A stretch of DNA of 32,000 nucleotides. Origin: Methanothermobacter thermautotrophicus str. Delta H (GTDB taxonomy: Archaea; Methanobacteriota; Methanobacteria; Methanobacteriales; Methanothermobacteraceae). How positions within the stretch are numbered: position 1 is the first letter of the stretch; each line of letters opens with the position of its first letter. Location: NCBI RefSeq assembly GCF_000008645.1, contig NC_000916.1:240001-272000 (forward strand). The letters run 5' to 3'. Both the position numbers and the translations under genes were made by a program. This document shows positions 1 through 32,000 of the stretch, one piece after another. The notes below the pieces were generated by a model that had not been told where the DNA came from, searched no databases, and worked only from the letters and a program-made list of their open reading frames with translations.

Positions 1-1182
1 GAAACCCTGGAGATACCAAGGGTGCCGCCAGGTCCAGGGACGGAGGTGAGGTCAGCCGACCCGGAGACCCTCGGGAGGATATTCGGGCGCGGAAACCTGA
101 CCCTCGGGAGGCTGCTCACAGCCGACGCACCATTCACTGTTGACATCAACCGCATGGTCACAAGGCACCTGGCGGTCCTTGCAGTCACAGGGGCGGGTAA
201 ATCCAACACCGTGGCGGTGATAGTGGACGGGCTCCTCAGGGCAGGGGGTACCGTCATAATCTTCGACATGCACTCAGAGTACGTCAACGCCAGGTTCACA
301 GGTGGAAGGGTTAACAGAATAGGGGCATCCATAAACCCTGCCCACCTCTCACTCAGAGAGATTAAGAGACTCAGCAACGTCAGGGATAACGCCTACGTCC
401 AGGAAAGGTACCTTGCAAGGGCCCACAGGAGGGTAAGGTCCGGGATGAAGGATGGCAGCTCATCACCAGCTGAATTCTTCAGGAGGATGGATGAGAAACT
501 GGATGAGCTTCTCTCAGAGAACAGCAGCGACAGGAGGAGCATAATCGATGTCCAGAACAAGCTGGAGCACATGCGTGAATCCTATGAGGAGATAATAGAC
601 CTTGAGTCTGAGGGGATAATTGAGAGGCTCAGATTAAACCATGTCAATGTGATCGACCTCGGCTCAGTGGATGAGACAGGTTCCGATGTCATTGTGAGTC
701 ATGTGCTCCAGGAGGTCCTCCAGAGCAGGAAGGAGTATCTCAGGCATGGAACTGGCCTTGAGACACCAGTATTCATGGTCCTTGAGGAGGCCCACATCCT
801 CGCACCCTCTGACCGGCCAACCGAGTCAAGGTACTGGATAGGCAGGGTCGCCAGGGAGGGGAGGAAGTTCGGGGTCGGCCTCTGTCTGGTGAGCCAGAGC
901 CCCAAGTCCCTTGACCATGAGGCCCTCTCCCAGGCCAACAATATGATCGTAATGCGCCTCATTGAACCCAATGACCAGCTGCATGTCCAGAGGGCCAGTG
1001 AGGCCCTCAGTGATGACCTCCTCTCACACCTCCCCTCACTGAACATCGGGGAGGCGGTTGTGGTCGGCCTCATGGCACCCTTACCGGCCATTGTGAGGAT
1101 AGAGGAATTTGAGGGTAAGCTCTCGGGCGGTGACCTTGACGTTGCCGGGATATGGAGTGGTATGCGGGTAGGGGATGAGTAG
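1..1182 (+). CDS. HerA-like / DUF87 (FtsK-HerA superfamily) P-loop ATPase, 5'-truncated by the window edge
   Basis: Frame 1 is open from nt 1; the ORF track begins at an internal GTG at nt 22. Walker A 'AVTGAGKSNT', Walker B 'VFMVLEEAH', then 'GLCLVSQSP' and 'IVMRL' fit the HerA/DUF87 pattern. The N-terminal domain normally preceding Walker A is missing, so the gene starts upstream of the window. Confidence 0.75.
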   Translation, partial: ETLEIPRVPPGPGTEVRSADPETLGRIFGRGNLTLGRLLTADAPFTVDINRMVTRHLAVLAVTGAGKSNTVAVIVDGLLRAGGTVIIFDMHSEYVNARFTGGRVNRIGASINPAHLSLREIKRLSNVRDNAYVQERYLARAHRRVRSGMKDGSSSPAEFFRRMDEKLDELLSENSSDRRSIIDVQNKLEHMRESYEEIIDLESEGIIERLRLNHVNVIDLGSVDETGSDVIVSHVLQEVLQSRKEYLRHGTGLETPVFMVLEEAHILAPSDRPTESRYWIGRVAREGRKFGVGLCLVSQSPKSLDHEALSQANNMIVMRLIEPNDQLHVQRASEALSDDLLSHLPSLNIGEAVVVGLMAPLPAIVRIEEFEGKLSGGDLDVAGIWSGMRVGDE

Positions 1183-1249
1183 TTTGCTGCCGCATCTCCA
1201 TGTCTTTGGGGGTAAAGGATAAGTATCTTGATGTGTAAAGTATTCTACA

Positions 1250-1684
1250 GTGGTATTCATGACAGAGTCAGATTTTAGGGATTTCTATGATGTGCTTGTT
1301 GAAAACCTTGAATCATATAATGGGGAGTACGCATCCTTCATAGATTACGGGCCGAAACTCTTCAAGTTACTCACGGATTTTCTGGGCTATGAGCACCTTA
1401 AAGGCCAGCTTAAACTTAAGATTAGCGCTGCAATAGCCTACTACGTTGTTCCCATGGACATCATACCGGAGACAGTATACGGTGCATATGGCTACATCGA
1501 CGACATATTCATAACAGCATACGTTATAAGGATCCTGGCGGACGTTTACGGCTATGATCTACTCTCAGAGTACTGGGATGGGAAGGATGACCTTGAGGAG
1601 GTCGTCGAGCTCTGCTATGAGAGGTCAAAGGATGTCCTGAGGGATAAAACCAGTGATGTTCTGGATTATGTGGGGTTGCTCTGA
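1250..1684 (+). CDS. DUF1232 (YkvA-like) small protein, function unknown
   Basis: 144-aa ORF with GTG at 1250 and first ATG at 1259. The core 'YYVVPMDIIPETVYGAYGYIDDIFITAYVI' matches the D-x-IP...G-Y-x-DD signature I associate with DUF1232. Confidence 0.6.
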   Translation: MVFMTESDFRDFYDVLVENLESYNGEYASFIDYGPKLFKLLTDFLGYEHLKGQLKLKISAAIAYYVVPMDIIPETVYGAYGYIDDIFITAYVIRILADVYGYDLLSEYWDGKDDLEEVVELCYERSKDVLRDKTSDVLDYVGLL

Positions 1685-3892
1685 TCAGCTATTCTCAGGA
1701 ACCCTGTTCTCCCATTTCATATCTTCAAGGACTCCGAGGACGTTTCCAAGGGATTGCTTCTCTACACTGATTTCAATCAGAAGTTCGAAGCACTCATCAT
1801 CCCTGAGGATCATGCACTTCTTCATTGAGGGTATGAGGTCCCTCAGTTCATTCATGGTCTCAATGACAACGTTACCGCTCACAATACAGTTCATCATGAG
1901 GTTGAGGTTTTCGCCGTCAGGGTTTATGTAGAGTATCTCCTTCCTCTGGACACCATTATCTTCAGGTTCTTCCTTTAATGCTTCCTTCTCTGGTTCTATC
2001 AGGAGTTCTGTTTCTATGGTCTCTCTTGTGGGTTGTTCTGCCGGGGTTTCTGTTATAGGTTGTTCTGTTTCGAGGGTCTCTGTTGTGGGTTGTTCTGCCG
2101 GGGTTTCTTTTTCTGGTTCTGTTTCTAGGGTTTCTGTTATAGTTTGTTCTGTTTCTGTGATTTCTTTTTCTGGTTCTGTTCCCGGTTTCAGGGTTTCCCC
2201 TTCTGTTTCAATGTGTCTGAGGTAGAGCTCCTCGATCCCGGGGTTGCGTTTGAGGATGAATCCGTCGGGGGTTTCCTCCAGGAGGTCGTGGTCCTGGAGG
2301 GTCCAGATATTGGCGCGGAGGAGCTGAGGGTCATCAAAGGATTCCAGGAGGTCCTCCTCCCGGAAGGGTCCCTTCCCTGCGACTTTCCCGATCTCTGTGA
2401 ATATCTCCCATGCAACTATTTTAGCATAGCATTCCCGGCATTCCTCCCGCTTCCCATCAGAGTTACTGTGGAACTCTGACCTCTTCAGTGTCCTGCCACA
2501 TAGGGGGCATGTCCTCATCATCTTGGATTCTGATGGAAGCTCCCCCTCACCGTAGGCGTCATGGAAGGCCCTCAATTCCTCGTCGGGTTTCAACCTGTAG
2601 GTTTCAAGGGCAGGGTCGTTCTCAATGAGGTCAAAGTCCTGCAGGATCCAGATGTCAGCCATAACCCCCATCCTTTCATTCTCATCATCTATTATATCAT
2701 CGACGGTGAATTCCACTCCCGGTTCAACCAGCCTCCTTATCCTTACGAGGGCGTCTGCGGCGCAGCACTTCCTTGAGCATTCCCTGCACCTGGGGTCTTC
2801 TCCGTCCTTCAGCTGGAACTCTGTGACCGGTAGGGTCTCCCCACATATTGAGCATTCCAGTTCACCACCCTCAGGAGCCTCCTCCACCCCTGGGGCCACA
2901 GGTTCCTCTGTCTCAGGTCTGCACCTTTTTAGCTCCACGTTCTCTATGATGAACCTCTGGAGCTTATCATCCGGTCCCAGCCGGCACATCCCTGATTCAT
3001 GGTCATAGTCCAGGAGGCCGAACTCATCGAGTATCCAGGTCATGGCGATGAATTTTGTCCTGTCGGGATCATCCATGCCGGATGTGTATTCATTCACGTT
3101 GAACTCATCGCCGGGTTTAAAGATTTGCAGGATCTCCTCAAGGGACTCAAGGGCATAGAGGGTCCTTGAGCATTCCCTGCAGATCCCCTGGCACCTTTCG
3201 GTTTCTGTCTCAAGTTCCGCCATGCACCCACGGCAGAGCTCAGAGTCACTGCCAGGTTTCAGGGGCGCATTCGGATCATCTTCCAGTTTAACAGGCTCAT
3301 CCCTGGTTTTTTCTGATTTATGAGATCCCAGTCCAATGTAAGCGTAATAGTCAGTTTCAGGAGCACCCGATTTTTCATTCAGGTTCTCACCATCTTCTTC
3401 AGTTGAATATGGTCTGGGGCCTGTTTCTTCAGTTGAATTCAATGATTCCCGGGTGCTTCCTTCCTCTTCTGATCCACTCAGAGGCTCTCCGGGTGTCCCG
3501 GATTTCCTGAGGAGTGATTTAACCGCTGAGTTGAACCCCATGTTGAGTTCCATGAATTCTTCACATTTCCCGGTGAGGACATATTTTCTGCCACTGAGTC
3601 CCTTAGATCCATGCCTTTTTATGAACCCCCACCTTAGGAGTTTCCAGAATAGTCCTGTTTCAAGGCCCCTTTCATTGAATTCCTTCAGACTGAAGGGCCC
3701 CATACCCTCCAGTGATTCGATGGCCCTTAAAATCAGGTATCTATCGTAGCATTCACTGCAGACACATATATCATCCACACTGCAGTTCTTGCATGATGAA
3801 TCAGATGATTCATTGCCACATGAAGGACATATGAGTTCACGGGACTCTCTACGGCAGAGGACACAGTTATTCATACGGCATACTCCCCTCAA
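1685..3892 (-). CDS. Four-fold Zn-ribbon repeat protein with acidic T/E/P repeat linker and unassigned C-terminal domain (hypothetical)
   Basis: 735-aa uninterrupted ORF. It has four Cys4 modules ('CVLCRR..CPSCG..CSEC', 'CRGC..CRECS', 'CSICG..CRECS', 'CPLCG..CRECY'). Each is followed about 60 aa later by a conserved W-x-L-x-D/W motif ('LFWKLLRWGF', 'MTWILDEFGLLD', 'DIWILQDFDLIE', 'NIWTLQDHDLLE'). I recognise no family. Confidence 0.7.
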   Translation of the reverse strand: MRGVCRMNNCVLCRRESRELICPSCGNESSDSSCKNCSVDDICVCSECYDRYLILRAIESLEGMGPFSLKEFNERGLETGLFWKLLRWGFIKRHGSKGLSGRKYVLTGKCEEFMELNMGFNSAVKSLLRKSGTPGEPLSGSEEEGSTRESLNSTEETGPRPYSTEEDGENLNEKSGAPETDYYAYIGLGSHKSEKTRDEPVKLEDDPNAPLKPGSDSELCRGCMAELETETERCQGICRECSRTLYALESLEEILQIFKPGDEFNVNEYTSGMDDPDRTKFIAMTWILDEFGLLDYDHESGMCRLGPDDKLQRFIIENVELKRCRPETEEPVAPGVEEAPEGGELECSICGETLPVTEFQLKDGEDPRCRECSRKCCAADALVRIRRLVEPGVEFTVDDIIDDENERMGVMADIWILQDFDLIENDPALETYRLKPDEELRAFHDAYGEGELPSESKMMRTCPLCGRTLKRSEFHSNSDGKREECRECYAKIVAWEIFTEIGKVAGKGPFREEDLLESFDDPQLLRANIWTLQDHDLLEETPDGFILKRNPGIEELYLRHIETEGETLKPGTEPEKEITETEQTITETLETEPEKETPAEQPTTETLETEQPITETPAEQPTRETIETELLIEPEKEALKEEPEDNGVQRKEILYINPDGENLNLMMNCIVSGNVVIETMNELRDLIPSMKKCMILRDDECFELLIEISVEKQSLGNVLGVLEDMKWENRVPENS
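2028..2185 (-). repeat. Intragenic tandem repeat, 57-bp (19-aa) period, about 2.8 copies, encoding the ETPAEQPT-TETLETE acidic linker
   Basis: 'gtgggttgttctgccggggtttct' occurs at 2028-2051 and again at 2085-2108. 'tttctttttctggttctgtt' occurs at 2104-2123 and again at 2161-2180. Both pairs are offset by exactly 57 nt. Confidence 0.8.
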
Positions 3893-4070
3893 TACAGTAC
3901 AATTTAATGTTTTTTCATGTACTTAAAGTATTCACATTCATAGGGTTATAAAAAAATTTATCTATCAATCCTCAGAAATCTTTAAATGTGTTTAATACCG
4001 GGAAGGGGGTTTTCAAATAAAACAGAAGAGACTGGTTCCCACCGGGAAGCCAGGATTCTGGCTTCACAGG

Positions 4071-4784
4071 GTGGATGATGATGTTCTTGAAGATATATCA
4101 GAGAACCTGGTGATCGGGTCGGTGAAGAGGAGGGGGAAGCTAATAAACGAAATACGTGCCGGTGACAGGATATTCATCTTCAGGGCCATACCACTGAATG
4201 GAAGGAGGACGCTCTCATTCGTCGCCTACACCATGGTGGATGAGGTCTACAGTTCCCCTGAGACCCTCTATGATTACTATGAATCCCCAAGGAAGCTGAA
4301 ACTCCGGGGGATAAAGTTCTTCAACCCACCATTACCACTGATAAAGTTCCGGGACAAACTTGTTTCTGTTGAACCTAAAAGATGGTCATCCACACTCAAA
4401 TCAGAGTACAGAAGGATAGATGAGCGTGACTTCAGGATCATACGCTCCCGGGCGAACTTCATAGACAGATTCCCTGCCTACCTTGAGGAGCTATCCTTCA
4501 GCATGGACGAATTCCTCATCAACTCCATCATGGGCCTCCACAGCTTACTCAGGAGGACCGATGGCAGGAAGCAGATGGAGATAAGGTCCTTCATAAAACT
4601 CCTCGACGAGTTCATCAGAACGTACGGTATCAGGAAGTCCTATGAGGAGCTGGAGGAATTCTACTCAGTAAACGCCTGGAGGACCGGAATCAAACATTAC
4701 CCTTCAAGGGATCCCGAGAGGATAGTGACACTCTACAACAGCAGAGGGGCTGGAAGAGACTTTGGACTGATATCCCTGGAATAG
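4071..4784 (+). CDS. Hypothetical protein, first gene of a three-gene operon; possible PUA/EVE/ASCH-like N-terminal barrel (weak)
   Basis: 237-aa ORF with a GTG start; there is no in-frame ATG before codon 55. The N-terminal 'VIGSVKRRGKLINEIRAGDRIFIFRA...LSFVAYTMVDEVY...LKLRGIKFFNPPLPL' resembles small PUA-like folds, and the C-terminal half looks helical. Its TAG stop (4782-4784) overlaps the GGAGG ribosome-binding site of the next gene. Confidence 0.6.
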   Translation: MDDDVLEDISENLVIGSVKRRGKLINEIRAGDRIFIFRAIPLNGRRTLSFVAYTMVDEVYSSPETLYDYYESPRKLKLRGIKFFNPPLPLIKFRDKLVSVEPKRWSSTLKSEYRRIDERDFRIIRSRANFIDRFPAYLEELSFSMDEFLINSIMGLHSLLRRTDGRKQMEIRSFIKLLDEFIRTYGIRKSYEELEEFYSVNAWRTGIKHYPSRDPERIVTLYNSRGAGRDFGLISLE

Positions 4785-4794
4785 GAGGCTTAGT

Positions 4795-6030
4795 ATGGAC
4801 GCAGAAAGGATTATAAACGCCCTTAAAAATGGTAACGTCCCCCCGGATGGTGTGGGTGAGATATGCGTTGGTCGTGAGAGGGAGATTGAGGAGTTCGACA
4901 AGATCCTCGGCAAGGTGAAGGAGGGAGCTGCCATAACAAGGTTCCTCAATGGAGAGTTCGGGTCGGGGAAGTCGTTCTTCCTGAAATTACTCGAAGGGAG
5001 GGCCCTGGCAGATAACTTCGTCGTGGCGAAGGTAACCCTCAGCCGTGACGTTCCCTTCAACAAGTTTGAGGTTGTATACAGGAATATCGTGGCTTCACTC
5101 CGCTGCAAGACCGGCGTATCCCTTGAGCATATAATCGAAAAATGGATCACACAGCTCCGGATGATGTCCCTAAGGGAGACCACGGACCCCTACCAGCAGG
5201 AGAGGATTGTGCTGGACAACATCAGCAGTGACCTGAATGAGGTCCGGAAACATTCAACCACCTTCGCAGCTGCAATCGAGAACTACTACAAACTTTCAGC
5301 CAGGGGTGACAAGGAGACAGCAAGGTACGCCATGGGCTGGCTCAGCGGAGAGAAGAACATCCCCTTCACCATAAAGAGGCAGTTCGGGGTCAAGGGGGAC
5401 ATTGACAGGGAGAACGCCTTCAAGTACCTGGAGGCCCTCTCATCGTTCCTCAGGGCACTGAAGTATTCGGGGCTGATTATACTCATCGACGAGGCAGAGC
5501 ACATAATGACCCTCCACACCAAGAAGCTCAGGGACACGGCCTACGATTACATGAGGTTCATATACGATGAGTGCAGCATTGGAAGATTCCAGAACACCCT
5601 CTTCATATTTGCAGGCACACCCGAGTTCTTCGAGGACCCGAAGCTTGGAGTGCCATCCTACACAGCCCTCAATGAGAGGATAGAGGACGCCATCAAAACA
5701 GAATTCAAGGACCTCAGAAAACCCATCATCAGACTTGACGGTTTCAGGAGGGAGAACCTCCATGAGCTCTCCGAGAGACTCATAGCCATGCACGAGGAGG
5801 TCTATGGATGGGAGGCCAACCCTGTGAGGGAATCCCTCGATGGCATAATCTCAAGGCATGAGGCCAACGCTGAACTGACAGGTTACATCTCCCCCAGGAA
5901 CTTTGTCAAGTCATTCATAAGTGTCCTGGATGTTGTACAGCAGAACCCTGAACTCCGTGGCGAGGCCGAAATCCTGGATCTCTTCGAGGAGAAGGAGATG
6001 GAATTTGAGGAGGATGAGGACTGGGTCTAG
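4795..6030 (+). CDS. P-loop ATPase, DUF2791 / BrxD-like (BREX BrxC/BrxD-type ATP-binding protein family)
   Basis: 411 aa, with GGAGG at 4784-4788, 6 nt upstream of the ATG. The N-terminus 'INALKNGNVPPDGVGEICVGREREIEEF' is followed by Walker A 'GEFGSGKSFF' and Walker B 'LIILIDEAEH'. The family call (PF10923) comes from remembered signatures, not a search. Confidence 0.65.
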   Translation: MDAERIINALKNGNVPPDGVGEICVGREREIEEFDKILGKVKEGAAITRFLNGEFGSGKSFFLKLLEGRALADNFVVAKVTLSRDVPFNKFEVVYRNIVASLRCKTGVSLEHIIEKWITQLRMMSLRETTDPYQQERIVLDNISSDLNEVRKHSTTFAAAIENYYKLSARGDKETARYAMGWLSGEKNIPFTIKRQFGVKGDIDRENAFKYLEALSSFLRALKYSGLIILIDEAEHIMTLHTKKLRDTAYDYMRFIYDECSIGRFQNTLFIFAGTPEFFEDPKLGVPSYTALNERIEDAIKTEFKDLRKPIIRLDGFRRENLHELSERLIAMHEEVYGWEANPVRESLDGIISRHEANAELTGYISPRNFVKSFISVLDVVQQNPELRGEAEILDLFEEKEMEFEEDEDWV

Positions 6031-6080
6031 TCCCCCCATCCAGTATCTGGCCGTGCCAGGCACGCACCGGGAGCATTCTC

Positions 6081-8189
6081 ATGTCTGCAGAATCCCTGAA
6101 CCCCCGCCTCAGGCACTTCCTCGCAAACAGGCTCGGGTGGAGGAGCCTGCGGGATGTGCAGAAATCCGCCCTTGAAGCCATAGGGAGGGGCGAGGACACC
6201 CTCATAGTGGCACCCACTGCATCGGGTAAGACAGAGGCGGCTTTAATCCCGGTATTCAACTCCATACTCAGCGAGGGCCTTCCACCGGTCAGCATGCTCT
6301 ATGTATCACCCCTCAAGGCCCTCATAAATGACATGCACAGCCGCCTTGAACTGTGGGGCAACCACTTCAACCTGGAGGTCATGAAGTGGCACGGTGACGT
6401 ACCGGCAAACAGGAAGAGGAGGTTCATTAAGAACCCATCAGACATCCTCCTCATAACACCCGAGTCCCTTGAGGTCATGATGATCAACAGGAGCCGGGCC
6501 GAGAAGGAGAGGATCCTTGGAAACCTCCGCTACATCATCGTGGATGAGATACACCAGTTCATAGAGGCTGACAGGGGTGTTCAGCTGAACTCCCTCCTGG
6601 CAAGGCTTGAGAGGTACACAGGGGTGAGGCCCCAGCGGATAGGCCTCTCTGCAACCGTAGGAAACCCTGAAGAGGTTCTGAACTGGATGAGCCCATCCGG
6701 AGCTGTTGTGAGGGATACTGCCGAGAGGAAGCTCCAGTACAGGATATTCGAGTTAAATCACCATAAACTGATTGAGGTGCTGAGGAGGTTCACAGGGAAG
6801 AAGGTCCTCATATTTGTACCCTCACGCAGGGACGCCGAGAAGTACTACAACATCATAAGGAAGTGCCTGGATGTTGATGTCTTCATCCACCACTCATCCA
6901 TTAACCGGGACTCAAGGGAGGAGGCCGAGGAGAGGTTCAGGTCAGTATCAGCGGCCTTCATGGTGAACACCAGCACCCTCGAACTGGGTATAGACGTGGG
7001 TGACATCGACGTGGTGATCCACATAAGGAGCCCCACCAGCGTGAACAGGTTCCTCCAGAGGACCGGGAGGAGCGGCAGAAGGAGGGGCCTTCAGAGGACC
7101 ATAATATTCCAGGAGAAGGAGGCTCTAACAGCCCTCTCAGTGGCGTCCCTGGCCCTATCAGGGAGGCTTGAGGATCTGAGGATCCCGGTGAGGCCCCTTG
7201 ACATATACTTCCACCAGATCCTCAGCTCGGTATTTGAACTTGAGAAGCCCACTCCAGGGGATATCTACAGGGGACTTGGCAGGGCACATGTATTCTCGGA
7301 TCTGGATGCCGACGACTTCAGGCACCTGGTTGAATTCATGGTGGAGAACGACTTCCTCAGGGTCCATGGCCCCTACATCCACCATGGATTCAACTTCGAG
7401 AAGACCTTCGGTAAGATGAACTTCCTGGAGTTCTACACGGTCTTCCCACCCAACTATGAGTTCACAGTTAAACACCGCACAAAGGTCATAGGCTCCCTTG
7501 ACTCCTTCTTTGTCGTCACCTACCTCAAGGTGGGCAGGGGATTCATACTGGGTGGTGAGAAGTGGGTGGTGAAGGATATAGACCATGAAAGGTTCATCGT
7601 GAGGGTCAAACCCTGCACCAGGGATGCTGAAATACCTGACTGGAGCAGTGGAGGCGCCCCCACCACCTTTGAGGTTGCAAGGCACGTCTACGATATACTC
7701 CTCGGGGACTTCGACAGGGGCCTCCTGAGGTGGCTCGACCCGGGATCACAGGCCCGGGTCCAGTCGTGCATGGAGATGGCCTCAGCTGAGGGTCTGGACC
7801 ATGGCATGATCCCGGTGCGTATCGGGGAGAGGATAGAAATCAACACCTTCGCCGGGGAGAGGGTTAACGCCCTCATCTCCGATGTGTTCCGCCTTGAGCA
7901 CGGGGTCCACGGTATCAGTAACAGTGCCTTCACCTCATCCTTCAGTGCCAGACTTGATTACCATGACATTGAATCCACCCTCCGGGATATACCAGCCATC
8001 ATCTCAGAGGAGGACTTCCTCCTCAGATTGGAGGATAACCTTGACAGGTTTGTTAAGAACAAGTTCATAGAGCACCTCCCCGGGGACGTGGCCGCACATA
8101 TGAGGTACAGCCTCCTCTACAGGCCCGATGAACTGCTCAGGCTCCTCCGGGATAATGGACCCGTGGAGGTCCATGACTTCAAACTCTAG
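6081..8189 (+). CDS. Lhr-like SF2 DEIH-box helicase (COG1201-type; BrxHI-like)
   Basis: 702 aa. Motif I 'APTASGKTEAA', Ia 'SPLKALIND', Ib 'TPESL', II 'VDEIHQF', III 'LSATVGN', VI 'QRTGRSGRR', plus a C-terminal extension of about 330 aa. GGGAG at 6069-6073 lies upstream of ATG 6081. Confidence 0.8.
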   Translation: MSAESLNPRLRHFLANRLGWRSLRDVQKSALEAIGRGEDTLIVAPTASGKTEAALIPVFNSILSEGLPPVSMLYVSPLKALINDMHSRLELWGNHFNLEVMKWHGDVPANRKRRFIKNPSDILLITPESLEVMMINRSRAEKERILGNLRYIIVDEIHQFIEADRGVQLNSLLARLERYTGVRPQRIGLSATVGNPEEVLNWMSPSGAVVRDTAERKLQYRIFELNHHKLIEVLRRFTGKKVLIFVPSRRDAEKYYNIIRKCLDVDVFIHHSSINRDSREEAEERFRSVSAAFMVNTSTLELGIDVGDIDVVIHIRSPTSVNRFLQRTGRSGRRRGLQRTIIFQEKEALTALSVASLALSGRLEDLRIPVRPLDIYFHQILSSVFELEKPTPGDIYRGLGRAHVFSDLDADDFRHLVEFMVENDFLRVHGPYIHHGFNFEKTFGKMNFLEFYTVFPPNYEFTVKHRTKVIGSLDSFFVVTYLKVGRGFILGGEKWVVKDIDHERFIVRVKPCTRDAEIPDWSSGGAPTTFEVARHVYDILLGDFDRGLLRWLDPGSQARVQSCMEMASAEGLDHGMIPVRIGERIEINTFAGERVNALISDVFRLEHGVHGISNSAFTSSFSARLDYHDIESTLRDIPAIISEEDFLLRLEDNLDRFVKNKFIEHLPGDVAAHMRYSLLYRPDELLRLLRDNGPVEVHDFKL

Positions 8190-8191
8190 TC

Positions 8192-8197
8192 TTTTTT
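8192..8197 (+). terminator. Oligo-T tract (T6) right after the helicase stop codon, a candidate archaeal intrinsic terminator
   Basis: The sequence 'tag t cttttttctg' follows the stop directly. Archaeal RNA polymerase terminates at T-runs. No experimental support. Confidence 0.35.
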
Positions 8198-8205
8198 CTG
8201 GACTA

Positions 8206-8235
8206 TGTTGCAGATGCAACAGTTGCAATGACAAC
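8206..8235 (+). promoter_or_regulatory. Palindromic operator candidate for the MarR regulator (GTTGCA half-sites)
   Basis: There is a perfect 7-2-7 inverted repeat TGTTGCA-ga-TGCAACA at 8206-8221. A second, imperfect one, GTTGCAa-TGaCAAC, follows at 8222-8235. Both abut the TATA box of the marR-MATE operon. Confidence 0.5.
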
Positions 8236-8236
8236 A

Positions 8237-8244
8237 TTTATATA
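8237..8244 (+). promoter_or_regulatory. Archaeal TATA box (TTTATATA) for the MarR-MATE operon
   Basis: Exact TTTATATA consensus whose 3' end lies 24 nt upstream of ATG 8269. This implies a leaderless or near-leaderless transcript. Confidence 0.55.
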
Positions 8245-8268
8245 TGTTTTCCCACCAGATAGATCAGC

Positions 8269-8709
8269 ATGGACAGGGACATACCACTCAAGGGACTCCT
8301 CTCAATAATCCTCAGGAGTCACAGGGTCTTCATCGGGAGGGAGCTGGGACACCTGAACCTCACAGACGCCCAGGTGGCATGCCTCCTGAGGATCCACAGG
8401 GAACCAGGGATAAAACAGGATGAACTCGCCACCTTCTTCCACGTGGACAAGGGAACCATAGCAAGGACCCTGAGGCGCCTGGAGGAGAGCGGATTCATTG
8501 AGAGAGAGCAGGACCCGGAGAACAGGCGCAGGTACATCCTGGAGGTAACCAGGAGGGGCGAGGAAATCATCCCCCTCATACTGAAGGTTGAGGAGCGCTG
8601 GGAGGACCTCCTCTTCAGAGACTTCACAGAGGATGAGAGGAAACTCTTCAGGAAGATGTGCCGGAGACTGGCAGAGGAGGCAGTCAGGATGAGGGGTGAG
8701 TGGAGGTGA
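8269..8709 (+). CDS. MarR-family winged-helix transcriptional regulator
   Basis: 146 aa. 'LTDAQVACLLRIHREPGIKQDELATFFHVDKGTIARTLRRLEESGFIEREQDPENRRRYILEVTRRGEE' is a textbook MarR wHTH. Confidence 0.9.
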   Translation: MDRDIPLKGLLSIILRSHRVFIGRELGHLNLTDAQVACLLRIHREPGIKQDELATFFHVDKGTIARTLRRLEESGFIEREQDPENRRRYILEVTRRGEEIIPLILKVEERWEDLLFRDFTEDERKLFRKMCRRLAEEAVRMRGEWR

Positions 8710-10058
8710 GCGAGGGAATCGAAATCATAAGGGGAGACCCCAGGAGGGCCCTCATCAAACTATCAGGGCCACTCATAGTTGCAATGCTCCTCACATCCAT
8801 CTACAACCTCGTGGACGCGGTATGGGTGGCAGGCCTTGGAGGCGAGGCCCTCGCAGCCATAGGATTCGTTACACCCATCTACATGATCCTCGTGGGCCTC
8901 TCCAACGGCCTAGGCGCCGGGGCAGCATCATCGGTCTCAAGGTGCCTGGGTGCCGGTGATGAGGAGGGAATGAACAACAGCGCATCCCACACAATCATCA
9001 TCACACTGGCGGTCTCAATAATCCTGACGGTGATAATCGAGATCCTCCTGAGGGACATCCTCCTCTCCCTGGGCGCCGCCGGGGCCCTGAAACCGGCAAT
9101 GGAGTACGGTAGTGTGGTCTTTGCGGGTACCCTCTTCACCCTCTTCCCCGGGGCTGCCTACGGTATACTGAGGTCTGAGGGTGATGCCAGGAGGCCCATG
9201 TATGCCATGGGTTTATCAGCTGTCCTCAACATGGTCCTGGACCCCATCCTCATCTACACGGCGGGCTGGGGGATAGCAGGGGCGGCCTGGGCCACGGTGA
9301 TATCACAGCTCCTGGTGTCGCTCCTCATAATCTACTGGTTCCTCGCAGGGAGGACCTTCACCTCCATAGGCTGGAGCCACTTCAGGGCCGACCGGGGGGT
9401 CGTCTGGTCCATCCTCTCGGTCACCATACCCGCAAGTGCCGAGTTCCTGGTCATGTCCATGGTAACAGCCCTCCTCAACTGGATACTCACATCTGTGGCC
9501 GGGACCTCGGCGGTGGCTGTATACTCCGCAGGGTGGAGGATAGTGATGCTCGCCATAGTCCCGGTGATATCGGTGGCAACAGCCCTTGTGAGCGTATCTG
9601 GCGTGGCATACGGGTCAAGGAACTTCGAAAACCTGGAGGTGGCCCACGGTTACTCAATAAGGCTGGGCCTCCTGATAGCGGGGGCCACGGCGGCCCTCAC
9701 ATTCGTCCTGGCGCCATGGATAGCCTGGATATTCTCCTACTCCCAGGCATCATCCCATCTGGCCCCGAGGATAACCGGGTTCCTGAGGGTCATATGCCTC
9801 TTCTACATCTTCCTGCCCCCGGGTATAATGTCAGGGTCCATATTCCAGGGCGCGGGGCGCGGGATGACGTCCCTCATGCTCTCGGTGATAAGGCAGGTCC
9901 TCCTGGTCGCGGTCTTCGCATACCTCCTCGCCGTGACCCTGGGCCTCGGTGAGGTTGGTGTCTGGTGGGGTGTCGTTGCAGGTGACATCGGGGGTAGCCT
10001 GGTGGCCTACCTGTGGGCCAGACTCTTCATCGGGAGGCTCCGGAGGTACGCTGCCTGA
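8700..10058 (+). CDS. MATE-family multidrug/toxin efflux transporter
   Basis: 452 aa and polytopic. The N-terminus 'LSGPLIVAMLLTSIYNLVDAVWVAGLGGEALAAIG' is typical of MATE/NorM-like proteins. The GTG start overlaps the marR stop by 10 nt. Confidence 0.85.
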   Translation: MEVSEGIEIIRGDPRRALIKLSGPLIVAMLLTSIYNLVDAVWVAGLGGEALAAIGFVTPIYMILVGLSNGLGAGAASSVSRCLGAGDEEGMNNSASHTIIITLAVSIILTVIIEILLRDILLSLGAAGALKPAMEYGSVVFAGTLFTLFPGAAYGILRSEGDARRPMYAMGLSAVLNMVLDPILIYTAGWGIAGAAWATVISQLLVSLLIIYWFLAGRTFTSIGWSHFRADRGVVWSILSVTIPASAEFLVMSMVTALLNWILTSVAGTSAVAVYSAGWRIVMLAIVPVISVATALVSVSGVAYGSRNFENLEVAHGYSIRLGLLIAGATAALTFVLAPWIAWIFSYSQASSHLAPRITGFLRVICLFYIFLPPGIMSGSIFQGAGRGMTSLMLSVIRQVLLVAVFAYLLAVTLGLGEVGVWWGVVAGDIGGSLVAYLWARLFIGRLRRYAA

Positions 10059-10206
10059 TCATCTTAAAGTTCATATGAAGATCTCAGCCACTCTCCTAAG
10101 CGGATTATAAATTAGTCTCAGAAGCCTTTTTTCTTCAACGGCAGCGTGTGAGGTTTTTATCAGCTTATGGTGAATACTTATCAATGAGTTTATAAAAAAT
10201 ATATTT

Positions 10207-10971
10207 ATGAATGATCCCCCATTGATTGAGAATTATGTTACATACTCTGAAATACGTTCTCGGGTGAATGATAATAGAATGCTGGATCTAAGACAGTATT
10301 CCTGGTTCTATCCGACTACTCTTCTTCCCCTTTTCCATTTGAAGAAAACAAAATCTTTGAGGTGTGAGTTACATCCGGGTGTGAAGCATTATTTTGAGGT
10401 TATGGAACAGGGAAATCCTGGCAAAGGAAAAACATACATTCCCTTCGTTGAACTATTACATGACAGATCCGAAAGGGATCCTCTCAAATACGTATATGAT
10501 TTGTTAGATAAAAGTTATGGTGGGAAGGATGCTTTATGCTTTTTGCTCTCCGAGTTGACCGATAATATTTATCAGCATTCAAAATTCACCTCAGCTTATA
10601 TTCTGGCGCAAAAATATCCTAAGAAAGGTTTCATTGAGATATGTTTTCTTGATGATGGTGTAAGCATACCTCAGAATTTTGAGAATCATGATTATTACTT
10701 TGAATATGACTCTGAAGCAATAATACAAGCTATAAATGGAAAATCCACTAAAGTTACTTACCCTGGAGATCCTGAAAGAGGTTATGGTCTTAATAACATA
10801 CTTAAAATATTTGTTGAGGGTGGGAAAGGCGAACTATTAGTGGTGTCTAGAAAGGGGGCTTTTTATAAATCTCAGGATGCTAAGATGTATGAGTTAGGTA
10901 ATGAGTTTCAAGGGACATTAGTCAGCCTGCGCATACATGAAGGGAAGCTTAACATATATAAATACATTTAA
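10207..10971 (+). CDS. GHKL-superfamily ATPase / putative RsbW-SpoIIAB-like kinase with an unassigned N-terminal region
   Basis: 254 aa. N box 'ELTDNIYQHS', G1 'LDDGVSIP', G2 'ERGYGLNNI'. The gene is AT-rich relative to its flanks. Confidence 0.65.
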   Translation: MNDPPLIENYVTYSEIRSRVNDNRMLDLRQYSWFYPTTLLPLFHLKKTKSLRCELHPGVKHYFEVMEQGNPGKGKTYIPFVELLHDRSERDPLKYVYDLLDKSYGGKDALCFLLSELTDNIYQHSKFTSAYILAQKYPKKGFIEICFLDDGVSIPQNFENHDYYFEYDSEAIIQAINGKSTKVTYPGDPERGYGLNNILKIFVEGGKGELLVVSRKGAFYKSQDAKMYELGNEFQGTLVSLRIHEGKLNIYKYI

Positions 10972-11088
10972 CAAAATATAAACATAGGCACTGTTAGCTG
11001 AATACCATTTGTGGCTCTCTAGAAAAGTATATATGTATGTTAATGTGGTGGTAATCATCTTACCGTGGGAAAAGGACGGGATGTGGAT

Positions 11089-11409
11089 ATGAAAAATAAA
11101 ATTGAAAAGATACGGCTGGAAAAGCACATCGGTGCACTGCTGGCTTTCAGGGATTATGTGGATGATCTTTTTGAGGAGATAAACAGACTGGATGCGAATG
11201 TAATAGAATTAGATTTCGAAGGCGTGGAATTTATGAGTCGATCCTTCGCTCACGAGTACTTGATGCGAAAATCAAAGTCAGAAAAGGATATTTATGAAAA
11301 AAATAAGTGTCCTTCAATTCAGAAGATGTTAAGTGTTGTTGAAAGGTCCTTTAAGAATCCTCGAAAAATTAGGGTGACGCCTACACCGCATCCTATTAAA
11401 ATAGCTTAA
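11089..11409 (+). CDS. STAS-like DUF4325 domain protein
   Basis: The ORF is open from GTG 11065; the first ATG is at 11089 ('MKNKIEKIRLEKH'). 'VIELDFEGVEFMSRSFAHEYL' matches the DUF4325 core signature as I remember it. Confidence 0.6.
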   Translation: MKNKIEKIRLEKHIGALLAFRDYVDDLFEEINRLDANVIELDFEGVEFMSRSFAHEYLMRKSKSEKDIYEKNKCPSIQKMLSVVERSFKNPRKIRVTPTPHPIKIA

Positions 11410-11620
11410 ATTTAGTAAAGAAATCATTTTCCTTGTGTGGGCTAACGATACTCTTGAAACTGTGTTTTCACGGACCCCTTTAAGGTTGTCTTCTGCAATA
11501 CATTTAATTGTCCATTATATTATTCAGCGTATGCTGTCTGAAACAGATTAGATGCAATTCGGTCAAAAAGCAAAATTTGACGTTAAAATGCTCTTATAAT
11601 CAAAAAAAGAATAAATGGGA

Positions 11621-14600
11621 TTATTTTATCTTTCTACGTCCACTGAGGAGGTAACCTGCACCCATGAGACCCACTATTGCAATGATGCCAATGAGGGCGT
11701 AAACTGGCATCTGTGTTGTCTCTGAAGTACCCTCTGTTGATGCTGCTACCTCATAAGCCTTTACATCACCATTTTCAGTGGGTGATGAGGATGCTGAGGT
11801 AGATTGTGAAACTCCTGCCGAACCTGAGGTTCCTGAAGATGTCGCTGCACTCATGGCATCGGATTCACCTCGTGATGAACCATCTGACACTGAATGTTCT
11901 CCATTGCCCTCGTTTGAGGGTTTATCTGTATCAGTAGCTGGAAGATTCTCTCCCCATGCGGCAGCCATTGTATGTTTGAACTTCTCAATCGCGGCACTGT
12001 TCAATGTTGAGAGGCTGACTATCCACTGATTCAGCACTATGTTGGCGCATGTATGATGGCAGCAGACAACACCATACTGATTCACCATGTTGATATACTC
12101 ATTGGCAAGGGAAGCCTTAACCTGGTCTGATGGGCTCCAGTAGCCCTTACGCACTGTTTCGATGAGCCTTGCAATAATTGAAGCCCTTGCATAGGGATTT
12201 GATTTGCTGAAGAATTCATTCAGACCCATGTCATAACTGTCCCTCACGTAGATGCTGTTCACCATATCCCATGTCGATTCAGATACCAGTTCTGGATTTG
12301 TAACCTGCCACATCCAGAGGTTCTCCACAAAGGAATCAATATACCTTGCACCGTCATAGCCGCCTTTCATCATACCCTCAATCCATCTGGGGTTGAGGTA
12401 TCTTGTCAGGAGGTCCCTTGTGAGGAACTGGCTCATCGTTTCTATCTTTGCATCACTGCGGAGGTTATTTATGTACATCTCTGGTTTTGAACCTGAAACT
12501 CTCTCCACTGCAAGGCTGAGGCCTCCGAAGTAGGCTGCTACCATTGGGTGTTCAAGGGCACCGTAGAGGTTTGAGCTCCTGCTGAACATGGCCACAGTCA
12601 CATCCATAAGGTTCTCCCTGAAGATGGAGGGAACCTTCAATCCAGTGATATTTTCACCGTAGGCCGATGAGACCCTCTCAAGGTAGAAACTGGCTAGCTG
12701 ATCACTGTTATTCCAGGTTTCACTTGCAGGTATTGCCTCCTGGAGGCCCGGTGAATAGGCGCCCGGTTCCTCAGAGAATATCCTGAGAAGGGATAATCTC
12801 CTTGCATCGGTCTCACTGAAACCTTCTCCCAGTAGTTTCAGGTAGATGGTTTCTGAGTTGTTCCTGATATGGTTGGGGGTGTCGCTGGCTCCAGCAGCGA
12901 GTTTAACTGCCCTGTCAATGAGGGTTATTATATCCATGTGAAGGTCCCTGTAGAGTCCTGAGGTAACCACTGTAATGTCGATGCGAGGCCTTGTAAGGTT
13001 TGTTATGAGTTCAACGTCCTTGACCCTGCCCTTTGAGTCCCATACAGGTTTAACACCCATGAGGTAGAGTATCTCTGCCTCCATTACTCCCTGGTGCCTC
13101 ATGGTCTCTGAGGCCCACAGGACGAATGCAACCTTTGTGGGATAGGTTCCATGTTTACTCAGGTAATCCTCAAGGAAGCTGTCAACGAGTTTCACTGCAG
13201 TTTCCCATGCAGTTCTGGTTGGAATTGTCCTTGAATCCAGTGGATATGGGTTTCTTCCTGTTGGGAGAGCATCAGGGTTCCTTATAGGGTCACCTCTGGG
13301 ACCGGGTGTTATGTATCCACCTTCAAGGGCTGTGAGTATGGCTGTTATCTCGCTGGTGCAGTTACGGATTCTCTGTGTATACTCAATGGCAAGCTGGAGG
13401 TAGCCTGTTATGGTAGCATTTAAGCTACCAGTGGTTCTGATCTGAGCCTCTTCGGGTGTGAGGTTGTTCAGCACGACCTCCCTCAGCAGACTCTCTGTAG
13501 CTGTCCCATTGATTGGGGGCAGCATCGCAATTAATAGCTGTATGAGTTCTTCGCCTTCGGGTGCTCTTCCAAGGACATGTGGTCCATAGGGTATGTAGCT
13601 TTTTCTGATATCATCAAGGTATGCTGTGACATCTGCGAGGAATTCATCGAAACTGTCGCCTGTGTAGTTGAATCCCACTGTCCGGCTCTGGTTTATGATT
13701 TTATCACGGTAAGCATTCTTCAGGGTGTCATCAACGGTTTCCATGTATAGTCTGATGTTATCATAGAGTTCGGAGAGGTTTCCGTAGAGTCCGGAGGGTA
13801 TAAGTACGGGTGTCATGAAGTTTATGATCAGCATGTTTGCCCTTCGCTTGTCAAAGATTGCGGGGGCGTCCATGGGGAGCACGTGGATTATGGGCATGTC
13901 CTGGAGTAAAACAGCGCCCCAGTCCTTGCTTGATAGGCCCTCCTGTTTTCCCGGCATCAGGGGCACGAGACTGAACACTGATAGTATGGCGTCTGCACGG
14001 TAGACCTTCCTCATCCACCAGTAGAATGCGAGCAGGTTGTGGGTCGGTGGAAGTTTCCCTGTATTGTAGAGTGTGGTGTTATCCTGCAGCCAGCCCCACA
14101 CCGGTTCAGGGGCGAGTAGGATGTTTCCGAATTCCAGTTTTGGTATGACAATGTACTTTCCGGTGCTGTTCGTATAGACCATCAGGTTTCCCAGGGGCGG
14201 GGCCCCATGCATCTGTGACCTCCCTCTGCATATCCAGAGGCAGTTCGCTGAACCAGTTGAGGTATTCATCCTCCGGTATCAGTATGACACTTCCAGATTT
14301 CACCCTGTTTTCAAGTTCACCGGGCGCCCATGTGCCCACATTGCTTCCAACTTCTGCCATGAGGTGTGCGAGTTCTGCCTCTCCGGGCAGTGTTCTGTTG
14401 CCGACGTTGTATCCCCTCTCCTGCATTGCTTTCAGTATCGCTGCTATGCTTGCCTGGGCATTGAGATAGTAGTCGATGTCTGCACCAACATTCGCCTTCC
14501 CCCCACCCTCACTGTAGTAGGTTATCACAATCTTCTTGTCATGGTTGCTGAGTTTTTTGAGGTTCATCCAAGAGATGGTCCTCTTCACTAGCCACTCTAT

Positions 14601-15707
14601 CTGGTAATCTATGGGCCTGTTGTATATGACACCCGTAAGAGGGTCGGTTTCCTTGACGCTTATGACTATGGGCTCTATTATCCCATCCATCTCTGCAAGG
14701 GATAACTGGTAGACTTCAGAGCAAGGCACGCCCTGGGTGCTGTTCTCCCAGGATGTGAGGTTCATGCTGGTTGAGAATATTCTGATACCGTTGAGAACCG
14801 TGACGTTGAGTTTCTGAAGATCCTCAACACCTCCTGTCCAGTTCTGTGAATTCAGAGTGGCACCCCTTGAGATTAACACCGCGGCATCGATGATTGCCTT
14901 TCCATTTAACATGATATATTTCATTGAATTGGCGTCCCTGTAGGTGTAGGTTGAGACTATGACGTTGACATTCTTTGACTCGAAGCTCCTTACAAGTGCA
15001 TCCAGTAGTGGACCGTCCCTTGCCATGTCCGTGTACTCTGTGCTCAGTATCCCGACGGTTGGGAAGCCTTCATGGTATCTGCCTGTCCCCCTGTACCAGT
15101 CCAGGTATTCTGTGAGATTACCGAATATCTTCGGTGCATCTGGATGGTATATGCCCCAGAGTGGGCGCTGTTCAGGTGCTGATGGGGTCACATTGAGGTT
15201 GCAGAATGACGCCGCCAGGTAGAGGATGAGGTTCTTCAGGTTCCTCTCGCTGGTATAGTTGAGGTATCTGAGGCTTTCATTGAACCGGGGGTCTGATGTG
15301 CTCACTGTCTGGAGGTTCAGGATCGGCGCGTAACTGTCTCTTGCCAAGGGTTCAACGCATATCATTATGGTTGAGCCACTGTCCCGGGCAGCTCTCAGTT
15401 TATCGCTGAGGGCCTCCCATACAGGTGAGGAAAGACCACTCCTTGTGCCGAAGATTATCACGTCGCCGCTTATATTGTAAGTGAGGTTGGTTTCTGTTCT
15501 ACCGCTCTCTGCCCGTACCTTTATGATGTTTCTAATGTCGCTGTCATTGGCCACCCGGTTTAGCAGTGCAATTTCATTGGGACTTGAGCTCACTATGAGT
15601 ATCTCTGGCATGCTCTGGTTCTGTGCTGTGCCGTTCTCTGCGAATGATGTCCCGCTTGCTGCAAATAGACAGATCACAAGTGCAGTGTATAGTATATGCT
15701 TCTTCAC
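11621..15707 (-). pseudogene. CobN/ChlH-type chelatase large-subunit homologue, secreted and C-terminally anchored, split by a single-base frameshift
   Basis: Two overlapping minus-strand ORFs. ORF 14106..15707 (533 aa) has a GTG start preceded by GGTGAG and the signal-like 'MKKHILYTALVICLFAASGTSFA'. ORF 11621..14269 (882 aa) ends in an S/T-rich linker, the anchor 'VYALIGIIAIVGLMGAGYLL' and 'SGRRKIK'. '..TDAWGPAPG' in the upstream frame continues as 'NLMVYTNSTGKYIVIPKLEFGNILLAPEP' in the +1 frame. This corresponds to the WG-x-PPG ... GN-hydrophobic-x-QP stretch of CobN/ChlH. The span is 4087 nt (3n+1), so one extra base splits the gene. It most likely lies in the GGGAAA / GGGGCCCCGCCCC runs at 14187-14210. 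Confidence 0.75.
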
Positions 15708-15765
15708 AAGCTCACCTTTTTCAGGTTTATTTTAAAATATTTCAAGTAAAACTTAAAAAAGGAGG

Positions 15766-15773
15766 TATATAAA
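15766..15773 (-). promoter_or_regulatory. TATA box (TTTATATA on the minus strand) for the CobN-like gene
   Basis: The plus strand reads 'tatataaa', giving the exact consensus on the coding strand 59 nt upstream of the GTG start. A GGTGAG ribosome-binding site sits at 15711-15716. Confidence 0.4.
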
Positions 15774-16055
15774 TCTTGTTAACAATTTTTTATTTTATAT
15801 TATTACAGGCTGTGGCCTTGCAGGTAGGCGCATCTTCCTTGTGGAATGATCCCCGTGCTGAAACATGTGGGGTGTATCTTCCTTTTTTTGGGGGTGCTGT
15901 ATCCTCTTGATTATTCATGAGCCCCTTCATATCTTCTGGATGAGAATACATGTTCTTATGGGTCGTTGTTATCCCCTGGACTAGCCCACTTCAGCTGTTT
16001 TTTTTTCTAATTCCGTGGACACAGCGCAGGAGGGATGCCTCTTTTTATTTTTTGA

Positions 16056-16277
16056 GTCCATATTCCAGGGCGCGGGGCGCGGGATGACGTCCCTCATGCT
16101 CTCGGTGATAAGGCAGGTCCTCCTGGTGGCTGTCTTCGCTTACCTCCTTGCCGTGACCCTGGGCCTCGGCGAGGCGGTGTCTGGTGGGGTGTCGTTGCAG
16201 GTGACATCGGGGGTAGCCTGGTGGCCTACTGTGGGCCAGACTCTTCATCGGGAGGCTCAGGAGGTACGCTGTCTGAT
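16056..16277 (+). pseudogene. Decayed duplicate of the last ~74 codons of the MATE gene (paralogous to 9836-10059)
   Basis: Hand alignment shows the first 73 nt identical. About 9 substitutions and two 1-nt deletions follow ('gaggttggtg' vs 'gaggcggtg'; 'cctacctgtggg' vs 'cctactgtggg'), which break the frame. The TGA is conserved at 16274-16276. There is no upstream MATE coding sequence. Confidence 0.9.
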
Positions 16278-16463
16278 ACCTCCTCATGGGCAGCTGGTGG
16301 GTTATCTTTCTGTTCCGGCTGCGGCACTGATCATCCCTACATTCTTTATTGTTTCTTCGTGGTCTCTCTGGGCGCACTGAATAACTGCTCTGAGTAGATT
16401 AATCTGAATCATTTCAGTGAGGAGACTGGAGAGGTCCAGAGTTTTAGAGATCTCAGTCATATG

Positions 16464-16620
16464 ATAGAATTGGAGAATTTATGAGTCGATCCTTCGCTCA
16501 GGAGTACCCGACGCGAAAATCAGGGATATCCATGAAAGATAAGAATCCAGAAGATCAGATGTTGTTGAAAGATCCGTTAAGAATCCTAGAGTGATGCCCA
16601 CGTTGCATAATCCCATTAAA
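16464..16620 (+). pseudogene. Decayed duplicate of the 3' two-thirds of the DUF4325 gene (paralogous to 11203-11400)
   Basis: A 26-nt identical core 'gaatttatgagtcgatccttcgctca' occurs at 16475-16500 and at 11227-11252. The flanking sequence is alignable with several indels, through to '..cattaaa'. There is no start codon and no intact frame. Confidence 0.8.
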
Positions 16621-17028
16621 TGGCCTGTTGGTTCACTCTATTTTATGTGAGGCTTCTGCCTGTGAATTCTTCGAGCCTGTCTTAAAGCACAGTAAGCCAT
16701 GAGATACTGAATGTATTTTAAGATGAGGACTGGTAAGCTCTCCCGGGCACTTGAAGACTATGCCTGTAAACTTTATCAAATCATTCTCAATATAGATTTC
16801 GGGCGCTGGCGGTTACTAGACTGGCAATAATCTCTTTATCATACATATCCAAATTTAATTCAAAAAATAAAAAATTAAACAGACTCTTTCCTGATTTTTG
16901 GCGGAAGTGAACTCCTATCAGCTTAATAAGGGATACTCTGTAGAGATTCAACAACACAGAGCATATAAATATTATAAGTTATATAATTCGTTGTAGCAGA
17001 AAAGACCGCAGGAGCAGGTGATTTTTTT

Positions 17029-17310
17029 GTGGCTATGTACAAATTAGAACTCCCCATATCAATTGAAAGAGAAGGAAACTGGTTCATTGCAATCTGCGAG
17101 CCATTTAATGTGGTCAGTCGAGGTAAAAGTGAGGAAAGTGCAGTAGAAAATCTTAAAGAGGCCCTTGAGTTATTTTTAAATGATGAGGATGTTCTGAGAC
17201 AATATTCTACCAAGATCAAGAAATTCGTGGTGCCAAAAAAGGAGCAGTATGTGAGTGTTGAAATACATGACTGGGAGGATACCGCCCCTATCAGGAGTGG
17301 AAGTCTGTAA
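17029..17310 (+). CDS. hicB: HicB-family antitoxin (UPF0150-like)
   Basis: 'MYKLELPISIEREGNWFIAICEPFNVVSRGKSEESAVENLKEALELFL' is the HicB N-terminal fold signature. ATG at 17035, GTG at 17029. The 3' end overlaps the hicA start. Confidence 0.75.
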   Translation: MAMYKLELPISIEREGNWFIAICEPFNVVSRGKSEESAVENLKEALELFLNDEDVLRQYSTKIKKFVVPKKEQYVSVEIHDWEDTAPIRSGSL

Positions 17311-17496
17311 AGCTCTCCAGAAGGATGGTTTCAAGAATGCAGGTGGAAAAGGAAGTCACAGGAAACTTAAAAAAGTAGATAAAGAGGTCCGGTTGTTATT
17401 GTCCCACTTCATGACGAAATTGCACCAAAGACTCTGAATTCTATTCTTAAACGGGCAAAGATAACACGTGAAAGATTTCTGGAGCTTCTAAAATAA
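17267..17496 (+). pseudogene. hicA: HicA-family mRNA-interferase toxin, disrupted by a 1-nt deletion
   Basis: The N-terminal frame gives 'MTGRIPPLSGVEVCKALQKDGFKNAGGKGSHRKLKKVDKEVR' and then runs into nonsense ('LLLSHFMTKLHQRL*'). Shifting frame at about 17390-17392 gives the canonical HicA C-terminus 'VVIVPLHDEIAPKTLNSILKRAKITRERFLELLK*', with stop at 17494-17496. The span is 230 nt (3n-1). Confidence 0.8.
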
Positions 17497-17969
17497 CGGC
17501 TCTGTAGAAATCATATTTGCGGTTTTCACCTGCCCCTGAGATGATGTTTGTGTTCATTTTTCTTGCCGTTGAATGTCCCCTACATACTCCACTGTTTATA
17601 TTTTCCGGTTTATTGGGTATCCCTTGAATCGTGTTTAGGGCTTCATTGAAGACTGAGCAAGTATATTATCCAGGTGTCCACGAGCAGTTGTGTAACTTTT
17701 CCCACTATGGCTTTATAAGCGCAGACTTACTGGTCCTTTTCCATAAATGGTGATCCACTGGACCTCCATGCAGTAAATGCACCGTCCCAGCAGTTCACCC
17801 ATATCCGATGCATCTGAGAATTTCCTGGTAGTATGAGAATCATAAAGCCAGATCACTGAAGACATTAAACTAATGATGTGAATTCACGGTAACTCATGCC
17901 TCAGATGGCTCTTCAAGCATAACAGATCTATGTTCAGTGCGCTCCTAGATTTGACATGATATGTGAAAA

Positions 17970-18872
17970 TTAGGCTGATAATCTCATTAATTTACCGTCC
18001 CATCTCATCTGGAAATAGGTCTTATCCTCTAATTTTGTTCCGGGTGTGAAATAATATTGTGGTTTTGATATGGTTGCTCCTGGCCCTGAACCTCCCCTCC
18101 GGGTTTCAGGGTCAAAGTAGCCTCTCCCTGCTAATAGTTCAAGGTCCCCCATGAAATTCAGGTTTTTATCATATTTTAAGTGGCTGATTAAGAACTCACT
18201 GGATACCGTAACGCTGTCTTCGACTTTCACTTCAAATGGGGGATCTATTTTGTTAACTCCATCAAGGAGTACGTGCCCGAAGCCGTATTTTGACTCTCCC
18301 CCCAGAATGAGCTCCTGGATGATATTGAAGTTATCGATAAAGATTCCGGCATCGACATCCACTTCCCTGTTATTTATTTTTGCATCTTCTTTGATCCAGA
18401 TCCATCCTGTGACTTTAACGTCTTCTGGGGTCTCGGTTTTGTCGCACGATTTGTTATTTATGAATTCAATCTCGTGAAGGCTCTGATCCTTTGCGGTTGA
18501 AAAACCGGGCTCAATGGCTGTGGATATCTGACTGCCTATAAATCTATGTTCAAATTCTGCTCTGGTTATCTTAATATCATGACCGTATTTAATCCCTTCA
18601 TCTGTGTAGGATGGAGAATAGATCGTCTTTCCATCATAGATATAGAAATATGAGAATACAAAATTATTCATGATGTCTTTACCGGTATTCTTATAATGAT
18701 GGGCAGCAGGTTTTTTGAAGAGATTTTCTGCTGTCCTTTTTGTCACAGCACCCCACAGGTTCCTTCCGGGAATATAATATCTTGTGGGTGAAACCACCGA
18801 GCTCTTAGATGGTAGATAGCCAATATGGAGTGGGGTTTTTAACTTAAACACAACATTGATCGTTCTCCACAT
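17970..18872 (-). CDS. cmr3: Type III-C CRISPR-Cas Cmr3-like (Cas5 group RAMP)
   Basis: 300 aa, last gene of the operon. RAMP G-rich loop 'GGESKYGFGHV'. The call rests on position after cmr5, as in type III-B/C operons. Confidence 0.7.
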   Translation of the reverse strand: MWRTINVVFKLKTPLHIGYLPSKSSVVSPTRYYIPGRNLWGAVTKRTAENLFKKPAAHHYKNTGKDIMNNFVFSYFYIYDGKTIYSPSYTDEGIKYGHDIKITRAEFEHRFIGSQISTAIEPGFSTAKDQSLHEIEFINNKSCDKTETPEDVKVTGWIWIKEDAKINNREVDVDAGIFIDNFNIIQELILGGESKYGFGHVLLDGVNKIDPPFEVKVEDSVTVSSEFLISHLKYDKNLNFMGDLELLAGRGYFDPETRRGGSGPGATISKPQYYFTPGTKLEDKTYFQMRWDGKLMRLSA

Positions 18873-18875
18873 CCC

Positions 18876-19259
18876 TCATTCCCCTGCCTTTGCATGATAC
18901 AGAGAATAAATCAAGGTGCGTTCAATGAGTCTCTTCATGAACAGTAATTTGTAGATATCCCGGGCAACATCTCTTAGTCTTTCACAGAACTCTTTGAAAC
19001 TGTCGGGAAAACTGGATGAATCCTCCAAGAGGCACTCTCTTATTTCTGGCCTGTTTAACATATCAGTGAGTTCTTTCCTTACCCTCTTCTTTTCTTTGTC
19101 CTCTAACCAGAGAAACATTGCATAAACTCCATCTTCCTGCAAAACTCCAAGGGCTTTCCTAAGATGGTTTGCAAGATTTCTGTCGCTTTTTACAGCTATT
19201 TTCTGCGCGCACTGCATGCATATATAGTCAAGGTTTAACATCAGTTCCCACCTGTTCAT
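18876..19259 (-). CDS. cmr5: Type III-C small subunit Cmr5-like (Cas11)
   Basis: 127-aa protein that looks all-helical, lying between cmr4 and cmr3. The start is uncertain: Met codons at 19259, 19241 and 19217, the first two overlapping the cmr4 3' end. Confidence 0.65.
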   Translation of the reverse strand: MNRWELMLNLDYICMQCAQKIAVKSDRNLANHLRKALGVLQEDGVYAMFLWLEDKEKKRVRKELTDMLNRPEIRECLLEDSSSFPDSFKEFCERLRDVARDIYKLLFMKRLIERTLIYSLYHAKAGE

Positions 19260-20091
19260 CTTCAGAATGTTCTGCAGCTAATTCAAGCCTGCCGAATCCC
19301 CTTGTAACCATTCCACCTATCCCGAGATATTTAAGGTATGGTGAGACAGCATTTAATACTTCCTTTCTCTTTTCATCTTTCTCAGTGGCAATTTCAAATC
19401 CAAAGATGGTCCCCCTGGGTATCGCCTCATAAGTGAACAATGCCCCTTCCACTGCCGTTCCGGTTTCGGGATCTATCCGTACGGATGTTCTCACTTCAAG
19501 ATTATCATTTACAATCGGAGAGAATAAATTTTCAGGTACTATGACAGCCCTTTTTATCCATTCATTTATCTCATCTGGTAAATCAACATCTTCCTTTTTT
19601 TCTGAGTTCACTTCGAAAAGTAACCAGCCAAGATTCAATCTTCCGTTCAGCTCCCCTCTGATCGCATAGACCTTATTTTCATCTTCATAGCTTATTTTTT
19701 CGTCTTTTACACACCAGTAGTTAAAAAGTTGTTCTGTTGTGATCCATACTGTGCCCCTGACTGAGGAGACAGGGAAGAATAATATCTGTCCATCATAGAA
19801 TCGTAGAACGCCTTTTTTGTTTTCATCGCCAAAGATAGATTTAGCCTTTTCTTCTGCACGTTTTCTCTTTTCTTCAGCACTTTTATCTCCGAACTCATTC
19901 TCCGCCAGGTATGCTGTGTAGAACTCTCTTGTAACTCCTGCAATCGAGGTTCCAGGTATTTTTGGAATATCCGTCGATGGTTCCCTTACAATTGTGTTAT
20001 CTGCTCTTCCCAGTCTGTAACCACCTGCCCCTATATGGACGGGGTCAAGGGCTCTTGCATATACTTTCTCAGGCTCTAAAGATCTATTCAT
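19228..20091 (-). CDS. cmr4: Type III-C Cmr4-like backbone subunit (Cas7 group RAMP)
   Basis: 'LDPVHIGAGGYRLGRADNTIVREPSTDIPKIPGTSIAGVTRE', 'IFGDENKKGVLRFYDGQILFFPVSSVRGTVWITT' and the G-rich loop 'GIGGMVTRGFGRL' are the Cmr4 hallmarks. Confidence 0.8.
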   Translation of the reverse strand: MNRSLEPEKVYARALDPVHIGAGGYRLGRADNTIVREPSTDIPKIPGTSIAGVTREFYTAYLAENEFGDKSAEEKRKRAEEKAKSIFGDENKKGVLRFYDGQILFFPVSSVRGTVWITTEQLFNYWCVKDEKISYEDENKVYAIRGELNGRLNLGWLLFEVNSEKKEDVDLPDEINEWIKRAVIVPENLFSPIVNDNLEVRTSVRIDPETGTAVEGALFTYEAIPRGTIFGFEIATEKDEKRKEVLNAVSPYLKYLGIGGMVTRGFGRLELAAEHSEDEQVGTDVKP

Positions 20092-22957
20092 CTTTCAGGC
20101 ACCCCGTAACATGAGTGAAGAGATTGATGGTATCAAGTAAAAGCATGTTAATTGAGGAGGATATGAGGAAGAATCTGTTTTCTTCTCTTAATCCATCCCA
20201 TTTATGTCCAAATGCATCCTTTAATGTTGTTTCTGCGAATATTCTGAATGTATTTTCCTTATTCGCATCTTTAACGTTTTTCCATTCCCTTAATTTTGAG
20301 GTGAGCGCCTTTTCAATGAAATTTATTTGAGAATTAGAAAGGTTGCTGGATAATAAATCCCATAATTCAAGTATTTGTGGGATCTGATGGAAGTAAAGGG
20401 GTCTTCCTGAAAACAATCTGTGATCCTCATGACCTCTCTTTTTACCCTCATAGCATATGTTGTACCTGTCGGTCGTTGCTGAGAGCAGTTCAAAGTCAAA
20501 ATAGCCAGGGTAGAGGTAGAAAATTTTACCTCTGGATAGTCGTGATAGATCATCGAGGGTGTATTTTTCTCCATTCGCTGGTTTTATTGGATAAAAATTG
20601 TAATGTTCATCCAGCCTCTCTACACTCCACCAAGGATCCATAGGTGTCTGTTTTTTGAATTCTTCATCTTTGAGCATTCTTTTCTCTGCTTCGAGGAGAA
20701 TGTAAAGTGGGAACTTTCTTTTCGCCACGAGAAGTTTAAGATTCAATGGCAGTTTTCCCAGCACCTTTTCGAATCTTTTATTGTATAACTCTGCTATCAT
20801 TTCTATGATTTTCACTGAATCCAGAGCAGGGACTATGAATCGAAGAGATAGGGGGGATCTGTTTATTTCAATTAACGGGTAATATTTTTCGAAATAAAGA
20901 TTGTCCTCAGTTTTTATTGTTTTTCCGACCTCTATCAGGTTTTTTTCTGGTTCATCCTCTGGGGCCAGATGTTTAATACCCTGTTTTAGTGCTTCTTTAA
21001 CTGCTTCTTCTCCGACTTTATTCTTGAACTTGAACTTTCCAAGGGATTCTATGGTGTAAAATTCTCCGTTTCTGTCGTGAAAAACAAGAAGTGTTTCCGG
21101 ATCTAACCCGCTTATCTTAATGATCAGGGAACCTTTTTCCAGCTCCTTGATATTCTTGTACTCTTCCTTTAATCGGCCTTTTAATTCATGGGTATCTATG
21201 GAAAATCCTATCCTTTTCCAGCGGTAAGCGTAAATGTCAGTTATCTTGTTAATTAGCAGGTCAAAGAATTCCTCTGTTTCTTTCCAGATCCTGTATAATC
21301 GAGCAGGAGACGGGTTCTGGGTGAAAAGATAAGTGGCAAGGTTCTCTTTGTTCAGATCGGCTCCTATATTCTCTCTTATATTCTGAAGATGGTTTTTAAA
21401 TTCTTTTTTAAGGTCTTTTTTATTTCTTAGACCTATCTCTTCTTCGAAGAAAGTATCTAATAATTTAGCTGCTTTCTCCTCATTTGAATCTTCATTTTCC
21501 AATATATAATTTAGTATCTTATAAACATGATCCTTGATGGCTTCAATTGGACCATTTAGAACACTATTTGCATTTTTCTTTACATTTTTCTTTTCCCACT
21601 TCTTGCTGTGTTTCCAGTCCTTGTAGGTCTGTGAATAGATGGTTCCGACCATTGTCCCGTCAAACCATTTATCAAGGTCAAAGTTTAATGCAATTAAAGC
21701 AATCCTGTTGTTTTTATCTGCCACCTCATCTATCCAGATAGTGTTTTCTTTTTTGTTACTCCAGTTTGCCAATCTTCCCCGTATTCTTTCACTGCAAATC
21801 TCACATCTCTCTTTCTCAATAGGTTTTGCCCTTAACCTGCAAAGGGGGCAAATATCTTCTCCTTCCTGGGGGATTGGCATCTCTGGATTATCAGCTATTA
21901 TCTTTTTTTGTTTTTTATCGATAAAAAGTGCGGGGGTTATTTTCGGGTAAACACGTCTGGAGGATGCGAATTTAAGTTCACTGGCAAGTACTGTAAGCGT
22001 CTTTGAGGGTTTGCTCAAAGTGAAAAAAGGCCACAATTCATTTTCACTCTCCTCTAAAAAAATCTTCAAAGCTTCTTTCGCACATTGATTTGCGAGTTCT
22101 TCCGCCCGGTCAAACTCCGGGAAGGTGAAACAAATCCCATTTATATCTTCATAGATTGAATTTCCAACGGGAATCTCATCCTCAAACTTTCCTTTTAGTT
22201 TTTCTTTTATTCTCTCAATGATTTCCTTTCTTGCTTTAATTTCTGCAATTTTCCTCCCTTTGTTTATGAATTCTATTCCATTCCAGAATATTCCGAATAT
22301 CCTCAGTTCTGGATCTTTTATATCTGCTCCGCAAAGATTTGCTACCAGAATAGACTTAAACCGGGATGCAGTTGAATATGAATGATCCCATAGAGTGACA
22401 TCATTGGATGGAATTCTTGTCTCTCCAAGACCATGAGAAAAAAACACCTGGGCTTCTTTCATTAGCATCCTTCTAAAAAGGCTTAAATTCACAACTCCAG
22501 AGATGTAATATTTAAAAAGTCTTACAAGGATTGTCTGCAGATCATCAAACTCTTTCTGGAGACAATTCAGATGGATTTTTTCTTTAGGGTAACCAAATGG
22601 TGATGATATAACAGTATCCGTTATGGACTGTTTTCTCCTTACAATACCCTTGTCATCCGCGGAATCTTTACGATCACATCCTTGTAAAACGTTATTTCTA
22701 TGATGTTCGCTGATAATGTTGTATATTCTTATTGGCTCAACATTAATCTCCAGGTCCTCAAATGCTTTTAGAGCTGATATCAGTTCTGTTTTCAAAAAAT
22801 CATCAATATTTGCATGAAAGAATCTAGGGGGCATCTTCTCTATAGAGTTGGTCCCGATAAAATTTGGATGGAGTTTGCCGATGTCATGGAGCAGGGCTCC
22901 TATTTCTCCTAGCAATACTTCTTTTCTTCTTTTTCTGATATTTTTAATGTTGCTCAT
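20084..22957 (-). CDS. cas10: Cas10 (Cmr2-like) large subunit, HD domain present, cyclase GGDD motif absent
   Basis: The ORF is open to 23017. The likely start is the ATG at 22957 ('MSNIKNIRKRRK'), a 14-nt overlap with cmr6. HD motifs are 'GALLHDIGKL' and 'IISEHHRN'. The Cas10-typical 'NDVTLWDHSYSTASRF' and the Zn ribbon 'CPLCRLR...CEICSERIRG' are present. No GGDD, GGDE or GGD string occurs anywhere in the translation. Confidence 0.85.
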   Translation of the reverse strand: MSNIKNIRKRRKEVLLGEIGALLHDIGKLHPNFIGTNSIEKMPPRFFHANIDDFLKTELISALKAFEDLEINVEPIRIYNIISEHHRNNVLQGCDRKDSADDKGIVRRKQSITDTVISSPFGYPKEKIHLNCLQKEFDDLQTILVRLFKYYISGVVNLSLFRRMLMKEAQVFFSHGLGETRIPSNDVTLWDHSYSTASRFKSILVANLCGADIKDPELRIFGIFWNGIEFINKGRKIAEIKARKEIIERIKEKLKGKFEDEIPVGNSIYEDINGICFTFPEFDRAEELANQCAKEALKIFLEESENELWPFFTLSKPSKTLTVLASELKFASSRRVYPKITPALFIDKKQKKIIADNPEMPIPQEGEDICPLCRLRAKPIEKERCEICSERIRGRLANWSNKKENTIWIDEVADKNNRIALIALNFDLDKWFDGTMVGTIYSQTYKDWKHSKKWEKKNVKKNANSVLNGPIEAIKDHVYKILNYILENEDSNEEKAAKLLDTFFEEEIGLRNKKDLKKEFKNHLQNIRENIGADLNKENLATYLFTQNPSPARLYRIWKETEEFFDLLINKITDIYAYRWKRIGFSIDTHELKGRLKEEYKNIKELEKGSLIIKISGLDPETLLVFHDRNGEFYTIESLGKFKFKNKVGEEAVKEALKQGIKHLAPEDEPEKNLIEVGKTIKTEDNLYFEKYYPLIEINRSPLSLRFIVPALDSVKIIEMIAELYNKRFEKVLGKLPLNLKLLVAKRKFPLYILLEAEKRMLKDEEFKKQTPMDPWWSVERLDEHYNFYPIKPANGEKYTLDDLSRLSRGKIFYLYPGYFDFELLSATTDRYNICYEGKKRGHEDHRLFSGRPLYFHQIPQILELWDLLSSNLSNSQINFIEKALTSKLREWKNVKDANKENTFRIFAETTLKDAFGHKWDGLREENRFFLISSSINMLLLDTINLFTHVTGCLKDE

Positions 22958-23729
22958 ACCCATAACCATCCAAAATCTCTGATAGCTCATGCAAGTTTGA
23001 GAAATTCTTAGAGACACCTCCTCTCATCCACAACTTTCCTTCCAGTTGCTTTTCTATTACCCCGAATCCAGATGTTCTTTTTGCCGAAAACCCGTAGGTA
23101 TAGAACATTAATTTTAAAGCTTCCGCGATAAGTTTCAGATCCTCTTTAATCTCATCTCCAAAATTTTCGTTTCCTAGATAAGGGACGTAGAGAAGGTAGA
23201 AATCTCCTTTGGTGCCGGGTTTCATAACCTCAAGAGGTATTGGCCCCCTCGCCGGAGTCCGGGTCTCTCTTTTTAATGGTGTTATTACATCATTTTCTGC
23301 ACCTTCTTTGAAAAAGGTAGGGAAAAAATAAAGTCTGCCTTTTATCATGTCCTCGCTATCAGGATTTGAACCAAAAAGTCTTATGATAATGGAATTTTTG
23401 GGGCCCATTAATTTTGTGGCTGCGAATCTAAGGTTCCCCTTCCATGTGGATGGTCTCACCATGCAGAGACCTGTGAACTGGTCCCTCACAATGAGGTTTT
23501 CTGAAAATTTTGATTCACCTCTACTCGTGTAGGGTTTCTTAAGAGTGAACTGGAATCCGATGAGAACTGAGTTCATGGGAAGATAATTCAGATCATCGGG
23601 GGAGGGATAAAATGTTTTGAAGTCATCTTTATGATCACCAGCCACAGCATCCATAATCTTTCTTTTTGGTTCTTCGATTCCACCCTCTTTTTCATGAAGA
23701 TAGAAGTCATATACCCCATCTAAATTCAA
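22944..23729 (-). CDS. cmr6: Type III-C Cmr6-like (Cas7 group RAMP)
   Basis: 'RPSTWKGNLRFAA', 'IIRLFGS', 'GRLYFFPTFF' and the G-rich loop 'SAKRTSGFGVI'. There is a 4-nt overlap with cmr1. Confidence 0.75.
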   Translation of the reverse strand: MNLDGVYDFYLHEKEGGIEEPKRKIMDAVAGDHKDDFKTFYPSPDDLNYLPMNSVLIGFQFTLKKPYTSRGESKFSENLIVRDQFTGLCMVRPSTWKGNLRFAATKLMGPKNSIIIRLFGSNPDSEDMIKGRLYFFPTFFKEGAENDVITPLKRETRTPARGPIPLEVMKPGTKGDFYLLYVPYLGNENFGDEIKEDLKLIAEALKLMFYTYGFSAKRTSGFGVIEKQLEGKLWMRGGVSKNFSNLHELSEILDGYGYEQH

Positions 23730-24481
23730 ATAAGCCCCCCTAAAACTTCTTCTCCAGTCTTTGCTTCTTCACCTGCACATTCACAGAGTCTGGGATATTC
23801 ATCTTCATTTGCATAGGCAAAAAGTCGACTTCCTGGTGGATCTTTGTTGAAGTAACGCTTACCCCTATTACTGGACCCCTTCAGGAAGCGGCAATCATTT
23901 TTGAGCCTCTTTACGAGCTGGAAGTTTGGGTTTTTAATAAAAATGAATCTTTTTAAATTGGGGTTATCAACGTGGGGACCCTCCCTTCGGAGGTAACCCT
24001 GCAGCATTGATTTCTCAAGTGTGAAATCACGAAGGTCATTTTCTTTTATCTTTATGATACCGTACTTCCTATGGGCAAGTTTGCCTCCGATGGCACCGTA
24101 ATTTTCTATTATACTTAATGTTTTATTGAGGAGGGCTAACTCCACATCTTCCATTCTTCTAAGTTCAGTGATCTGTACTTTGAGGGTCTTATCTGATTCT
24201 TCACGGGATCGGAATATGAACTTTCTGGACCAGCCACTGCATCCGAATAGTTCACAGGCATCGCAGTGTAACCTTTCTTCACATGGTGGACCCTGTGAAG
24301 GATCGCAGGCAGTCCCTCCGACACCCCTGATAAGTGCTTCATACCACCATCTGAGACTTCCTATGAGTCCAGTATCTCTTATAACTTCTGATCTTCTTTC
24401 AGGGCCCCCTGTGAATATCTCATTTAAAATCTGGAGTTCAATATTGAATGTTCTGGGTCCTCCCATGGAACACCCCCTCAT
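23726..24481 (-). CDS. cmr1: Type III-C Cmr1-like (Cas7 group RAMP)
   Basis: 'IFTGGPERRSEVIRDTGLIGSLRWWYEALIRG', 'CDACELFGCSGWSRKF' and 'NYGAIGGKLAHRKYG'. The start could instead be the sixth codon ('MGGPRTF', 24466). Confidence 0.75.
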   Translation of the reverse strand: MRGCSMGGPRTFNIELQILNEIFTGGPERRSEVIRDTGLIGSLRWWYEALIRGVGGTACDPSQGPPCEERLHCDACELFGCSGWSRKFIFRSREESDKTLKVQITELRRMEDVELALLNKTLSIIENYGAIGGKLAHRKYGIIKIKENDLRDFTLEKSMLQGYLRREGPHVDNPNLKRFIFIKNPNFQLVKRLKNDCRFLKGSSNRGKRYFNKDPPGSRLFAYANEDEYPRLCECAGEEAKTGEEVLGGLI

Positions 24482-24602
24482 TATTATTTATTCACATGTA
24501 TTTAAGATTTTTCCTGTGAAATGTATTGCAGTGACATCAATTTCAGAGCATTTATTAGCCGGTGGAATGAAAGAACTGGTCACCAGAAGCTGGAGCCACA
24601 TC

Positions 24603-25301
24603 ATGATATCAGTGATATGTGTCTACAATGATTAATAGATTCTTCTGAGGAATCTCAGGAAATCATCTGATGAATATGAGCTCATTCTCCTGGATAACAC
24701 GGGGGGCAGGTTCAGATCAGCGGCTGAGGCTCTCAATCATGGTGCGGTGATGGCATCGGGTGATGTTTTTATATTCACCCACCAGGACGTTGAGGTTTCA
24801 CCGGAGGAACTCCGCCAGATGGAGTCCTATTCAGAATCTAATGAGGAGCTGGGGGTGGCCGGCGCTGCCGGTGTTTCCGCCCCATTCAGGGTGTTCTCAA
24901 ACATGAAACATGGGGATCCGCCGGTGAATGTGGGGAGGAGGATAAATGGACCCGTTAAAGTCCAGACCGTGGATGAGTGCCTCTTCATGATCCCTGCTGA
25001 TGTTTTCAGGAGATACAGATTTGATGAGGAGACATGCACCGGATGGCACCTTTACGCTGTTGATTACTGCCTCACGGTGCTTGCGAAAGGGTATGATGTC
25101 TGTGCCATACCTGTAAGTGCGTACCATGGATCACCTGGTTATTCCATCTCGGAAGATTACTATAGCACCATGGAACTCATAATCAGGAAACACCGTACCC
25201 CAATCATCTGCACATCCCTTGGATTCTACACACCATATCTACCAATGGCAATTCAAAGGGGTTTCAGGGAGTTCCTTATAAGAAGATCCATAAAAAGGTA
25301 A
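24603..25301 (+). pseudogene. Family-2 glycosyltransferase interrupted by two adjacent in-frame stop codons
   Basis: ATG 24603 gives 'MISVICVYND', then TAA TAG at 24633-24638. The same frame continues 'ILLRNLRKSSDEYELILLDNTGGRFRSAAEALNHGAVMASGDVFIFTHQDVEV...' to the stop at 25299-25301. The N-terminal S-V-I-x-x-Y-N and L-D-N motifs are GT2 hallmarks lying on either side of the stops. Confidence 0.75.
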
Positions 25302-25311
25302 AATTTTGGGA

Positions 25312-26529
25312 TTATATCCTTTCGGGTTTGAGTCCCTTCCTCTTAAGGTAACTGTTCCATCTCAGTGCAATACTCCTGTAGTAGCTGTCACCGGTCGCCT
25401 TCCACAGACTGTTTGCAAGCTGCACATGGAGCCTGTGGTAGCCCTCACTTGCCAGCCAGGCCGGCCTGTAGGACCCCCCATCCACGGCATAGTAGGTCCA
25501 GCGGCCACTGTCGAACCTCCGGTGCATTGCCCTGAAGGTTGAAACACCCTCCCTGAAGAGCATGAGGGCCCTGGTGTTCCCGGTATAGGTGTATGCCCTG
25601 TGGAGTCCCAGGGTACATATGAGGTGGGCGTTCAGTATGTAGTGCTGCCTCATGAAGTTGTAGTGCAGGTAGAAGTTTCCGTACTTCGTTGATTTAACAA
25701 GGCCTGCTGGTGCCCTGAAACTGTTTATGAGGGCATCTGAGATTTTAAGGTATTCAGGGTCACCTGTGAGTCTGTATGCCCTGGCGTAGTGGCCGGCCAG
25801 GTTTCCCTGGGCGAAGCTGTCAAGCCACCCTGCCCCGGAACCACAGTAGTCAAAGTACATGGGGAAGACAGCGTACTTCATACCCCTGTAGGTCCTGAAG
25901 CTCACCATCAGTTTCTGCTCATCAAGGATCTCCAGGAACATGCTATCATTGCTTGCACCTGCAAGGTTTGATGTGAGTACAGGGTAGATGTTCCACCCCT
26001 TGTATTTGTAGTAACTGAAGGGGAGGCTGCTCATGTACTCTGATGGGAAGTTCCTGTAGTATGATGACCTGTTCCCGAATACGATGGCGACGTAACTCTT
26101 TGATGGTGACAGGCTGCGTGAGAAGTAGGCGTTGTTTGCCTGTATCGTCTTTATCTCGATGATCTTCTCATCACTCCTGAGGGGCCTCTTTGCCTTGATC
26201 CTCTGGAATACACCCACAGCGTAGCCGGCATCGATGTAGGCGACATAGTAGCGCCTGTCACCGGTACGCCTGTACATGGAGTAGAGGCTGCTACGGATCT
26301 CCCGGTTCTTCCTGAGGGCATCTTCCAGGAGTTTGCTGTAATTGTCGAGGTAGTATGACCTGTTGAGGTGGTTCTCAAGGGTCACCGATGCATTCTGGCT
26401 GCTGCTGTTCTCCAGGAGCTGCGTGCTGTTTACCTCCTGGGGGTCATCCGCATATGCCGGTGATATGAGTACGGCTGCAAGGACAGCTAGTAGAAATATA
26501 TTCCTCATAAGATAGTATATTTTCAGCAA
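25312..26529 (-). CDS. Secreted or anchored D-glucuronyl C5-epimerase-like protein (C5-epim_C family)
   Basis: 405 aa with an N-terminal signal or anchor, 'IFLLAVLAAVLISPAYA'. The C-terminal half, 'WLDSFAQGNLAGHYARAYRLTGDPEYL', 'YILNAHLICTLGL', 'GYHRLHVQLANSL' and 'RWNSYLKRKG', parallels the C-terminal domain of heparosan C5-epimerase as I remember it. Confidence 0.65.
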   Translation of the reverse strand: MLKIYYLMRNIFLLAVLAAVLISPAYADDPQEVNSTQLLENSSSQNASVTLENHLNRSYYLDNYSKLLEDALRKNREIRSSLYSMYRRTGDRRYYVAYIDAGYAVGVFQRIKAKRPLRSDEKIIEIKTIQANNAYFSRSLSPSKSYVAIVFGNRSSYYRNFPSEYMSSLPFSYYKYKGWNIYPVLTSNLAGASNDSMFLEILDEQKLMVSFRTYRGMKYAVFPMYFDYCGSGAGWLDSFAQGNLAGHYARAYRLTGDPEYLKISDALINSFRAPAGLVKSTKYGNFYLHYNFMRQHYILNAHLICTLGLHRAYTYTGNTRALMLFREGVSTFRAMHRRFDSGRWTYYAVDGGSYRPAWLASEGYHRLHVQLANSLWKATGDSYYRSIALRWNSYLKRKGLKPERI

Positions 26530-26737
26530 TGCTTAAGTATGTTCACATTCCCTGTTAATGAGATACATGAAAATCTCTACGTATATTAACAGTACCTGAA
26601 GCTGAACATTTATTACATATTGATGAGGTTTTTATGTAGGATAAATATTTAAGAGAGGTTCATTTAACTGTTAAAAGTAGAATGTCATGTGTTCAGAGAT
26701 TTATCATGATTATGTGTGAGGTGTTCTCATTAAGGAT

Positions 26738-27403
26738 GTGACCTTTCTGATTCCAGCATATAATGAGGAAAAATCAATAGGGCCCCTTATTGACAGGATA
26801 AAAATGCTTTGTCCTGACTCAGAGATCATCGTGGTTGATAATAATTCCTCTGACAGGACCTCTGAGATTGCTACTTCCCGTGGCGTGAGGGTCATCTTTG
26901 AGGGAAAGCAGGGAAAGGCCAATGCCATGGTTGCAGCCTTCAGGAATACCCGTACTGAATACGCGGTTATGATGGACGCGGATTTAACATATCTACCCGA
27001 TGACTCCAGGGTCCTTGTTGAGGTCCTCAAAGCCGAAGGTGCGGATGTCGTCCTTGGATCCAGATTAAATGGTGAAAAGGAGGATGGTGCGATATCCCGC
27101 ATAAACACTGTCGGGAATCATATACTGAGTTTCACAGCATCCATCCTCTACAGCCCTGTGAGTGATGTGTGCACCGGGCACTGGGCCTTCAATAGGAGAG
27201 CAATACGTCACATTCTTGAGGAGGGTCTCAATTATTCGGGTTTTGAACTTGAGGCTGAGATGTTCTCAAAACTTGCCAGGGCAGGTCTCAAGATAGTTGA
27301 GGTCCCCATAACCTACAGGAAGAGGTCTGATGAACCCAAACTCTCATCATTCACTGATGGCTTCAAGATATTCAGGACACTTGTACTTGAGAGGTTGAGG
27401 TAG
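26738..27403 (+). CDS. Family-2 glycosyltransferase (dolichyl-phosphate sugar synthase-like)
   Basis: 221 aa. GTG is the only start codon after the in-frame TGA at 26717. 'FLIPAYNEEKSIGPLIDRI', 'IIVVDNNSSDRTSEIA', 'MDADLTY' (DxD). Confidence 0.8.
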   Translation: MTFLIPAYNEEKSIGPLIDRIKMLCPDSEIIVVDNNSSDRTSEIATSRGVRVIFEGKQGKANAMVAAFRNTRTEYAVMMDADLTYLPDDSRVLVEVLKAEGADVVLGSRLNGEKEDGAISRINTVGNHILSFTASILYSPVSDVCTGHWAFNRRAIRHILEEGLNYSGFELEAEMFSKLARAGLKIVEVPITYRKRSDEPKLSSFTDGFKIFRTLVLERLR

Positions 27404-27597
27404 GGATTAAAATAGCATCATTTATAAAGGTATAAACTACAGGAAAGCACCTAAGATTCAAATTAGCCAATAGATTTCAAGAGAGCCTCTGAAAAACCTT
27501 AAGATCATAATTACCTTCTCAAATGTGGAGAGGAGGTCAAAACCCCTCCTTCAGATGGCTGGAGACACGTAGAGTACATGTTGAAGAGGAAGATCTG

Positions 27598-28725
27598 ATG
27601 AGAATAGCATTTGTTTATGATGGTGCCTATCCATGGATCAAGGGCGGTGTGGAAAAGAGGGTCTATGAGATTGGAAGAAGGCTCGCTGAGAGGGGACATG
27701 ATGTCCACTGGTACTGTGTGGGGTGGTGGCTGCCAGATAATGGGGAAAGAACCATTGAGATTGATGGTATAAAATACCATGCAGTCTGTGAACCACTTGA
27801 AATATATGTGAATGGCAGAAGATCAATAAAGGCAGCCATCAAATTTTCCATAAGTCTAACAAGACCTCTTTTAAGGGAGAAATTTGATATCATAGACTGT
27901 CAGCAGTTTCCATATTTTTCATGTTTTTCTGCAAAATTGGCTTCATTAGTTAATAAATCCTCCCTCATCATAACAGTTCTGGAGTACTGGGGGGACTACT
28001 GGTATGAGTATCTTGGCAAGGTTGGGATTTTTGGTAAAATCGTAGAGAGGTTGACTTTCAATTTAACATCAGATTACATAACTATATCCTCCCATGTTAG
28101 GAACTATCTGAGCTTTTGTAAGGATTCCATACACATTGTGCCTGATGGAGTTCCCTTCAATAAAATAAGAAAAATTAAACCTTCTTCTGAGAAAGCAAAT
28201 TTGATCTTTGTTGGACGTCTAATTAAGCACAAAAACGTGGATGTGCTCTTAAAGGCACTTCATTTACTCAGAGACGACGGATTTAAGCTAACGTGTATTA
28301 TAATTGGTGATGGTCCTGAAAAGGAAAACCTGATGAAAATCACGAGAGATCTTGGTCTTGAAGCCCAGGTCAAGTTCATGGGTAGAGTTCCCTCTGATGA
28401 TGAAGTATATAAGTATATGAAATCTTGTAATATCTTTGTTTTTCCATCTTCAAGAGAAGGGGCTGGTTTGGTCACCTTAGAAGCAAATGCCGCTGGATTA
28501 CCTGTGATAACAACTAACCATAAACTTAATGCTAGCCGAGAACTTATCAACGGAAAAAATGGTGTTCTATTTAATCTAGATCCTCATGATCTGAAGGAAA
28601 AGATAATTTTAATAATGAATGAACATGAAAAATTAAGAAAAGACTGTATAAAATTCGCAGAGAGTTATAGCTGGGATAAAATTGCTGATTTAACTGAAAA
28701 TGTTTATTTAGAGGTTTTAAAATGA
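27598..28725 (+). CDS. GT4-family (group 1) glycosyltransferase
   Basis: The ORF is open from 27523, but the ATG at 27598 gives the typical 'MRIAFVYDGAYPWIKGGVEKRVYE' N-terminus. 'FPSSREGAGLVTLEANAAGLPVITT' is the E-x7-E region. Confidence 0.85.
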   Translation: MRIAFVYDGAYPWIKGGVEKRVYEIGRRLAERGHDVHWYCVGWWLPDNGERTIEIDGIKYHAVCEPLEIYVNGRRSIKAAIKFSISLTRPLLREKFDIIDCQQFPYFSCFSAKLASLVNKSSLIITVLEYWGDYWYEYLGKVGIFGKIVERLTFNLTSDYITISSHVRNYLSFCKDSIHIVPDGVPFNKIRKIKPSSEKANLIFVGRLIKHKNVDVLLKALHLLRDDGFKLTCIIIGDGPEKENLMKITRDLGLEAQVKFMGRVPSDDEVYKYMKSCNIFVFPSSREGAGLVTLEANAAGLPVITTNHKLNASRELINGKNGVLFNLDPHDLKEKIILIMNEHEKLRKDCIKFAESYSWDKIADLTENVYLEVLK

Positions 28726-29768
28726 AGAGTGCTTTGATTACAGGAATAACTGGTCAGGATGGGGCTTATCTGGCAAAATTTCTCTTGGAAAAGGGCTATG
28801 AGGTTTATGGAATTTACAGAAGGCTTTCAACTCCTAATTTCTGGAGACTTCAGTACCTTGAAATATTTGATAGAATTAATCTCGTACCCGCAGATCTGAC
28901 TGATGAGTTCTCACTTCTAGAATCACTTAAAATATCTGATGCAGATGAAGTATACCATCTTGCTGCACAGAGCTTTGTTGGAACATCATTCGAACAGCCT
29001 ACGAGTACAGCACATGTTACCGGTGTTGCTGTTACAAGCATGCTTGAAGCAATAAGACATTATAATCCCCATATAAGATTCTATCAAGCCTCAAGCAGTG
29101 AGATATATGGGGATGGTCACACCACAATCCTTAATGAAAACTCTCCATTTAAGCCATCGAGTCCCTATGCAGCTGCAAAACTTTATGGGTACTGGATGAC
29201 CAGAATCTACAGAGAAGGATACGACATTTTTGCTTGTAATGGAATACTCTTTAACCATGAAAGTCCGCTACGTGGCCTTGAGTTTGTCACAAGGAAAATT
29301 TCGAATACCGCTGCAAAAATAGCCCTTGGACTTGAAGATGAGCTCCTTCTCGGAAATCTTGATGCGAAGAGGGACTGGGGTTATGCACCTGATTATGTTG
29401 AGGCTATGCACATGATGCTCCAGCACAAAGAGCCTGATGACTTCGTAATAGCTACAGCAGAGACTCATACTGTTAGGGAGTTCTGTGAAAAAAGTTTCGA
29501 GGAACTTGGTCTCGACTGGCAGGATTATGTTAAAGTGGACAAGAGATTTTTCAGACCTCTTGATGTTAATTATCTCTGTGGTGATTACTCAAAGGCCAGA
29601 GAAAACCTTGGTTGGCAACCTAAAACCAAATTTGAAGAACTTGTGAAGATCATGGTTAGAGAGGATCTTGAAAGATGGGAAAGGTGGCAGAACGGAGAAA
29701 AATTCCCCTGGGACGCGTCAAATTATCCTGATGAAACAAAATTGATAACGAGGGCACTGAGATCATGA
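28722..29768 (+). CDS. gmd: GDP-mannose 4,6-dehydratase
   Basis: 'ALITGITGQDGAYLAKFLLEKGYEVYGIYRR', 'SSSEIYG', 'PYAAAKLYGYW' (YxxxK), 'GILFNHESPLRG'. The ATGA start/stop overlaps the upstream GT4. Confidence 0.9.
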   Translation: MKSALITGITGQDGAYLAKFLLEKGYEVYGIYRRLSTPNFWRLQYLEIFDRINLVPADLTDEFSLLESLKISDADEVYHLAAQSFVGTSFEQPTSTAHVTGVAVTSMLEAIRHYNPHIRFYQASSSEIYGDGHTTILNENSPFKPSSPYAAAKLYGYWMTRIYREGYDIFACNGILFNHESPLRGLEFVTRKISNTAAKIALGLEDELLLGNLDAKRDWGYAPDYVEAMHMMLQHKEPDDFVIATAETHTVREFCEKSFEELGLDWQDYVKVDKRFFRPLDVNYLCGDYSKARENLGWQPKTKFEELVKIMVREDLERWERWQNGEKFPWDASNYPDETKLITRALRS

Positions 29769-30856
29769 TACCTATTCTAGAACCATCTATTGGAAATGAA
29801 GAGTTAGAAAATGTCCTGGAAGCTCTAAAGAGCGGATGGATAAGTTCGAGGGGAGAATTTATAACTAAATTCGAGGAAAAATTTGCAAGATATCATGGCA
29901 TGGGCTTTGGGATAAGCACATCAAATGGGACAACAGCACTTCACCTTGCCCTTAAATCAGTTGGGATAAAAAAAGGAGATGAGGTTATTGTACCATCTTT
30001 AACCTTTGCAGCCACAGCAAATGCAGTCATATACTGTAATGCAAAACCTGTACTTGTAGATTCACATCCTGATTACTGGTGCATTGATCCATCAAGGATT
30101 GAGGAAAAAATAAATAAGAACACACGTGCGATAATACCTGTCCATCTTTATGGTCATCCATGTGATATGGGCTGGATTGGGGATATTGCCGATGAACATG
30201 GATTGATTATTATAGAGGATGCTGCGGAGGCCCACGGAGCAGAATACAGAGGGAAAAAGATCGGCACCTTCGGGGACGTGTCTTGTTTTTCATTTTATGG
30301 TAACAAAATAATAACCACTGGTGAAGGTGGAATGTGTCTTACTAATGATGAGGAGCTTGCTGAGAGAATGGCAGTGTTAAGGGATCATGGTATGAGACCG
30401 GAAAAGAGATACTGGCACGAGGAGGTTGGATTCAATTATAGGATGACTAATTTACAGGCTGCGGTGGGTGTTGCTCAATTAGAAAAAATTGATGGTTTTA
30501 TTAATAGAAAACGGGAAATAGCTGAGATATACAATAGAGGTCTTGCTGAATTACATGAAAATGAAGAATTAATGTTGCACCCAGAGATGTTATGGGCCAG
30601 ATCTGTATACTGGGTTTATTCGATTGTCCTTAAAAAAAGGAAGAACATGGATTTAATAAGGTACCTTAATTCTTGTGGGGTGGATACAAGACCATTTTTT
30701 TATCCTCTTAATTTAATGCCTCCCTATAAAGATGATTCCAGCTATCCTGTGGCAGAAAACCTCTCTTATGGTGGTCTGAGTCTTCCATCAAGTGTTGAAA
30801 TTGGAGATGAAGCCATAGAATACGTTGTTGATAGAGTAAGGGAGTTTTTTGAATGA
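29765..30856 (+). CDS. DegT/DnrJ/EryC1/StrS-family PLP aminotransferase, probable GDP-4-keto-6-deoxymannose aminotransferase (perosamine synthase-like)
   Basis: 363 aa. 'VSCFSFYGNKIITTGEGGM' holds the PLP-lysine region. The gene is translationally coupled to gmd by an ATGA overlap. Substrate is inferred from the gmd neighbour only. Confidence 0.8.
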   Translation: MIPILEPSIGNEELENVLEALKSGWISSRGEFITKFEEKFARYHGMGFGISTSNGTTALHLALKSVGIKKGDEVIVPSLTFAATANAVIYCNAKPVLVDSHPDYWCIDPSRIEEKINKNTRAIIPVHLYGHPCDMGWIGDIADEHGLIIIEDAAEAHGAEYRGKKIGTFGDVSCFSFYGNKIITTGEGGMCLTNDEELAERMAVLRDHGMRPEKRYWHEEVGFNYRMTNLQAAVGVAQLEKIDGFINRKREIAEIYNRGLAELHENEELMLHPEMLWARSVYWVYSIVLKKRKNMDLIRYLNSCGVDTRPFFYPLNLMPPYKDDSSYPVAENLSYGGLSLPSSVEIGDEAIEYVVDRVREFFE

Positions 30857-31974
30857 AAATAGCGTTTTTTCATCATACCATGGTCAGAGGTAGTGGAATA
30901 GATACTGTGATATGGGAACTTGCAAAAAGACTGAAAAAAGATCATGATGTGAGTATCTTCACATTTTTCAATGAATATGACAACCCCATTGTTAACACTA
31001 TCTCTATTCCATTCCATGAAAACCGTCTTGTTAATGCAGTTTTTGCACCAATCATACCTAGTTCTTATAGCTTCAGAAAAAAGGTTAAGGATTTTGATGT
31101 TGTAAACGTTCACCATTTCCCTGCCAACTTTTTTCCATTCTTTCCTACCAATATGGATACTCTCAATATCGTGACAGAATGGAGCGGTCCTCCTATGTGT
31201 TTACTTGAAAACATGAATTTCAATGAAAGATTATACATGAAATTAGCCCGCTTCATGAATAAATATGCTGCAAATCGTGCCGATGGGTTGTTAGCGCCAT
31301 GTAGTTTTGTTAAACAATGGATAATGGATAACTATGGTCTTAATTCCCATAAGATGTATCTGGATGGAATAAACTTTGATTATTTTGATTACAGAAATGA
31401 GTATAATAAACCTGATTTTGGAGGTCCTACCATACTTTACGTGGGGCGTATTGCACCAAACAAAAATATTGATCTTTTAATAGAATCCTTTGAAATCGTG
31501 AAAAAGGAATTTGATGATTCTAAACTTGTTATCGTGGGTCGCAAAACATTCCCTGCTTATTATCGGAAGCTTAAAAAAGTTATAAAAAACAAAAATCTCC
31601 AGGAGGATGTTATATTCACAGGAGAAGTTCCCTGGGGAGAATTACCAGATTATTATGCATCATGTGACGTTTATGCTACATGTTCATCGTGGGAGGGATT
31701 CCTCAGGGCCGAGGCTTTTGCAATGAAGAAACCCATGGTAGCATTTGATACGGGTGCAAATAGAGATACCATAAAGGACGGTATAAATGGATTTCTGGTT
31801 GAAAATGGAGATTATGTATCATTTGCAGAAGCTATAATAAAATTAATCGAGGATCCTACTTTAAATAAGCATATGGGTAATGAAGGATATAGATGGGCAC
31901 GTAAACATCTAGATTTTGATGTAATCTGCCAAAATTTCTCTAAATATCTTGAGGAGGAGATTTCTTGCAGATAA
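30853..31974 (+). CDS. GT4-family (group 1) glycosyltransferase
   Basis: 373 aa. 'ILYVGRIAPNKNIDLLIE', 'SSWEGFLRAEAFAMKKPMVAFD'. ATGA overlap with the aminotransferase gene. Confidence 0.85.
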   Translation: MKIAFFHHTMVRGSGIDTVIWELAKRLKKDHDVSIFTFFNEYDNPIVNTISIPFHENRLVNAVFAPIIPSSYSFRKKVKDFDVVNVHHFPANFFPFFPTNMDTLNIVTEWSGPPMCLLENMNFNERLYMKLARFMNKYAANRADGLLAPCSFVKQWIMDNYGLNSHKMYLDGINFDYFDYRNEYNKPDFGGPTILYVGRIAPNKNIDLLIESFEIVKKEFDDSKLVIVGRKTFPAYYRKLKKVIKNKNLQEDVIFTGEVPWGELPDYYASCDVYATCSSWEGFLRAEAFAMKKPMVAFDTGANRDTIKDGINGFLVENGDYVSFAEAIIKLIEDPTLNKHMGNEGYRWARKHLDFDVICQNFSKYLEEEISCR

Positions 31975-32000
31975 GGATGGTTAAAATGTCTGATGTATGG

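Follow-up and report, generated by a model that had tools for sequence, protein, structure and literature searches.

Shango consists of SngA, a protein with a TerB domain, the ATPase SngB and the helicase SngC, and confers protection against phages (Millman et al. 2022, Johnson et al. 2022). The Shango papers place its TerB-like protein, ATPase and DEAD/DEAH helicase at consecutive loci in P. aeruginosa PA14. Type 2 BREX (Pgl), which is not found in archaea, has BrxD and BrxHI as an accessory pair; in the literature, BrxD is an ORC/Cdc6 AAA+ ATPase without a DNA-binding domain and a candidate loader of BrxHI. The EVE-associated DUF499 systems of archaea combine a COG1743 methyltransferase, a DUF499 Cdc6/ORC-like ATPase, a SWI2/SNF2 helicase-nuclease and a stand-alone EVE protein (Bell et al. 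2020), and are the 'BREX-related' systems of a 2026 NAR survey. EVE domains act as modules that provide specificity for modified bases in numerous restriction as well as toxin-antitoxin systems; EVE domains and their YTH relatives bind modified bases in both RNA and DNA. Among the Lhr-family helicases, archaeal aLhr2 acts on DNA and RNA duplexes and displaces RNA from RNA:DNA and RNA:RNA hybrids, while the archaeal 'Lhr-like' sequences are regarded as horizontal acquisitions (Hajj et al. 2021).

In the window, the whole 32-kb stretch of M. thermautotrophicus str. Delta H DNA that we analysed, three genes on the same strand encode products of 237, 411 and 702 aa as called (Table 1). Their coordinates give spacers of 10 nt between genes 1 and 2 and 50 nt between genes 2 and 3. 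The TAG stop codon of gene 1 (4782–4784) shares its last base with the GGAGG upstream of the gene 2 ATG (4795). The operon layout given in a preliminary description, which was made from the sequence alone, is thereby confirmed. That description also called the operon stand-alone and without BREX core or TerB genes. Indeed, no PglX, PglZ, PglW, BrxC or TerB gene is detectable across the 32-kb window; the term fails in that two further genes, encoding a large protein referred to as BigZn and a DUF1232 protein, normally accompany the trio. The GC content of this five-gene block is host-like. No nuclease, toxin or methyltransferase is encoded within the conserved block, so that an effector is not evident.

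Table 1. Features of the five-gene block, in positions of the window.
Feature	Position	Strand	Evidence
DUF1232 gene	1250–1684	+	PF06803, E=1.7e-9
BigZn, large Cys-rich protein	1685–3874	-	repeats, predicted structure, orthologues
AT-rich divergent intergenic region	3875–4016		sequence read
Gene 1, EVE + winged helix	4017–4784 (proposed; called ORF 4071–4784)	+	profile and structure matches
Gene 2 ribosome-binding site GGAGG	4784–4788	+	sequence read
Gene 2, BrxD/SngB-type ORC/Cdc6-like AAA+ ATPase (DUF2791)	4795–6030	+	PF10923
Gene 3, BrxHI/SngC-type Lhr-like SF2 (DEIH) helicase	6081–8189	+	PADLOC, Pfam

By its profile matches, gene 2 is a BrxD/SngB-type DUF2791 ATPase, as first proposed from its motifs. 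PF10923 (DUF2791) matches it with E=1.6e-103, and the PADLOC profiles BrxD and SngB with 1.8e-78 and 2e-73, respectively. The score of 260.5 bits with the NCBIfam equivalog model BREX_BrxD lies under the cutoff of 350. The translation carries the Walker A motif GEFGSGKS and the Walker B motif LIILIDEAEH, both kept in 18 of 18 lineages, and identity between several genera is 52–66%.

Gene 3 matches PADLOC BrxHI with 7.7e-160 over profile positions 5–673 of 698, and SngC with 1.5e-125. Pfam finds DEAD, Helicase_C and WH_Lhr (PF19306, E=7.6e-9), and the architecture comprises an SF2 core, a winged helix and a C-terminal domain. APTASGKT, DEIH, SAT and QRTGRSGR occur in the translation, and motifs I, Ia, II, III and VI are kept in all 18 lineages compared; the ATPase and helicase motifs quoted in the preliminary description are thus all present and conserved. 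Its assignment of gene 3 as Lhr-like holds through the BrxHI, SngC and WH_Lhr matches, but the DEAD-associated domain that it expected (PF08494, Domain 4) has no Pfam match in gene 3. The NCBIfam equivalog models for Lhr give 254–257 bits, against cutoffs near 850. Since Domain 4 is not detected and the equivalog scores are far too low, gene 3 fits the 'Lhr-like' group of Hajj et al. (2021). On the same grounds, the housekeeping helicases aLhr1 and aLhr2, which like gene 3 have an Lhr-type winged helix after their SF2 DExH core, are ruled out as its identity, in line with the earlier view.

Gene 1 encodes a divergent EVE (PUA-like) domain followed by a C-terminal winged helix. The family profile matches the solved UPF0310 EVE proteins MJECL36 (PDB 2p5d, E=2.2e-14) and PH1033 (PDB 1wmm, E=2.9e-6), stand-alone proteins with which the N-terminal ~135 residues align full length. 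A Foldseek search with the gene 1 model also returned 2p5d as the best match, with YTH among the structural matches. NCBIfam PRK00809 matches with 5.9e-7, and the Pfam EVE model is borderline for the family (15.7–24 bits, cutoff 23), the protein of the window itself falling under the threshold with 15.7 bits. Residues 145–237 are predicted with a pLDDT of about 90 and an H-E-H-H-E-E topology. After the EVE match, Foldseek shows a weak resemblance of this domain to the winged helices of ORC, Cdc6 and Cdt1 (E about 0.2–1, probability at most 0.66). We notice that the winged helix contains an invariant H-x-P-S-R-D-P motif, and that gene 1 has 38 invariant residues at an overall identity between genera of 37–46%. 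In contrast to the UPF0310 proteins, gene 1 carries an extra C-terminal winged helix of about 100 aa and is locked in an operon with an ATPase and a helicase. In some lineages, two EVE-plus-helical modules are fused in one polypeptide. The gene 1 protein probably reads chemically modified DNA bases.

The preliminary description had suspected a PUA/EVE-like N-terminal half and a helical C-terminal half for gene 1; both are borne out, and the boundary of the gene was 54 nt off. Translation probably starts at ATA 4017 rather than at the called GTG 4071, which would yield a protein of 255 aa. We place the start here because the conserved β1 strand 'FWLHR' is encoded 5' of the GTG, and because canonical start codons are absent between the in-frame stop at 3993–3995 and 4071. 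An SD-like GGAAGGGGG (about 4001–4009) lies 7 nt 5' of the proposed start, and the unusual ATA/ATT start codon is conserved among relatives. Such a near-cognate AUA/AUU start probably limits how much of the reader protein is made. The intergenic region upstream, in which the inverted repeats are short and imperfect, presumably holds the promoters of both gene 1 and the divergently transcribed BigZn gene.

BigZn has 729 aa when counted from Met7 of its ORF, a start set by orthologue alignment. A unit of CxxC...CxxC zinc ribbon and winged helix is repeated four times and is followed by a disordered, acidic linker and, at the C-terminus, a small α/β domain. The ten CxxC motifs form five pairs, two in the first unit (residues 10–48) and one in each later unit, at about 220, 347 and 462. 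Repeats 2–4 are modelled by AlphaFold with a pLDDT of 80–90, and Foldseek gives matches to MarR/PadR/HxlR winged helices with a probability of 1.0. No family in Pfam, PADLOC or NCBIfam matches BigZn, and its orthologues give only weak Stc1, DZR or HTH matches. Of 25 assessable lineages, 23 have a BigZn homologue upstream of the trio and on the strand opposite to it. BigZn is the fastest-evolving gene of the block, with 53% identity to its M. marburgensis counterpart, compared with 68–90% for the other block and flanking genes. Tail-to-tail with BigZn at zero spacer is the DUF1232 (YkvA-like) gene, an arrangement that recurs in 14 of the 17 lineages that could be assessed; the gene is 87% identical in M. 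marburgensis. As called, its product is 144 aa long, but ATG 1259 is the probable start, which gives 141 aa as in the homologues.

The block is seen in Methanobacteriales only, in 31 lineages including M. smithii, and the order and orientation of the five genes are kept over at least four genera. Gene 1 is followed by gene 2 in 30 of 30 lineages, with gene 3 next in 22 of 23, which answers in the positive whether the trio is conserved across genera with this particular first gene. This census is incomplete: known carriers, M. marburgensis among them, escaped the pattern scan run on species-representative genomes. Gene 3 is absent from one lineage; in M. smithii, one contig holds a decayed copy and the clusters contain many short called products. 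In four Methanothermobacter species or strains, the block occupies one chromosomal site beside MarR-MatE, and its trio has diverged about as fast as the genes on either side. The fixed position fits the earlier statement that the locus is not a recent import; together with the host-like GC and flank-like divergence, it looks like vertical inheritance of a resident function. HerA adjoins the block in the window, and both HerA and NurA repair genes do so in one M. thermautotrophicus assembly, an adjacency confined to this genus. Type III CRISPR RAMP genes are also present in the window. The flanking genes vary from genus to genus, and at other loci they often include defence genes: an LmuB-like SMC ATPase and a NERD protein; a type III restriction-modification system accompanied by a PLD nuclease and SF1 helicase; HepT/MNT pairs and a KAP NTPase; and GmrSD.

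Compared with Shango, the block has the same three-gene core of a sensor-like protein, a DUF2791 ATPase and an Lhr-like DEAD/DEAH helicase; for both the ATPase and the helicase, homology extends over almost the entire protein, and neither system encodes a nuclease or methyltransferase. The archaeal first gene differs in being EVE plus winged helix, with no TerB domain and no PADLOC model match, and its trio usually travels with BigZn and DUF1232. The block is archaeal and restricted to Methanobacteriales, and genes 2 and 3 score somewhat higher against BrxD and BrxHI than against SngB and SngC. The BrxD–BrxHI pair of type 2 BREX, which supplies these top-scoring profiles, is likewise a tightly linked ATPase and helicase, the latter with an SF2 core, a winged helix and an Lhr-like C-terminal domain. 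In contrast, PglX, PglZ, BrxC/PglY and PglW are absent from the archaeal block, at the related loci as well as in the window, and gene 2 stays under the BrxD equivalog cutoff. Like the DUF499 systems, the block is archaeal and joins an EVE reader to an ORC/Cdc6-like AAA+ ATPase and to an SF2 helicase; its ATPase is DUF2791 rather than DUF499, its helicase is Ski2/Lhr-like rather than SWI2/SNF2, it has neither a methyltransferase nor a fused nuclease, and its EVE domain forms one protein with a winged helix and comes first in the operon. That the system is undescribed, as initially suggested, agrees with the literature searched and with PADLOC-DB v2, neither of which holds a description of it; PADLOC-DB v2 has no model for gene 1.

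On the basis of these comparisons, we lean towards reading the block as a sensor-swapped Shango-like module for defence or DNA surveillance, in which the EVE–winged helix protein would recognise modified nucleic acid and direct the ATPase to load the helicase. We speculate that foreign DNA, or possibly RNA, is recognised by the EVE domain through a modified base that it carries, while the winged helix grips the duplex. The gene 1 protein would then recruit or activate the gene 2 ATPase, which is ORC/Cdc6-like and lacks a DNA-binding domain of its own, and this ATPase would load or activate the Lhr-like 3'-5' helicase on the marked molecule. Unwinding or stripping by the helicase may block replication or expose the molecule to host nucleases. 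BigZn and DUF1232, as regular companions, probably add a second, rapidly diversifying layer of DNA recognition or regulation. Our analysis establishes the domain identities, the structure of the operon, its conservation and phyletic range, and the intactness of the catalytic motifs. We infer the sequence of steps, the ligand and the part played by each companion, as well as the defence role, the last from homology and context: genes 2 and 3 are nearly full-length homologues of experimentally validated defence components, and the tight linkage, intact motifs, genus-variable flanks, defence neighbours, decayed copy and fast-evolving BigZn all point the same way.

On the other hand, the lack of an evident effector, the fixed site with host-like GC and flank-like divergence, the HerA(-NurA) adjacency and the absence of the block from IMG/VR viral contigs argue against defence. 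They would suit a lineage-specific role in genome maintenance, where the EVE–winged helix protein senses, on the chromosome of the cell itself, a stalled intermediate or a base that is damaged or naturally modified, the ATPase loads the helicase for repair, replication restart or R-loop removal, and BigZn binds chromosomal DNA as a partner or regulator. The helicases of the Lhr family are repair enzymes, aLhr2 works on DNA and RNA duplexes, and the divergence of gene 2 over several genera is compatible with old vertical descent. We nevertheless consider maintenance unlikely: the nearest profile matches are defence families and not repair equivalogs, the helicase falls outside the widespread aLhr1/aLhr2, the HerA-NurA neighbours occur in a single genus, at least one M. 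smithii contig shows decay of the locus, and gene 3 is missing from one lineage. The frequent defence neighbours elsewhere and the very fast evolution of BigZn also count against it.

An RNA-directed module, whose EVE domain reads a modified base in tRNA, rRNA or viral transcripts and whose helicase unwinds RNA or RNA:DNA hybrids, would act in RNA quality control or transcript-level interference. The RNA binding of EVE/YTH relatives, the YTH match of gene 1 and the RNA displacement by aLhr2 would allow this, yet it seems improbable, as the C-terminal domain of gene 1 and the four BigZn modules (MarR/PadR matches) are winged helices of the duplex-DNA-binding type, gene 2 is a DNA-loader type of ATPase, the BREX and Shango relatives are thought to work on DNA, and our analysis gives no specific pointer to RNA. 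Very improbable, in our judgement, is a remnant or dormant cassette, a BREX-type accessory pair that was acquired from bacteria in the distant past, has little function today and is linked to the other genes only by chance. The horizontal origin proposed for archaeal Lhr-like sequences (Hajj et al. 2021), the absence of type 2 BREX itself from archaea and the truncated copies are in its favour. Against these stand the gene order kept in 31 lineages, the fully intact catalytic motifs, the invariant residues of gene 1 despite its divergence and its conserved unusual start codon. Conservation of motifs, residues and order indicates purifying selection beyond that expected of a relic.

M. marburgensis is a permissive host of the virus psiM1/psiM2. 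As this species carries the block, the module does not stop at least that virus. Returning to the Shango-like reading, the combination of a known anti-virus ATPase-helicase pair with a probable modified-base reader is probably an undescribed archaeal variant of defence. For the Methanobacteriales, the block would most probably represent an order-specific nucleic-acid surveillance module that serves in defence against viruses or plasmids.

Genes 1 to 3 lie in a row on the forward strand, with gaps of 10 nt between genes 1 and 2 and 50 nt between genes 2 and 3, and the GGAGG of gene 2 overlaps the stop codon of gene 1. This layout agrees with the preliminary description, and the motifs quoted there are present in the translations, which carry GEFGSGKS and LIILIDEAEH in gene 2, and APTASGKT, DEIH, SAT and QRTGRSGR in gene 3. 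The proposed identity of gene 2 as a PF10923-type ATPase is borne out by Pfam (BrxC_BrxD, E=1.6e-103). Among the PADLOC models, gene 2 matches BrxD (E=1.8e-78) and SngB (PDLC03959, E=2e-73, profile positions 11-413 of 439), and on the NCBIfam BrxD equivalog it scores 260.5 bits, under the cutoff of 350.

Gene 3 had been described as an Lhr-like helicase, in which a DEAD-associated domain was expected. The helicase assignment stands, with matches to PADLOC BrxHI (E=7.7e-160, profile positions 5-673 of 698) and SngC (PDLC03960, E=1.5e-125, profile positions 9-697 of 720), but the Pfam domains are DEAD, Helicase_C and the Lhr winged helix, with no match to PF08494 (Domain 4, DEAD-associated). A housekeeping aLhr orthologue, the alternative on which the preliminary description would have fallen, is rejected, given the missing Domain 4, flanks that vary between genera, and scores far under the equivalog cutoffs (253.7 bits on PRK13767 against 849, and 257.3 bits on TIGR04121 against 850). 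By the classification criteria of Hajj et al. 2021, the gene 3 sequence places it among the 'Lhr-like' proteins and not with aLhr1 or aLhr2. This group is mostly bacterial, and its scattered archaeal members have been ascribed to horizontal transfer (Hajj et al. 2021). In 18 of 18 lineages both enzymes keep all their catalytic motifs, Walker A and B included, which argues that genes 2 and 3 encode working enzymes under purifying selection.

Coordinates of the features in the window and at related loci
Sequence	Feature	Coordinates	Strand	Remarks
Window	HerA-type helicase	22-1182		runs off left window end
Window	DUF1232 gene	1250-1684
Window	Large protein	1685-3874	opposite to trio	true start is Met7 of the ORF
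Window	Gene 1 as called	4071-4784	+	237 aa; TAG stop 4782-4784
Window	GGAGG of gene 2	4784-4788	+	read from the sequence
Window	Gene 2	4795-6030	+	411 aa; ATG at 4795
Window	Gene 3	6081-8189	+	702 aa
Window	Low-GC islet	10207-11409
Window	CobN ORF	11621-14269	-	profile positions 355-1088
Window	CobN ORF	14106-15707	-	profile positions 2-361
Window	Type III CRISPR-Cas effector cluster	17970-24481	-	four RAMP-family genes
L001	TPR protein	12150-13955		about 600 aa; behind helicase
L004 (Methanobacterium)	DUF1232-Schlafen/AlbA_2 fusion	3448-4638		396 aa
L004 (Methanobacterium)	63-aa ORF and LmuB-like SMC ATPase	12326-14919		behind helicase
L007	Double-zinc-ribbon protein	12197-13900		567 aa; behind helicase
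L054 (M. smithii)	Decayed locus	10718-14387		on a 490-kb contig
L055	Trio beside Intestinibacter-type genes	3981-9283		left out of counts

As called, gene 1 has no match in Pfam or PADLOC. A profile of 18 homologues matches the solved UPF0310 EVE proteins MJECL36 (2p5d, 2.2e-14) and PH1033 (1wmm, 2.9e-6) over the whole domain (profile positions 7-135), and an exhaustive search with this profile reaches stand-alone proteins of about 145 aa, which score 84-93 bits on PF01878. Scored directly on PF01878, members of the gene 1 family lie on the borderline, with 15.7, 21.7 and 24.0 bits for a cutoff of 23, and one homologue is named 'EVE domain-containing' by NCBI. The N-terminal half of the structural model, built without the first strand of the barrel (beta1), is beta-rich with a pLDDT of only 60-70; Foldseek ranks 2p5d first (E=6.5e-4, probability 1.0) with that strand absent. 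By sequence over the whole barrel, the N-terminal domain is predicted to be an EVE domain (PF01878, PUA-like superfamily). The C-terminal half (residues 145-237) is modelled with a pLDDT of about 90 in the order helix-strand-helix-helix-strand-strand, the predicted fold of a winged helix, and its weak structural neighbours include the winged helices of ORC, Cdc6 and Cdt1. It carries an invariant H-x-P-S-R-D-P motif. Some relatives of gene 1, 415-634 aa in length (P0043, P0044, P0051, P0072 and P0074), contain the EVE-plus-helical module twice in tandem, and their first copy is without the C-terminal H-x-P-S-R-D-P tail.

The EVE-like N-terminal and helical C-terminal halves suggested for gene 1 in the preliminary description are retained, but its start at 4071 probably is not. 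The conserved beta1 motif, [FY]W[IL]H[RK], is coded 5' of the called GTG, and after the in-frame stop at 3993-3995 the window has no ATG, GTG or TTG before position 4071. At least 15 of 30 lineage representatives also have none of these codons upstream of the motif. In most lineages an ATA or ATT stands at a near-fixed site, a few bases behind a strong SD-like, GG-rich element, mostly 16-17 codons 5' of the beta1 motif and 12-14 codons in Methanothermobacter. A few lineages have an ATG near this position instead. The apparent near-cognate start recurs at the equivalent positions of L001, L007, L011, L017, L021, L023 and others. In the window, GGAAGGGGG precedes the ATA at 4017. The most economical reading of these sequences is that gene 1 initiates at a near-cognate AUA/AUU, which in the window would be the ATA at 4017 and give a protein of 255 aa. 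Because of such a start, gene callers would truncate the protein to 232-237 aa. The conserved AUA/AUU would be an unusual instance of archaeal translation starting at a near-cognate codon, and one open to testing.

For the lineage counts, 56 loci were pooled into 31 lineages. Gene 2 follows gene 1 in 30/30 assessable lineages, and gene 3 follows gene 2 in 22/23. The large protein is encoded upstream on the opposite strand in 23/25, and the DUF1232 gene stands beside it in 14/17, the two genes usually lying tail-to-tail. At the loci whose gene 1 homologues are 37-46% identical, the large opposite-strand gene is always ahead of the trio. In Ca. Methanovirga the trio is found by itself between housekeeping genes. 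The preliminary interpretation holds for the most part, but its claim of a stand-alone trio needs amending, in that PglX, PglZ, PglW, BrxC and TerB genes are absent as described, but the usual unit is a block of five genes. In other genera, the gene closely behind or overlapping the helicase varies, being a TPR protein at L001, a double-zinc-ribbon protein at L007, and a short ORF with an LmuB-like SMC ATPase at L004. Such genes may belong to the module as accessories or to adjoining systems.

The large protein is built of four units, each pairing a CxxC...CxxC zinc ribbon with a winged helix. Units 2-4 are modelled with a pLDDT of 80-90, and Foldseek matches them to MarR/PadR/HxlR proteins with probability 1.0. 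Beyond the units follow an acidic disordered linker and a small C-terminal domain modelled at low confidence. Orthologues range from 474 to 1559 aa, and the closest relative, named M. thermautotrophicus, is 99% identical. Compared with M. marburgensis, identity is 53% for the large protein, 87% for DUF1232, 83%, 90% and 76% for genes 1, 2 and 3, and 68% and 85% for the flanking MarR and MatE genes. Against another M. thermautotrophicus assembly, the large protein is 75% identical and the remaining genes 90-97%. By a wide margin, the large protein evolves faster than any other product of the block. The divergent promoter region was examined for operator-like repeats, and those present are all short, imperfect and AT-rich. 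At the Methanobacterium locus L004, a second DUF1232 is fused to Schlafen/AlbA_2, and this fusion adjoins the module's own DUF1232 and a NERD protein; the arrangement gives a hint of DUF1232 being reused, as a module, by conflict systems.

All assignable loci belong to the Methanobacteriales, namely Methanothermobacter, Methanobacterium, Methanobrevibacter (M. smithii included) and Ca. Methanovirga. A pattern scan of species-representative genomes returned just 7 loci and missed known carriers, and it is not usable as a census. One metagenome contig holds a copy of gene 1 at 100% identity. In Methanothermobacter, the block occupies a single position beside MarR-MatE (M. marburgensis, two M. 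thermautotrophicus-type genomes and M. wolfeii). This position and the host-like GC content fit vertical inheritance, in line with the earlier view that the operon is not a recent import. A virus-borne or provirus-borne element was also considered and rejected, as no gene 1 relative was found among the IMG/VR viral contigs.

Two apparent leads towards a transfer to bacteria failed. The contig under the 'Spirochaetales' MAG label (P0245) holds the full block and is presumably archaeal. At L055 the trio adjoins GH32, PTS IIBCA and LacI genes of the Intestinibacter bartlettii type. The likeliest explanation of this locus is that M. smithii and Intestinibacter DNA were joined in a chimeric metagenome assembly, not a gene transfer, and we left it out of the counts for this reason.

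The flanks differ between genera and often carry defence genes. Methanobacterium loci are flanked by an LmuB-like SMC ATPase, a NERD protein and a DUF1232-AlbA_2 fusion, another lineage by a PLD nuclease, an SF1 helicase and a type III R-M system, and M. marburgensis by HepT/MNT pairs and a KAP NTPase. In the window, type III CRISPR RAMP genes lie about 10 kb downstream of the block. At L054, a decayed M. smithii locus, gene 2 retains only its N-terminal 214 aa, gene 3 is absent, and behind the truncated gene 2 come a TPR protein and a type IV restriction protein of the GmrSD type. The M. smithii clusters of gene 2 and the large protein also contain many short called products, some of them on contigs >1 Mb.

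Several other features of the window were noticed. The HerA-type helicase (DUF87, 3.3e-53) is adjacent to the block only in Methanothermobacter, and in the related assembly L020 NurA precedes HerA. The low-GC islet (0.37-0.40, against about 0.55-0.60 over the preceding 4 kb) corresponds to the 'GHKL/STAS pair' of the preliminary description; it encodes a protein of 254 aa, weakly matched by PADLOC PDC-M65A (2.6e-5), and a 114-aa STAS-like DUF4325 protein, a candidate defence pair that may have been acquired separately. Two overlapping ORFs share CobN/Mg-chelatase between them, which suggests a frameshifted gene, whether by pseudogene formation, sequencing error or recoding. Within the type III cluster, the 977-aa and 127-aa proteins have no Pfam match, and the longer of the two may resemble Cas10. 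The stretch at 15500-18200, from CobN to the type III cas genes, yielded no CRISPR array.

The module shares its ATPase-helicase core with Shango and with type 2 BREX. Shango joins a TerB protein to enzymes of these two kinds and protects against phage, though how it does so is unknown (Shango papers). SngB and SngC homologues are present here, but the TerB protein SngA is not. Gene 1, the large protein and DUF1232 match no TerB domain, SngA or other PADLOC model in Pfam and PADLOC, and the other window ORFs scanned contain neither TerB nor SngA. True Shango is rejected because the TerB protein is absent. Complete or partial BREX is rejected likewise. The linked BrxD-BrxHI pair of type 2 BREX is present but the core genes are not, since Pfam, PADLOC and NCBIfam find no PglX, PglZ, BrxC/PglY or PglW in the window, and none occurs among the called genes of related loci. 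Type 2 BREX has been reported absent from archaea (2026 BREX survey). The module encodes no effector nuclease, as is also the case in Shango. It is not described in the Shango papers, the EVE census, the 2026 BREX survey or the literature searched on DUF2791, DUF1232 and archaeal BrxD/BrxHI, and gene 1, the large protein and DUF1232 are without a model in PADLOC-DB v2. We class the module as a sensor-swapped, Shango-like variant, usually of five genes.

EVE domains read modified bases in many restriction systems and toxin-antitoxin systems, and an archaeal combination of EVE with a Cdc6/ORC-like DUF499 ATPase and an SF2 helicase-nuclease has been recorded (EVE census). BrxD, an AAA+ ATPase of the ORC/Cdc6 type, has no DNA-binding domain; it is tightly linked to BrxHI and may load or activate the helicase (2026 BREX survey). 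In the best-supported model, drawn from these comparisons, the EVE-WH protein would sense modified nucleic acid and direct the ATPase, which would load the helicase onto the nucleic acid so sensed. The large multi-winged-helix protein and DUF1232 may form an extra, rapidly diversifying layer of recognition, regulation or anchoring.

We hold a defence role of the module to be plausible, even somewhat probable. Its main rival is a lineage-specific role in genome maintenance, with which the fixed locus in Methanothermobacter, the HerA(-NurA) neighbours and the lack of a toxin agree. Maintenance, however, sits poorly with the homology to defence families, with a helicase that is not aLhr, and with variable flanks, strain-level decay and a fast-evolving partner protein. 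A more specific form of the defence reading appears unlikely to us. It casts EVE-WH as the winged-helix subunit for DNA binding that the ORC/Cdc6-like BrxD ATPase lacks, so that the two would form a split loader, licensed by base modification, which places the Lhr-like helicase on foreign-modified DNA, with the large protein and DUF1232 as a second recognition or anchoring layer. If true, it would provide the first mechanistic model for the ATPase-helicase pair of Shango and type 2 BREX, and would define a separate immune system of archaea, one carried by the human-gut methanogen M. smithii.

The working of Shango and of the BrxD-BrxHI pair is unexplained, and a natural sensor-swapped variant offers a way in. 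With TerB replaced by a recognisable EVE and winged-helix reader, it becomes a testable hypothesis that the first gene is the sensor and that the ATPase loads the helicase. If the module acts in defence, it would add one more defence system to the Methanobacteriales, an order that includes the dominant methanogens of the human gut and the rumen.

Follow-up and report, generated by a model that had tools for sequence, protein, structure and literature searches.

A horizontally mobile GHKL-STAS gene pair in Methanothermobacter thermautotrophicus and its possible role as a two-gene switch

Pairs of a GHKL kinase and a STAS protein have long been treated as sigma-factor switches. We know of no sigma factors in archaea, and a gene pair of this architecture in the genome of Methanothermobacter thermautotrophicus str. 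Delta H raises the question of what its output could be. The pair lies in a window of 32,000 nucleotides, the whole stretch of DNA that was analysed (positions 240,001 to 272,000 of NC_000916.1), and all coordinates in Table 1 and below are counted from the first letter of this window. A sequence-only reading of the same DNA had regarded partner switching without sigma factors as a puzzle, which loses its force in view of published precedent. Recent work describes such pairs as switches that respond to ssDNA and control immune operons of bacteria as well as a VapC toxin: both CapK-CapS and VapK-VapS-VapC have the GHKL-STAS architecture, and neither has a sigma factor as its output (Chambers et al., EMBO J 2026, PMC13373217); moreover, vapKSC operons are present in Methanosarcinales. 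We lean, by a modest balance of probability, towards the view that the two window genes work as a stand-alone switch of the CapK/VapK type and spread horizontally.

Table 1. Position of the gene pair, its domains and motifs, and the related fragments in the window
Feature	Position	Strand	Basis
Kinase-like gene, probably MTH315	10207..10971	+	ORF, 254 aa
Minimal STAS/DUF4325 partner gene, probably MTH316	11089..11409	+	ORF, 106 aa
AT-rich island, 36% GC	10060..11620		Composition profile; fills the whole slot from the MATE stop codon to the CobN-like stop codon
Candidate promoter with TATA-like boxes (about 10103-10112 and 10189-10203)	10103..10203	+	Read from sequence only
N-terminal beta-alpha-beta-alpha-beta-alpha domain of the kinase-like protein	Residues 1-100 (10207-10506)	+	AF2 model
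GHKL (Bergerat) domain	Residues 105-254 (10519-10968)	+	AF2 model, fold matches
N box E116-x3-N120-x3-H124 (ELTDNIYQH)	10552..10578	+	E116, N120 and H124 invariant in 31/31 sequences
G1 box D149-D-G151-x-x-I154	10651..10668	+	D149, G151 and I154 invariant
ATP-lid and G2 region G178-x-S-T-K182 ... R191-G-Y-G194-L	10738..10791	+	Alignment conservation
S50-R51-S52-F53 motif of the partner, N-terminus of STAS helix alpha-2	11236..11247	+	R51 in the canonical phospho-acceptor column
Duplicate of the MATE gene 3' end	16056..16277	+	Copy of 9836-10059, 95.5% identical
Frameshifted, stop-containing remnant of the 3' 60% of the STAS gene	16475..16620	+	Three-frame translation

Both open reading frames and every motif quoted for them from the sequence are present in the translations. 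The partner gene has an alternative GTG start at 11065, giving a protein of 114 aa, and the start is called so in the close relative AP018336.1. Each gene is single-copy, as no further copies were found in the genome (the decayed fragment treated below is too short to score), and strains differ at too few nucleotides (8 in the kinase gene, 2 in the partner gene) to judge selection. The composition of the cassette is clearly distinct, as had been claimed: its GC content is 36.2%, versus 49.5% (SD 3.9) for the genome mean and 60% for the MATE gene, and equally AT-rich 1.4-kb windows make up 0.6% of the genome, the cassette being in its lowest 0.6%. The neighbours are MarR, MATE and CobN-like genes, the last one being convergent and the next gene after the partner. 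This adjacency, which is kept in AP018336.1, could suggest that the pair locally regulates the marR-MATE efflux operon or the CobN-like gene, an idea that we hold to be almost certainly wrong and that the comparative data already contradict. The neighbours differ in essentially every other lineage, other members of the genus keep MATE without the pair, and the cassette has a foreign composition. One genus member (G004) keeps MATE and the adjacent CobN-like gene without the pair, and there the same slot is occupied by three unrelated small genes (DUF3467, ArsR-like HTH and a 93-aa ORF).

Profile searches, which the sequence-only reading had suggested as a check, gave a mixed result. The window proteins are sub-threshold when taken alone (E=0.02 for HATPase_c, below the Pfam cut-off; 22.5 bits vs a cut-off of 23 for DUF4325, PF14213), whereas at the family level HATPase_c matches 12 of 31 kinase homologues (best E=2.9e-7), HATPase_c_2 matches 3, and DUF4325 matches 42 of 45 downstream partners. 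The GHKL assignment is thus firm for the family: the N box, G1 and G2 motifs are invariant and the AlphaFold2 (AF2) model, with a pLDDT of 90.4, has the Bergerat fold. In the ATP-lid and G2 region, G178, R191, G192 and G194 are invariant, and S180, K182 and L195 are at least 90% conserved. Searches with the kinase-like protein found 99 homologues and, at E<=1e-30, about 450 clusters (clustering at 50% identity, mostly archaeal), all of about 260 aa. Its profile retrieved only noise from a PDB sequence search. In PADLOC it partially matches the candidate PDC-M65A (E=2.6e-5, positions 250-349 of a 398-position model), and the partner matches no model.

The best PDB matches of the kinase model are Topo VI-B, Topo II, Hsp90, WalK and SpoIIAB, with a Foldseek probability of 1.0 for Topo VI-B, Topo II, WalK and SpoIIAB. 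The lowest Foldseek E-values belong to the ATPase domains of Topo II, Topo VI-B and Hsp90, and E116 corresponds to the catalytic glutamate of GHKL ATPases, which would suit an ATPase without kinase activity, comparable to MORC, Topo VI-B or Hsp90, that would work on DNA or proteins and have its nucleotide state regulated by the STAS protein; the Arg found in the acceptor column of the partner could then act on the nucleotide instead of taking phosphate. We consider this quite improbable, since the target-normalised TM-scores are best for SpoIIAB (0.58) and WalK (0.51), there is homology to a VapK-like kinase, and in the AF2 model the protein ends where the Bergerat fold ends, without transducer, DNA-binding or dimerisation domain. 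Because a transducer and a dimerisation domain are missing, the protein is built like the serine kinases SpoIIAB, RsbW and CapK, not like the GyrB and MutL ATPases. The E-x3-N-x3-H pattern of its N box, which SpoIIAB-type kinases share, and the three HATPase_c_2 matches among its homologues also speak for a kinase. The part preceding the GHKL domain had been described as about 100 aa with no motif, but it is modelled as a folded alpha/beta domain situated where CapK and VapK have their STAS domain, and it contains an invariant Y62 (31/31 sequences). Its predicted topology and its position may point to a STAS-like domain; profile-profile comparison detected no resemblance between it and the VapK-like N-domain, nor between it and the partner and STAS profiles.

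The partner is modelled with a STAS fold (pLDDT 91.3), its top structural matches being RsbS, the prestin STAS domain and SpoIIAA at TM about 0.5, and this fold, together with the matches of its orthologues, places it in the STAS/DUF4325 family. The GHKL plus STAS-like architecture that had been read from the sequence is therefore well founded. The partner profile also matches Escherichia VapS (PDB 9Z7O), though weakly, at E=1e-3. After a helix at residues 75-89, the AF2 model has only a short low-confidence tail. The S-R-S-F motif is highly conserved: among 44 partners, Ser or Thr is found at position 50 in 44, R51 in 43, S52 in 44 and F53 in 43, and S-R-S-F is present in 117 of 118 further homologues. 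In a gapless register anchored on D-F and F53, VapS S48 and SpoIIAA S58 (in what we take to be the SpoIIAA sequence) align with R51. The column in which VapKSC and CapKS have a conserved Ser/Thr of helix alpha-2 (VapS S48, CapS S54) is thus occupied by Arg in the window family, and outside the clade it is Ser or Thr, as in S-S-S-F of a Streptococcus phage partner, A-S-P-F of VapS and T-T-L-F of an archaeal VapS-like protein. With an invariant Arg in the canonical column, phosphorylation needs a shifted acceptor, or may not occur; a shifted acceptor is possible because the conserved S/T50 and S52 flank R51.

The two genes are strictly linked. In about 48 of 52 loci the kinase gene is immediately followed, often with an overlap, by a homologous ORF of 93-121 aa, which bears out the co-occurrence that was to be checked. 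The pair is found in Methanobacteriota, Thermoplasmatota, Nitrososphaerota, DPANN, Asgard, Bathyarchaeia, Bacteroidota (Bacteroidia) and phages. All-against-all clustering of 640 neighbouring ORFs from about 50 loci gave no conserved third gene, and only these two genes are shared, in agreement with the proposal of a self-contained cassette. No effector domain is present either, as had been observed before, and no PIN gene was found among 93 flanking proteins. A gene of 304-318 aa that recurs in Methanomassiliicoccales codes for a ferredoxin-type protein and therefore represents lineage synteny, not a part of the system.

With no more than two genes conserved, the effector of a self-contained module must be one of their products, and it can be argued that it is the kinase, the only enzyme of the pair. 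The STAS protein would be its pseudosubstrate or antitoxin, the Arg-bearing partner plugging or restraining the ATP site, and the released kinase would phosphorylate cellular or viral targets or hydrolyse ATP, with a toxin-antitoxin-like or abortive-infection outcome. The invariance of R51 (43/44 and 117/118) where relatives outside the clade have Ser/Thr goes in this direction, as do the tight linkage, frequent overlap and carriage as prophage cargo, which are usual for toxin-antitoxin and abortive-infection pairs. In classic partner switching, the unphosphorylated STAS protein sequesters the kinase (SpoIIAA-SpoIIAB), which also fits. Nevertheless, we think that the kinase is rather unlikely to be the effector: S/T50 and S52 beside the Arg are fully conserved, with the swap between Ser and Thr at 50 that is expected of a real phospho-acceptor, and in both characterised relatives the output runs via the STAS protein, not the kinase (PMC13373217). 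Only tentatively can it be proposed that the STAS protein is a non-phosphorylatable pseudosubstrate, or a nucleotide-state regulator, and that the kinase or ATPase is the true effector of a minimal sensor-effector module, which would be an undescribed wiring of the partner switch.

The horizontal acquisition that had been proposed for the cassette is well borne out. The flanks of the pair differ in almost every lineage; the pair is present in 2 of the 9 species of the genus, and strong matches occur in 7 of 151 Methanosarcinaceae; the tree mixes phyla, with the family as a separate clade (support 99/96). Taking together its outlying GC content, its patchy distribution, this mixing across phyla and its carriage by proviruses, the cassette is horizontally mobile. 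Enrichment in defence islands, on the other hand, does not hold as a general property. Most of the 93 flanking proteins that were classified with Pfam and PADLOC are housekeeping, with only single restriction-modification matches, whereas the neighbourhood in this window is defence-rich.

The closest relative of the pair is ORFB/ORFC, located in the "inserted fragment IFa" of the Methanothermobacter wolfeii provirus psiM100 (NC_002628; our statements on IFa rest on this GenBank record, whose paper is Luo et al. 2001). These proteins are 60% and 53% identical to those of the window, have the same gene order and branch in the tree as the sister of the window protein; the record itself mentions a similarity to MTH315/MTH316. 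As in the window, the genes are AT-rich with respect to their flanks (33% GC for IFa vs 41-44%). They differ from the window pair in their location in a provirus, between the early genes and the terminase, and in being followed by ORFD (492 aa, phrog_10674). A sister provirus carries ORFB and ORFC without ORFD, which is also missing from the window, and its absence from the sister provirus led us to reject it as a third component. Elsewhere, the pair lies beside capsid, terminase and prim-pol genes in a Methanosalsum provirus, occurs in Bacteroides phage BF1-TP2 and follows the lysin gene of Streptococcus prophages, and both proteins have PHROG families (phrog_3364 for the kinase, E=2e-40; phrog_20761 for the partner). 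These locations would be expected of a module that serves the virus, as provirus cargo that senses DNA damage or superinfection and either feeds the lysis-lysogeny decision, in archaea, where LexA is to our knowledge absent, or excludes competing viruses; chromosomal copies such as the window pair would be remnants or domesticated cargo. Francisella phage KIRK, with a 293-aa protein and a DUF4325 protein between its CI repressor and integrase (PMC7924643), could be added to them. However, most of the roughly 50 loci are set among housekeeping genes, with nothing viral in the two genes on either side, only 3 IMG/VR contigs were matched, and the sister virus psiM2, as stated in the psiM100 record, does without the insert, which makes the pair dispensable for the virus. 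In our opinion, a role in the service of the virus is therefore doubtful.

Among characterised systems, those nearest to the switch that we propose are CapK-CapS and VapK-VapS-VapC. In the presence of ssDNA, CapK becomes active and phosphorylates a Ser located at the second STAS helix of CapS; CapK-CapS is a DNA-damage (ssDNA) activated kinase plus a repressor controlling CBASS, Bub, Thoeris and other operons (PMC13373217). For VapK, ssDNA activation and phosphorylation of VapS were proposed by the same authors, who could not test them; a phosphomimetic form of VapS lets go of VapC, and cells with VapKSC are protected from a phage (PMC13373217). In both kinases, the STAS domain and the kinase domain together form an ssDNA-binding groove, with a conserved aromatic residue of the N-terminal STAS domain that serves to stack on ssDNA (CapK W68, VapK F54) (PMC13373217). 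A genuine three-gene version of the vapKSC type exists in Methanosarcinaceae, where locus L083 is an operon of GHKL, DUF4325 and PIN genes. Its STAS protein matches VapS over the full length (E=4e-5), and its kinase aligns with the GHKL half of the window family with an hhalign probability of 98% and 32% identity; it is through this archaeal locus that the window kinase is compared with VapK-type kinases. The similarity of the window partner family to the archaeal VapS-like protein is weak (hhalign probability of only 32%).

The window pair resembles VapKSC in size and layout: a kinase of some 260-270 aa, alpha/beta in its N-terminal and GHKL in its C-terminal part, directly precedes a DUF4325/STAS protein of some 110-120 aa. 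There is homology between the GHKL halves, both the window and L083 kinases match phrog_3364, and both systems are patchy and mobile. Unlike VapKSC, the window pair has no PIN/VapC gene, neither in the window nor in about 50 loci, and is thus no three-gene system; its family forms a clade apart, with N-domains that are not alignable, and its partner is shorter, without an evident VapS-like extended C-terminal region and with Arg in the canonical Ser/Thr column. With CapKS it has in common a GHKL kinase with a domain in STAS position and a STAS substrate gene directly downstream, but the kinase (254 aa) lacks the N-terminal HTH and the partner (106 aa) the winged HTH, as judged from the lengths and the AF2 models, and the pair is not upstream of a conserved immune operon, since the downstream genes vary. 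The combination of a Bergerat-fold protein, probably a serine kinase, having the N box E-x3-N-x3-H with a single-domain STAS antagonist recalls SpoIIAB-SpoIIAA and RsbW-RsbV, and SpoIIAB and SpoIIAA are among the fold matches of the window kinase and partner. In contrast to those systems, no PP2C phosphatase gene is adjacent to the pair, no sigma factor is known for it to act on, the kinase has an extra N-terminal domain of 100 aa and the acceptor column is Arg.

A decayed second copy, 5 kb downstream, had been taken from the sequence as a sign of the turnover typical of a defence cassette. The copy is real, because 16475-16590 matches 11227-11364 at about 92% identity and contains a frameshift and a stop, but it does not show turnover of the cassette itself. 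The remnant sits within a 385-bp piece (16446-16830), and the duplicate of the MATE 3' end within a 481-bp piece (15891-16371); both pieces are missing from AP018336.1, a 97.7%-identical relative, and the sequence flanking the duplicated fragments in them matches nothing else in the genome. The remnant is a relic of a colinear local segmental duplication that also copied the MATE 3' end, and it is no evidence for defence.

A possible mechanism can be drawn by analogy. The first gene would provide a small GHKL protein that binds ATP and whose N-terminal alpha/beta domain is in the STAS position of CapK/VapK, and the second a minimal STAS protein that would dock on the kinase via the N-terminus of helix alpha-2, the site of S-R-S-F. 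A stress or infection cue, which as for CapK/VapK may be a nucleic acid such as ssDNA, would activate the kinase, and this would bring the STAS partner into another state, most likely through phosphorylation at S50 or S52. The binding of the partner would thereby be switched to a target encoded outside the cassette. We read the output of the cassette as acting in trans or through the kinase itself; a trans target fits poorly with the movement of the cassette from phylum to phylum, unless it is a universal one. A role in defence is plausible.

The window clade can be seen as a stripped-down form of GHKL-STAS switch that lacks both a DNA-binding domain and a toxin and has its acceptor site altered, but still moves between phyla and rides archaeal and bacterial proviruses. 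The pair is tractable, since the proteins are small and the models confident, and a genetic system exists for M. thermautotrophicus deltaH. Once found, its output would tell what such a switch does in cells without sigma factors or LexA, possibly in an archaeal response to DNA damage or infection. Alternatively, it may show that the kinase itself is the effector. If the pseudosubstrate reading were true, this would be a two-gene sensor-effector module spreading between archaeal phyla, Bacteroidota and their viruses.

The sequence-only reading had described an AT-rich cassette encoding a GHKL ATPase/kinase and a STAS-like DUF4325 protein, and had interpreted it as a horizontally acquired, self-contained switch with a turnover typical of conflict or defence cassettes; the observation was confirmed, whereas the interpretation was supported only in part. 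Both ORFs and all the quoted motifs are present in the translations. Together they occupy the whole interval from the MATE stop codon to that of the CobN-like gene. The GC content of this interval is 36.2%, compared to 49.5% for the genome and 60% for the MATE gene; among 1.4-kb segments of the genome, just 0.6% are equally AT-rich. Since each gene is single-copy in the genome (one contig of 1,751,377 bp) and the GenBank record of psiM100, a Methanothermobacter wolfeii provirus (NC_002628), likens its ORFB and ORFC to MTH315 and MTH316, the window ORFs are most likely these genes.

Features of the window around the kinase and partner genes
Feature	Position	Strand	Remarks
Lhr-like helicase gene	6081-8189		left of marR
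MATE transporter gene	8700-10058		left neighbour
Kinase-like ORF	10207-10971	+	254 aa; translation
Partner ORF	11089-11409	+	106 aa (114 aa from GTG 11065); translation
CobN-like gene	11621-15707	-	right neighbour, convergent to the pair
Duplicate of MATE 3' end (9836-10059)	16056-16277		95.5% identity
Partner remnant (copy of 11227-11364)	16475-16590		~92% identity; frameshifted, stop-containing
HicA-like ORF	17255-17437	+	60 aa; 76 aa in AP018336.1

The decayed second copy noticed downstream is real and eroded. It retains the C-terminal 60% of the partner, and both remnants lie within two pieces (15891-16371 and 16446-16830) absent from AP018336.1, a close relative that is otherwise colinear and 97.7% identical. 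With the MATE 3' end copied alongside, the arrangement is a colinear local duplication of this end plus the cassette, later eroded. It is no evidence for self-transposition of the cassette or for defence action, and it does not support the supposed turnover typical of defence cassettes. Since AP018336.1 also has the CobN-like gene intact (1361 aa), its break into 882-aa and 533-aa ORFs in the window is probably a frameshift in the Delta H strain or a sequencing error.

On its own, the kinase-like protein of the window is sub-threshold against Pfam HATPase_c (E=0.02), whereas 12 of 31 homologues match this profile and 3 match HATPase_c_2. Residues E116, N120, H124, D149, G151, I154, G178, R191, G192 and G194 are invariant, and the GHKL assignment is unambiguous for the family as a whole. 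The AlphaFold2 model obtained from the family alignment (pLDDT 90.4) matches Topo VI-B, Topo II, Hsp90, WalK and SpoIIAB. Its top target-normalised TM-scores are those for SpoIIAB (0.58) and WalK (0.51), and the small GHKL protein has a kinase-type build; even with Topo and Hsp90 among the matches, we regard a non-kinase ATPase role as improbable. Residues 1-100, in which no motif had been recognized, are not featureless: a beta-alpha-beta-alpha-beta-alpha domain is predicted there by AlphaFold2 with high confidence, with P36, T37, L39, L40, P41 and P79 conserved and Y62 invariant.

The partner reaches 22.5 bits against DUF4325, just under the cut-off of 23, and 42 of 45 orthologues match, which upholds the proposed identity. 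The structure modelled for it (pLDDT 91.3) consists of a minimal STAS fold and, after it, a basic tail that is short and disordered; RsbS, prestin STAS and SpoIIAA are the best structural matches.

A word-indexed search gave 99 kinase homologues, nearly all archaeal, and an exhaustive profile search gave 450 clusters (50% identity, E<=1e-30). Nearly all of these are ~260 aa, thus no effector domain is fused to the kinase. The two genes are strictly coupled: among the loci surveyed (51 from genomes, 3 from viral contigs), about 48 of the 52 usable cases have a homologous 93-121-aa ORF as the next gene downstream, in the same orientation and often with an overlap. Clustering of 640 neighbouring ORFs showed only kinase and partner to be common to the loci, with no third conserved gene, in agreement with the earlier remark that no effector is visible. 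An expected enrichment in defence islands was not found, as the flanks elsewhere vary and consist for the most part of housekeeping genes (Pus10, TruD, EF-1alpha, FtsZ, TFB, prephenate dehydratase, NurA, peptidase C69 and others), with only single restriction-modification matches as defence genes. Local regulation of the MATE or CobN-like gene, which adjoin the pair in Delta H, is hardly credible among such varied neighbours.

The surroundings in Delta H are defence-rich and variable: downstream of the cassette lie HicAB and the effector operon of a type III CRISPR-Cas system. The window is colinear with AP018336.1 only from 8009 on, a point just upstream of marR. Further left (1-8008), in place of the helicase gene, AP018336.1 carries, among other genes, one for a peptidase M28 and a HEPN-MNT (HepT-like/MNT) pair (1-5802 of its locus, L004). 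This region beside the cassette looks like a strain-variable hotspot.

The pair is mobile. It occurs in only 2 of 9 species of the genus, strong matches are found in only 7 of 151 sampled Methanosarcinaceae, and in another species of the genus three small, unrelated genes occupy the MATE-to-CobN-like slot. In the maximum-likelihood tree, short branches join members of different phyla: Nanoarchaeota group with Methanosarcinales and Iainarchaeota, Bathyarchaeia are placed beside Thorarchaeota, and Methanoperedenaceae stand with a Deferrimicrobium bacterium. The latter copy, from a MAG of Candidatus Deferrimicrobium sp. (L025), groups with Methanoperedenaceae (L014) and Methanotrichaceae copies, and reflects transfer from an archaeon to a bacterium, or else a binning error.

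The nearest relatives are ORFB and ORFC of "inserted fragment IFa" in psiM100 (60% and 53% identity), a fragment of 33% GC between flanks of 41-44%. Three tandem 125-bp repeats immediately upstream of ORFB (L060 3502-3876, psiM100 6594-6968), within which the annotated left end of IFa falls, may be the recombination site by which the cassette entered the provirus. A sister provirus has ORFB and ORFC without ORFD, which accompanies the pair in psiM100. ORFD (L001 7141-8619, 492 aa) matches phrog_10674 (E=1e-224) and in part an acetyltransferase-annotated PHROG, with no Pfam match. Other carriers are a provirus of Methanosalsum (where genes for an HK97-like capsid, terminase and prim-pol adjoin the pair), Bacteroides phage BF1-TP2 (gp43/gp42), Streptococcus agalactiae prophages (following the lysin gene) and Francisella phage KIRK (PMC7924643). 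Each of the two proteins falls into a PHROG family of unknown function. Such carriage would suit a virus-serving role, which we nevertheless consider unlikely.

The sole PDB match of the partner profile is Escherichia VapS (9Z7O, E=1e-3). In the related CapK system, the ssDNA-activated HTH-STAS-GHKL protein CapK phosphorylates a conserved Ser in helix 2 of the STAS domain of CapS, a STAS-wHTH repressor, de-repressing the adjacent immune operon (Chambers et al., EMBO J 2026, PMC13373217). VapK (STAS-GHKL) is proposed to phosphorylate VapS, a STAS plus C-terminal helix, which would free the PIN toxin VapC; phosphomimetic VapS neither binds nor counteracts VapC, E. coli gains protection from a phage through VapKSC, and vapKSC operons of Methanosarcina and Methanococcoides are listed in Dataset EV3 (PMC13373217). 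An earlier PIN classification had pointed out a VapC subgroup coupled to DUF4325 genes (PMC5499597). One Methanosarcinaceae genome (G023) has a vapKSC-type operon of overlapping genes (L083, 1132-2881; GHKL 270 aa, DUF4325 123 aa, PIN 190 aa) as well as a two-gene copy (L069), so both modules coexist in one cell. The STAS protein of this operon matches VapS from end to end (E=4e-5), and the operon's kinase is 32% identical to the GHKL half of the two-gene family (hhalign 98%). The N-terminal domains of the two do not align, and in the tree the two-gene family forms a separate, well-supported clade (99/96).

Around the start of helix alpha-2, the partner family has a near-invariant block, D-F-x-G-V-x-x-[IM]-[ST]-R-S-F-A-H-E-Y ([ST]50 44/44, R51 43/44, S52 44/44, F53 43/44), and S-R-S-F recurs in 117 of 118 additional homologues. 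With the register anchored on the D-F pair and F53, R51 stands where VapS (A-S-P-F), the archaeal VapS-like protein (T-T-L-F) and a Streptococcus phage partner (S-S-S-F) have the acceptor column, so that the two-gene clade differs from VapKSC in having Arg instead of Ser/Thr. The acceptor column of SpoIIAA (D-S-S-G) presumably also falls on R51. Either the phospho-acceptor would be shifted by one residue, or the STAS protein of this clade would act without any phosphorylation; the S/T interchange at position 50 is the pattern that would be expected of a genuine acceptor. That the kinase is itself the output, the partner serving as a pseudosubstrate, is in our view doubtful.

We lean towards an output whose target lies outside the cassette. 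The kinase would be activated by a cue, which by analogy would be a nucleic acid, for instance ssDNA. This cue may be sensed between Y62 of the N-domain and the K139/K140 region of the GHKL domain, where CapK has K237/K239, and the kinase would modify or release the STAS partner. The pair is a variant of the CapK/VapK-STAS kind that lacks an effector, has an altered acceptor site and would work as a switch; among archaea and their viruses it is widespread.
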